Positions 1-64,000 of a stretch of DNA of 64,000 nucleotides are shown here, piece by piece. The position numbers and the translations under genes are program-made. The DNA comes from Macrostomum lignano. Lineage: Eukaryota. The stretch's first letter is position 1. The number at the start of each line of letters is the position of its first letter. The DNA lies in contig NIVC01001828.1 of assembly GCA_002269645.1 (NCBI GenBank), forward strand, positions 37,397 to 101,396. The letters are read 5' to 3'. The notes under the pieces were generated by a model. It made no database searches, had not been told where the DNA came from, and worked only from the letters and a program-made list of their open reading frames with translations.

Positions 1-45
1 CACCCCATCTCATTCCAGTCTCCAAGCCAGCCTCCCTGCGCCCAC

Positions 46-1288
46 CTGTAGGACAGCGATGACGTAGAACGGATACCGGACGCGAGACAGCATCTCGCCC
101 AGAGCCGGGTCCCTCTGCACAATGTCGCTAAGTGTCTCGGCAGAGATGGCGGACTCCAGCTCCTCGGGCAGGGAGCAGTTGCTCCACTGGCGAAACAGCG
201 GCTTCGACATGAAGCTGCCGATGATCAGCGGCGACACCAGCGCCCCGACGCTCTGGCTGAAGAACATCGCCTGCAGGAAGGGCCCGGAGCTGTCCCTGTA
301 GAGAAATATCATCTGCGTGTTGCAGAAGAACTCCAGGCAGCCCTCGGCCAGGCCCATCAGGCTGAAGATGAAGGCCATGCTTGGCAGGCTGGTGCAAAAG
401 GTCACCAGCACGAAGCAGGTGGGCACCAGCACGGACACTGCTGTCATCACAAGATTGGCCGGCACCCTGGGCATTGGGGAAGGCAAATCATTCGGTAATT
501 AAGTAGGACAGGGAACTTTCTTTCTTAGAAAAATTTTGAAGGCTGGCCGAGAGCAAAAATGGAATTACCAAGATAGATAATTTTCTTCTTGATTTCAATT
601 TGATCGACTTTGCCAGTGTCATTGCGTCATTGGTTCGTGCACTAAATAAACATTCGCTTCTTTGCCCCAACGTGTCCCAATATCTAAACGAAAAAAGTAA
701 ATACTTTTACAACGACTTCGGGTGAGTCCAAATACTTCCACAGCGCTACTGCGCGCTTGTGACAATGCGCGATTATGATTCTGCGCGCTTTTGATTCTGC
801 GCGCTTGTGACACTGCGCGCTTATGATGCTGCGCACTTATGATTCTGCGCGCTTATAACACTGCGCTCTTCGTACCTTACCTAAATTTGGGAAATTTGAC
901 ACAGTTAGCAAACTATTGAAGATTTTAGTAAAATAAAACGTAGATGTAGAATTTCAGCTCTCGCATCTCGTATCGACGTTCTGGACGAAAAATTCTGATT
1001 AGAGAGACAGATAATCAGTTTAGAAGATGATGTAGATTCAGCTTCTGCACGCACAGACAGACAGACAGACAGACAGAGGGGCTTGCTTACTAAACTCAAT
1101 TAGGGAAATGGGAAAACAGAGCTATTCAAAAAACTTCCCTCGTATTATGGACAAGCTGACTCTGTCCTAATCCAGCCCGTCTCACACAGAGTCCGCGAGT
1201 CCGAAAGTCATTCAGTTCGGAATTGCGAAATCTTAAAAAGCCGCGTTTTTCAATTTCCATCCTGTCAGAATGAAGCCGAATTGCATTT

Positions 1289-1352
<64 letters not shown>

Positions 1353-3232
1353 AGAGAGGCAACCCAGTCTGTCCTTGAGTGTGTGGGTGTGTGGGATCAA
1401 GGAAATTCCGCTATTTAAAGCCCTGGTCTCTGCACCCAGCCAGTCAGTCTGGCTGGAGCCCATTGTTTGATTTATCCCCAATTCCTTTGTCGGATAAAAT
1501 TGCAGCATTTTACGAGAATAACATTCCGACTACGGGCTGTGCCAATGCGAGACTAGGAATGCTTCCAGCAAGCCCAAACCTCTTTTGCGAGGCTTGAAAG
1601 AAGAGAGTCCGCAGCCTGCAGGATGGAAAGAAAAAATTGAGAAAGTCCTTTTTCAAAAATATACGAGCCAGAAAAGCAGAAAGGGAGGCAGGCCTGGCCA
1701 GCAGGAAATTGCTTTTTCACCGGGACTCTGAACGCCTCCCCCTTGCTTGGCTGCACCCTCCAAGCCTCTCTCTTGAGATGTGGATGGGGGCACGAACTGA
1801 ATAAGTGCGCAAGGCATCGAGCTGAGCTCAGCTAGCCAACTGCTCTCTAAGCCTTTCTGCTCATTCATCTCTGATGGGAAACGATGAGCCGATAGAGCTG
1901 CTCAAACGGGGATAAGAGAACAAACTGACGAACCTCCTCGAGCTCCCATCAGGAGTCTCCGGATCCCCGATCTTGACCTTCATCATCCACGCGGCTTTTC
2001 AGAATCTTTTCGATTCTCTTTTTTTCTATAGAGTATTATCGTGTCAGCTGAGCCCCCGGCTACCCGCCAGTCTTCTGAGCGCACAGTTCAGAGCACTAGC
2101 TAGTGCTTATCAGCAATCGGAACTGGCTGACTGTAAATATTCGATCCTGTAGACAGAGTGAACGGGCTTGAAACCCTGGCGTACTAACTAGTGCTTTTAG
2201 CCACTGATCCTTATTCTGCTCTGTGTGTAAGTCTTCGGGTTGGCTTAGAGCTCCTCATATATCGATTTAGTAGAGTAAAAATTATTTTAGAAAGTAAACA
2301 TGATTGTTATATTCCCGGGTAGCCCAGTCTGTCCATCTCGGTAGCCCAGTCTCTTTGGTACCTGTCCACCTCGATAGCCCAGTCTCTTTGGTACCTGTCC
2401 ACCTCGATAGCCCAGTCTCTTTGGTACCTGTCCACCTCGATAGGCCAGTCTCTTTGGTACCTGTCCACCTCGATAGCCCTGTCTCTTTGGTACCTGTCCA
2501 CCTCGATAGGCCAGTCTCTTTGGTACCTGTCCACCTCGATAGGCCAGTCTCTTTGGTACCTGTCCACCTCGATAGGCCAGTCTCTTTGGTACCTGTCCAC
2601 CTCGATAGCCCAGTCTCTTTGGTACCTGTCCACCTCGATAGCCCAGTCTCTTTGGTACCTGTCCACCTCGATAGGCCAGTCTCTTTGGTACCTGTCCATC
2701 TACTCAATCTCCTTAAGTGTAGCTCGCATCCACCTCAATAAGAAGTCTCTTTAAACCTGTCTCTCTTATAAACTTTAGGACTCATCGTTTCTTAAGCTCG
2801 AAACAGTCGCAAGTGTAAAATTCGATGAAAACGAGAGCCCCGATTCCACAACAATGCAGTCACTCACTTTCTGTTGAGGAACCCCGAGAAGACTGTCATT
2901 AACAACACGGCGATCTCGTGAAAGAACAGTATCAAAGTGGCACGCTGCTCAGAGGTGCGCGCCAGACAGGTGAGGCCGGGCAAAGCGGCGCCAATGCTGG
3001 CGTCGGACATGCCGACCAAGCAGAACAGCAGGCAGTAGTTGATGGTCTTCAGCGCGTGCCGCCGGAACTGCGGCAAATGGCTGGCGCCTTTTGAAGCTCG
3101 CCGCTGCTGCTGCGGCTCCGTGAAGGCGGTTTCGTCTTTTCCTGCCGTCTCTGGCTCGGTCGCCGCTGCCGCATACTGGACTGACGGGAACTGTTGAGTC
3201 GTCTGCTGCTGCTGCGCCCTTGACACGGCCAT
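46..3232 (-). CDS. MFS transporter, MFSD4/NAGLT1 (sodium-dependent glucose transporter)-like; 5' part only, continues beyond window start
   Basis: Exon 3232-2868 (ATG; hydrophobic helix TINYCLLFCLVGMSDASIGAALP) ends AA|GTGAG (phase 2). Exon 466-46 starts cag|G GTG, giving NRK-VPANLVM..., contains MGLAEGCLEFFCNTQMIFLY and GPFLQAMFFSQSVGALVSPLI, and ends CAG|GTGGG. Family assignment is from recalled MFSD4-like motifs. Confidence 0.8.
745..870. repeat. Degenerate ~16-17 bp tandem repeat (tgattctgcgcgctta-like)
   Basis: About 8 consecutive ctgcgcgctt-type cores in the MFS intron. Confidence 0.75.
1291..1342. repeat. (GA)n microsatellite
   Basis: Direct reading. Confidence 0.95.
2318..2700. repeat. 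33-bp minisatellite (tagcccagtctctttggtacctgtccacctcga), ~11 copies
   Basis: Direct reading; the 11-aa period of the overlapping spurious ORFs confirms 33 bp. Confidence 0.95.
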
Positions 3233-4994
3233 GTCGAATGGCTGCAGTAGGATTAGCTGAGCTTCATGTAGCTTATTGATTAATATTGTTTAATTATGCA
3301 GAATAAAAGTTCTCTACGCTGGTGCAAGCATAGAAGTCACTGTGGTGTAACTAAGAACTATATTGAATAAATAATTAATCAATCGCATGCCGGACGCCAA
3401 CTAAACTTGGGCCAAATGAGCAGAATAAGTTCTTACTTTGCCTAGTAGGCGCTCGTATGGCTTAGACTTTCTGTAATTTCTACTGTAAATCTACTGTCAT
3501 TACTGTAGCTCGTATAAGATTTTCTATGAAAGATAACGGAGAATTTGCCCCCCCCCTCCAAGTCGCTGCTCACAGCTTCAACCAAAGACACGGAACAGGT
3601 TTACGAGTAGCTGAACCCTTGGTCAGAGAAGCCCGATATTTTTCTGCATTTGGAAAGTTTTGTCTATGGTTTAAAGTACATCTTGATCGAGGTAAGGTAG
3701 CACGCTTTAGCAGGCAGAGAAATACAGAAGTTAAAATCAACATAGATTATAATTAATTCTTTCTTCCGACGCGTTTCGGTCCAACAATGACCATCTTCAG
3801 GGTCTGGTGTATTTTTAACTCACACAACAACTTTATAGTCTATGGCCCATAGACTAAGGCTGCACGCAGCCAGGCCCTTCGCAGTCAGCGTAGGCAGGAT
3901 TCTCACTTTGGATGGCTTTATTCTCAGTTAGGCTGACAAAACCAATAGGAGCGTCCTTTTCACTGAACTCGATTTCACTACAAAGAGCTACAAAGACTTG
4001 AAAAAACTGATATTGCCCTAGTGACAGCTCAGCATAATACGAACTGAATTATGGACAGACCATCGGGGCTTCACACACTCAGCCAGTGCGCTGGGTGCAG
4101 GAGCTGCTTATAAGCGGCACCTGAGCTAACTCAGTCTGTAAGCAGCAACTCTAATTGAATTGAATTAAGCGGGAAATTCTCTCTCTTACGTCGGAAGCCA
4201 TGATTGATGACGCGCGCGCCAAGACGACAAAGCGATGCAAAATTTGCTTCTCGTTACAGACAGGGCTGGTCCTGCTGGCTTAGGGCTTTTCTGTGATCGA
4301 CCTGTGAAAGCCTGGGGGAGGTGGAGCAGAGCTCAGTGGACTGAACGGAACCTAGGGGCGGAGGAGAGGATCTCTCTCTCTCTCTCTCTCTCACTATTTT
4401 TAATGCTGCGACTCAATCCGACCCACCTCCGGATGAGGCATAAAGCGAAGAGGACGGGAGGCTGGGAGGCAGAGATAGAGACGGAGGATGAAGCACATAG
4501 CGCTGCCATTGGCCGCGGATGCCCTCCTCCCAGTCCTGACGCTTGCGGCTCCGCGGGCCAAGCCAGGTGGAAATTCCACGCCCCGCCCTCAGCTCGTGCC
4601 CAGCCGGCCTCAACGCATTTTGGCATTTTTTAGGGGGAAAAATAGCAAAGCAGCGAGTAACGGGAGGAGAGAGAGGAGAGAATCTGCGCGGGATGATGAG
4701 GAAGGAAAGCAGGGATTAGGCCACAATGGCTGGGGATCAAGGGGTGAGCTGGGGACGGGGAGTAGGGCTAGTTAGTCTCAGATTATAATGGAAAGTCAGC
4801 GCGAACGCAACGGGAGGCAGAGGCGGCTCAAATCGGGGCTTCTGAGCTGCAGCTGCTCGCGACTTGAGATACGCTTCGGCTACGCAAATGCAATCCACTG
4901 CAGAAGGCAGCAGTGATCAGATGCATTTGCTCTGCTCTTTCTGCACTGCCCAGACTTTGTATCTCCGGCATCTCTTTTCTCTTTTTCGATATGC

Positions 4995-5600
4995 TTCATT
5001 TCCATCTCTTATCCCTATTCTATCCCCTCTCCTATCCCCTCTCTTGTCCCTCCCTATCCCCTCTCCTATCCCCTCTCTTATCCCTCTCCTACCCCCTCTC
5101 TTATCCCTCCCTATCCCCTCTCCTATCCCCTCTCTTATCCCTCTCCTACCCCCTCTCTTATCCCTCCCTATCCCCTCTCCTATCCCCTCTCTTATCCCTC
5201 TCCTATCCCCTTTCTTATCCTTTCCCGATCCCTCCACTATCCCCTCTCCTGTCCCCTCTCCTATCCCCTCTCCTATCCCCTCTCTTATCCCCTCTCCTAT
5301 CCCCTCTCCTATCCCCTCTCTTATCCCCTCTCCTATCCCCTCTCCTATCCCCTCTCTTATCCCCTCTCCTATCCCCTCTCTTGTCCCTCCCTATCCCCTC
5401 TCCTATCCCCTCTCTTATCCCTCTCCTACCCCCTCTCTTATCCCTCCCTATCCCCTCTCCTATCCCCTCTCTTATCCCTCTCCTATCCCCTTTCTTATCC
5501 TTTCCCGATCCCTCCACTATCCCCTCTCCTATCCCCTCTCCTATCCCCTCTCTTATCCCCTTTCCAACCCCTCTCCTACCCCTATCCTAATCCCCTCCCT
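4995..5600. repeat. Pyrimidine-rich 12-bp repeat (cccctctcctat)n with a 280-bp internal duplication
   Basis: The marker tttcccgatccctccactat occurs at 5221 and 5501. Confidence 0.9.
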
Positions 5601-6454
5601 ATTTCCTACCCCCATCTATTTACTAATTCCTTCTCTATCCACCCATATCCCTCTCTTCTGTTTACTTCCCCTCTCAAACCTCATTTCTATCCTCTATGCT
5701 CCACTCCTCTCTGAGCTATCCGCCTCTATGATTGTCATGTAAGCTAACTAACTAGCAAGGGCTAGATGTACAGCCAAGCTCAGTCGCAGAGTCATAAAGC
5801 TAATCAGCTCAATTAGCAATAGTTTGGCTGCATGTCATTCCAAATTATCGGAGATGATAAAGTGTCTGGACAAATTTAGAACGAATAAAAACAAAAAGCA
5901 AGATATAAATTGATGAATGCACTGACTACCAAACAGCGAAATACTAGCTCTTATGTCTCTGCACTGTCAGTCATTGCTCCAACAATAAATGTTTATTTGT
6001 TAAATAATTTTATTCAATTTTTAGGATACTGATGCAGTAAAGCATAAGACTGAGGTTCCTAGCTCAGCAGTTCGGTATTGCAGTTAGCTTGTCCTATATA
6101 TATATACAATGGTGCGAGATGACAATAACACATTATTTAGTCAACTTCGTGGGATAATTATTGCTAAAGGCATGCAATGACTGACCATCTACTCGTAACT
6201 CAGCGAGAGGGTGTATTGGAGCAAAGTTCAAAGAACCACAATAAGCACTATAAAATAGCCGTTGAACTTTGCAATACAAACCAAAAAAGCAAGCAGATGG
6301 GCAGATTGCCCAGCAAGTCCAGGGAGGGGGGGGGGTTAACGTTGACTGCAATCTTATTTTACTAATTTCTCCGTTTCCCTCTCGTACATAACCTTGCCTG
6401 TATGATTGGCCAGCAACCATGTACACTGCTGCCCCGCTCAACCTCTTTGCCCAC

Positions 6455-6720
6455 CTGAATTCTATTGCCTACAATGTACACTGTTTTTCTACCCCGAACC
6501 CCCCTGAAATTTACACCGCACGTCTAGATTCTATTGCCTACAATTTACACTGTTTTTCTACCCCGAACCCCCTGAAATGTACACCGCACGTCCAGATTCG
6601 TACACTGTTTTTCTACCCGGAACCCCCCTGAAATGTACACCGCACGTCTAGATTCTATTGCCTACAATGTACACTGTTTTTCTACCCCGAACCCCCCCCC
6701 CTGAAATGTACACTGCCCGT
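6455..6720. repeat. ~69-bp tandem repeat, ~4 copies
   Basis: attctattgcc recurs at 6459 and 6528, with further copies to ~6720. Confidence 0.85.
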
Positions 6721-7488
6721 CGAAATTCAGTCTAATCTATCTGACCCAAATTCTAAGTTTTTTTTAAATCAAGACCAAAATACCCTTCATTATCTTTCGA
6801 CACCATTGCAAACAAACATTTTCTAGCATAAAGCGTGCCAATGACCAATGAGTCCCGTCTGCTATCAAGCAATCTTGGAGAGCTCTCTCGCCAAATGAAA
6901 AGATTTTCCCCTATATTACAAGGTTGGTTAAAGCCAAAAGAAATGCATGCCGCAACGATGCATTAATTTGATATTTCATTCGCACTGACGATGTCAAGGG
7001 GACAGCAAAAGCAAGACGAATTGAACTAGAAAGAGAACCTACCTACTTATAGTAGCTATCGACAGATGAACAAGCTCGGCTGATTTTGACGCAGAAACTT
7101 ACTAAGCGGCTAAGAAATTTTCCGATTTTTTGGCAGTGAATCTTGCAATAGAAGTGAGCCGTTCTTTCTCAGTCAGTCAAAAAGTAGGGTAGATTGCCAT
7201 TCTGAATACTGATAGAGTGTCAAGGTGTGAAGCGCAATCTACACTGCACGGGAACTCGCATTGAGCTACATGCAGCAATCCGCAAAGATGAATATAACGC
7301 GCTAAAATGTTTACTAGAAAAATTTACCGCATCAACGAAAAGGGTGGAGAAGGGGAGGCGGCGAGTTAAGGCAGCGAAACTTGGTGCGAATTGTGCAACA
7401 ATGCGAACAAGTACAAGCCTAATAAAGATATTGCAATGCTTTGCTTCAGAGTTCGTTAGCGATTTCCTGATAGATTGATCCCTATCTA

Positions 7489-10174
7489 TCAGCGCCTCTG
7501 TTGGTTCTGTACTAGAAGCTTGTTGATGAAGGACACGATGGCCGGCGCTGGCTGCTGCGGATCGAACTCGCAGGCAAGTACGCAGGTGTTCTCCGACGGG
7601 CCGAAGTGCCCGCCCACGCCGCCTACTGCACCGCCTTTCCGAGCTACAAAGCCGAATAGTCGGGGGCTCTTCAAGCCCCTCACTGACAGTTCCGGGTGGG
7701 CGAATCTGGAATGGTTCGGGTGCAGGTGCTGCTTATTGTTGCTAGGCTTCACTTGCGTAATGGTGGAGAGAGATCGCAAAAAGAGTAGGAATGGGATGAA
7801 TTGAGGAGAGAGTCAGGATGGCAGTAGGGAGTGGAGGAGATTCTGAGGATGGCAGTAGGGAGCGGAGGAGATTCTGAGGATGACAGTAGGGAGCGGAGGA
7901 GATTCTGAGGATGGCAGTAGGGAGCGGAGGAGATTCTGAGGATGGCAGTAGGGAGCGGAGGAGATTCTGAGGATGGCAGTAGGGAGCGGAGGAGATTCTG
8001 AGGATGGCAGTAGGGAGCGGAGGAGATTCTGAGGATGACAGTAGGGAGCGGAGGAGATTCTGAGGATGGCAGTAGAGAGCGGAGGAGATTCTGAGGATGG
8101 CAGTAGGGAGCGGAGAGAGGTTCAGGGATGAAAGAAGGGAGCGGAAGAGATTCTCGGGAGTAAGGGAGATGATGGATTATATGGCGGTGAGATGCAATAG
8201 ATCAAAGCAAGCTGATAGTGAAGTAGGCAGCACTGGAACGAAATTAGTGTAGCAAGAATGTACTAGATAATGGATATTGAAAGGATTAGATTTTAAAGCT
8301 CTTACAAGCTGACTAATTAGACTACGGGATAATCCCTTAATCAGCTTTTCATATTATAACAAACAGGAGAATGAAACCCTCAGATAGAATTCTAACTGTT
8401 CTGAAAACTCACTTTGATGCTTCACCTACCTGCGATCCTGGTTGTCCAATCCGCAGTACAGAACGGACGCCAGCGGATAGTTGCGTCGGAAGAAAAGTTT
8501 CCGATGATTGTCGGTCAGCGTGACGCCGTCCTGGCCAACTTTCAGCTGGCACTCGGCGGTGCGCAGCTGGGCCTGGCTGGACAGCGCGACGTCCACCGCT
8601 CGGGCGACGGCGTCCCCGCCGGACAGGGACTCAACGTCGACGCTGCCTACGTAGAGAACGTTGCAAGCTGGCGCAGGAAGGGAGGTGAGAGAGAAGGTTA
8701 TCGATGAGACAAAGAAGAATGGATGGTTCGTAAAGGCGATTCTACTAGCTGTGGTCTGTAAGGGCAAGCGTACACGTTTGGCGACAAGATAGTCATCTTT
8801 GTATCTTTCTGTTGACGGAAACAATCGCAGGGACTTCAATACGTGTTTGAGACTGGCATTTTAACCCAATCAAGTCTTGACTGTGGTAAGGTTGGCATGG
8901 ACATCACCCAGGATTACTCCAGTGCAAGGGGTTGTAGCCTAGTGGATAGAACGTCGGACTCACGACTGGAAGGTCTTTGAGACACTTAACTCTGCATTGC
9001 TTCAGTTCACCCAGCTGTAAAATGGGTGCCAGCATTAGCTGGGGTAATTAAGGGTGTGTGCGTGGTGACCCCCCCCCCCAGTCCTTGGACTGAACAGATG
9101 CGTTGCGCAATAGCTGCGGCTGAGCTGTCGGTTGCACATCTGCCCATTAGGGCAGGTGTAATCAATTTTATTAATGACTCCAGTGCAATGTGGCAACTCA
9201 GTATTTAGCTACTCAACCTACCAGCACTGCTCTGCAGCGGATGTCGGACCTCTACCGGAGCGCCTGCCGCGGTCTGTTCAACGCAGCCACCAGCACCACC
9301 GGTTGCTTGCGCCTGCGCAGCAACTCTGTCAGGCTGGTCGTACACCGCAGCCTCCGGCCGGGGCACAATCAGGCGGCAAGGCAGGGCCAGCTGGGTGACC
9401 GAGTGCTGCTGCACCAATGCGGCCAGTGTGGGGAAGATCGGTTCGTTGGCGCAGCCTTTGAGCCGCACGCCGCCCGAGGTTGGCTCGATGAGAAAATGCC
9501 GCACCAGTTCAGCGCCGATGTCGTTGGACTTTGGCTGGATGCCTTTGGGAATCTGCGCAACCCTCACGGCCAGGCCGAATGCGCCCGGGAAGCTGTTGGA
9601 GTCGCGGACTACGAAAGTGCCCGGCTGGGCGTGCCGGAGCAGGTTGATAGCTACCGGTTGTTCGGGGCATTGTGAGCGGGTGATGGAAGTACTTTCAGAA
9701 ACAAAAATCGGCAGATAAAACAGCAATAGAAACTTTGATAGAAGCTTACCTTCCTCCCGAGAGATGCGCGGTCGGTACCACAGCTTCATGCTGTCCTTCA
9801 CCGACATCTGGGCAGCCGCGGCAGACACGTAGCCCACGTTCGGCGAGTCCAAAGCGTCCACGCTGCCGTTGAGGCTGGACGGATGGGAGAAGTTGCTGGA
9901 TGACTGCTCGCCCGGAGACAGCGGCCCAGACGGGAAGGCCGGCGGCTGTTGCTGCTGCGATTGCTGGTGCTGCTGCGATGTAATTTGAACCACGGAAGAT
10001 ACCGTTGAGACTGGGGATAGCAGAACTGGCTCCTGCGATTGGCTGTTCAGAAACTTCTGCGGCTGCTGCTGAGTCTGGTACTGCTGACTGCGGTGCTGCT
10101 CTGAGTAGTAGCCAGTGAATCCGTTGCCTCCAGTGTCTAAGACGTCGCGGGTCTGTTGCACCTGCTGCTGCTGC

Positions 10175-10207
<33 letters not shown>

Positions 10208-13200
10208 CTGCTGTAGCCCCTGTTGCTGGCCATGGTGCCAGTAGCTGACGCTGAGGCCGGCGCTCGGACAACCTCAACAGTGTGCGGCTGCTGCAGTTCG
10301 ATTGCTATTGGCTGCGGCTGCTGCTGCTGTGCTCCACCGCTAGCTGAATGATCCGCCTGCCGACTGAGGCTGTGGGTCTCGTACCGTCGGGTCGTCTGCT
10401 GTTGATGCTGCTGCTGCTGCTGAGGGCTTTGAACGGCAGCTGCTGGCAGTGGCAGAGACGTCGGCGATTGAATTGTCGGATCGCCAAAGTCAGGCGGTAC
10501 AGAGGACGAGTGAATGATTCTGCCGCCGCCACCGCCGGCTCCAGACATGTGAGTGAACTGTTGCTGCTGGACACCCACCTGGTGAATCTGCTGTCCCCTA
10601 GTGAGCGAATGCTGCTGATACTGCTGCGGCTGCAGGTGCACTTGGGCTGTTGTTGCCACAGCAACGCCGCCTGCCGATTGCGGCTGCGGAGTTGATGACC
10701 GCAGCGTAGCAACTGAAAATTTTCGACAGATAGAGAGACATCGTCAGCGGGGGAGCACAGCAGCTCTGTAGTTTGCGCATCTGATTAGCTCGTATCGCGA
10801 CAAACTACTCAGGTTCGATTCCGTGAGTGGCACATTAATTTGGTGCTTCAACATCCCAAGGCACAGAGAGTGTACATGCCTGACGATGTCAGGGTGCCTG
10901 CGTACGCATCCGTGTTGGTGTTCATGCTCAGGGATGAGGGGAATGGGTGTGAGTACATGAGCCACCTCGCTGGCTGGGCGTCCACCAACTGCTGCGAACT
11001 AGCTAAACTTGAAAAGCATCGTCTTTTGCTAAATCCAAAATTAAATTAATTGTTGACTCACTCCGTCGCTGGCTAATATTCATCGCCTGCTGTTGCTTCG
11101 CAGTCTGCAATCCGCCTCCGACGACAGTCGCAGTTGGTAGATGCGGCGTCGATTGAGCCATGAGACGCCTGCCGCCGGCTGGGGTGGCTTCTTTTGGAGC
11201 CTCCAGATCGTGGATGCCCTTGCCGATGGGCTGCAGGGTGATGGTCTCCACCTCCTGGTAGACTTCGCCAGGCGTGTGCGTCACCGTGCGCTGCTGCAGG
11301 GTCTGTCAGATTTTTTATTAATCAATTAAAACTTTTTTTCGTTAAATGTTAATTATACTACTTTTCCTTGTTAATCAGCATCTTCAGCGTTTGATTAAAA
11401 TAACTCGGTAAAATTCCATTATTGGTTTTTAACTACTGGACTGTTGACTTAGAAAATTAACTTCAATCCTTCAGTGTTTGCTTGATGTGAAAGCAGACAG
11501 GGACAAAAGGTACTTTGCCCCTTCTTATTAGAGACAGGGGTGGCTGTGTGCACCCTAGCGCACTTTAAGCGTCATTGCCCACAACCGGCGAGAGGCACAC
11601 ACTCACACAGGAGTGTACAGGAGCCCTAACTTTATTTTTCTTTAGGCATGTACACTTCTCTGTGCCTTGGAGGTTGGCCCTTGAGGGTGTTAATTGCACG
11701 AGCAGAGCCAAGCTGAGATTCCTATTTAGCCCCAAATTAATTTGACTGCACTTGGAATCGAGCCTGGGCCGCCGACACGTGAGAGCGCCGCGCTAGACCA
11801 CTGGGCTACGGCACCCCAACCTTGCCCCCTAGTAAATCAAAAAGTACTTTCTTTTAGGGACTGGCTTTCTTCATTCGTGGTAGCTTCAGTAAATTTCAAG
11901 CGAGAGAAACTATCAATATTTTCTCATGCCTTCATGTAGACCAACTACCAGATATACAAGATATGCGCACAGTTCGCCCTTCTGTTTCAGTAGCATGAAT
12001 TTCTTGAGCTTTAGTGGCTCGGACGCCAACTGCGCAGCCATGAGAAACCAAGAAGTTTGCATCGCATGCCGGGCATTCCACTGCCCAATTATTCAAAGTC
12101 AAATCCTGTTTATGGATGAAAAGTTCCTTCAGTAGCTGCTGCCACATAGGGGGAGATTAATGTCTGCTTTGGATGACTGAACTGCCCTCCGAAATAATGC
12201 GCAGTTTTGGCCACTTGCACACAAAACACGGCGGGCAATATCAGGCTGTGGAGGCTTGTACAGTACACTCACTAGCTAAAGGGTTCTCGTTTTTGATACT
12301 CGCAAAAAACACCGAAATATTGACATCTTGGATATAAGCACGACACGGCAGCATCGGAACTTAAAACAAAATGAAAAAAAATATTCGTCTCTAATAACGC
12401 GCATACTCTTAACTTACTACTTGTAGCGGATCAGTTCCCGCGTTTGACGAGTGCACTGGAATCTGCAGCTGAACGGGCCAGGGAAATCGGATGTTGAGTG
12501 GTAGGTTTTTCTTCTTTGGTGTTCAGGTTCACTATTTAACATTTGCGACCCTCTCCTGGCTATAGACTATCGCTCCACATGTAGCCATTGGCAGTACAGT
12601 CAGTTGCAGCAGAAGCTATAGTCTATGGTCTTAACCCCGGGGTCGGCTGAAGTGGCACGCCTAGGGAGGGGTATATGGAATCTGTGGGAAGGGTCTGTAG
12701 AACTGTGGCCTGTCTCACCCATAGACTACAGACATATTATCTAAGGCTTAGTCATAAGACCTTTCACTTGCAGCCTCACCCGTCGTTCCTGCTGATGCCG
12801 CGAATGCGTGGTGGCTTCGCCAGCCGTTCGGTGCACCAGCGGCGTCTCGCTGGTGCGAAAGTGGCTCACGGAACTGGCCCGATGGCTGGCGCCAGTCATC
12901 TTGATCTTCTGCCGGACCCGCTCCAGCGACCTCTCCAGTTCCTGCAGCTTGCTATCGAAGGTGTCCTCACCGCCTGCCTCCTGGCCAGAGGATTCAAAGT
13001 GCCTCCGGCTCTCTAAGTGCTGCTGCTGATGATGATGCTGCTGCTGCCTGCCTGCATGCGGCTGGAGAGTGCTGCTGGCCAGGTTGGATCTGCCTGCTGT
13101 GCGGCAGCGTTGATAGTAAGCTCAGAATGAATTCGTTATCACAGTTTAGTAAGACAATAAAGATATTCTAAACTATTGTACTTGGAACACAAAGAAGATG

Positions 13201-16078
13201 CCCAGTTTATTCAGATAATAAAGAGCTTCTAAACTACTTGGAACACAAAGAAGATGTCCAGTTTATTCAGATAATAAAGAGCTTCTAAACTACTTGGAAC
13301 ACAAAGAAGATGTCCAGTTTATTGAGATAATAAAGAGCTTCTAAACTACTTGGAACACAAAGAAGATGTCCAGTTTATTGAGATAATAAAGAGCTTCTAA
13401 ACTACTTGGAACACAAAGAAGATGTCCAGTTTATTGAGATAATAAAGAGCTACTAAACTACTTGGAACACAAAGAAGATGTCCAGTTTATTGAGCCATTA
13501 AGTATCTCCCAAGCTATTGAAACACCAGAGGCCCAGTCAGAATGTATTGACTAAAATGATCCTGTAGTTATTTAAAGGGAGATGACTATGATTTCTTGTA
13601 TATTTATTAATAGACTAATATAAACAGAGGATGGAGTGGCGACACAGAACCCCAATTAGCTGCACCGCGCAGAATTATTAATGCCCCAATTTGGGGAACA
13701 GCTACAATCTCCCTGTTCATCAACATTCCAAATTTGGACACAAGCACTGTTTTCCTTCTGGTCAGCGGTGCTGGGAAAAAAGCAGACTTGCCTCCAAACG
13801 GGCCGCCCCCGTCGCGGTACTGCTGCTCGCTTGACTGCCTGGCGAAGGTGTGGCGCTGCCTCTCCCAGTTCGGCTGCTGATGCTGCTGGTGCTGCAGGCT
13901 GAAATGCTGTCCCCCTGTCTCGCGACTCTCACTCTGGTGCCTGAAGCGGCCTGCAAGCGGGAAAGCGGAGCGGGACCGGCTTTGGCGCCTCATTTCAGGC
14001 AAGAATGCAACATATAGGCAAGGTTAGGCTATCTGCTTGCTCTTCGCTCTGAGGCTTTGGCGAACAAATTTCTACTAGCTAAATGCGGCCTCGGCCCGGT
14101 CCCTGCTCAGGATAGGGTCGTCCGCAATAGGGGCGGTTTGGGAGGGCCCACTTCCGCTGCAGGCAATCGAATTTGGGCTAAACGGGCGCACATGAGTGTA
14201 ATATGCAATTCATGCAAGTTTTGGGGGTAAACCCATCCACCCCCAAAAAATCGTTCCTTACCTCCAAGGCTTTGAAAGGCGTCCTCGAACGGCGCGGAAA
14301 CGCCACCGTAGTTTTGCTGCGGCTGCTGGTATGACTTGGCGAAGTAGCTCTGCTGCTGATGCTGCTGATGCTGCTGATGCTGCGGAAGCTGCTGGCGTTC
14401 GTTAAAATCGAACCGGCGCTCCTCGTCCAGGTCGTAGCCGCAGTCGCTCGCCGCTTTTCGCAGCTTCTTCAGCTTCTTCTGCGTTCGCCGAAGCTCCATC
14501 GCCAGCTGCCGCTCCCGTTCGGTCTCGAAGCTGTCGCCGCGCCCGCCCCCGCCAGCGCCGCCACCGCTGCTGCTCTGGTAGCGATAGGCGCCACCAGCTG
14601 TCGATGACGACGAAGAGAAGAGATGCTGCTGCTGTTGCTGGCGCTGGTGCTGGAATGGCTGCTGCTGCTGCTGAAACAGAAGATTGTGATGCTGGTGAAC
14701 TGGCTGATGCGGCTGATGGTGCACCGGCAGCTGGTAGGCGACATTGCGCGCCTGTTCCGCAGGCTCTGTTGAACGATGCCGGAGCCTCTCGCCGGCTGGC
14801 CTTGCAGAACCTGCGGCGCTGCCGCCTTTGCCACCGCCGCTGCTGCCGCTGCCAATGCCTAGCAGCTCATCCAGCAAGTTGTCGATATCCTGGACGGGCC
14901 GGTTCCGGCTGGTACCGTATCGCGACGATGAAGCCGAGTACTCGAACTCCGGCTGCTGCGAGTGCGACTGCAGCGGTGGCCCGAGTCCGGCTCCGCCGCC
15001 AAGGCTGCGATGGGCGTTTCCTGAGCCGATATTTGCTGCGAGTGGAGAGTTATTGAGGAGGCACTTCGGTGAGTTGCTTCAGAGCTTATCTGGTAAGTTT
15101 TTAATACTTCTATACGTACTAGGATGGAATTTTCATACTAGCTCGTAAATAGCTTTTACATTCAAATCAAATTTGTCCTGAAGCTACTCGCAGCAAATTA
15201 ACTCACTCCTAAAAACGGTGCAGAAGCGATTATTCTGCTGAAAATCGCGCGAATTTGCGCCGTAGTTCATTGCGCCGAAAGTTCCTCTCGATTCTGGGTC
15301 GGTTAGAAGCTGTCAGTCCAAGAGACGCGAACGGTCGTCTTTAATACGGATACGGAACCCACAATGGCTCAGTCTGTGGCTCTGTTTGTCTAAGCTTTCT
15401 CGCTTTCTCGTAGCGCAGTCCAAGGGAGCGAAATGGAGAAAAAATCAAGAGAGGCAGGATTTTGGCAGGAGCAAGAGACCGGATTAGGATGGACCCGCAT
15501 GGATTAGGTGAGGGCTGCGAAATGCCGACTGGGAGACCCGGAGGTGAAAGAGGCGGGCAGGCGAGAGGGAAGGAGAGGCGGTGCTTGGATGTCAACCAGC
15601 GCGGAGGAGAGGCTGAGGTGGGCGATGGAGAGGGGCGCGCACGATGCGTTCAATCGTTGCGGCCCAACGAATAAGCGGAGTAGCAGAAGGCCGAGCTGGA
15701 ATCGCTGGCTTAGGAAGATATTTCGTTCGGGCAGAGGTACAGGCAGAAGGAGCTTTCGGGGAAACGGTAGCTGGAGAGCCAGGTCTGTATGCCGGATGCT
15801 GCGAGGGAAAAGTGATCGATAATTTGTAGCCCAAAAAGGTTTGCGCCAGAAGTCAATGAAGGCTTCACCCCCGACCAAATATTCGTGTTCGATGTACGTG
15901 CATGTACACTAGCGGCTGCTGCTGCTGCTGCTGCTGCTGCTGCACTCTGCGCCGCCAACTGCAGCTGCCACCTCTGCGATTAGAGAGGCTGGCTATCCTA
16001 GCAACTGCTGGGATGCTGCGATACCAGAGATGCTGCTTCAAGAAGTTGTCTAGTCGACCTTGCTGTCTCTCTCTCTCG

Positions 16079-16113
<35 letters not shown>

Positions 16114-19100
16114 GCTCGATTTTTTCCAAGGCAACGCTGCTTTGCCACGGAACCGCCTATTCCCTTACTGGTGGTTGGGTTTAAGTGTCACGCCAGACCA
16201 CAGCCAGCGCTAGCAATAGAATTTGGTACTGCGAATGCACACGGGGAGCAGAGAAGAAGACGGAGGAGACCGGGAGAAGAGCTATTTTTGGATTCGATCC
16301 AACTTATAGCAGCAGGCTATATAAAACGCTCTAAACAAACCCGCACAACAAATTTCTTCCACCGATTGCGTCCAAGTAACCGTGGACTGTTGTAGAGAGG
16401 AAAAGCAAAAGACACTGCCCTAGCTAAAGGAGGGGGGGCAGAAGCAGAAACGCAGTCGAGCTGATTCAGTATGAATTATGAAAATTGGCAGCCGTTTGCT
16501 GGTGTTTTGTCTGGCACGCTTTCCTTGCTCGAGCAGCTTATTTGCCTAAACCTGCTTCCCAACCTTGCCCACCGTGTGCGGCAGTGCGCGCTTCAGCCCA
16601 GCAGATGATGCCACCACTAGTGCATTCTTGTTCCCAAATGATGGGTTGCGTAAGCGCCTTGCTTTCCCCTTCTTTCACTTATAAATATATCCTCAAATCT
16701 GGGCCCGCCCGAATAATTTCAGCCCAGTTTCAAAAACTGATTTTTACAATCGCCTGCCGTAGTAAAGCCCAGAACAGGGGGGGGGGGGGTCACAGGATCC
16801 GTGGCAGTAGCTGCCCAGCTCGCTGCTCGACATTTTTCAGGTAAACTGGGGCCGGGGGGGGGAAAGGTTCGTTCAAGCGCAGAAGCCAGATGTGCTGCAG
16901 TTCCGGCTTGATTCTTTTGCAGTCCTTTTCAGGCAGCCCAACCCGTGGATGGCGGGGGGAGCGCTGTGGAGCTGGAGGTCGGATACGTCTGACGCCGTTT
17001 CCCTGTCTCCACCAGCCTCCGCTTCAAGTTCTTCCTCATCAGCGTCTTATCAACGGGGCCTGCTGCAACAGCCAAGCCAAGCTTTTTTTGGGCAAAAGGC
17101 GAAGACCAAAAAGGGGTAAAGCGATGCAAACTGTTGGCGGGCAGGGCCTGCTGACTGGACCAAGCCGGAGTCAGAAAGTCTGCCCAGCAGTCAGGCTGCT
17201 TCCGCACCACTGCCAGCTGGAAGCCCCTGCAGCATTGGCGCTCGGCTTTGGCCCCGACATGGAGAAGAATATTCGGGAGGGGGGGGCTGGAATCCGAGTG
17301 CAAATGGGGCGGACTGGAATTGATCCAAGCTTTTTCCCTCGATCCCCCATCTAGTCCAAATCCCATGGCCTGTCCAGAGCCCAACGATTCATAGAGGATA
17401 GTGAAATGGCTCGGCAAAGGCGGGAAGTGAAAGCTAGACATACAGAAGAATACAAATGCTATAGAAGTGGCTGGGGAACTTGTTGGCCTCTCATGTGATT
17501 GACAATATTTATGCAAATTGATGACTGGTTGGATGTAAATTTTATTCACAATAATGTTCGCCTTAAGAGATTAGGAAAGTATTGGGCACATTGTTTTTTT
17601 CATGTAGCTAGTGTTACTAGATATATTATTAGTGCCTGCACTCTGGTGTTTTCAAGAAAGAAAAGTAACAAACTTTCACGTTCCGTCCAAATTCTTCATA
17701 TGGTTCAGCATTCAACTATTCGACTGCGATGCTTGTGGTCTTACGTATCTTGATGAGTATTGAGAAGCGGCAGTTCGGCTAGTTTCCGGTTTTTCGAGAT
17801 CACATTCAAAATGGATATTGGATGCCTGCGAACGCTCCGTTCTAATGGCGGTGAACTGAGCCTTTTTTGTTTTTATTTTATTAGAGGCAAAGAGCTCTTC
17901 CTGACCCACTTTAAGCGACATCGTCACACAACCGGCGAGACCCATTTCACCGACTCCTCTGAGCAGGTACACAAGCGCGCGGATATGTACGCAGTCATAC
18001 GCACAGACACACACTCCAGTGTACAGCGGCCCTAACTTTATTTATCGTTATTAGGCATGTACACTTCACTGTGCCTTGGGGGTTGGCCCTCAATGGCGTT
18101 AACTGCACGAGCAGAGCAAAGCCGAGATTCCAATTTATCCCCAAATTAGCACTTGGAATTAGCACTTGGAATTAGCACTTGGAATTAGCACTTGGAATTA
18201 GCACTTGGAATTAGCACTTGGGCCGCTGGCACATGAGAGCGCCGCGCTAGGCTATGGCCCGTGAACTGACTCTGAACTACGAGTATCTGATATATACTCA
18301 GCAACAGTCAAAAGTTCCACCCTCCAAGCGAGATGAAAATTTTCTCACTTATTGCGACAACTTCTCACTCATCACAAGTCAACCCTCAAGTTACGCAACT
18401 ATAAGCAGCCGCGAGGAAAGGAAATTTGATCGAATCTAACGTCAGTCGCACAAAATCATAAGTTTTTATGCAATATAAGCAGTTAGAATTGCGATGCTTA
18501 ATAACGCGTGTGGGATCCCCTCGCACGCAGAAGTGCGGCGACTCTGCGGGGCATTCTCAGGATGAGGCGGTGCAGAAAGTCCTGGGGAAGCTGCTGCCAA
18601 GCGTTTTCAATGGCATGACGCAGCTCCGCAACATTCTGTGGTGGATTCTCTTTTCGAATGCTGCGTTTTAGAAAGTCCCACGAGACATGCTCGATGGGAT
18701 TCATGTCTGGGGACCGGGAAGGCCAGCGCAGAGTGCTCAGCTGTAGCTGTTCTTTTCGTTGACTAACAGCATCGGCTCGGTGTGGTGGCGCGTTATTGTT
18801 ATCCTGGTCAACTCAAGTAGCAATAAGACTCGCGCGTGCCGTAAGTTGCGTCACTCGAAAAGTGAGGAAATTCATCTCGCTTAGAGGGTGGAACTTTTGA
18901 ATGTTGCTGAGGATATACACTCATCAACATTGAAAACCGCCACTCTAGAGCATTGGCAGAGCAATTGACTTCAACTCACACTGCAATGACGCAAGATTTT
19001 ACAACCTCTCGCTCAGGCGCACTAGATCTAGGGTGGCGAAGCGACCATATACAATTCCTTGACTGGATACTGTCGGGCTAAGCGCATCACGACTGTACAA

Positions 19101-19457
19101 TCGTAGTGTCTATGGTCAAAGTGGTCTGATCGCTGGGAACTCCTACATTCTGGTCAACGTCATATATATTCCATAGATGTGCTATAGTTGCTATAATGAA
19201 TCTCTACCACCATAAACAATCCCATGCTCAGGTAAGCACTGCTCACACGCGCAGCCAGAGTCGCAGGGATCGCAGGCGCTGCTGCTGGCGGTTGCCTCCG
19301 GTGAGCTGCTGGCTGGCGGACCGTCGTCGATCCAGCAGCCGTCATCGGTGCGGCGCACGATGGCGTACAGGCTGCCGTCGACTGGACCGATGCAGTGCTG
19401 CGTGCGGACCTCCTCTGCCGCTGTTTTAGTCATTGTTTCCATATGCAATCTCAGCAC
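7489..19457 (-). CDS. TNS: Tensin (SH2 + PTB domain focal-adhesion adaptor)
   Basis: Phase-consistent exons: 19457-~19247, ~15035-14262, 13950-13792, 13093-12780, 11302-11062, 10712-9750, 9650-9222, 8667-8430, 7705-7489. SH2: [38 protein letters not shown]...LVRHFLIE. PTB: ACNVLYVGSVDVESLSG...RKLFFRRNYP...RLFGFVARK...FDPQQPAPAIVSFINK. The tensin motif GPVDGSLYA is in the first exon. The two 5'-most exon boundaries are less certain. Confidence 0.9.
7815..8130. repeat. 31-bp minisatellite (ggagattctgaggatggcagtagggagcgga), ~10 copies, in the last tensin intron
   Basis: Period 31 (agcggaggag at 7861 and 7892). Confidence 0.95.
8928..9176 (+). mobile_element. tRNA-derived CORE-type SINE, B-box-deleted copy with a 12-bp target-site duplication
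   Basis: A box tagcctagtgg; CORE-like gacacttaactctgcattgcttcagttcacccagctgtaaaatggg; TSD actccagtgcaa at 8916-8927 and 9177-9188; homologous to 32232-32512. Confidence 0.8.
11525..11817 (-). mobile_element. tRNA-derived SINE family 2, copy a
   Basis: Minus-strand head ggggtgccgtagcccagtgg (A box)...ggctcgattcc (B box); body matches 17900-18260 and 57150-57465. Confidence 0.8.
13165..13495. repeat. 56-bp minisatellite, ~6 copies, in a tensin intron
   Basis: cagtttat recurs at 13203, 13259 and onward. Confidence 0.95.
17900..18260 (-). mobile_element. SINE family 2, copy b, with an internal 13-bp tandem expansion
   Basis: Shares cacaaccggcgaga, gtgtacagcggccctaactttatt, ctgtgccttgggggttggccc and catgagagcgccgcgct with copies a and c; (aattagcacttgg)x6 at 18144-18221. 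Confidence 0.8.
18295..18913 (-). mobile_element. Internally deleted Tc1/mariner DNA transposon
   Basis: ~70-bp imperfect TIRs (tactcagcaacagtcaaaagttccaccctc / gagggtggaacttttgaatgttgctgagga) flanked by TA. The minus strand encodes a Tc1 C-terminus QDNNNAPPH...WPSRSPDMNPIEHVSWD...MPRRVAALLRARGSHTRY (stop at 18498). Confidence 0.9.
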
Positions 19458-20283
19458 CTGAGGCTGGCACTCCTAGGACGGTTTTTCGTTTCTTATGTTC
19501 TAAACGTTCTTAATTCCCTCAGGCCGAAAGATTGGGTTTGAGTCGGATTTGTCTTTGTAAATTTGAATAACGAAAGCCGCGTTTATAGTCAACCGGGGCC
19601 GCGCGGTTTCACACATGTCAGCTAAGGCGCTCATGAACTGTTGTTGGGTTTCCCCGCCCTCTCCCTGCAGCTTGCTAGGGCCTCCGCTACTCCAGCCAAC
19701 CAGCCCGGGGGTTCCCGAGATTCCCACGCCTGCGGGCGGGGTGGGTGGCTGCGTTGAGAACAGGCAGAGAGGGGGCGGCGGCCTTGGTAGTTGACGGCGC
19801 TCATGGCCCCGACGCTGTCTCTCTGGGCAATGCCTATCCATGGTTCTGCTTCCCCCTCTCTCGCCCATTCTCTCTCTCTCTCTATCCCGTTTTGCATCGG
19901 CTGTTGTGTTGAAGAGAGAACAAGGCAGAAGGCCAGCTAACAAGCAGCTCAATATGGAAAGGCATTGGGTGAAGCTTCCACAGACACACACGCACGCGCA
20001 CACACAAATTAGACTAATGCGGAGTTTGCTGTTGTTTGCGTACTTAGTGCCCAACAGGGCGCGATACGCGCGGGGAGGGGAGAGAGAGAAAAAAAATGAG
20101 AGGAAGGAGAAGACCGAAGTTGGTGCTGGGCAAATGCGATGAGCGGCACGATTTCCGAGCGAATTCATGCTGAGAGCGCGCAACGAGTGAGAACTATAGT
20201 TGCCGGTTGCCATAGCCCCTTGTCAACCGCTGCGCAGCAGGCTGCGAGCTATTAATTTGATTGCGCGATGGCAGCGCAGGGAG

Positions 20284-20290
20284 TTATATA
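20284..20290 (-). promoter_or_regulatory. Candidate TATA box (TATATAA) upstream of tensin
   Basis: Motif on the gene strand ~830 bp upstream of the first identified exon; no transcript evidence. Confidence 0.25.
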
Positions 20291-20477
20291 ATACGCCCAG
20301 AGTACGCGGGCTAGTTGCAGTTACGACGGCTTCGGGTTACCGCGGCTTCCGCTGTGTGCTCATTTTTTGCCTTTCCAATTGCTGGTGTTGCACGACACAG
20401 CTCTGCCAGAGAAAGTTATTGCCGCGCTCATTCGACCCTTTTGGAAATGAATTAATAAATAGAATGTCGGAGTCTAG

Positions 20478-23400
20478 TTCCCAGTGAGCTCCGCGAAACC
20501 CACAAACCCAAGGACACGCGCGAAGCGCGTGTCCTTGGGTTTGTGGGGTGAGCGGAGCGAACGCGCGAGGCACAAAGTGCCGAGCATGAGGAACAAACAG
20601 CCAGCCAATGCGCGAAGCGCATTGGGTGGTCTGGCTTGTGACGAATATAATAATATGAGACGTGTGCATCGAAAAAATGACAAGAAAAATCTCACAAAAA
20701 CTGCTGTAACTTCAAAACTACAAGTGCGAATTTCACAAGTGAGGTGTCATTTTAAAGAGAAGAATCTGATCTATTTAACGAGTATAGTTTTGTATGGATT
20801 CACTGCGGAGAAAAGGAACAGGCTTCAGTTGAAATGTTTGTCTTAAGATTATGTCTTTACAAAAGTGCATTTCCTCATGCACATTAAAACTCGAGCTAAA
20901 AATGTTCGAGGGTTATAGGTGCGCCTTACTAAGATGCATAACATTATTGGGTTGTTTTTTTCAATTGTATCAAAAAGTTGGCACTTTGGTTGCAAAAAAT
21001 GCAAAAATTGAAAATGTACTTTTACAGTTTTTTGCATTTTTTTCTATACTGCTAATAGTTAAGCATACATACTATGCACCAATTGATGCGCAATTCAAAG
21101 ATACACAAGTGTGGAAGTTTTCAATTCTTAAACATTTGAAATCAGAAAGTTATCGACGAAAGACTAAAAATCATGATCTCAAACTGATTTGAGGAAAAGT
21201 GCTCATTATAATTTTTGGAATATGGAAGAAACAATTCAACGCCGTCATCTAATTCCAAACTAACTGTACTTTAAGGTACTGCGATGATTTTTTTATTGAA
21301 AGAGCGAAACCTGTTTAAATATTTGAAAAAATGGAAAAAAAGTACCTTTTTTCATAGAAATACACTCTTTTGACTGCTTAATCCGATTTCCAACAACAAA
21401 ATAGTTGCTTTCCTGCTGGTGCAAACCGTTATTAGGGTGAATTTTCAAAATTGCATACTGTGCCAAAAGTAAACTGAAGCTTAATATTTATAAACATTAG
21501 AAACGGGACCACTAATGGGTATTTTACTTTGGTTACTTACTATGGACTAAACTGGCACTGGCAGAGACAGATTTGAGAGAAACTAATTGCTCCATTGTAT
21601 TTGTATTTGGCTCCAGCGTTACAAATTACAATAGCTATTTCGGGGTCTAACCGGCTAAGTTATCAAAAAAGCTAGATACCAATCACCAGTTTCATCATCA
21701 GCTATACCTACCACGATTTTATAGTCACATGCAACAGTAATACCCTCCTTTAAAAGTTTTCAATATCTAAAATGATGTGTTAAATTTTATAAAATTTCAT
21801 AAACAGTGAAATTTTAGCTGTTTACGTGCTGGTGGTTTGAACGTAGCTACTTTGTGCGAAAATACACTGTCATTAATACCGTACCTATTATTGTATTTAT
21901 TGTATTGAAAGTTGATGTGTAAATTGTACTTTTCTAGTTAATGAAGACAAAGTCTTCGCCCCAGTGAGCTTTGGGGTTGGAATTTTATAATACCTAGTGT
22001 TGTATCGATTATTTAAAGACTTTCAAGGCATTATTAACGCTGATGCTCCTAATATTTTGCGTCGTGTCATACATAAAGTTAGCCTAATAGATAAAGTAGG
22101 GCGAGAGTTGTAAAATGTCTCTAACGTCAAATGATTTATAGGAAGGGAATTAGGGATGTCGATTCCCCAGGGAATTATCTTATCGGGGACCCCGGTGAAA
22201 AGAAAAAATAAGTAAAAACGGCGGATCACTTAGATTGTAAGTGGAATTTTTTAAACTTTGATTTAAGCTTTGTACTACATGTTCAAGGCGCAGGGGTAAA
22301 AATTTTAAACAATGTTTTTTTAAACTGTATTTGACAATGTGGCATCACGAAATCGTGCGCGCACCTTTATCGGAAAAGTGCATTTGTTGGAATGCATGCT
22401 AAACAGCTACGCTCGTGAGAGGATAATTAATGAATGAGACTGTTTTTATAATCGGAATTTTATTTCTTGCATATATATGTAAATCACCATTTTGTCCTTG
22501 TCTAATAGGGAGTATATGTATGACACCCCCCTATGCGTCAGTGCCTGACGCATGACGCAGCGCTGCGCCTGCGTCAAGCCGTCAACGCAGACCAACACAG
22601 CAGTCACTAGTCAGTAAGGCTTCTTTTTCCTGACGGGTTTCTTTTCTACGTGCAATTTGCTTGATTGAATGACTTATTAGTGAAAAAACAATCAAACGTG
22701 TGTTGTGTTTCAAATACATGTAATGCATTGAAATAAGCAATTATGCGGTAAAAGAGCATAGACAGAGTTTCAATCAGCTTTCTGTGAATCAGTTTCTTAT
22801 TTTAATGGCAAAAATTAAGTTACAAATGCATTTTTTCATATTTTTTCTCCCCAGGGTCCCCGGTTAAATTCCCCGGAGAGTATTCCCCGACAAGCTCCCC
22901 GGGGAGCACTCCCGGGGTCAACATCCCTAGAAGGGAAACTACGAGCATAAGTTCTGCAACACATATACAAGTAGCTAAGCATTAATAGACGCACTGCACC
23001 GATAAAATGTAATGGAATTGCTCGAATCACCGACACCAAGACCCATAAAACTGGAGAAACTGGCAGGATATAGTAGATACATGTAGGTCAGAATCAGAAG
23101 TGATCATGGGTGGGTGGGTCAAGTGATCATGGGTTCGACCTCGATTGTATTATTCCTTCTTAATCTTATGCAATTAATTGTAAATTAGGTATGAAGTAAC
23201 AGTAATTATCCTTGACCATGCTAGAGTAAAGACAAGTCAAAGTCAAGTTAATAAAAATAGACACACAGTGTAACAATAACAATGGTTTTTAGAGCCATTT
23301 TTCTTGTCTGTGTTTGTCTTTGTACATACATGTACATTTGGGAAGACTTATCTGGACCCAATCCCTTCTTATTCTACATGTACGCTGTTTTGGGTATGGG

Positions 23401-26400
23401 GGTTAGAGTTGGGCCGTCTGACACCCCCCTCCCCCCCCCTACCATAGTGGACTGGAGAGAAAGAAGCACATGCTATCGCTATTGGCTAGCCTGTCGTTCT
23501 CTTTCTCTTTACCTTCTGTCTTGTGTAGCGTACACTATCCAATGCACAAGGCCCAACTTTCCACTAAAGGAAGGTTCATATAGTCCGCCCATGGGCTTCC
23601 TCTTGCTTTCGCGTACACTCAAGGCCACTCACTCTCAACACCAGCCACTAGAGGCTTGTTTTAAATAATCGATCGATAATATTAAATGTACACTTGAAAG
23701 CTTGCTTTGGATCCTAGCAGAAGGGGGAGAAAGTGGCCAAGGCCACCACACCCCACAAGGCAGGCAGGCCGGCCCGAGTGCGATAACGAATGACAAAAAA
23801 ATAGAAAAGTACAATTTACACATCAACTTTCAATACAATAAATACAATAATAGGTACGGTATTAATGACAGTGTATTTTCGCACAAAGTAGCTACGTTCA
23901 AACCACCAGCACGTAAACAGCTAAAATTTCACTGTTTATGAAATTTTATAAAATTTAACACATCATTTTAGATATTGAAAACTTTTAAAGGAGGGTATTA
24001 CTGTTGCATGTGACTATAAAATCGTGGTAGGTATAGCTGATGATGAAACTGGTGATTGGTATCTAGCTTTTTTGATAACTTAGCCGGTTAGACCCCGAAA
24101 TAGCTATTGTAATTTGTAACGCTGGAGCCAAATACAAATACAATGGAGCAATTAGTTTCTCTCAAATCTGTCTCTGCCAGTGCCAGTTTAGTCCATAGTA
24201 AGTAACCAAAGTAAAATACCCATTAGTGGTCCCGTTTCTAATGTTTATAAATATTAAGCTTCAGTTTACTTTTGGCACAGTATGCAATTTTGAAAATTCA
24301 CCCTAATAACGGTTTGCACCAGCAGGAAAGCAACTATTTTGTTGTTGGAAATCGGATTAAGCAGTCAAAAGAGTGTATTTCTATGAAAAAAGGTACTTTT
24401 TTTCCATTTTTTCAAATATTTAAACAGGTTTCGCTCTTTCAATAAAAAAATCATCGCAGTACCTTAAAGTACAGTTAGTTTGGAATTAGATGACGGCGTT
24501 GAATTGTTTCTTCCATATTCCAAAAATTATAATGAGCACTTTTCCTCAAATCAGTTTGAGATCATGATTTTTAGTCTTTCGTCGATAACTTTCTGATTTC
24601 AAATGTTTAAGAATTGAAAACTTCCACACTTGTGTATCTTTGAATTGCGCATCAATTGGTGCATAGTATGTATGCTTAACTATTAGCAGTATAGAAAAAA
24701 ATGCAAAAAACTGTAAAAGTACATTTTCAATTTTTGCATTTTTTGCAACCAAAGTGCCAACTTTTTGATACAATTGAAAAAAACAACCCAATAATGTTAT
24801 GCATCTTAGTAAGGCGCACCTATAACCCTCGAACATTTTTAGCTCGAGTTTTAATGTGCATGAGGAAATGCACTTTTGTAAAGACATAATCTTAAGACAA
24901 ACATTTCAACTGAAGCCTGTTCCTTTTCTCCGCAGTGAATCCATACAAAACTATACTCGTTAAATAGATCAGATTCTTCTCTTTAAAATGACACCTCACT
25001 TGTGAAATTCGCACTTGTAGTTTTGAAGTTACAGCAGTTTTTGTGAGATTTTTCTTGTCATTTTTTCGATGCACACGTCTCATATTATTATATTCGTCAC
25101 AAGCCAGACCACCCAATGCGCTTCGCGCATTGGCTGGCTGTTTGTTCCTCATGCTCGGCACTTTGTGCCTCGCGCGTTCGCTCCGCTCACCCCACAAACC
25201 CAGAAACCCAGAAGGTAATACCGTACCTATTATTGTATTTATTGTATTGAAAGTTGATGTGTAAATTGTACTTTTCTATTTTTTTGTCATTCGTTATCGC
25301 ACTCGGGCCGGCCTGCCTGCCTTGTGGGGTGTGGTGGCCTTGGCCACTTTCTCCCCCTTCTGCTAGGATCCAAAGCAAGCTTTCAAGTGTACATTTAATA
25401 TTATCGATCGATTATTTAAAACAAGCCTCTAGTGGCTGGTGTTGAGAGTGAGTGGCCTTGAGTGTACGCGAAAGCAAGAGGAAGCCCATGGGCGGACTAT
25501 ATGAACCTTCCTTTAGTGGAAAGTTGGGCCTTGTGCATTGGATAGTGTACGCTACACAAGACAGAAGGTAAAGAGAAAGAGAAAGACAGGCTAGCCAATA
25601 GCGATAGCATGTGCTTCTTTCTCTCCAGTCCACTATGGTAGGGGGGGGGAGGGGGGTGTCAGACGGCCCAACTCTAACCCCCATACCCAAAACAGCGTAC
25701 ATGTAGAATAAGAAGGGATTGGGTCCAGATAAGTCTTCCCAAATGTACATGTATGTACAAAGACAAACACAGACAAGAAAAATGGCTCTAAAAACCATTG
25801 TTATTGTTACACTGTGTGTCTATTTTTATTAACTTGACTTTGACTTGTCTTTACTCTAGCATGGTCAAGGATAATTACTGTTACTTCATACCTAATTTAC
25901 AATTAATTGCATAAGATTAAGAAGGAATAATACAATCGAGGTCGAACCCATGATCACTTGACCCACCCACCCATGATCACTTCTGATTCTGACCTACATG
26001 TATCTACTATATCCTGCCAGTTTCTCCAGTTTTATGGGTCTTGGTGTCGGTGATTCGAGCAATTCCATTACATTTTATCGGTGCAGTGCGTCTATTAATG
26101 CTTAGCTACTTGTATATGTGTTGCAGAACTTATGCTCGTAGTTTCCCTTCTAGGGATGTTGACCCCGGGAGTGCTCCCGGGGAGCTTGTCGGGGAATACT
26201 CTCCGGGGAATTTAACCGGGGACCCTGGGGAGAAAAAATATGAAAAAATGCATTTGTAACTTAATTTTTGCCATTAAAATAAGAAACTGATTCACAGAAA
26301 GCTGATTGAAACTCTGTCTATGCTCTTTTACCGCATAATTGCTTATTTCAATGCATTACATGTATTTGAAACACAACACACGTTTGATTGTTTTTTCACT

Positions 26401-27145
26401 AATAAGTCATTCAATCAAGCAAATTGCACGTAGAAAAGAAACCCGTCAGGAAAAAGAAGCCTTACTGACTAGTGACTGCTGTGTTGGTCTGCGTTGACGG
26501 CTTGACGCAGGCGCAGCGCTGCGTCATGCGTCAGGCACTGACGCATAGGGGGGTGTCATACATATACTCCCTATTAGACAAGGACAAAATGGTGATTTAC
26601 ATATATATGCAAGAAATAAAATTCCGATTATAAAAACAGTCTCATTCATTAATTATCCTCTCACGAGCGTAGCTGTTTAGCATGCATTCCAACAAATGCA
26701 CTTTTCCGATAAAGGTGCGCGCACGATTTCGTGATGCCACATTGTCAAATACAGTTTAAAAAAACATTGTTTAAAATTTTTACCCCTGCGCCTTGAACAT
26801 GTAGTACAAAGCTTAAATCAAAGTTTAAAAAATTCCACTTACAATCTAAGTGATCCGCCGTTTTTACTTATTTTTTCTTTTCACCGGGGTCCCCGATAAG
26901 ATAATTCCCTGGGGAATCGACATCCCTAATTCCCTTCCTATAAATCATTTGACGTTAGAGACATTTTACAACTCTCGCCCTACTTTATCTATTAGGCTAA
27001 CTTTATGTATGACACGACGCAAAATATTAGGAGCATCAGCGTTAATAATGCCTTGAAAGTCTTTAAATAATCGATACAACACTAGGTATTATAAAATTCC
27101 AACCCCAAAGCTCACTGGGGCGAAGACTTTGTCTTCATTAACTAG
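20478..27145 (+). mobile_element. Non-autonomous Helentron/Helitron2-like element (~3.3 kb; outer copy 20478-21936 + 25216-27145), interrupted by an inverted copy of itself
   Basis: 5' TT-cccagtgagct (20478-20490); 3' agctcactggg (27109-27119), then hairpin gaagac-ttt-gtcttc, then CTAG (27142-27145). No credible ORF. The superfamily assignment rests on terminal architecture only. Confidence 0.6.
21934..25202 (-). mobile_element. Inner, inverted, 5'-truncated copy of the same element
   Basis: 21934-23864 is the reverse complement of 25216-27145, and 23802-25202 is the reverse complement of ~20536-21936. The mirrored ORFs in the track are near-identical. Confidence 0.85.
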
Positions 27146-27473
27146 TTCTCTTCTCTTCGAGTACCCGTATGGAGTTCCATTTTAATTTAATAGAAGCTAG
27201 GAGTGCTGTGCCCCCAGCAAAATGCTTTCTAAAAATACTCATGCGGGTAAAGAAAACTTGGATAGGTAGCTGCTACACCTGCTTCAGCTAATACGAGTGA
27301 CAATTGAGAGTGAACAACATTGGCTAGACACAAATCCAAAGTGCACTTGTGTGCAGACATGCAATTCAACATAATTGATGCCTTCGCCCCCCTGCACACC
27401 CTGTGTGAGCGTGTTGGCGCGCTTGTATAGTGCTTAGGAGCCAGAGGAATGGACAAGAACTTAGCCTTCCTGC

Positions 27474-27474
<1 letters not shown>

Positions 27475-27518
<44 letters not shown>

Positions 27519-27526
27519 TATTATTA
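27475..27526. repeat. (ATT)n microsatellite
   Basis: Direct reading. Confidence 0.95.
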
Positions 27527-29131
27527 ATATGGGTGGTTCCATTCAAGGGCTGTCCTGCTTTTGAAGATACTTAGATTCAATAGCCGCACAACATGTTATG
27601 AAGTCACATTTGGACTGTAAATCAAAATTCTATAGCATTAATTTGGTGTCAAACACAAGACGCCTTCATAGATAAACGTGATTACATTTGCATACACACG
27701 AATACACATGAAACTCAAAATTGAATTGTTTGCCTTTTTGCGTGGGGAATTCGCACATGTATAGTAAGAGCATTTGCAGGCGCAAGATTACAAGATTAGC
27801 TTTGGCGTGGACCTTGGACCTTAGTCAGAAAGCACACAAAGATCTGTTAATGGTACTGTTATTTAATTAAACTTGACAATTGTTAATGTGAGTAGTAATC
27901 ATACTGATATTTCACTTAATATTATCGAGTGTATCATATTTTGCTTGTTTACCTTCTCTGTTTGTATTTTTCCGACCAAGGACCAAACGTATGCCAGTTT
28001 CTAATGATTTACTGGAAAAAATGAAAAAACTCTATATTCTAATGAATGTTAACGAGAATTTGGGCCTCCCAGTGTAATACCTGAACCTCAAAACCGTGGA
28101 CAACTTAAGTAAGAGCATGCTGCACTCGATTTTCTTAGAAATGAGATGGTAATGAACGTTAGAGAACACATACAGCGCTGAATGGGGTCCTGCCATAGAC
28201 TATTTATCTTTGTCCAGAGCTGGCAGTCCTGTGACGACACTTCGATGATTTAATGAAACTCAACTTTCTCCGATTTCACAGCTTAATCCAACTCTAGCCA
28301 TAGCTCTCCACTCTCCCCTTAACAGCCTAAGCTAAGGCTTTGTGACGAAAATTACATCGCCTTGCATTGCATTGAGAAGAGGACAGAGGTCAAAGCAGCA
28401 AAGCGTGGTACAAAGCAGCCCTGTAATCTATGGCACAATACACAGGTGTGAATGAGGTGTCTGATAGTAGACTAGGGTTATGGTTTAGGATATAGGATTA
28501 ATTTAGCTTTGGGATATGGTCGTCAGTTAGTTGTCGTAGGCCCTCTTGATAATACAACAGACCAAGCCGCACAGCCAATAGTCATTAACACCAGCATTTA
28601 CTGGGCGAGCGCGGTACTATAACTGTATTAGTGCATTGACTAAACGGCTGCAATAGAAGTTGGGAATTTAATGATGTAGCAGAGAATTGCAGCTGCAAAG
28701 TGGCCCGGAGGGATGCATTTAATGTAGAGACTGTCTGTGAGACTGACAATTTCACAATTTTTATTCAACCCGTTTAGGCTGCAGAGGTTGGTAGAGTAAT
28801 TAGCACACAGAGTCGGCAGCCAAATTTATGGTAATATTGCAAACTACACTCGACACCGTAACATCTATCGAATATATTTTATTGTTAGTCAATTATTTCT
28901 GTAAAAGAAATAGAAATGGCTGACCACGAAAAAAGGCTAATGGACAACGGAAATTGCGATTTGTAAAACTAAAAACACAATAGGCAGTAAGTAGGATCAT
29001 AGTAGTACGAAAGGCACACAATAAAACCAGAAAGAACTGCCAAATAATAACATTGCGCCTGTAAAAAGGGACTGCCACTACTAATAGCAGTAAAGAGCGT
29101 CAAATGTTCCAATTAAAACAAATTAGCTTTT

Positions 29132-29674
29132 CTAGCAGAAGCCGCGATTAATAACTCTGGCGCCGAGGCAGGAGGCGATGCAAGAGTTCAGGTAGGTGTT
29201 GCGCGCGCTGCTACCGGAAGCGTAGGCGCACACGGGATCGTAGTTGCTGGGGCAGTTGCAGTTGCCGCCGGCATTGCGATTGTTATAGTTATTGTAGTTG
29301 TACCTGTACTGGTTGTAGTTGCGGTAGTTGCTCCGGTAGTTGCGGTAGTAGTTCCGGTAGTTGCGGTAGTAGTTCCGGTAGTTGTAAGGGTTCCGGTTGT
29401 TATAGATATTGTAGTTATAGCGACTGCGGCTCCAATAGTTTGGATAGCTGCCGCTTCTGGTGGCGCCGCTGGTTGTGCCGCAAAATCCGTAGGTAAAAGA
29501 GTTGTAGCCGTTGCACTGGGCGTAACAAGAATTTGCGTAGGTTTGGCCGTTGGCGCACACGGGCTGGTAGCCGGCGCTGGCGCACTGGCTGCAGGACACC
29601 TGGCCATTGGCGAGATGGCTGGCAGCGGCGGCTAGCAGGACCACAGCCAGAGAGAGTGCGGAGCTGGAGCGCAT
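29132..29674 (-). CDS. Secreted protein with two Kazal-type domains and a Tyr/Arg/Asn-rich linker (180 aa, single exon)
   Basis: ATG at 29674; signal-peptide-like MRSSSALSLAVVLLAAAASHLANG; Kazal-like CSQCASAGYQPVCANGQTYANSCYAQC...FC and CNCPSNYDPVC...TYLNSCIASC...FC; TAG at 29134-29132. Confidence 0.85.
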   Translation of the reverse strand: MRSSSALSLAVVLLAAAASHLANGQVSCSQCASAGYQPVCANGQTYANSCYAQCNGYNSFTYGFCGTTSGATRSGSYPNYWSRSRYNYNIYNNRNPYNYRNYYRNYRNYYRNYRSNYRNYNQYRYNYNNYNNRNAGGNCNCPSNYDPVCAYASGSSARNTYLNSCIASCLGARVINRGFC

Positions 29675-30549
29675 CTTCAAATCAGCAATTAACTACCGGG
29701 CAGACTACCTGCGAAATTACCTGTCCTGTGGCGATAACCTTATGGGCTGATTAACTGAGCTGATTAAATACATCTGCATGGGTGGGGTGGGTGGCGCCGG
29801 TTCTGCCTGCGCGCAACGTGCCAATAATTGATTGGCTGGCTGATCTTAAAGTTAGTCGGTTGGTTTACATCATTGTACAGTGCCATTGTTACTCTCACTA
29901 CCCCCTCACTCTTATCTAATCTCATTCTCTGCCCCCCTTTTCTGACTAAACGAGAGCTTAGCCTGTGTTATGCGTAGTACGAGTATCAAAGATAAACGTT
30001 AATTGCCACTTTGCAATCGATGAAAACTTGTTTAAATCGGTTTTTACCAAATATAACAAAGATCACACCAAAGATAACAATATAGGACAGCGTGCACAAA
30101 CAGCCTGACTGGATGATTAATTATTGCTTGCTTAACTTTAAAAGTACACCAGGTAACATTGAGCTACTATCTAGCCAAACTACGAGCGTAGCTTATTCTC
30201 CAGTGTAGCGCACCTTCTCAGCTTGGCATTTCTTTAATAGGTCTTAAAGTTAGAAGTTGTTATTATTGAATTGAAAATTAGGCTTAAATTTGGCATAATA
30301 TTTTCAGCACGCTGTTTATACCCAAAACGTTTAATTATAATTACGAGATAAAGAAGAATTTCGTCCTACAGGTCTGCCGATGACAAGTGAATGTCGAATA
30401 CTCGTTAGCAGTTATCTATAATATTGTATCATTGCTTTGTTTTAAAGTTCCTTGTGTAATAGAATATGTAAGATATTGCCAGTTAGTGCTCTGGTGCATG
30501 TACACTGTCACTACCACTGAGTAGGATCATTTGTAATTGCCGGTAATGA

Positions 30550-31650
30550 GTCATTGTCAGCTATAGTCAGGGTGTCATTGGTCATCTATGTCAGGGGTGT
30601 CATTGGTCATCTATAGTCAGTGTTAGCATTGGTCAGCTATAGTCAGGGGTGTCATTGGTCATCTATGTCAGTGTTGGCATTGGTCAGCTATAGTCAGGGG
30701 TGTCATTGCTCATCTATGTCAGGGGTTTCATTGGTCATCTATAGTCAGGGGTGTCATTGGTCATCTATAGTCAGGGGTGTCATTGGTCATCTATAGTCAG
30801 GGGTGTCATTGGTCAGCTATAGTCAGGGGTTTCATTGGTCAGCTATGTCAGTGGTTTCATTGGTCATCTATGTCAGGGGTTTCATTGGTCATCTATAGTC
30901 AGGGTGTAATTGGTCATCTATAGTCAGTGTTGGCATTGGTCAGCTATAGTCAGGAGTGTCATTGGTCATCTATGTCAGGGGTGTCATTGGTCAGCTATAG
31001 TCAGGGTGTCATTGGTCAGCTATAGTCAGGGGTGTCATTGGTCATCTATAGTCAGGGGTGTCATTGGTCATCTATAGTCAGGGGTGTCATTGGTCATCTA
31101 TAGTCAGGGGTGTCATTGGTCATCTATAGTCAGGGGTGTCATTGGTCATCTATAGTCAAGGGTGTCATTGGTCATTTATAGTCAGGGGTGTCATTGTTCA
31201 TCTATAGTCAGTGTTGGCATTGGTCAGCTATAGTCAGGGGTGTCATTGGCCATCTATAGTCAGGGGTGTCATTGGTCATCTATGCTAGGGGTGTCATTGG
31301 TCATCTATAGTCAGGGGTGTCATTGGTCATCTATGCCAGGGGTGTCATTGGTCATCTATAGTCAAGGGTGTCATTGGTCATTTATAGTCAGGGGTGTCAT
31401 TGTTCATCTATAGTCAGTGTTGGCATTGGTCATCTATGCTAGGGGTGTCATTGGTCATCTATAGTCAGGGGTGTCATTGGTCATCTATGCCAGGGGTGTC
31501 ATTGGTCATCTATAATCAGTGTTGGCATTGGTCAGCTATGGTCAGTGTTGGCATTGGTCATCTATAGTCAGGGGTGTCATTGGTCATCTATGTCAGGAGT
31601 GTCATTGGTCGGTCATTTATAGTCAGGGGTGTCATTGGTCAGCTATATTA
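30550..31650. repeat. 26-bp minisatellite (ggtcatctatagtcaggggtgtcatt), ~40 copies
   Basis: Period 26 (tatagtcagg at 31021 and 31047). Confidence 0.95.
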
Positions 31651-32231
31651 GTCAGCTTTCCGATACAACACGATCCTATTTCAGATCAGACCGATTGCAT
31701 GCAAGTATCGCATCATTTCAAAGGATCTGGTATTCTATTGTTATTTAATAATTCAAAAGTAAAAAAACGGTTTTGCATCTTGAAGTTAGAATGACAAATT
31801 CAATGAGTTTCACATAAATTTTCCACAAAATTACGTAATATTTCGTATGGCACTTAAGCCTCAAATTACAGCTCACACCTGTCTGGAAAAGAGTAATTTG
31901 TTGTGCGTTTCATATGCCTATAATTATTGCTTGAGCAATAAGCTGCTTCTCGCAATAGTTCTCAGCCAGATCAATCCAGTGCTCCCTTGGCGCACACAGT
32001 CCACAGTGCACTGTATTGTTTGCAGTAGCATGCAATAGCGGCTCCGATTCAAAGTGGAACGTACCGCTAAAAACCTATTCTTTAGGGCTGCTTAGTGCAG
32101 ACTTTACAGAATATAAATAATATTAATTGTTTGGAAGATATTGGCTATGTAGAATGTTTTTCTTATTCTCGTGTATTACTATGAAATTTGCATGCAACAA
32201 GCCATGGATAACTAAAGTACATTTATTTGTA

Positions 32232-32512
32232 GGAGGGGTTGTAGCCTAGTGGTTAGAGCGTTGGACTCACTATAGAAATGTCAGGGGTTCGATGCTCGAC
32301 CCACCTTGAGCAAGACACTTAACTCTGCATTGCCTCAGTTCACCCAGCTGTAAAATGGGTGCCAGCATTAGCTGGGGTAATTGAGGGTGTGTGGCGACCC
32401 CCCAGTCATTGGACTGAACAGCCGTACGCAGCCTTCAGATGCGCCGTGCAATAGCTGCGGCTGAGCTGTCGGTTGCACATCTGGCCATTATAGGTGTAAT
32501 AAAAAACAGGCA
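32232..32512 (+). mobile_element. tRNA-derived CORE-type SINE, complete copy
   Basis: A box tagcctagtgg (32242-32252); B box ggttcgatgc (32286-32295); ccttgagcaagacacttaactctgcattgcctcagttcacccagctgtaaaatggg resembles the recalled MIR CORE domain; A-rich tail. Confidence 0.8.
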
Positions 32513-33139
32513 GATTGTGAAAATTATGCTGTTGGTTGCAAGCCGCATCAGCAAGATTGGATCGGAGCATTTCCGATTTTTTTAACACTATAAACTCGCC
32601 ATTTTAAGCGGCTCCTAAAAGAACTTCAGATTAGCAATGCCATCTGGCAAAACTTTTAACATAGACATTTAAGCACTCAAAACCGACTATTGAGTGCTTA
32701 AATGTCTCAATTAATCACCGCTTTCTACGGTGAGAACAAAAACTAAAATAACGGAAAACTGACATGCTGCTGGCTTGAAAAAACTACTTATCAGACTTGT
32801 TCAGTAGTGCCTGACGGATCTTACGAAGTCAGACTTTCTGAAACCATATTTTCTTGTCCTGTGCTAGTCCGCTTAGCGAATTCAGAGGACACAGCGCGGG
32901 AAAAAAATTCCTGTCATGCCATGTTCCGATCGAATGAACTGCACGATGAATCCCAGCTTGCGAGGGCATGATAATACCATTGGGAATCGTCTAAACATGC
33001 ACATGGAAGAGACACTCGCACAAATCCATATTGCCTTGGTTTGCTCTGAGGCGTGCCTTTGAGCAGACCAGCTTTAGTACCCCCGGGGGGTTGGTTTTGG
33101 GCTCTCGCTAAATTTTTTTGGTCGAATTTTTGCTGAATC

Positions 33140-34195
33140 ATGTCTGACTCTGTTAAAGTTCTACGTGAGAGGCTACAAGGTCTAGGCTTGCCAACGCATG
33201 GCAATAAAGGTGAACTGATAGAACGCCTATCTCAGCATTGTCAAACACTGGCCTCTGAACTGCAAAGCGAAGAAGCGGAGGCATCAGATCAGTACGAGAG
33301 CGGCGCGAGATCAACGGCAGAAAAAGGAAACGAGGCGGCCGAGCTTCAGAGCGACGCGGGGGCAGCGGCGGCAACTGGAGGCCTAGGGTCTGGCGCGGCT
33401 GGCGGCCTGGAGGACCAACTGCGGGAAGCGGAGCAGCGGATCCGCCTGCTGAAGCTGCGAAAAGAGGAGGCTCTGCTCCAGGCGGAGGTCAGCCAGCTCC
33501 AGCAACAGCCGGCCACCTCAGATCTCCCTGGTGAGTTCTTCGATGCCTTTATGTCGGAGGAGGCGCATACGAGGAAGCAGGAGATAGGGCTTAGAAAAGG
33601 CAGTCCCTACCGCATCCCTGAGTTTATCAGTAAGCGTAAGCAGCAGGACGCTGGTGTCACGCAGTCCGTGGACAGGTCGGGGAAGGTGGTCTTCAAGGTG
33701 AAGGAGGCTGCAGTGGAGACGTTGACGATGGGAGACTGGATAGCTGGCAATGCGCGCATCATGTTGAGAATGCTAGATGATGGCAGACTGGTGAAGCGAG
33801 GGGATGGTGGCTGCCCGGATGTGTCGGAGCTTCGCGACTACCTGCGCTACACTGTCCGCATCGGTGAGCTGTTCGACCTCGGGTTCGAGAAGGCGCGGGT
33901 GCTGAGATTTGACGATGAGTGCCGGCTTGGCGACTCGCCTGGTGCTACTTGGGAGGCGCGTGGTTCAGACATCGGCCTGGTGGCCACATATTTGATGGCG
34001 CCACAGAAGGGCGAGGTCGCTGCGGAGAGACCGGGTAGGCGGAGCCAGGGCATCTGTTTCGATTTCAACAAGGAGGCTGGGTGCAGCAGAAGGAACTGCC
34101 GGTTTGCTCATCGGTGCCGACGATGCGGTCAAGGCCATTCGGAAGCGGCCGTGCACGGGGGCCCGGGTGCGGAAGCAGGAGGCCCTCGACACTGA
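33140..34195 (+). CDS. Retrotransposon ORF1 (gag-like): N-terminal SAP domain, coiled coil, C-terminal CCCH zinc finger
   Basis: VKVLRERLQGLGLPTHGNKGELIERL fits the SAP pattern; ICFDFNKEAGCSRRNCRFAHRCRRCGQGH. Confidence 0.85.
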   Translation: MSDSVKVLRERLQGLGLPTHGNKGELIERLSQHCQTLASELQSEEAEASDQYESGARSTAEKGNEAAELQSDAGAAAATGGLGSGAAGGLEDQLREAEQRIRLLKLRKEEALLQAEVSQLQQQPATSDLPGEFFDAFMSEEAHTRKQEIGLRKGSPYRIPEFISKRKQQDAGVTQSVDRSGKVVFKVKEAAVETLTMGDWIAGNARIMLRMLDDGRLVKRGDGGCPDVSELRDYLRYTVRIGELFDLGFEKARVLRFDDECRLGDSPGATWEARGSDIGLVATYLMAPQKGEVAAERPGRRSQGICFDFNKEAGCSRRNCRFAHRCRRCGQGHSEAAVHGGPGAEAGGPRH

Positions 34196-34240
34196 CTGAA
34201 CGGCGGTGAAGTTTTTAATTCCCGGATTTTATCTACCGAT

Positions 34241-35899
34241 ATGAACCTGACGGAGTGGATGGAGGAGCTGAATGTTGTTGATGTGCCGCAGGATCGTAAG
34301 AGTTTCATTCTGGATGGAATCGCCAATGGGTTTCGTATCACTAACGTTCCGGCCAGGAGCATCGAAAGGATCGAAGTTAGCAACTACAACTCTATCAATG
34401 TTCTTATGGAAGCGGTGGAGAAGCAGATCGGCAGAGAGGTTGAGCTGGGCCGTTACCGCCTGTGTCCAAAGGGGCAGCGGCCTGAGATTGTGAGTGCTAT
34501 CGGTGCCCTGCCGAAAGACAACGAACGGGTGCGCCTGATTCACGACTGTAGCCGGCCGGCCAGTGGCTGCGTCAACTCGATGTGGGTCGGTCAGGAGAAG
34601 CTGCGCTTTTCTTGCGCGGAAAACTTTGCCAGGAAGTTGACTAGAGGATGCTGGATGACCAAAGTCGACTTGAGCGAGGCTTATCGTGCGGTTGGTGTGC
34701 ACCCTGACGACTTCAGCCGAACTGGAATCAAGTTTCGCTTTCGGGACTCCAACGCTGCATCCTACATTTACGACACTAGGCTACCCTTTGGGGCGGCAGC
34801 TTCGGTGACGTGCTTTCATCGGCTCAGCGAGGCAATGAAGCTGATGATGGTGCGGAGAGGTTTCATCAAGACTGAGGCGTACTTGGATGACTTTGCATTT
34901 TGTGGTTCGCGAGAGGACTGTCAGAATTTTTTTGACCAGATGACTGACCTCGTGACTCGCTTGGGCTTTACTGTCAACTGGGGCAAGTGTCAGCGGCCCT
35001 CTCAGCGTATGTCCTTCTTGGGTGTCGAGTTTGACACTCTCACTGGGGTGAAGAAACTGTCGGATGAGAAGGTGGAGAAGCTTGTCTGTCTGCTGGAGCT
35101 GGAAGCGGGAAAAACCAGAATTAGTCGGCGGTCATTGCAGCATGTGATTGGTAAGCTCGGTTGGGCGGCGCAGGTTATCTGTTCTGGGCGCACATTCATG
35201 CGGGAGTTGATCGAGTGTTGCAATGCTCTTCGGCCAGGGCAGCGGATGAAAATCGATGAGCGGCTGCGGAGCCTTTTTCAGTGGTGGACTGTTTCGTTGA
35301 AGTCGTGTTGGTGGTCGAAGTTGTGGCCTATGTACGTGAAGGATGTTGCCATCGAGTCGGATGCTTGCGGAAGAGGCGGTGCGGCGGTGCTGCGAATGCC
35401 CAATGGTTGCTGGGACTGGTGCTATGTGGACTGGTTGATGGATGCGGACTCGGCGTTTGTAGAGCTGCCCATCAATTACAAGGAAGCGGTGGCACCGCTG
35501 CTGGGCGTCATCCGCTGGAGGGAGCAGCTGAAGGGCTCCAGGATCAGCATCTATTGCGACAACCAAGCCGCCTGCCACATTATCAACAAGGGCGTGTCAA
35601 AGTGTGCGCCACTTCAGCGGCTGCTGCAGACGGTGGCGCTCATGTGCCTGCGCTATGGGATGAGTGTTCGTGCTTTCCACGTGTCAGGCGAGTTCCAGAT
35701 TTTTGCGGATGCGGCTTCTCGGTTGCATGAGCCTAGCCAGTTGTTAAATTTTTTACTCCGCTGTCATGGTTCTGTGTGCCAGTGGACGCTGGAGACCCTG
35801 CACATGCATGCTTTCTGCCCCGCCACCGCCGCCTCCCTTCATTTACAGGCCGCCAAGCTGCGTCGGACCCTCTTAGCCGCCGCGCCGCCTCGCTGCTGA
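34241..35899 (+). CDS. Retrotransposon reverse transcriptase-RNase H (DIRS type)
   Basis: DLSEAYRAV, RLPFG, YLDD, FLGV (RT); SDACG, INYKE, CDNQA, ADAASR (DIRS-type RNase H). Confidence 0.93.
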   Translation: MNLTEWMEELNVVDVPQDRKSFILDGIANGFRITNVPARSIERIEVSNYNSINVLMEAVEKQIGREVELGRYRLCPKGQRPEIVSAIGALPKDNERVRLIHDCSRPASGCVNSMWVGQEKLRFSCAENFARKLTRGCWMTKVDLSEAYRAVGVHPDDFSRTGIKFRFRDSNAASYIYDTRLPFGAAASVTCFHRLSEAMKLMMVRRGFIKTEAYLDDFAFCGSREDCQNFFDQMTDLVTRLGFTVNWGKCQRPSQRMSFLGVEFDTLTGVKKLSDEKVEKLVCLLELEAGKTRISRRSLQHVIGKLGWAAQVICSGRTFMRELIECCNALRPGQRMKIDERLRSLFQWWTVSLKSCWWSKLWPMYVKDVAIESDACGRGGAAVLRMPNGCWDWCYVDWLMDADSAFVELPINYKEAVAPLLGVIRWREQLKGSRISIYCDNQAACHIINKGVSKCAPLQRLLQTVALMCLRYGMSVRAFHVSGEFQIFADAASRLHEPSQLLNFLLRCHGSVCQWTLETLHMHAFCPATAASLHLQAAKLRRTLLAAAPPRC

Positions 35900-36834
35900 G
35901 CGCCTCGTATGCGCCATCATCAAGGAGAACCATCAACAGACACGTTCTGGAGTGGCGTGAGTTCTGCATGCGATCTGGTTGGGACTCGGTCCACTGCCCT
36001 GTGGTAGCATTGCTCAACTATCTGGCTGACCTTGTGGGCACCCGGATGCGCTCCTACAGTGGTGCTTCCTCGGTGGCCAGCTCCCTGTCGCTCTGGTTCC
36101 GGGTCAACTCTGCGCCAGACCTGACCAAGCATGCTGCCACGACACTGCTTCTACGGGGCGCCAAGCGCGAGTTGGGACTGCGAGCCACCAGGAAGCGGCC
36201 GGTGTCCCCCTTCATGCTGGTAGAGCTGCAGCGCCAGGTCGACGGGGCTTGCCGGTTTCAGCTGGCTTGCTGGACGGCAGTCATCTGCTGCTGGTGGGGT
36301 ATGCTCCGCAAGTCTAGCCTGCTCCCCCGCACAGCTAAGGGTCCGGCACTCATGCAGCGCTCCAACCTGCAGAGTCACCCAAGGGGTCTTGCCCTGCGCT
36401 GCTGTTACGGGAAGACCATCCAATTTAAGGAGCGCGTGCATCTGGTCCTTCTCCCAAGACTGGCTCGGCGGTTGGCACTGTGCCCTGTCGCTGCCCTCGA
36501 GCGACACATCCGCGAGAATCGGCTGGTGTCGGCTGATCAGCCCCTCTGGTCGTTCTGCGATGCCCGGGGCAACCGGCGTTTGCTGACAGGCCCGCAGCTG
36601 GACCGTTTTCTCAGCAGCAAGCTGGTCGCGGCTGGTTTCAAACGCGAGTTTTTCTCTGCCCACAGCCTGCGGCGAGGAGGTGCGACCTGGGCGTCGGCGC
36701 TGGGTCTGCCCGTATCGGATGTGATGCGCATCGGGGACTGGAGAAGCAGCGCGGTGCAGCGGTATCTGCCGCAGTTTCGTCAGGCGGCGGCGGCGTCTGT
36801 TTCCTTTGCTCGGGGGGTCTGTGCCTTGTTTTAG
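35776..36834 (+). CDS. Tyrosine recombinase of the retrotransposon (true start uncertain)
   Basis: Catalytic signature R (GMLRKSSL), K (GKT), HxxR (HSLRRGG), W (GDW), Y (VQRY). Confidence 0.92.
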   Translation: MPVDAGDPAHACFLPRHRRLPSFTGRQAASDPLSRRAASLLSASYAPSSRRTINRHVLEWREFCMRSGWDSVHCPVVALLNYLADLVGTRMRSYSGASSVASSLSLWFRVNSAPDLTKHAATTLLLRGAKRELGLRATRKRPVSPFMLVELQRQVDGACRFQLACWTAVICCWWGMLRKSSLLPRTAKGPALMQRSNLQSHPRGLALRCCYGKTIQFKERVHLVLLPRLARRLALCPVAALERHIRENRLVSADQPLWSFCDARGNRRLLTGPQLDRFLSSKLVAAGFKREFFSAHSLRRGGATWASALGLPVSDVMRIGDWRSSAVQRYLPQFRQAAAASVSFARGVCALF

Positions 36835-38674
36835 CGGCGTTTCCTTGCGTTTTTTTTGCGTTCTTCTGCGTCTCCTGCTAACGTTGCTGGTTTTATTAAT
36901 CCTTTCTCCCTTTTTTTTGTTTTCTTGTTGTATTGGCTTTGGAGGCTGTGGCTTCGCCTCCGTGTTCTCGCCAACCTCGGTGTTCCTCTGTTTCTCTGGG
37001 TTCCTTCCGGGCCGGGTACTAATGCCTTGGTTTGCTCTGAGGCGTGCCTTTGAGCAGACCAGCTTTAGTACCCCCGGGGGGTTGGTTTTGGGCCTTTGTG
37101 CGTGCGTGGGGTTGGCGTGGGGGGGTTGTGCGTTGTGTGTCTCTACCCTCCTTTGTGCAGCGGCCCTCCCCCCTCCGCCTGCTGAGGGTTTTTAATGCCC
37201 CGTTTTCTCTGGAGCTCCTGCGTTCTCGCTCTCGCTAAATTTTTTTTTATTCTTCTTCTTTTAAAAATTTTCTTCGGTTTTTATTCGGCATTACAAGCAT
37301 TACAAATATACAAGCATTCGAGTCTTGTTGGAGGCTGTGGCTTCGCCTCCGTGTTCTCGCCAACCTCGGTGTTCCTCTGTTTCTCTGGGTTCCTTCCGGG
37401 CCGGGTACTAAGGAACTTTCCGGACATTTCTGCGCATGACGGACAAAAAAAGTGTTCAGCCACGTCCCTCTCTATTGGTTTCTGTCGACGCAGCTTCGGA
37501 GATGAAGCATACAGCCTGAAGCAGGCAGAGCTGCGCAAATATTTCCCGGCAGCCGGGGCTTTAGAGGCTTTGATCTGCTTCAGACGGCAGACAGCAGTCA
37601 CTCTGGTGTGTGCAACATGCGGCCGAGCCCGCCTCCAGAGTGCAACACATCGCTGGGGGGGGGGCGCACTTTGCTATCTCCTCCCGCTTTTTCTATCTTC
37701 GAGATTCAAGCGTACACGATGAACTTCATAGCATCCCGCCTGCTGCCCTATCCCGCTCTGTCGCTTTGAACGCGTTGGTTACGAAAGACTGCGCTGCTCT
37801 GGGATCTGCTGCTGCTTGCATGGCTTAGGCCGGGATGGAGGGAGGCTGCAGGAGGGGGGAAAGATGATGAAGCAGCTGGCTTGGCCAAGATAGGAGCCTG
37901 GATTTCACTTAGATAATACTACTGCAAGTTTTTGAACGCGCGGAACTGAAAGTAGCGGAGCTTTGTGGCAACCGAGAAAGCGAGAAGTTTTTATCGCACG
38001 ATTCTGGTAAGCCTGATTGAATCTGGTTGACACAATCCCAGTCCTAATTCTCACAATCAGTCAGGCCCGTTTCCACTGACCTCTCTACGCAGGGCCGCAC
38101 TCACACGGGGTGTACAGCGTCTCTGACCTTGTCAGTGTCTCTTTATTAAAGACATGCTTGCCAAGCATTTATGCACAGTTAAAATGAGCGTGACGATTGT
38201 GTAGAATATGAGTTTGATTGGCAACAGCCATTAATTATCATAGTTTCTACCTACACTTGTGTGTCTATTTTTACTCTTTAGTTTTGCTTTCATTCTTCCC
38301 CTTCCCCGCGCTACTCAAATTTGACTTCAGCGGGGCGCACAAGTGCTCACGGGCATGTTGCCAGTGGCAACAGCTGTGCTGCGGAAAGACAATCAAAATT
38401 GCGGGGAGGGGGAGGAAAAAAACTGCTCAAGAGCAAACCCTCCTAGAGGTGATCTATAAGCAGACTGGGTCTCATGGCAGCTTGTGTTGGTTTCAATGGC
38501 CAGAACGATCAATATTAATAAAACCTCTGAGCAGTCTGAAAATCCCGATTCGCCATCCACCACTTTACTGAGTCCTATTTGGACTACGAAGTAGAAACAG
38601 CGTAGACTGTCTGATTTGCTAAAACAGGCTCGCATAATTCCAGGGGCAAACAGTCAATATCCTGGGCGGAAACC

Positions 38675-41221
38675 ATGAAGATCAACCAGAATCTGATGGA
38701 CGCGCTCAAAATTAGCGACGAGGAGCTGGAAGGTGAGAGTTTTGGCTGATTTATTCAAGGTGCTCGTAATGTTGTGAGAAATGAAACTCGAATTTCAGAG
38801 CTCAAAGAGGCGTTTGCAATTTTCGACCAAGACAAGTCGGGCTTCATTGAGCCGCAAGAGCTGCGCCACATCCTGCAAGTGCTGGGCCAGAATCCCACCA
38901 AGGCCGAGATTGACAGCATCATAGCCGAAGCAGATGTCATTGGTGAGAGCCTGTTTTTTGAGTTCGTGACTGTCTGAGGTTAGCTAGTTCGTCGAGGGGG
39001 GGGGGCGCAAATTCCAGCTGACCCCCGAGCATGCACGCACACGGGATATGTACACAGGCACACGCTCACAGAGGGTGTACAGCAGCGGCCCCGACTTTCC
39101 TTGTGCTTTTGGGGTTGGCTTTCATAGGCCATGAATCCCACGACAAACCCCAGGCTAATTTTCGTGCACGAATCCCAAATTAATGTGGGTTCAACCGTGT
39201 TATCGTTGAGCTGCTCTACTCCTGGTCACCCTAAACCCCACACTAAACACCCACAAAAACGCAGTTATTGACGGCAAGATCGACTTTAATGAGTTCGCGC
39301 GAATTATGAAGAGCAACTACAAATTCAAGTCGGCCAGCGAGATGGACAATGAGCTCATGTCAGCGTTTCAGGTTGGTGCTACTTCTACTTGAGTGTCGTT
39401 AAGACCGTCAAATATGTTAGGAACGTAAAATACAAGGACCCTTAACTTACCGATTTCTTAAAAATAGCAAATCTCTACTGTCTCAACTAGGTATTTGATC
39501 GCGACAGCAACGGCTACATCAGCCGGCAGGAGCTGGAGTTTGTGCTCACCTCAATCGGGGAGCGACTCACTAGCGAGGAGGTGGACGAGATGTTTCGCTT
39601 TGCTGATACAAACGAGGATGGAAGGATCAGTTATAAAGGTGATTATGTCTACCGTAGATGCTAGTACCAACAATCCCACAATGTCTAGAAGCCAGTCCCA
39701 ACAGCCCACAATGTCTAGAAGCCAGTCCCATCAAGCCCACAATGTCTAGATGCCAGTCTCAGCAATCACACAATGTATAGATGCCAGTCCCAACAGCCCA
39801 CAATGTCTAGAAGCCAGTCCCAACAGCCCACAATGTCTAGATGCCAGTCCCAACAGCCCACAATGTCTAGAAGCCAGTCCCAACAGCCCACAATATCTAG
39901 AATCCAGTCCCAACAGCCCACAATGTCTAGATGCCAGTCCCAAAGACTCCACAATGTCTAGATGCCAGTCCCAACAATCCCACAATGTATAAATTCCAGT
40001 CCCACAAGCCCACAATGTCTAGATGCCAGTTTCAGCAATCACACAATGTATAGATTCCAGTCCTAACAGCCTCTCAATGTCTAGATGTCAGTCCCAAGGA
40101 CTCCACAATGTCTAGAAGCCAGTCTCAACAGCCCACAATGTCTAGAAGCCAGTCCCAACAGCCCACAATGTCTAGAAGCCAGTCCCAACAGCCCACAATG
40201 TCTAGAAGCCAGTCCCAACAGCCCACAATATCTAGAATCCAGTCCCAACAGCCCACAATGTCTAGATGCCAGTCCCAAAGACTCCACAATGTCTAGATGC
40301 CAGTTCCAGCAATCACACAATGTCTAGATGCCAGTTCCAGCAATCACACAATGTCTAGATGCCAGTTCCAGCAATCACACAATGTATAAATTCCAGTCCT
40401 AACAGCCTCTCAATGTCTAGATGCCAGTCCCAAGGACTCCACAGTGTCTAGATGCCAGTTCCAACAATCCCACAATGTATAGATTCCAGTCCCAACAAGC
40501 CCACAATGTCTAGATGCCAGTCTCAGCAATCACACAATGTATAGATTCCAGTCCTAACAGCCCCTCAATGTCTAGATGCCAGTCCCAAGGACTCCACAAT
40601 GTCTAGATGCCAGTCCCAACAGCCCACAATGTCTAGATGCCAGTCCCAACAGCCCACAATGTCTAGAAGCCAGTCCCAACAGCCCACAATATCTAGAATC
40701 CAGTCCCAACAGCCCACAATGTCTAGATGCCAGTCCCAAAGACTCCACAATGTCTAGATGCCAGTCCCAACAATCCCACAATGTATAGATTCCAGTCCCA
40801 ACAAGCCCACAATGTCTAGATGCCAGTCTCAGCAATCACACAATGTATAGATTCCAGTCCTAACAGCCTCTCAATGTCTAGATGCCAGTCCCAAGGACTC
40901 CACAATGTCTATATGCTAGTTCCAACAATCCCACAATGTATAGATTCCAGTCCCAACAAGCCCACAATGTCTAGATGCCAGTCTCAGCAATCACACAATG
41001 TATAGATTCCAGTCCTAACAGCCCCTCAATGTCTAGATGCCAGTCCCAAGGACTCCACAATGTCTAGATGCCAGTCCCAACAAGCCCACAATGTCTAGAT
41101 GCCAGTCCCAACAATCCCAAAATGTCTAGCTAGAATGCCTAGCATGAATAGATGCTGCTCAACCACCATTGCAGAATTCGTGGTACTTTTCAACCACTCG
41201 TTCAAGGGCAGCTTCGCTTGA
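38675..41221 (+). CDS. Calmodulin-like EF-hand protein (167 aa, 5 exons)
   Basis: Exons 38675-38732, 38799-38942, 39265-39371, 39491-39638 and 41175-41221 are all GT-AG, phase-consistent and total 504 nt. Loops: [12 protein letters not shown], degenerate [37 protein letters not shown]. Confidence 0.9.
39655..41130. repeat. 30-bp minisatellite (cccacaatgtctagatgccagtcccaacag) with higher-order blocks, filling intron 4 of the CaM-like gene
   Basis: 10-aa period in the spurious ORFs; the variant atatctagaatcc recurs near 39893, 40228 and 40690. Confidence 0.95.
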
Positions 41222-42109
41222 AATTCTTCCGTCTTAGAGCACCGACATGCAAATCTGAATTGACGATAATAGCTCCGCCGTGCTTCTAAACATAATTTGA
41301 ACTCAATATTTGCATGCCTATTTACTATTATTGTCTAGCTTACATGATCTTTCTTTGTAAAAGCTATCCTGACCATTTGGCATCGACAATGCGCTAAATT
41401 AGTGCTCTTAAATCTGCTTATATATAAAAAATTCTAGGTAAAAGTACCATCACAGACTGATAGTCGATTGACAGCTAAATACTGTAATATTTCAGAATTT
41501 TTGTTTGCTCTACAGAAAATAAATTAAATAAACAAGGGAAATTAACCTTCATGATGAAGTTTCATAACATAATATTCTATTATCTGCACTTTGTGAATCA
41601 CAGTTGAGTAATAAACATATGATTAGTGTTGCAATCTATTTTAATTATTATATATTAAATTATTAAATAAATTCGCTCTTGTCTCGGGCAAAGGAAAAGA
41701 TTGGGTTGGATACAAAAAAACCTATGTGCACTACTGCCCTGAAAACACTAGTAGTATTAATATAAATGAATTTAACTAGTAAAGCTAGGCGACAATGCCC
41801 TAATGGTTTATTAATAATATAATAAATTAAACAGCGCACAACAGCAAAATCAGCTTGCAGGCTAGCACAAATTATTCAAAAAAATATGAGAGAATTGTAA
41901 ATTACTATTTACCAACAGCAGAAAGCATTTTCCGCCCTGAAGACATGGACCCTATAAACTTGTACCTGTGCTTATACGCCACTTACAAACTCGGTACTAA
42001 TATACTCGTAGAATACACAAGAAATGGTTGCCATTGCCACTGTATTGTATACTGACTCCTGTGCCAGTATATACTGTTATAACAGAACTGCTTTGATATT
42101 TTTAGCTGT

Positions 42110-43686
42110 CTTTAATCTTATCATGATCTGTCTGTCTAGGCGCTAGACCTCAGTCTGGTCTAATCTCATCATGATCTATCTGTCTAGGCGCTAGATTTCA
42201 GTCTGGTCTAATCTCATCTTGATATGTCTAGGCGCCAGATCTCAGTCTGGTCTAATCTCATTATGATCTATCCGTCTAGGCGCTAGATCTCAGTCTGATC
42301 TTATCTCATCATGATCTGTCTAGGCGCTAGATCTCAGTCTGGTCTAATCTCATCATGATCTATCTGTCTAGGCGCTAGATCTCAGTCTGGTCTAATCTCA
42401 TCATGATCTATCTATCTAGGCGCTAGATCTCAGTCTGATCTTATCTCATCATGATCTGTCTAGGCGCCAGATCTCAGTCTGGTCTAATCTCATTATGATC
42501 TATCCGTCTAGGCGCTAGATCTCAGTCTGATCTAATCTCATCATGACCTATCTGTCTAGGCGCTAGATCTCAGTCTGGTCTAATCTCATCATGATCTGTC
42601 TAGGCGCCAGATCTCAGTCTGGTCTAATCTCATTATGATCTATCCGTCTAGGCGCTAGATCTCAGTCTGATCTAATCTCATCATGACCTATCTGTCTAGG
42701 CGCTAGATCTCAGTCTGGTCTAATCTCATCATGATCTGTCTAGGCGCCAGATCTCAGTCTGGTCTAATCTCATTATGATCTATCCGTCTAGGCGCTAGAT
42801 CTCAGTCTGATCTAATCTCATCATGACCTATCTGTCTAGGCGCTAGATCTCAGTCTGGTCTAATCTCATCATGATCTGTCTAGGCGCCAGATCTCAGTCT
42901 GGTCTTATCTCATCATGATCTGTCTAGGCGCTAGATCTCAGTCTGATCTAATCTTATCATGACCTATCTGTCTAGGCGCTAGATCTCAGTCTGGTCTAAT
43001 CTCATCATGATCTGTCTAGGCGCTAGATCTCAGTCTGGTCTAATCTCATTATGATCTATCCGTCTAGGCGCTAGATCTCAGTCTGATCTAATCTCATCAT
43101 GACCTATCTGTCTAGGCGCCAGATCTCAGTCTGGTCTAATCTCATTATGATCTATCCGTCTAGGCGCTAGATCTCAGTCTGATCTAATCTCATCATGACC
43201 TATCTGTCTAGGCGCTAGATCTCAGTCTGGTCTAATCTCATCATGATCTGTCTAGGCGCCAGATCTCAGTCTGGTCTTATCTCATCATGATCTGTCTAGG
43301 CGCTAGATCTCAGTCTGGTCTAATCTCATCATGATCTGTCTAGGCGCTAGATCTCAGTCTGGTCTAATCTCATCATGATCTGTCTAGGCGCTAGATCTCA
43401 GTCTGGTCTAATCTCATCATGATCTATCTGTCTAGGCGCTAGATCTCAGTCTGGTCTAATCTCATCATGATCTGTCTAGGCGCCAGATCTCAGTCTGGTC
43501 TAATCTCATCATGATCTATCTATCTAGGCGCTAGATCTCAGTCTGGTCTAATCTCATCATGATCTATCTGTCTAGGCGCTAGATCTCAGTCTGGTCTAAT
43601 CTCATCATGATCTATCTATCTAGGCGCTAGATCTCAGTCTGGTCTAATCTCATCATGATCTATCTGTCTAGGCGCTAGATCTCAGT
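42110..43686. repeat. 44/48-bp minisatellite with a 140-bp higher-order trimer
   Basis: ggtctaatctcattatgatc at 42481, 42621 and 42761. Confidence 0.95.
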
Positions 43687-44184
43687 TAAATATAATAATC
43701 TAGCTAAGTATTTCAGTTTACTTGGGCACTAATCTAATCTCACTAAAGCCTAGTCTCCAATTGACCTTGATCTGAATAGCATCGAATACCAGAACAACAC
43801 ACTGAGAAACTGCCATTGAATTCACAATCATAGCTCGTAGTACATACAATAAGTAAAACGGAAAACAAAAGTGACCAGTCCGAAGAAGAATGACGGTAAC
43901 AAAAAATGTATATGAGAAACAATGAGAACGCATTCGGGAGCTAAAAATAAGATTATAGAATTACAGGCATAAATGAGAGGAAAGTGTCAAGTCGCAGCGG
44001 TTAGTGCATAATCAGGGTAGCCATTATCATATATCTGCATCTGGGATGTATCAATAGAAATATATATATAGTAATATATGCATCTGTAAAACACATGGTT
44101 GCGAGTGTAATATACTATATAAGAGAGAAACGGAAAGAACAACATTGAAAAAGTTATGTGCAATAATATTATGCCTGGAAAGAG

Positions 44185-44580
44185 CCGCATCTCCGCGCTA
44201 AATTCAATAACTCGAATGGGGGCATAAAATCAGATCTTATTGGGGGCGCCATTTCCGCGCTAAAATCAGATCTTATTGAGGAAGCCATTGCGGCGCTAAA
44301 TTCAATTTTATTGGAGGCGCCATTCCGGCGCTAAACACAATCTCGTTAAAGGCGCCATTTCCACGCCAAGTTCAATCTTATTGGGAGTGCCATTTCTAAG
44401 CTAAGTTCAGTATTATTGGAGGCGCCATTTCCGCGCTAATTTGGACCTTATTGTGAGCGCCATTTCGGCGCTAAATTAAATCTTATTTGGGCGCTTTTTC
44501 CGCGATATTTGGGGTCTCATAGAGGGCGCCATTTCCGCGCTAAATAGGGTCTGATTAAGGCGCTACTTCCGCGCCAAACA
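44185..44580. repeat. Degenerate ~40-bp tandem array (ggcgccatttccgcgctaaa...cttattg), ~10 copies
   Basis: Recurrent core ggcgccatttccgcgctaaa with diverged spacers. Confidence 0.8.
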
Positions 44581-44825
44581 AGATGTCAGTAGGGCATTTT
44601 AAAAACAGATTCGGCGCACCACAACACGGGCGCTTAACACAGCGCATGTTGCGCAACAAATGGGGTCCACCGAAAGGTAAAAAATATAGACAGAAAAAAA
44701 TCAAAGTTCGCGCGGCCTAGCTCTGTCGTTGAGCAACTACTACTAAGTAGGTTAGTACGAATCAATGTAAATAATAATATACCGTCTACTGCGACTAGAG
44801 AATCGACGCATAGAAATCTGATGAT

Positions 44826-47800
44826 TCAAGCGGAAATAAGCGAGTCCATTGGGCGCAGTTTGACTGTGCCATCGCAGCCGCACGAGAACAGATAGCAATG
44901 CCCGTCTCTGGTGCACAGTTCCAATCGTTGTACGCCCTGGTCAGAGGCTGAGCGCAGCAGAGAACGCGGCGCCACGTGCTCGTCGCGGAAGCAGGCAAGC
45001 GGCTCGTGGGCGCCAAGGCGCCAGGCGCGGACGGAACCGTCAGCGGAGCCGGTGAGCAGGAGGCGCTCGCTAGGATCGACGCACAGGGTGGTCACCGCCG
45101 AGTTCGGCTCGTGCGCCTGCATTGCGAAACAGTATTGGGTTCCCGTTGATTGAAAACTGCTGCAAAATGCGCATATTTCTACTTATAGTAGCTGGTCAGA
45201 AAATTGAAAATGTGCGTCAATGCTACTGACTAAATGAGAACATTAGTAATATACTCGGATATCAACATCGCTAATTGTTCATGACACAGGTGACACTTTC
45301 TGCACGCTTATTCTGAAAACAGGTGACACTTTCTGTGCGCTTGTCCTGAAAACAGGTGACACTTTCTGTGCGCTTATTCTGAAAACAGGTGACACTTTCT
45401 GTGCGCTTGTCCTGAAAACAGGTGACACTTTCTGTGCGCTTATTCTGAAAACAGGTGACACTTTCTGTGCGCTTGTCCTGAAAACAGGTGACACTTTCTG
45501 CACGCTTATTCTGAAAACAGGTGACACTTTCTGTGCGCTTGTCCTGAAAACAGGTGACACTTTCTGTGCGCTTATTCTGAAAACAGGTGACACTTTCTGT
45601 GCGCTTGTCCTGAAAACAGGTGACACTTTCTGTGCGCTTATTCTGAAAACAGGTGACACTTTCTGCACGCTTATTCTGAAAACAGGTGACACTTTCTGCA
45701 CGCTTATTCTGAAAACAGGTGACACTTTCTGCACGCTTATTCTGAAAACAGGTGACACTTTCTGCACGCTTATTCTGAAAACAGGTGACACTTTCTGTGC
45801 GCTTGTCCTGAAAACAGGTGACACTTTCTGTGCGCTTATTCTGAAAACAGGTGACACTTTCTGTGCGCTTGTCCTGAAAACAGGTGACACTTTCTGCACG
45901 CTTATTCTGAAAACCGGTGACACTTTCTGTGCGCTTGTCCTGAAAACAGGTGACACTTTCTGCACGCTTATTCTGAAAACAGGTGACACTTTCTGTGCGC
46001 TTATTCTGAAAACAGGTGACACTTTCTGTGCGCTTGTCCCGGGAACAGATGACACTTTCTGCACGCTTGTCCCGGGAACAGATGACACTTTCTCTGCATG
46101 CCCACCAATTCGCGTAAAATATCGCGTATTTAATCTACCCAGCGATCCTATTAGGCAGAAAAGCGCATTCCAAGAGCTAACCTGAAAAGCGTGCCTAACG
46201 GCCGCCTTGCGCAGGTCGAGCAGGGCCACGCCGCCTTTGGCTGTGCCGGCTAGCAACAGTTGGCGCTGCGGCGCGTAGGCCAGCGAAGTGCAACCGGCCT
46301 GCAGAGCCGGATCGAAGAAGCGCTGCACAACGGACTTCTCAACTGGGAGCAGAGTGTCCCAGAGGGCCGCGTTCGCCTCCGATTCGGCGCCCGTGCCGCC
46401 AGTGGCATACAGAGTTGAACAGCCGGCGAATAGCAGGTCGGAACAGCCGCGCGAGTGCCCGCGCCACACCCTGTAGGGCTTGTCCGACTCGGCGCCGCCG
46501 CCACCGCCGGCGCCCACAATGCTGCGCCAGTGCCACAGGGACACGTAGCCTTCGCTGTCGCCAACGGCGAATCGATTGCCGTAAACGTTGAAACGCAGGG
46601 CGGTGACTCGGCCGCCTACGCTGATACTGCCCGGCTTGGTTAGCGGGGCCCGGTGCGACCATTCGTAGCAGTCGATGGCGCCGGAGGCCGAGCCGAATAG
46701 GTAGTTGTGCCTGTCAGGGTGGGCCGCCACCTGGAATGCGGGATAACTAGTGAGTATTAGTGCCAGTAGGCTGCTCAATGGGATAACCAGTAGGCTGCTC
46801 AATGGGATAACCAGTAGGCTGCTCAATGGGATAACCAGTAGGCTGCTCAATGGGATAACCAGTAGGCTGCTCAATGGGATAACCAGTAGGCTGCTCAATG
46901 GGATAACCAGTAGGCTGCTCAATGGGATAACCAGTAGGCTGCTCAATGGGATAATCACTAGGGCTACTCATTGGGATAATCACTAGGGCTGATCAATGGG
47001 ATAATCACTAGGGCTACTCAATGGGATAATCAGTAAGACTGCTCAATGGGATAATCAGTAAGACTGCTCAATGGGATAACCAGTAGGACTGCTCAATGGG
47101 ATAACCAGTAGGACTGCTCAATGGGATAACCAGTAGGACTGCTCAATGGGATAACCAGTAGGCTGCTCAATGGGATAACCAGTAGGCTACTCAATGGGAT
47201 AACCAGTAGGGCTGATCAATGGGATAATCACTAGGGCTACTCAATGGGATAATCAGTAGGCTACTCAATGGGATAATCAATAAGACTGCTCAATGGGATA
47301 ATGAATAAGACTGCTCAATGGGATAATCTGTAAGACTGCTCAATGGGATAATCAATAAGACTGCTCAATGGGATAATCAATAAGACTGCTCAATGGGATA
47401 ATCAGTAGGCTGCTCAATGGGATAATCAATAAGACTGCTCAATGGGATAATCAATAAGACTGCTCAATTGGATAATCAGTAGGCTAACCAACACACAGGT
47501 TAAGAGCCTTAGCGAAAAGGCAGAGCAACATTGTGAAAAAGGTTACTCTACCTGTCGCGGCTTCGGCAAAGAGCGACGCGTAATGAGCCTGGCCGGCCAG
47601 CCCTTGATGACGCTGGAAGAGAGGGTTGGCACCGGGGTGACGCCAGGCACGGCGAAGCTGGTCAACAGGCGAGGCAGCTGGTCGGAATCCAGCTGGCCGA
47701 CAGCGTCGCCAACAAACCCGCCGGCGCCAGCGACTGTGGCCGAGGCCAGGCCGCCGTAGTCTTCGTCGTCTAGGCCGGCCGGAGAAAACGGGTGCAGCAT

Positions 47801-50800
47801 GAGGTCGCAGATGTCCAGCTCAACTAGCTCTTTGCTGGTGGCCAGGGTTAGGCAGTTCTGATTGGCCCGGCTAAGGCAGAAACTGCTAATCGCTTCGCCT
47901 TTGGTGTCGTGCACGAGAGCTACTGGGAGGTCGGCAGCGGCGGCCGGAGCGGCTTCGGTTAATTCGGCGCTAGACAAGGTCGGAGGCGGCGGTCGGGGAG
48001 GCGCCGACTTTTGCTGCTGCTGCTGCGACGACGTGGTCGACATCGGCGGCGGCGGGAAGGCGAATTTGGCGAACACGTCGCGGGCGGCCTCCTTGCGCAC
48101 AAGCTGCGCCCATAGCCGATTGCAGAGTCGTTCAGACAGCGACTGGCCAGGGAACGGCGTTCGCTCGGCGTCTAGCAGCAGCTTGTAGCGCTCCATCAGC
48201 AGGCGGGCAGGCTGGAATGTTGAATCCTCGCCTACGAACGAGGAATTGCCGCCGCCTAGGAATCCTGATGAAATTTAGGAAGTTAGCGCCTCTTTTACCA
48301 CTACAGAATGCTTTGCGCATCTAGGCAAATTTAACCATTATTAGCTTTTCTACTCGAGCTATTCTGGTAGCCAATTCTTGACGAATTTGAGGCACATGAG
48401 CATGGTTTTAGATATTTGAAGATGGTTTTTGTTGTGTATTGCATTGTGTATCGATGTATCGGGTGATTTGGTTTTACTGAGAGCTCAATCCATCCATTCA
48501 ATAATGCTAAAATGCTTCATTTATGCGCACTGGCTTTGTGTACGTTCTACAATGTACATCGCTCGCTTAGTTAAATATATAAGTCGGGGTTGGGCCAGTT
48601 TGAGCCCTAAGAGTTTTTTGACTAGCCTTACACACTGAATCTTGTCAACAACTTAACAGTTTTGAGATAATTGAGACGGTTTTGAGATAATTGAGACGGT
48701 TTTGAGATAATTGAGACGGTTTTAAAATAATTGAGGGTTTAAGATACTTAAGTCGGTTTGGAGACACTTCAGATGGTTTTGAAACACTTCAGATGGTTTT
48801 GAGACACTTCAGATGGTTTTGAAACACTTCAGATGGTTTTGAGACACCTCAGCTGGTTTTGAGACACCTCAGATGGTTTTGAGACACCAGATGGTTTTGA
48901 GACACCTCAGCTGGTTTTGAGACACCTCAGATGGTTTTGAGACATCAGATGGTTTTGAGATACTTAATTCGGTTTTGAGATACTTCAGATGGCTTTGAGA
49001 TACGTGAAATGGTTTTGAGATACTTCAGATGGTTTTGAGATACTTCAGATGGCTTTGAGATACGTGAGATGGTTTTGAGACACTTCAGTCGGTTTTGAGA
49101 TACTTCAGATGGCTTTGAGATACGTGAAATGGTTTTGAGATACTTCAGATGGTTTTGAGATACTTCAGATGGCTTTGAGATACGTGAAATGGTTTTGAGA
49201 TACTTCAGATGGTTTTGAGATACTTCAGATGGTTTTGAGATACTTCAGATGGCTTTGAGATACGTGAAATGGTTGTGAGATACTTCAGATGGCTTTGAGA
49301 TACGTGAAATGGTTTTGAGATACTTCAGATGGTTTTGAGATACTTCAGATGGCTTTGAGATACGTGAAATGGTTTTGAGATACTTCAGATGGTTTTGAGA
49401 TACTTCAGATGGTTTTGAGATACTTCAGATGGTTTTGAGATACTTCAGATGGTTTTGAGATACTTCAGATGGCTTTGAGATATGTGAGATGGTTTTGAGA
49501 CACTTCAGTCGGTTTTGAGATACTTCAGATGGCTTTGAGATACGTGAAATGGTTTTGAGATACTTCAGATGGCTTTGAGATACGTGAGATGGTTTTGAGA
49601 CACAAGATTTTTACCACAACTGTAGGTAGTGATAAGAGCTGTCACTGCTGGGGAATGCAGTCAAAGTGCGGTCACAGTCTTCTTTAGAAGCTTAATAAGA
49701 CTAATACGAGTGAATTAAGAGACAAACCGTCGGGCGGCTGGCCAATCCGTCGCAGACGATCGCGGAACGCCCGCTGCCATTGGTGAACCCGCTTGACGGC
49801 GTTGTACAGAGCCGGCGATTCCACAGGCAGGTCGGACAGTTCCAGGCCGACCTGGGGCAGGAAGCGGCCAACTTGGTCCAGTGCCACCCGGACACAGGCG
49901 CAGCGCATCAGCAGCCAGGCGTATTCGCGACGTTCCTGAGCGGCTTGGCGCCGACGCGAAACAGCCGGCGTCTGGCGCATCTGCCGGCTCGATCGATAGG
50001 ATCTGTCAGCGTCCAGGTCGGCCATTGAGCCGCCGAAGCCGGGAATCTCGTCTGGCGCGGCCTCGGCATGCTCGTCGTCTTGAGTGTCGTCGTCAGCATC
50101 GTCATTTTCGGAGACGTTGGCGGAGTCGAAATCGGCCGCTTGGCCGGCTGGCTGGCGCGGATCTGGCGGCAGTTTGGCCAGCAGGCAGCCCAGGATGGAG
50201 GCGCGCGGCTGCACAAACCGCTCGGTGAAGCCGCGACTGCCGCCGCCGCCGGCGCTACTCGACGTTGCAGGCGACGGCTGCTGATGCTGCTGCGGTTGAG
50301 GCGGCGGCGGCAGCGGCGGGGCCCCGCCACCTTGCACAGTGCTCAAGTAGAGTTTTACTCGCTGCTTTGACATCTCGTCGGTGACGCGGGGGATTCCCCC
50401 CGCCGACAACTGCTGCTGCTGCTGCTGTGCCTGGCGCCGAGGACTAGCGCCGCCGCCGGCGATGACAACGCCGCTGGACAAAGCGTGGCCGCCAGAGCCG
50501 GCTGGCGACCCGCTGATTCGCATCGGCGCCGGCCGCTGCGGGGTCTTCAATCCGCCGCCGAACACAGCGCCCCATACGCTGGTGGTAAGCGACCTGGCAA
50601 CCAGCCGGTGAAGAATCTTGGCATTTGCCGTGGTCAGGCCGTAGGATAAGGTGGCCAGGTAGACGCTGAGGAAGGCCTCGGTTAAGATGATGTTCAGCCG
50701 TGGGACGTCGTCATCTTTGTGCCGTTCTAGCAGGCTGCGGAGATGCGCGATGCCCGGCCACTTGCTGGGCTGGGTGTTGGGCGCTTCCAGGTCTTCTTGA

Positions 50801-53800
50801 GGCTGCTGACTGGCGCCTGCTAGTGTGAGTGCGCGGTATTCATTTGAAAGGGACTCTATAAAGGATTTTATCGACAGTGAAAGCGCCGCTCTGATACATC
50901 GCTTCCATTTTAGGGCTACAGTAGGGTCCGTGTAAAAGGGTCCAAATTTCTGCGGAAAGACCGCGGAATTCCGTGGAAAATGTGTGAAATTTGCGCTTAT
51001 TATATTGAATCTTGCTCTTTGCCCAGGAAATCATACTCCTTCCGTGACTATATCTCTTTTTTCTTCATAGTAGAACCATTATGAAAGAGATTTAAAGCCT
51101 CATTTAAATCTTTGATTAATTTCTTTATGATGTCAGGCCATCACGTCACCGAAAATCAAAAGGTTCCATCGAATATTAAAGCGCTTTTCTGATAAGAAAC
51201 AAAGAGATAGAGAGAGATGGAGAGAGGAAAGAGGCGGCAGGGAGGAGGAGAGAGGAGAGAGGCGGCAGGGAGGAGAGAGGAGAGAGGCGGCAGGGAGGAG
51301 GAGAGGAGAAAGGCGGCAGGGAGGAGGAGAGAGGAGAGAGGCGGCAGGGAGGAGGAGAGAGGAGAGAGGCGGCAGGGAGGAGAGAGGAGAGAGGCGGCAG
51401 GGAGGAGGAGAGGAGAAAGGCGGCAGGGAGGAGGAGAGAGGAGAAAGGCGGCAGGGAGGAGGAGAGAGGAGAGAGGCGGCAGGGAGGAGGAGAGAGGAGA
51501 GAGGCGGCAGGGAGGAGGAGAGAGGAGAGAGGCGGCAGGGAGGAGGAGAGAGGAGAGAGGCGGCAGGGAGGAGGAGAGAGGAGAGAGGCGGCAGGGAGGA
51601 GAGAGGAGAAAGGCGGCAGGGAGGAGGAGAGAGGAGAGAGGCGGCAGGGAGGAGGAGAGAGGAGAGGCGGCAGGGAGGAGAGAGGCGGCAGGGAGGAGGA
51701 GAGAGGAGAGAGGCGGCAGGGAGGAGGAGAGAGGAGAGAGGCGGCAGGGAGGAGGAGAGAGGAGAGAGGCGGCAGGGAGGAGGAGAGAGGAGAGAGGCGG
51801 CAGGGAGGAGGAGAGAGGAGAGAGGCGGCAGGGAGGAGGAGAGAGGAGAGAGGCGGCAGGGAGGAGAGAGGAGAAAGGCGGCAGGGAGGAGGAGAGAGGA
51901 GAGAGGCGGCAGGGAGGAGGAGAGAGGAGAGAGGCGGCAGGGAGGAGAGAGGAGAAAGGCGGCAGGGAGGAGGAGAGAGGAGAGAGGCGGCAGGGAGGAG
52001 GAGAGAGGAGAGGCGGCAGGGAGGAGAGAGGCGGCAGGGAGGAGAGAGGCGGCAGGGAGGAGAGGAGAGAGGCGGCAGGGAGGAGAGGAGAGAGGCGGCA
52101 GGGAGGAGGAGAGAGGAGAGAGGCGGCAGGGAGGAGAGAGGAGAGAGGCGGCAGGGAGGAGAGAGGCGGCAGGGAGGAGAGAGGCGGCAGGGAGGAGAGA
52201 GGAGAGAGGCGGCAGGGAGGAGAGAGGAGAGAGGCGGCAGGGAGGAGGAGGCGGCAGGGAGGAGAGAGGAGAGAGGCGGCAGGGAGGAGAGAGGAGAGAG
52301 GCGGCAGGGAGGAGGAGGCGGCAGGGAGGAGAGAGGAGAGAGGCGGCAGGGAGGAGAGAGGAGAGAGGCGGCAGGGAGGAGAGAGGAGAAAGGCGGCAGG
52401 GAGGAGGAGAGAGGAGAGAGGCGGCAGGGAGGAGGAGAGAGGAAAGAGGCGGCAGGGAGGAGAGAGGCGGCAGGGAGGAGGAGAGAGGAGAGAGGCGGCA
52501 GGGAGGAGGAGAGAGGAGAGAGGCGGCAGGGAGGAGAGAGGAGAAAGGCGGCAGGGAGGAGGAGAGAGGAGAGAGGCGGCAGGGAGGAGGAGAGAGGAGA
52601 GGCGGCAGGGAGGAGAGAGGCGGCAGGGAGGAGAGAGGCGGCAGGGAGGAGAGAGGCGGCAGGGAGGAGAGGAGAGAGGCGGCAGGGAGGAGAGGAGAGA
52701 GGCGGCATGGAGGAGGAGAGAGGAGAGAGGCGGCAGGGAGGAGAGAGGAGAGAGGCGGCAGGGAGGAGAGAGGAGAGAGGCGGCAGGGAGGAGAGAGGAG
52801 AGAGGCGGCAGGGAGGAGAGAGGCGGCAGGGAGGAGAGAGGCGGCAGGGAGGAGAGAGGAGAGAGGCGGCAGGGAGGAGAGAGGAGAGAGGCGGCAGGGA
52901 GGAGGAGGCGGCAGGGAGGAGAGAGGAGAGAGGCGGCAGGGAGGAGGAGGCGGCAGGGAGGAGAGAGGAGAGAGGCGGCAGGGAGGAGAGAGGAGAGAGG
53001 CGGCAGGGAGGAGGAGGCGGCAGGGAGGAGAGAGGAGAGAGGCGGCAGGGAGGAGAGAGGAGAGAGGCGGCAGGGAGGAGGAGAGAGGAGAGGCGGCAGG
53101 GAGGAGAGAGGCGGCAGGGAGGAGAGAGGCGGCAGGGAGGAGAGAGGAGAGAGGCGGCAGGGAGGAGGAGAGAGGAGAGGCGGCAGGGAGGAGAGAGGCG
53201 GCAGGGAGGAGAGAGGCGGCAGGGAGGAGAGGAGAGAGGCGGCAGGGAGGAGAGGAGAGAGGCGGCAGGGAGGAGGAGAGAGGAGAGAGGCGGCAGGGAG
53301 GAGAGAGGAGAGAGGCGGCAGGGAGGAGAGAGGCGGCAGGGAGGAGAGAGGCGGCAGGGAGGAGAGAGGAGAGAGGCGGCAGGGAGGAGAGAGGAGAGAG
53401 GCGGCAGGGAGGAGGAGGCGGCAGGGAGGAGAGAGGAGAGAGGCGGCAGGGAGGAGAGAGGAGAGAGGCGGCAGGGAGGAGGAGGCGGCAGGGAGGAGAG
53501 AGGAGAGAGGCGGCAGGGAGGAGAGAGGAGAGAGGCGGCAGGGAGGAGAGAGGAGAAAGGCGGCAGGGAGGAGGAGAGAGGAGAGAGGCGGCAGGGAGGA
53601 GGAGAGAGGAAAGAGGCGGCAGGGAGGAGAGAGGCGGCAGGGAGGAGGAGAGAGGAGAGAGGCGGCAGGGAGGAGGAGAGAGGAGAGAGGCGGCAGGGAG
53701 GAGAGAGGAGAAAGGCGGCAGGGAGGAGGAGAGAGGAGAGAGGCGGCAGGGAGGAGGAGAGAGGAGAGGCGGCAGGGAGGAGAGAGGCGGCAGGGAGGAG

Positions 53801-56800
53801 AGAGGCGGCAGGGAGGAGAGAGGCGGCAGGGAGGAGAGGAGAGAGGCGGCAGGGAGGAGAGGAGAGAGGCGGCATGGAGGAGGAGAGAGGAGAGAGGCGG
53901 CAGGGAGGAGAGAGGAGAGAGGCGGCAGGGAGGAGAGAGGAGAGAGGCGGCAGGGAGGAGAGAGGAGAGAGGCGGCAGGGAGGAGAGAGGCGGCAGGGAG
54001 GAGAGAGGCGGCAGGGAGGAGAGAGGAGAGAGGCGGCAGGGAGGAGAGAGGAGAGAGGCGGCAGGGAGGAGGAGGCGGCAGGGAGGAGAGAGGAGAGAGG
54101 CGGCAGGGAGGAGGAGGCGGCAGGGAGGAGAGAGGAGAGAGGCGGCAGGGAGGAGAGAGGAGAGAGGCGGCAGGGAGGAGGAGGCGGCAGGGAGGAGAGA
54201 GGAGAGAGGCGGCAGGGAGGAGAGAGGAGAGAGGCGGCAGGGAGGAGAGAGGAGAGAGGCGGCAGGGAGGAGGAGAGAGGAGAGAGGCGGCAGGGAGGAG
54301 AGAGGAGAGAGGCGGCAGGGAGGAGGAGAGAGGAGAGAGGCGGCAGGGAGGAGGAGAGAGGAGAGAGGCGGCAGGGAGGAGGAGGCGGCAGGGAGGAGAG
54401 AGAGGGAGAGGAGAGGTAAGTTGACATTCCACTTTTGTATTTAGTAATAAAATTCCTAGGCATTAAGCTACGCACCATAAGCATAGACAGCGGCGTCCCT
54501 CAGCGCGCCCAGCTGCTGCTGCTGAGCTCCCTGACTCAAAGCATCGGTCCTTTGTCCAGCCAGCCGGCTCATCAAGCAGTAATAATCGCCGTACACTAAG
54601 CTAGTAGTGAATCCGGCAGCGGCCGCGGCGTCACCAGGCGGCCCGACACTGTCTACTAGGCACTGATAGACGCAGGCGGATACGGCAGCACTGATGCTGC
54701 GCAGCAGGAACAGTTCCTGGGCGTTGGCTGGCAGCTCAGGCGGAGACGCCCATCGGCGCAGCTGGCCGAGCACGTCGCCAATGAGATTCTGCAGCTGACG
54801 GATGGGATCGGCTACTACAGTTTTGAAGCTGCTAACAGCCGCATTGATTAGCGGCAAACTGTTCGGCAGAGGCATTTTAGCTTCTAATTGAAGCGGCGCA
54901 TCGGTCAGATTGTCCTGCAGCAGTTCCTGAAGGAGCAGCACCAGCTCCATGCGCACTGAGGTCAGGCCGCCGCCGCTGGCGCCGTGCAGAGAGCAGAAGC
55001 TTAGCAGAGTTCGCAACAGCTGTTCATTGTCGCGCAGCCACAGCTTCCTACGCTGCCAAGAGTCCAAACGGCTGTGCAATGAGCCGCCTAAGTCAACTAG
55101 GCTGGCCTTGCGACCGCCGTAACCGGGTGCAGCGGCTGCCGAGGCGACAGTCGTTATCGTGGCGGCGGAATCTTCCTCTTCGCCAGGAGCGCAGCCGTAG
55201 TGACACAGTCGCCTCAGCAGTGCTGTCTCCCGCTCCAGCCAGGCGTACAGCTGGGCCCGCAGCTGGCCGCCGTCGACTTCAAAGCCCGTAGCCAAGGTGC
55301 TCAGCTCTTCGGACATAATCCGCTGGCAGGCCACGAATCGCAGCTGGTGAGTCATTACGTCCAGCACAGCCGGAGAATCTTTTATTGCAACCACTTCGCC
55401 AGTCGGCGCGTCATCAACCGGTGCTTCACCGTTTTCGAGGGCACCAGCTTCCTTTTTATCAATCATCGCCTCATCGTCGTCAATATCCTCGTCGCTGCTG
55501 CTGCTCAGTCGAAGCGACGGCGGCCTGTCGTCATCAGCGTCAGCCGCCGTTCCGATGTCGTTCCAGCACAGGAAGTTGTCTTCCTCTTTGGCCGGCGGCG
55601 GTGGCGGAGGCGGCGGCTGCTCCGCCTGCTGCTGTTCACCGTCGGCCGCCTTGCCAGCCGGAGTCTCCAGTCGCAGATAGTCGGGCAGGCGGGTCAGAAC
55701 CTCAAGCGCCAGACTGGGGCAGCCCAAACGGAAATAGGCGTGTGCGGTGCGGAAGAACAGCCGGCGCTCTGTTAGGCTCATCCGCTCACCCGACGCTGAC
55801 GATGCGGCTGTCGGCACCGCCGCAGTTGCACCGCCGCCACCCATGCCAACTGGTAGGCCGCCGCGCAGTTTAGCCTGGCGCAGTATCAACGGATGGCATT
55901 TCAAATAATTGAAGTAGTTGAACACGCTCAGACTGGACTGGTCAAGCAGGGCGGAGTCCGGCTCGCCCAGCAGCAGAGTGCTGACTGCTTGGTCATAGTC
56001 TTTCAATAGCCAGTGCGCCATGCTGCGGTAGAACGGATTAGAATAATACCGGCCAGTCGGGCTGAGCACGTACTTATTGAGTAAGTCGGCGAGCGGCTGG
56101 TTGCTATTGGATACCAGTACGCCTTCGGCTGCGTGCAGCCTAGCCAGCACTATGGCCAGCTGCAGATCGTTCAGTTTGGTGACGCAAACTTCCACCGCAT
56201 CTTTAACGCTGTTGCCAAGCAGAAAGAAGGCGGCTGCGTGCTCAAATCGTTGCTTACCTGCGAGCGGGGAGTCGCATCAGTGAGTTAGGCGAATTTTTGT
56301 AACAGAATGAATCCCATTATTTCCCGTATTACATCTCAATCCTATTACACCAGAATTATATCACATCTGAATTATATCACACCTGAATTATATCACATCT
56401 GAATTATATCACACCTGAATTATATCACACCTAAATTCTATTCGATGGGCATATGATAGCACCCGAATACAAACGGATACTATTATAAACTAAATCCATC
56501 TGCATTTTGAAATCCATCAGCATCCCAATCAAGCCAGCAGCCTCAGCTCACTCACCCAGCAGGTCAAAGGCATTCTTCAGAGCCGCTGTGCGCCAACGCT
56601 CCTGACTGAAGTCTTGCCGAAAGAAGTCCTGCAGCTTCTGATTGCTGACAGTTTTGTACAGGGCGGCTATCACTTTGACTCGTCGCATTGCCAGATAGAA
56701 TACGGCAGCGTCTAGCGGCTCCTGTTTAGACTGAAAAGCCGCCTTAGCGGCCCGTTCAGCGCATCGGCGCAGCAGGGAATCGTTGCGCACCCACCAGCCG

Positions 56801-59800
56801 CAGCCGTACTGCTTCATCACTGACCAAGCTAGGTCGCCAGACTCCGTGACAGGCAACCGGCTGAGCAGCTCCTCCTGAGCCTCGCTGTGAAATGCCCAGA
56901 CTAAATTGCCAGCGGCGATGCCATTCTGTGCTAGCTCGGCCCGCTGGCTAGGCGGCAAAGTGCGCAACAGGTAGGTGTGATGCTGCAGTACAACAAAGAA
57001 TCTGAGACCGCACGCGTCTAGGGAGTCGGTGAGGCCGCGCACCTAAGCGAGGTTAGTAGGTTGGATGATAATAAAGGTTATTAAGAGGGCGGACACATAA
57101 ATGAGGCTTGTAAACGAAAAAATTGCTGTACAATTTAGGCTTGACGATGGGGGGGGGGGTCCGTAGCCCAGTGGCCAAGCGCGGCGCTCTCATGTGCCAG
57201 CGGCCCAGGCTCGATTCCAAGTGCAGTTACATTAATTTGGGGCTAAATTGGAATCTCGGCTTGGCTCTGCTCGTGCAATTAACGGCCTTGAGGGCCAACC
57301 CCCCAAGGCACAGTGTGTATGCCTAACGATAAATAAAGTTAGGGCCGCTGTACACTCCCGTGAGTGTGTGCCTGCTCAGGGGAGTCGGCAGAATGGCAGT
57401 AATGCCTCTCGCCGGTTGTGACAATCTTGCTTAAAGTGCGCCAGGGTGCACACTGCCCCTGCCTTTAACTAGGCCTGACGATAAGAACTCGGGGTCGCTG
57501 TACACCCTGTGCAAGATTGTGCCTGCGTGCGGTGCGTGCTCAGGGGTTATCGGAATGGGCCTGAGTTCTTGCTTCCTCGCTGCCTTGATTTGCACTCAGG
57601 GGTTTTCGGAATGGGCCTGAGTTCTTGCTTCCTCGCTGCCTTGATTTGCACTCAGGGGTTTTCGGAATGGGCCTGAGTTCTTGCTTCCTCGCTGCCTTGA
57701 TTTGCACTCAGGGGTTATCGGAATGGGCCTGAGTTCTTGCTTCCTCGCTGCCTTGATTTGCGACGGAGCCCAGAAAGACTCGTCGCAAGCTATAATAAAC
57801 CAGCTTAAAATCCTCTCACTCCGCAAATTAGAGCAGCCTTTAATTTGCAAGTTCCCACAGTAGCACTATGGCAGCAGAGTTCAAAGCCAGCTGCTCACCG
57901 AGCCCTCAGTGCTGGTGTAGCCTCGCACGCTGCCATCGTCTAGTGAGGCCAGACGCGCTCCAGTCTTCGGCTGCCAGTCGGAGCCCAGGCCGGTCTGCAG
58001 GTTGGCAACCACTTCAGCCAAAGCTAGCAGGTACATCTGGTCTAGGCGGCTCAGGCCGGGCAGCTGGATCTGCATCAGGTGCTCAGTAAGCAGCTTGGCG
58101 GTAGCTGGGCCGAAAGCCGTTCGATTGCCGCCCTGCTGCTGGTGAACAGTGGAAGTCACCCGACGCTGAGTCCGAGGAGACTTCGGTGAGTCGCCGTCGC
58201 CAGCCTCGAGCTCGTCGTCTTCTTCCGCCTCGAGCAGGTTGTGCGAGTAGGTATCCGGCAGAGAGGTCTCGTCGCCGAACGCGTTATCAAACAGATCGTT
58301 GGCACCGCCATTCAGCAGGCCGCCGGAAGCGTCGGCGCCAGCGCCAGATTGAGAGCCAGTGCCGGCACCGGCGACGCTGTCATTGTCGGCTTCGAACAAG
58401 GCGTACAGCGGCAGCGGCGGGACGGCTTTGATGTCAAGCACCTGAGTTAGGTAAAATGACGCGTGCTGGAGAAGTGGACGGGTTATTTTGTTGTAATTGC
58501 TTGCTAATAACTGTACAGTATAGTTACCGACACTAAACGACAAGACAGTCGACACATTAAGCAACCACATAACCGACAAATTAAATGACTATATGACTGA
58601 CATAATTAACGACCACATGACTGACATAATAAACAACCACATGACCGACATGATAAGCGACCACATGACCGACATGATAAGCGACCACATGACCGACATG
58701 ATAAGCGACCACATGACCGACATGTAAGCGACCACATGACCGACATGGTAAGCGACCACATGACCAACATGGTAAGCGACCACATGACCAACATGATAAA
58801 GGACAAGATAAGCAATACATTAAACGACAATTGGTGCAAATAACGAAAAAAACTTACAGCCTCATCGCCGGCAGCCTGAGGCTGGGCGCCCTCCACAACG
58901 CAGTGCGTGAGATGCGCCAATATGGCTCGGATCCGTTTGAATTTGCCAAAGCCAAGCAGTTCCATCAGCTTCTTAGGATGATACTGCGGCAGAGTTGGAT
59001 TGCAGATCTGGGCAGCCTCGAATAGGCCAACATCCTGGATGAAAGCTGCCAGATCCAAATGCTGCGGTTGAGCCAGAGAGATGGCGGCAGCACCAGCAGA
59101 CGAGGATGCAATCTGATCGTGCTCAGTCAGACTATAAGCCGAGTAGGTGCTGTGCAGCCGATTCAGAGGCAGGGTGGCAGCGGACTTAGACAAGGCCATG
59201 TCGGTCAGCTCTCGCTTGTCAACAAAACCGGATCGAGGCTTGGCACCGCCAGCCGGTGAAGCCGACGCCGTGGCCGCAAATTTTTTCTCCTTAAAAGAGT
59301 CCGCTGGCGCCGTGTCAACCGCGCCGAGTCCGCCTAGCAGAGGTTTCCACTGCGAATAGACGTGCAGCTCGTTGTCCATGCCAACAACTAGCAGACCCTC
59401 GCGCACCCAGGCCACTCGCATCGGTAGCGGGGCCAGATCGTCCGCCGTTGACAGCTGGATCGCTCTTAATCGCATCCAGCGAATCTCTAGGCCGGCAGCC
59501 GACTCCCCGGCCATCTTAGTTCGCTGCTGAAGCACAGCCCGACCTTGGCGCTTTAATGCCGCTTTCATGTCGTGATAGTCCTTGGCCGTAGCTGTGGCGA
59601 GCTCGTGCGACACCGGCGCAAACATTTGGATGCAGGTGCTAGCCGCCACGGACAGGATGTGCGACCCGTCCTCGGTGGACACCCAGTCAAGTTGGACGAA
59701 TCGCTCGTTGGGCCAGTCGGCTTCCGAGCCGTTGGGTTGAGCGCTTTTGCTGGTTAGAATATGAGGGACTTAGTTGCTAGTTAGTGAGTCATAGCAAGGC

Positions 59801-62297
59801 TTTCAGACTACCATTGAGCAGCCCTACTAATTATACCATTGAGCAGCCCTACTGATAATCCCATTGAGCAGCCCTACCGATTATACCATTGAGCAGCCCT
59901 ACCGATTATACCATTGAGCAGCCCTACTGATAATCCCATTGAGCAGCCCTACTGATTATCCCATTGAGCAGCCCTACTGATTATCCCATTGAGCAGCCCT
60001 ACTAATTATCCCATTGAGCAGCCCTACTAATTATTCCATTGAGCAGCCCTAGTGATTATCCCATTGAGCAGCCCTACTAATTATCCCATTGAGCAGCCCT
60101 ACTGATTATACCATTGAGCAGCCCTACTGATTATCCCATTGAGCAGCCCTACTGATTATCCCATTGAGCAGCCCTACTGATAATCCCATTGAGCAGCCCT
60201 ACTAATTATCCCATTGAGCAGCCCTACTGATTATACCATTGAGCAGCCCTACTGATTATACCATTGAGCAGCCCTACTGATTATCCCATTGAGCAGCCCT
60301 ACCGATTATACCATTGAGCAGCCCTACTAATTATCCCATTGAGCAGCCCTACTGATTATCCCATTGAGCAGCCCTACCGATTATACCATTGAGCAGCCCT
60401 ACCGATTATACCATTGAGCAGCCCTACTAATTATCCCATTGAGCAGCCCTACTGATTATACCATTGAGCAGCCCTATTGATAATCCTATTGAGCAGCCCT
60501 ACTGATAATCCCATTGAGCAGCCCTACTAATTATCCCATTGAGCAGCCCTAGTGATTATCCCATTGAGCAGCCTACTGATTATCCCATTGAGCAGCCTAC
60601 TTTTTAGAACAATGCATACTTACAGACTAGACGCCAATATACTCTTGTGCAGGTGAATAGAGTCCTCCATAGTCCAGCCGGTGCCGCCAGTTGACTCCCA
60701 CTCGTAGATAGCCACTCGAATATCTAATAGCCTACCGGTGCCGCAGCCGTTTCCAATCTTAATACCCTCATCTTCCTCGCCAGGCAGACTGCTAGTGCTG
60801 CCTGTGCTGCTGCGGTAGGCCACGGCGATCCGGCCGCTATAGGCGCAGGAGACGCTTAGCGGCTGGCCGGGCACTTCAATAGCGCTAGCCGAATCGCCTA
60901 GCATTCGCCATTCGCGCCAATATGATCCGGTGGCTTCGCCGCCTCTCTGTTGCCATGGCGACCAGAATCGGATACGATTATCAGTGCACACGGTGGCTAG
61001 TAGGTAGGGTGACAGGCAGGCCGGATAGATCGACGCGGAGCTGAGATGGCCGGCTGACACGGCCGCTTGAGTTATGCCAACTCCAGGCGGCAGGGCCAGT
61101 GCAGCCGAGGCCACCTTGGCTGAGCACACTGTCAGGCTGAGCTCGCTGAGCAGTGTGCGACGGCTTGAGTCCGCGTACGGCGACTCCGGCTCGCTGGGGC
61201 TGCCAGCATTAACTGACTGCTGCCGCTGCAGCTGCTGCTCGGCTGGGGTCCGCTTGCCTGAATTGAATTGATAGTTAATGGGTTAATGAGACAGGTGAAA
61301 AATTCTGGTGACACATGACAAGACAGCAGTCAAACTGACAGGTGACACATGACAAGACAGCAGTCAGACTGACAGGTGACACACGACAATACAGCAGTCA
61401 GACTGATAGGTGACACACGGCAAGGCAGCAGTCAGACTGACAGGTGACACATGACAAGACAGCAGTCAGACTGACAGGTGACACACGACAATACAGCAGT
61501 CAGACTGATAGGTGACACACGGCAAGGCAGCAGTCAGACTGACAGGTGACACATGACAAGACAGCAGTCAGACTGACAGGTGACACACGGCAAGGCAGCA
61601 GTCAGACTGACAGGTGACACACGGCAAGGCAGCAGTCAGACTGACAGGTGACACATGACAAGACAGCAGTCAGACTGACAGGTGACAGAGGGCAGGACAG
61701 CAGTCAGCTACTGACAGGTGACACACGTGACACAGGACGGCAACTCACCGAGGGTGATACGCCACACGTGAAGACGGGTAACGCCGTCAGGCTCCCCAAC
61801 CAGCATTGCCAAATAGAAGTTGCCAGTCTGAGCATCTGTTGACGTGGCCGACGAGGCCGTCTCGGCAGCCGATCGATTGCCGGTGACCAGCGGCTCGGCG
61901 AAAGCGTGCAGTATGAGAGCGCCGCCGCCGCCTGGGACGCGAGAGTCGGCCACTTCGGCTAGTTCAACAACGCAGCCAGGCTTGGAGGCACTCTGCAAGC
62001 TGACAATCTCGCTGCTGTTGCTGCCGGCCATGGACACGTGGCTGGCTATGCTGGTGTCCGTTGTGGAGGAGCTCATACCGCTTGCTGCGCCAACACCCTG
62101 CAGTGAATTGAAAATTAACTTTGCTAACTGGCTACTTCAAGTAGAAATTCACGAAAGTTCGACTCATTGAAATTGAACATGCAAATAAAAATAAGTGCGC
62201 GTACGCTTTTGCATAGACGACTAACATAAAAAAATTAATTTAAGAACAAATAATACGCGTAGACAAACAGACACAAACGCAGACTGGCACACGGGAA

Positions 62298-62337
<40 letters not shown>

Positions 62338-62406
62338 CAGACAGACAGACAGACAGGCAAACAGACAGACAGACAGACACTAAGACAGACAGACAGACAG
62401 ACAGGC

Positions 62407-62445
<39 letters not shown>

Positions 62446-64000
62446 GACACAAAAGCAAGAATAAACAACTCACGGTCTGCTGTCGGTTCCGCTCAGCCCT
62501 GGCCGTCAGAATACTCCTGGCATCGATAACAGCCATGTAGCAACGGAGTCGCACGCCGTCAAAAGCAACAAAGACTGTGCCTGGCGACCGGTTAGACGAG
62601 CCCAACACGGAAGTTGGCAGCAGCGCGGGCAGCCAGGCCATGTGGGTGAAGGCGGTTGGCAAGGCTGAGTTCACCCTGGCCAGTTCCGTCATGCCGCCGC
62701 TGCTAGACAACGGGCCAACTGATTCAACTCGCCACAGGATCAACTCGGAATTGAAATCCGACCCAGATTGCGAGTCGGCCGCGTCCTGCTGTTGATGCTG
62801 GAACTCGTGCTGTGAACTAGTCAGCACCAGCGGCAGCACCGGGTGACACTGGACATTGTTAGTGCGGAACCGGTGACCGCTCATGCGATCAACGTGGCTA
62901 ATGCTCACAACAGTCTGATAGCTGGAGTTCTCAGCAAAGTTGATCTGCCACAGGTTTAGCGAACCATTCCGATGCTTGGATAGTATCATTGCGCAGGGCA
63001 GGATCAGGCCGCCGCCGCGGCTCTTGCCGCCTCCGCCTCCGCCCCCGCTGCCGCTTTTCCACATGTTGCCGACTGATGTTGATAGCGATTCGCCTGCGGT
63101 TGGTTGTTGATTGACAAATCAGACGGCGGAACCGAGGAGAAGCTAAGAAACAACTCTGTGGATCTCAAATAAATATTCTCAGGAGGCTTGCGGGCACTCC
63201 GGCAAATAGAGCGCTGAGGGCAACTCCGCCCATTCCACGGACTTCTGAGCACAAAACAAGCGCGTCAATACTGTACGCAGACACGCAGTCATGCACACGA
63301 TCACACAGGGTGTACAGCGGTTCTGGCTTTCTCTGTACATGTACTATGGGGTAGAATCGAACCAGGGGTCGTGGCGCGTTGAGTCAGGCGTTTAACCGCT
63401 ACGCTGCTTTGCCCCGTGAATCTTCTAGAAGATCTCAGATTAAACAAAGCAGAAGACTAAGCTTTTGAAAGCTAAAGAACATTAAAAATAAATCTAAACC
63501 GACTCACCAAGCTGCTGCTGCTGTTGCAGTTGCTGCCTGGCCGCTGGAATACCGCCCCACACGTCGGCATCCTCGCCGTATAGAATAAGATGAGACGACA
63601 TCGAGATAGCGTCGCCAACTGGGAAAGCGCGCGGAATGCTAGACGAGAAGCTGACATGGGCCTGGCGATAGCAGCCAGACGATCGCTCGTCGATCCATTC
63701 AACCATCCACACAAGGAAGCTGCCATCGTACGGGTGGATGGCGAACAGCATGTCCGGGCACTGGTACCAGCGGTCTAGTGCATCGTCGAGGCTTGCCGGC
63801 TTCGTTGAAGCGCCGCCGTCTCCTTCGTCTTCGGCATCGTCGACAGCCGAATTTTGCCTTTGTTGCTGCTGACGCGACGATCGCTTAGTGAAGTGCAAGA
63901 ATTTGTTATTCAGCCAGTGCATTACAAAACCAGTGCCGCCGCCGCCGCCGCTTCCGCGCAGGTGTCGGCCAAAAGACGGCATCAGCGGTATGTCAGTCTC
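44826..64000 (-). CDS. DMXL: DmX-like protein / rabconnectin-3 alpha (Rav1-like WD40 scaffold of the V-ATPase assembly complex); 5' end lies beyond the window
   Basis: Phase-consistent exons: >64000-63508, 63093-62474, 62097-61749, 61257-60624, 59749-58858, 58441-57899, 57042-56556, 56257-54476, 50819-49728, 48264-47552, 46730-46182, 45116-44826. Motifs: LSKHRNGSLNLW, GHRFRTNNVQCHPVLPLVLTSS, LDWVSTEDGSHILSV, LPQYHPKKLMELL, ALKNAFDLLGKQRFEHAAAFFLL, LRFVACQRIMSEELSTLATGFEVDGGQLRAQLYAWLERE, and C-terminal WD40 repeats. Confidence 0.93.
45283..46092. repeat. 33-bp minisatellite (gtgacactttctgtgcgcttattctgaaaacag) in the last DMXL intron
   Basis: Direct reading; ~24 copies. Confidence 0.95.
46750..47490. 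repeat. 24/25-bp minisatellite (ggctgctcaatgggataaccagta)
   Basis: Direct reading; it is the reverse complement of the 59810-60600 array family. Confidence 0.95.
48655..49602. repeat. 20-bp minisatellite (ggttttgagatacttcagat) with 60-bp trimers
   Basis: Direct reading. Confidence 0.95.
51215..54415. repeat. 3.2-kb purine-rich satellite (ggcggcagggaggag[gag]agaggagaga) with a 1167-bp higher-order duplication
   Basis: Rare variants ggaaag (52441, 53608) and ggcatgg (ATG at 52707, 53874) are both 1167 bp apart. Confidence 0.95.
56355..56435. repeat. 16-bp tandem repeat (tgaattatatcacacc), ~5 copies
   Basis: Direct reading. Confidence 0.9.
57150..57465 (+). mobile_element. SINE family 2, copy c
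   Basis: gtccgtagcccagtggccaagcgcggcgctctcatgtg...ggctcgattccaagtgc; reverse complement of copies a and b. Confidence 0.8.
57538..57761. repeat. 56-bp tandem repeat, 4 copies, starting inside a partial SINE2 body
   Basis: caggggtt at 57541, 57597, 57653 and 57709. Confidence 0.9.
58585..58800. repeat. 24-bp minisatellite (accacatgaccgacatgataagcg)
   Basis: Direct reading. Confidence 0.9.
59810..60600. repeat. 25/24-bp minisatellite (ccattgagcagccctactgattatc)
   Basis: Direct reading; inverted relative of 46750-47490. Confidence 0.95.
61310..61735. repeat. 34-bp minisatellite (gacaggtgacacatgacaagacagcagtcagact)
   Basis: Direct reading. Confidence 0.93.
62300..62450. repeat. (CAGA)n microsatellite
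   Basis: Direct reading. Confidence 0.95.
63280..63415 (-). mobile_element. Degenerate tRNA-derived SINE fragment
   Basis: Minus strand agcgtagcggttaaacgc...cctggttcgattctacccc (A/B-box-like), followed by the SINE2-like body motif gctgtacaccctgtg. Confidence 0.45.

Follow-up and report, generated by a model that had tools for sequence, protein, structure and literature searches.

Within the analysed stretch of Macrostomum lignano DNA (64,000 nt, in the following called the window), a non-coding element of about 3.33 kb, not counting its insert, spans positions 20474–27145 and carries an inverted copy of itself. The open reading frame (ORF) nearest to the element, 19503–20222 on the minus strand, matches no family. 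On the other side, the nearest recognisable coding piece is an ORF with a Kazal domain (29135–29692, minus strand). The first-pass annotation of this DNA had placed a tensin exon about 1 kb from the element. Pfam scans of the minus-strand ORFs at 10.7–20.5 kb and 27.1–29.1 kb found no tensin exon, and the only verified one, an SH2 exon at 9208–10743 on the minus strand, lies about 9.7 kb away. A DDE_3 remnant is located elsewhere in the window (18501–18812).

The nested structure consists of inverted arms on which a repeat finder and self-BLAST agreed. Positions 20536–21936 are the reverse complement of 23802–25202 (1401 nt, 100% identity), and positions 21934–23864 that of 25216–27145 (1931 nt, 99.9% identity, with one substitution and one C3/C4 indel). 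The arms follow each other in the order A-B-A'-B' and are therefore crossed. Both this pairing and the picture of an element nested in inverted orientation inside itself had been proposed in the first-pass annotation, and the two programs returned the same arms.

We rebuilt the outer copy from its two parts (20536–21936 plus 25279–27145, 3268 nt) and aligned it globally with the inner copy (reverse complement of 21934–25202, 3269 nt). The copies differ at two places, an A/C substitution (25584 versus 23496) and a C3/C4 homopolymer (26175 versus 22904), in agreement with the substitution and homopolymer indels noticed earlier. With 99.94% identity over 3.3 kb, a chance match of the two copies is no concern. 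DNA comparison revealed no further copy of the 3.3-kb unit within the 64-kb window. The features that can be read directly from the contig are collected in Table 1.

Table 1 Terminal features, copies and joints of the nested element. Positions refer to the window; slashes in sequences mark element borders, joints or insertion sites; subTIR, subterminal inverted repeat.
Feature	Positions	Strand	Details
Left terminal block CTAGTT, outer element	20474–20479	+	Inverse of AACTAG at 27140–27145
5′ subTIR CCCAGTGAGCT	20480–20490	+	Exact 11-mer, 2 nt after TT (20478–79)
5′ hairpin, overlapping the 5′ subTIR	20488–20558	.	Perfect 23-bp stem, 20499–20521 / 20525–20547
Outer copy, left part (A)	20536–21936	+	100% reverse complement of 23802–25202
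63-bp target segment, copy 1	21874–21936	+	Identical to 25216–25278 and to the reverse complement of 23802–23864
Junction 1, CTA microhomology	21934–21936	.	Common to outer ...TTTTCTA/TTTTTTT and inverted 3′ terminus CTAGTTAATG...
Inner copy, inverted	21934–25202	-	From the exact 3′ terminus up to 62 nt short of the 5′ terminus
63-bp segment, middle copy, inverted, inside the inner element	23802–23864	-	Sequence identity
Junction 2, 13-nt filler GAAACCCAGAAGG	25203–25215	+	Belongs to the 8-nt-period stutter 25191–25213
63-bp segment, copy 3, target duplicate beyond the inner copy	25216–25278	+	Sequence identity
Outer copy, right part (bulk of B')	25279–27145	+	Repeat finder, self-BLAST, global alignment
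3′ subTIR AGCTCACTGGG	27109–27119	+	26 nt upstream of the terminus
3′ stem-loop GAAGAC-TTT-GTCTTC	27122–27136	+	6-bp stem, 9 nt from the terminus
3′ terminal ATTAACTAG	27137–27145	+	Flank then reads TTCTCTTC

The borders of the element read ...GGAGT/CTAG...CTAG/TTCTCTTC, with a T on either side (position 20473 on the left) and no visible target duplication. The 11-mer CCCAGTGAGCT occurs in the window only at 20480, at 21960 within the inner copy and, on the minus strand, at 27109. A plain local alignment of the two element ends was no better than shuffles. For matching the ends, we used an anchored two-block test against real background windows (n = 4500). Six of these shared an 11-mer with the right end, and none contained the two-block pattern, with CTAGTT and, immediately behind it, 8 or more nt that match the right end. 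Because of these background counts and the uniqueness of the 11-mer to these sites in the window, the inverted-repeat match between the element ends is not due to chance.

The 5′ hairpin is a 71-nt palindrome, 87% complementary, with a folding energy of −42.4 kcal/mol as DNA (z = −11), and none of 200 shuffles was equally stable. The 3′ stem-loop is weak (−4.6 kcal/mol) and indistinguishable from shuffles. Within the inner copy, the 3′ stem-loop and the 3′ subTIR are found on the minus strand at 21943–21957 and 21960–21970, respectively.

Searches of the unit for coding or RNA content gave no ORF longer than 128 amino acids, no Pfam match in six frames with stops masked, including transposase remnants, and no RNA family (Rfam) or tRNA at the gathering score; the sole weak RNA-family matches were to generic hairpins and lay at the 5′ palindrome. 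Two small ORFs of the unit had no record anywhere in the protein look-up, and a 28-mer of the 3′ end was absent from metagenome and viral contigs. Among the tested ORFs of the 64-kb window, Pfam detected no Rep or helicase domain, which an autonomous partner with shared termini would encode, with or without an endonuclease. We also considered kinship with a nearby DIRS-like retroelement, a family with split repeats, and rejected it, as there is no sequence similarity and the unit lacks coding content. The window yielded no second, independent copy of the element, no paralogous empty site and no autonomous partner, so it is the structure of the ends from which the transposon call is drawn.

In its layout, the 3.33-kb unit fits a non-autonomous Helitron2/Helentron rolling-circle transposon (HINE, DINE-1-like). 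HINEs, or DINE-1-like elements, belong to the Helitron2 group, in which they are the non-autonomous counterparts of Helentrons (Thomas, Vadnagara & Pritham 2014, PMC4067079; Chellapan et al. 2016, PMC5148889). Their subTIRs are 12–15 bp long, the 5′ one lies 2–4 nt from the 5′ terminus, and they insert into TT or T-rich sequence and leave the target unchanged (PMC4067079). The HINE/Helitron2 type further has a 3′ inverted repeat 20–60 nt from the 3′ terminus (20–40 nt in Helitron2, 38–60 nt in mite HINEs), a palindrome of 5–10 bp at a distance of 8–35 nt from that end, hairpins at both termini and, nested in the 5′ subTIR, an inverted repeat or hairpin (PMC4067079; PMC5148889).

The unit is likewise non-coding, with a subTIR a few nt from its 5′ end and the inverse tens of nt (26 nt) from its 3′ end, a short palindrome (the 6-bp stem-loop 9 nt from the end) between the 3′ repeat and the terminus, a hairpin (20488–20558) that starts within the 5′ subTIR, and T flanks on both sides without a visible target duplication. 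It differs from HINEs in being long, in lacking a central tandem array and in its subTIR of exactly 11 bp, one base under the published 12–15 bp. The 3′ repeat, at 26 nt from the end, fits the distance in Helitron2 (20–40 nt) but not in mite HINEs (38–60 nt). A further difference is that the unit ends in CTAG, as canonical Helitrons usually do; its left CTAG could belong to the flank.

The mention of a CTAG terminus in the first-pass annotation implied a canonical Helitron. Canonical Helitrons, including Helraiser (Grabundzija et al. 2016, PMC4778049), indeed share with the unit a 3′ CTAG with a hairpin about 10 nt upstream and, for the outer element, the absence of a target duplication; 5′-truncated copies and copies abutting each other are known among them (PMC4778049). 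The right end ...GAAGACTTTGTCTTCATTAACTAG, with a hairpin that stops 9 nt before the end, is also in line with the 3′ CTRR and a hairpin about 11 nt upstream that define canonical Helitrons. However, the left end reads T/CTAGTTCCC, or TT/CCCAG, without a 5′ TC, both flanking bases are T and not the A/T target, and the unit has terminal inverted repeats as well as a 5′ hairpin. We therefore rejected the canonical (Helitron1) reading, and it is the Helitron2/Helentron layout that fits. Since CTAG contains TA, a TA target duplication of a Tc1-like element, hidden in the CTAG at both ends, is strictly possible. A Tc1/mariner-type element should have terminal inverted repeats of at least 20 bp and a DDE transposase or descent from a family with one. 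In the unit, which has no transposase remnant, the repeat would then amount to just 3 + 11 nt, and on one side 20 nt would separate its two parts.

The inner copy begins at the ...AACTAG end with a 3-nt ambiguity (CTA, 21934–21936), and the earlier claim that it starts at the same CTAG terminus with which the outer copy ends is borne out within these 3 nt. The contiguous, single-copy sequence of a and b would read ...TTTTCTA/TTTTTTTGTC... at this position. Besides marking where the homology stops, the CTAG terminus forms the outer limit of an asymmetric terminal inverted repeat, and the partner of this repeat (20474–20490) sits outside the duplicated block. The inner copy starts where the outermost bases of the repeat (20474 and 27145) pair, which puts one breakpoint on the element terminus, within 3 nt.

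The second breakpoint is located inside the 5′ hairpin. Here the inner copy ends without the first 62 nt of the element, and position 20536, where the duplicated block starts on the left, is within the 3′ arm of the 71-nt hairpin at 20488–20558. At junction 2, the stutter (25191–25213) repeats the adjoining CCCA(C/G)AAA motif with a period of 8 nt. A 63-bp direct repeat of the target (21874–21936 = 25216–25278) brackets the inner copy, and an inverted copy of it lies inside the inner element; these 63 bp are therefore found in three copies, of which the second is inverted.

Two inverted junctions in cis (21936/21937 and 25202–25216), a tripled 63-bp segment with the middle copy inverted, a CTA microhomology and a 13-nt stutter are the marks of the DUP-TRP/INV-DUP copy-number pattern, which iterative template switching yields (Grochowski et al. 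2024, PMC11293582). The likeness extends to the duplicated segments alongside the triplicated one and to the division between the joints, with microhomology at one and a short templated insertion at the other. The M. lignano locus differs from DUP-TRP/INV-DUP in its size of kilobases and not hundreds of kilobases, in having no pre-existing inverted low-copy repeat that mediated the first switch, and in one breakpoint lying exactly on a transposon terminus.

We therefore favour, at about an even chance, a reading in which the inner copy would be an accident of DNA synthesis or repair, with two template switches, on a Helitron2/Helentron-type element and not the product of normal integration by a transposase. 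The two switches most likely used an element copy that ended at its own terminus. In the first step, the growing plus strand at 21936 would anneal to the 3′ end of a plus-strand element copy over 3 nt (CTA/TAG). The simplest such partner would be a nicked or excised rolling-circle intermediate, or a sister copy nicked at the terminus. The partner strand would then be copied backwards over 3.27 kb until synthesis stalled inside the strong 5′ hairpin, and after a 13-nt stutter it would return to the original template 63 nt behind its exit point. We infer this order of events, and likewise that the animal itself, and not just its assembly, has the structure.

Snap-back or copy-back genomes of strand-displacement replicons, such as AAV, are extrachromosomal, simple fold-backs. 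They resemble the M. lignano locus in that an inverted copy results when the polymerase changes over to the displaced or complementary strand. In the M. lignano locus, however, this copy lies in the chromosome and synthesis would have gone back to its first template. The first-pass annotation had offered two mechanisms for the inner copy. The terminus-primed template switch fits the joints, whereas ordinary element-directed self-insertion conflicts with the 62 missing nt, the 13-nt filler and the 63-bp duplication.

From the locations of the breakpoints we infer the part played by a transposition intermediate. The locus might go further and be the fossil of a failed rolling-circle transposition, in which a linear, single-stranded Helentron-type copy, cut by Rep at its 3′ end and with its 5′ hairpin folded, served as template in the replication or repair of the donor. 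This suggestion is tentative and we would sooner doubt it than rely on it. If true, the sequence would speak for an intermediate of Helitron2-type elements that is linear and ends at the terminus, and it would reveal a one-step route to long hairpin-RNA (small-RNA) loci directed against the own family.

The same footprint of two inverted cis junctions, 3-nt microhomology, a stuttered 13-nt insertion and 63 tripled bp could be left by an ordinary fork switch of the FoSTeS/MMBIR type in the chromosome, without any transposition intermediate (PMC11293582). A stalled nascent strand would jump to the opposite strand about 5 kb ahead, copy back to the hairpin and return. The event is local, as is typical of such switches, and the return point in the −42 kcal/mol hairpin is in line with stalling induced by structure. 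In that case, chance or the small stem-loop close by would have placed the breakpoint at the element end. Two points count against this explanation. Junction 1 is no more than 3 nt away from the outer end of the terminal repeat (pair 20474/27145), a position that a random point in the 3.3-kb unit would hit with a chance of about 1 in 1000, and at −4.6 kcal/mol the 3′ stem-loop is a poor stalling site. We consider it unlikely.

An artefact appears improbable to a similar degree. The structure would have arisen in vitro, through whole-genome amplification or library chimeras, or in the assembly, and the animal would possess a single 3.3-kb copy. In keeping with this, the copies differ at only two places, one of which is a homopolymer length, a typical error of long-read consensus sequences. 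Moreover, the protein collection contains no close relative of the organism (best DMXL match, 36–55% identity), which may thus be a small invertebrate with few sampled relatives, and for such animals DNA is often amplified. A simple fold-back chimera of reads or assembly is ruled out by the crossed arms, the two junctions and the filler, leaving more complex artefacts. The common chimeras, caused by a missed adapter or a fold-back, are palindromes of the form a-b-b'-a' with one junction, whereas this locus has two junctions, a filler and a 63-bp triplication. Its breakpoints on the element terminus and in the hairpin are not predicted by random switching in vitro, and no other near-perfect inverted duplication was found within the 64-kb window.

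Target-primed reverse transcription by a LINE enzyme, in which a local transcript was copied at a nick and inserted antisense into its own source, is very unlikely. It would produce a 5′-truncated copy with a long target duplication, and the exact 3′ end, the truncated 5′ end, the 63-bp duplication, the filler at the 5′ junction and the T-rich plus-strand nick site (TTTT/C) agree with that. Yet there is no poly(A) or LINE-type tail and no remnant of a reverse transcriptase in the unit, a chance landing in the own 3.3-kb source would be very rare, and the ends are built like those of a rolling-circle element and not of a retroelement. Canonical self-transposition, by rolling-circle integration or by cut-and-paste into a TA target, is hardly credible: rolling-circle elements do cluster and insert beside one another (PMC4067079) and the target in the uninterrupted copy is T-rich (TTTTCTA/TTTTTTT), but the inner copy lacks the 5′ terminus and 5′ subTIR (62 nt) although the 5′ end is needed for Helitron transposition (PMC4778049), its flanks on its own strand are not T/T, and the 13-nt filler and 63-bp duplication contradict an insertion made by a transposase, for which no duplication (rolling-circle; no target change in HINEs, PMC4067079) or a fixed one of 2–10 bp (cut-and-paste) is expected.

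The locus brings no new kind of element or mechanism. If real, it shows a rolling-circle transposon and replication-type template switching in combination. On the reading with two template switches, the breakpoints, one exactly on the 3′ terminus and one within the 5′ hairpin, would be a small, concrete clue to what the transposition intermediate physically looks like in the Helitron2/Helentron group, which has received little study. For genome annotators, the pattern of an element nested in itself calls for read-level confirmation. The product, again if real, consists of two near-perfectly matched pairs of inverted arms, 1.4 and 1.9 kb long. Such arms are plausibly fragile and may invite inversion, followed by deletion back to one copy; if transcribed, they could plausibly yield long double-stranded RNA against the element's own family.

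The 3.3-kb non-coding unit at this locus is interrupted by an inverted copy of itself. We found that 23802-25202 is the exact reverse complement of 20536-21936 (1401 nt) and that 25216-27145 is the reverse complement of 21934-23864 (1931 nt with a single mismatch and a single gap). Both pairs were recovered alike by the repeat finder and by self-BLAST over 19.5-28.5 kb. On the plus strand, the four arms follow each other in the order A, B, A′, B′, so that both pairs are crossed, as the first-pass annotation had described. The outer, interrupted copy consists of 20536-21936 and 25279-27145, and the inner copy spans 21934-25202 in inverted orientation. They differ at only two positions in 3268 nt (outer/inner: A/C, 25584 vs 23496; a run of three or four C, 26175 vs 22904). 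The self-nesting proposed earlier is confirmed. No third copy, not even a diverged one, was found within the 64-kb window.

The site where the outer copy was opened, between ...GTACTTTTCTA and TTTTTTTGTC..., can be read from the uninterrupted inner copy. At the left joint, outer sequence ...TTTTCTA passes into GTTAATGAAGAC..., which is the inverted 3′ end CTAGTTAATG... of the element, and CTA (21934-21936) is common to both partners as a 3-nt microhomology. On the right, the inner copy ends at 25202. A 13-nt filler, GAAACCCAGAAGG (25203-25215), comes next and is part of a stutter of the neighbouring motif with a period of 8 nt (25191-25213, CCCAGAAA x 2.9; Tandem Repeats Finder). The outer copy then restarts 63 nt before its exit point, with 25216-25278 repeating 21874-21936. 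Together with the inverted middle copy in the inner element (23802-23864), this 63-bp segment is present three times, the rest of the unit twice.

The left end of the unit is the inverse of its right end minus a 20-nt stem-loop module. Within the window, the 11-mer of the end repeat is confined to both ends and the inner copy. Among 4500 background windows (real 150-nt windows), six had an 11-mer in common with the right end, and in none did another match come straight after the terminal 6-mer. Therefore, the inverse match between the ends is not due to chance; ordinary gapped local alignment did not pick it up. The unit contains no ORF longer than 128 aa, no Pfam match in any frame and no Rfam family, and neither a Rep/helicase gene nor an empty site was found in the window. 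An imperfect palindrome of 50 nt (84%) lies within both copies (20994-21042 and 24696-24744).

Rolling-circle transposons of the Helitron2/Helentron group and their non-autonomous derivatives (HINEs, DINE-1-like) carry a short subterminal inverted repeat, set a few nucleotides in from the 5′ terminus and, as its inverse, some tens of nucleotides in from the 3′ terminus, with a short palindrome between the 3′-side repeat and the 3′ terminus; both ends have hairpins, a T stands on each flank, and no target duplication is made (PMC4067079; PMC5148889). The unit shares the repeats, palindrome and hairpins, and it is flanked by T on both sides with no target duplication visible. From this end structure, we interpret 20474-27145 (3330 bp once the insert is removed) as a HINE-like element. 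A canonical Helitron would also have the CTAG end and the 3′ hairpin, but this identity is ruled out by the missing 5′ TC and by T/T flanks in place of the canonical A/T.

The order a, rc(ab), filler, a-tail, b (a and b denoting the two pieces of the unit) is the expected product of two successive template switches. The 2-3-2 copy numbers with the middle copy inverted, the microhomology and the stuttered insertion are together the mark known to be left when replication-based repair switches template repeatedly (DUP-TRP/INV-DUP; PMC11293582). Plus-strand synthesis would have departed from its template at 21936, copied from 27145 in the complementary sense as far back as 20536, and returned at 21874. 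The first switch point is the last base of the element, a position fixed separately by the terminal inverted repeat, in which 20474 and 27145 form the outermost pair. It lies within the 3-nt microhomology, in agreement with the terminus-primed template switch that was one of two mechanisms suggested at first pass. The backward copy terminates within the strong hairpin at the 5′ end, in its 3′ arm; both coincidences link the event to the element. In the simplest reading, the template would have been a plus-strand copy physically ending at its own 3′ terminus, with its 5′ end folded, which would resemble a Rep-nicked or excised strand. The two 3′ ends would pair via CTA/TAG, and the hairpin would then halt synthesis.

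A purely host-driven fork switch would leave an identical footprint, but the coincidence with the terminus, which a randomly placed point would show about once in 1000 cases, would go unexplained. That the doubled structure is an artefact appears unlikely: the copies are nearly identical and homopolymer length is one of their two differences, as an artefact would have it, but the usual chimeras are plain palindromes with a single junction, whereas here there are two junctions, a filler and a tripled 63-bp segment. In-vitro switching is also not expected to choose the terminus and hairpin of an element, and the window holds no other near-perfect inverted duplication. Self-insertion by the canonical rolling-circle route, which requires the 5′ end (PMC4778049) and leaves the target unchanged (PMC4067079), or by cut-and-paste is ruled out by the filler, the 63-bp duplication and the absence from the inner copy of the first 62 nt, 5′ repeat included; the canonical element-directed mobilisation considered at first pass thus falls. 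Both the element type and the template-switch rearrangement are already known; the locus is a neat example of the two together rather than something of a new kind.

Because the arms are crossed, a transcript could form the full A/A′ duplex or the full B/B′ duplex, never both together. Production of dsRNA and small RNAs from the arms is a reasonable prediction, as is their instability. If A recombined with A′, B would be flipped and both b segments would come to lie in direct orientation; subsequent deletion between them would return a single copy.

Features at the element ends and elsewhere in the window
Feature	Position	Strand	Remarks
Left-end CTAGTT	20474-20479	+	56-62 nt outside left edge of duplicated block
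Left-end repeat CCCAGTGAGCT	20480-20490	+	directly after CTAGTT
Hairpin	20488-20558		starts within left repeat; perfect 23-bp stem; -42.4 kcal/mol as DNA; z = -11
Right-end repeat AGCTCACTGGG	27109-27119	+	followed by GC
Right-end stem-loop GAAGAC-TTT-GTCTTC	27122-27136	+	
Right terminus ATTAACTAG	27137-27145	+	flank beyond: TTCTC
Tensin-type exon	9208-10743	-	long disordered stretch, then SH2 (Pfam SH2; PDB tensin-2 SH2 domain, 6e-28)
DDE_3 (Tc1/mariner-type) transposase remnant	18501-18812	-	E = 1e-7
Two-domain Kazal ORF	29135-29692	-	~2 kb from right end of element; two weak sub-threshold Kazal-type matches
DIRS-like retrotransposon	33029-37722	+	
DIRS-like, SAP-domain ORF	33140-34195	+	
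DIRS-like, reverse transcriptase/RNase H ORF	34241-35899	+	
DIRS-like, ORF with weak tyrosine-recombinase match	35776-36834	+	Phage_integrase E = 0.004, below Pfam cut-off
DIRS-like, split direct repeats	33029-33102 = 37020-37093; 36939-37022 = 37328-37411		98.6%; 100%
DMXL/rabconnectin-type gene exons	45279-59682	-	
DMXL, WD40 repeats	45279-46958	-	
DMXL, Rav1p_C pieces	54468-56195, 56548-57042, 57881-58579, 58606-59682	-	
Purine-rich minisatellite, 3.2 kb	51219-54385		repeat ~25-28 nt (GGAGAGAGGAGAGAGGCGGCAGGGA)
Minisatellite arrays	2329-2698, 7803-8154, 13142-13494, 30550-31647, 39655-41129, 42113-43686, 45286-46097, 46763-47485, 48656-49600, 59811-60601, 61307-61727		
Short dispersed repeat, ~170-230 bp	11590-11817, 18004-18172, 57156-57377	both	83-87% identity

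A tensin exon had been placed about 1 kb from the element, but the sole confirmed one, the SH2 exon, is ~9.7 kb away; N-terminal phosphatase/C2 exons of tensin were not located in the window. The ORF adjoining the element (19503-20222, minus strand) had no match. In the Kazal ORF, a Tyr/Asn/Arg-rich low-complexity linker joins both matches. The closest database proteins to the DMXL exons are only 36-55% identical, the best named ones coming from a pseudoscorpion, insects and a tick. By these matches the source would be an animal, probably an arthropod, with no close relative in the protein collection. The DIRS-like element shows no sequence similarity to the 3.3-kb unit. Several frames of the 3.2-kb minisatellite are stop-free on both strands, yielding three spurious ORFs of >1000 aa. 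Minisatellite arrays are unusually dense, with matching copies ~20-60 nt apart at 82-98% identity, and those at 46763-47485 and 59811-60601 belong to one 25-nt family in opposite orientation. The short dispersed repeat may be a SINE or MITE.
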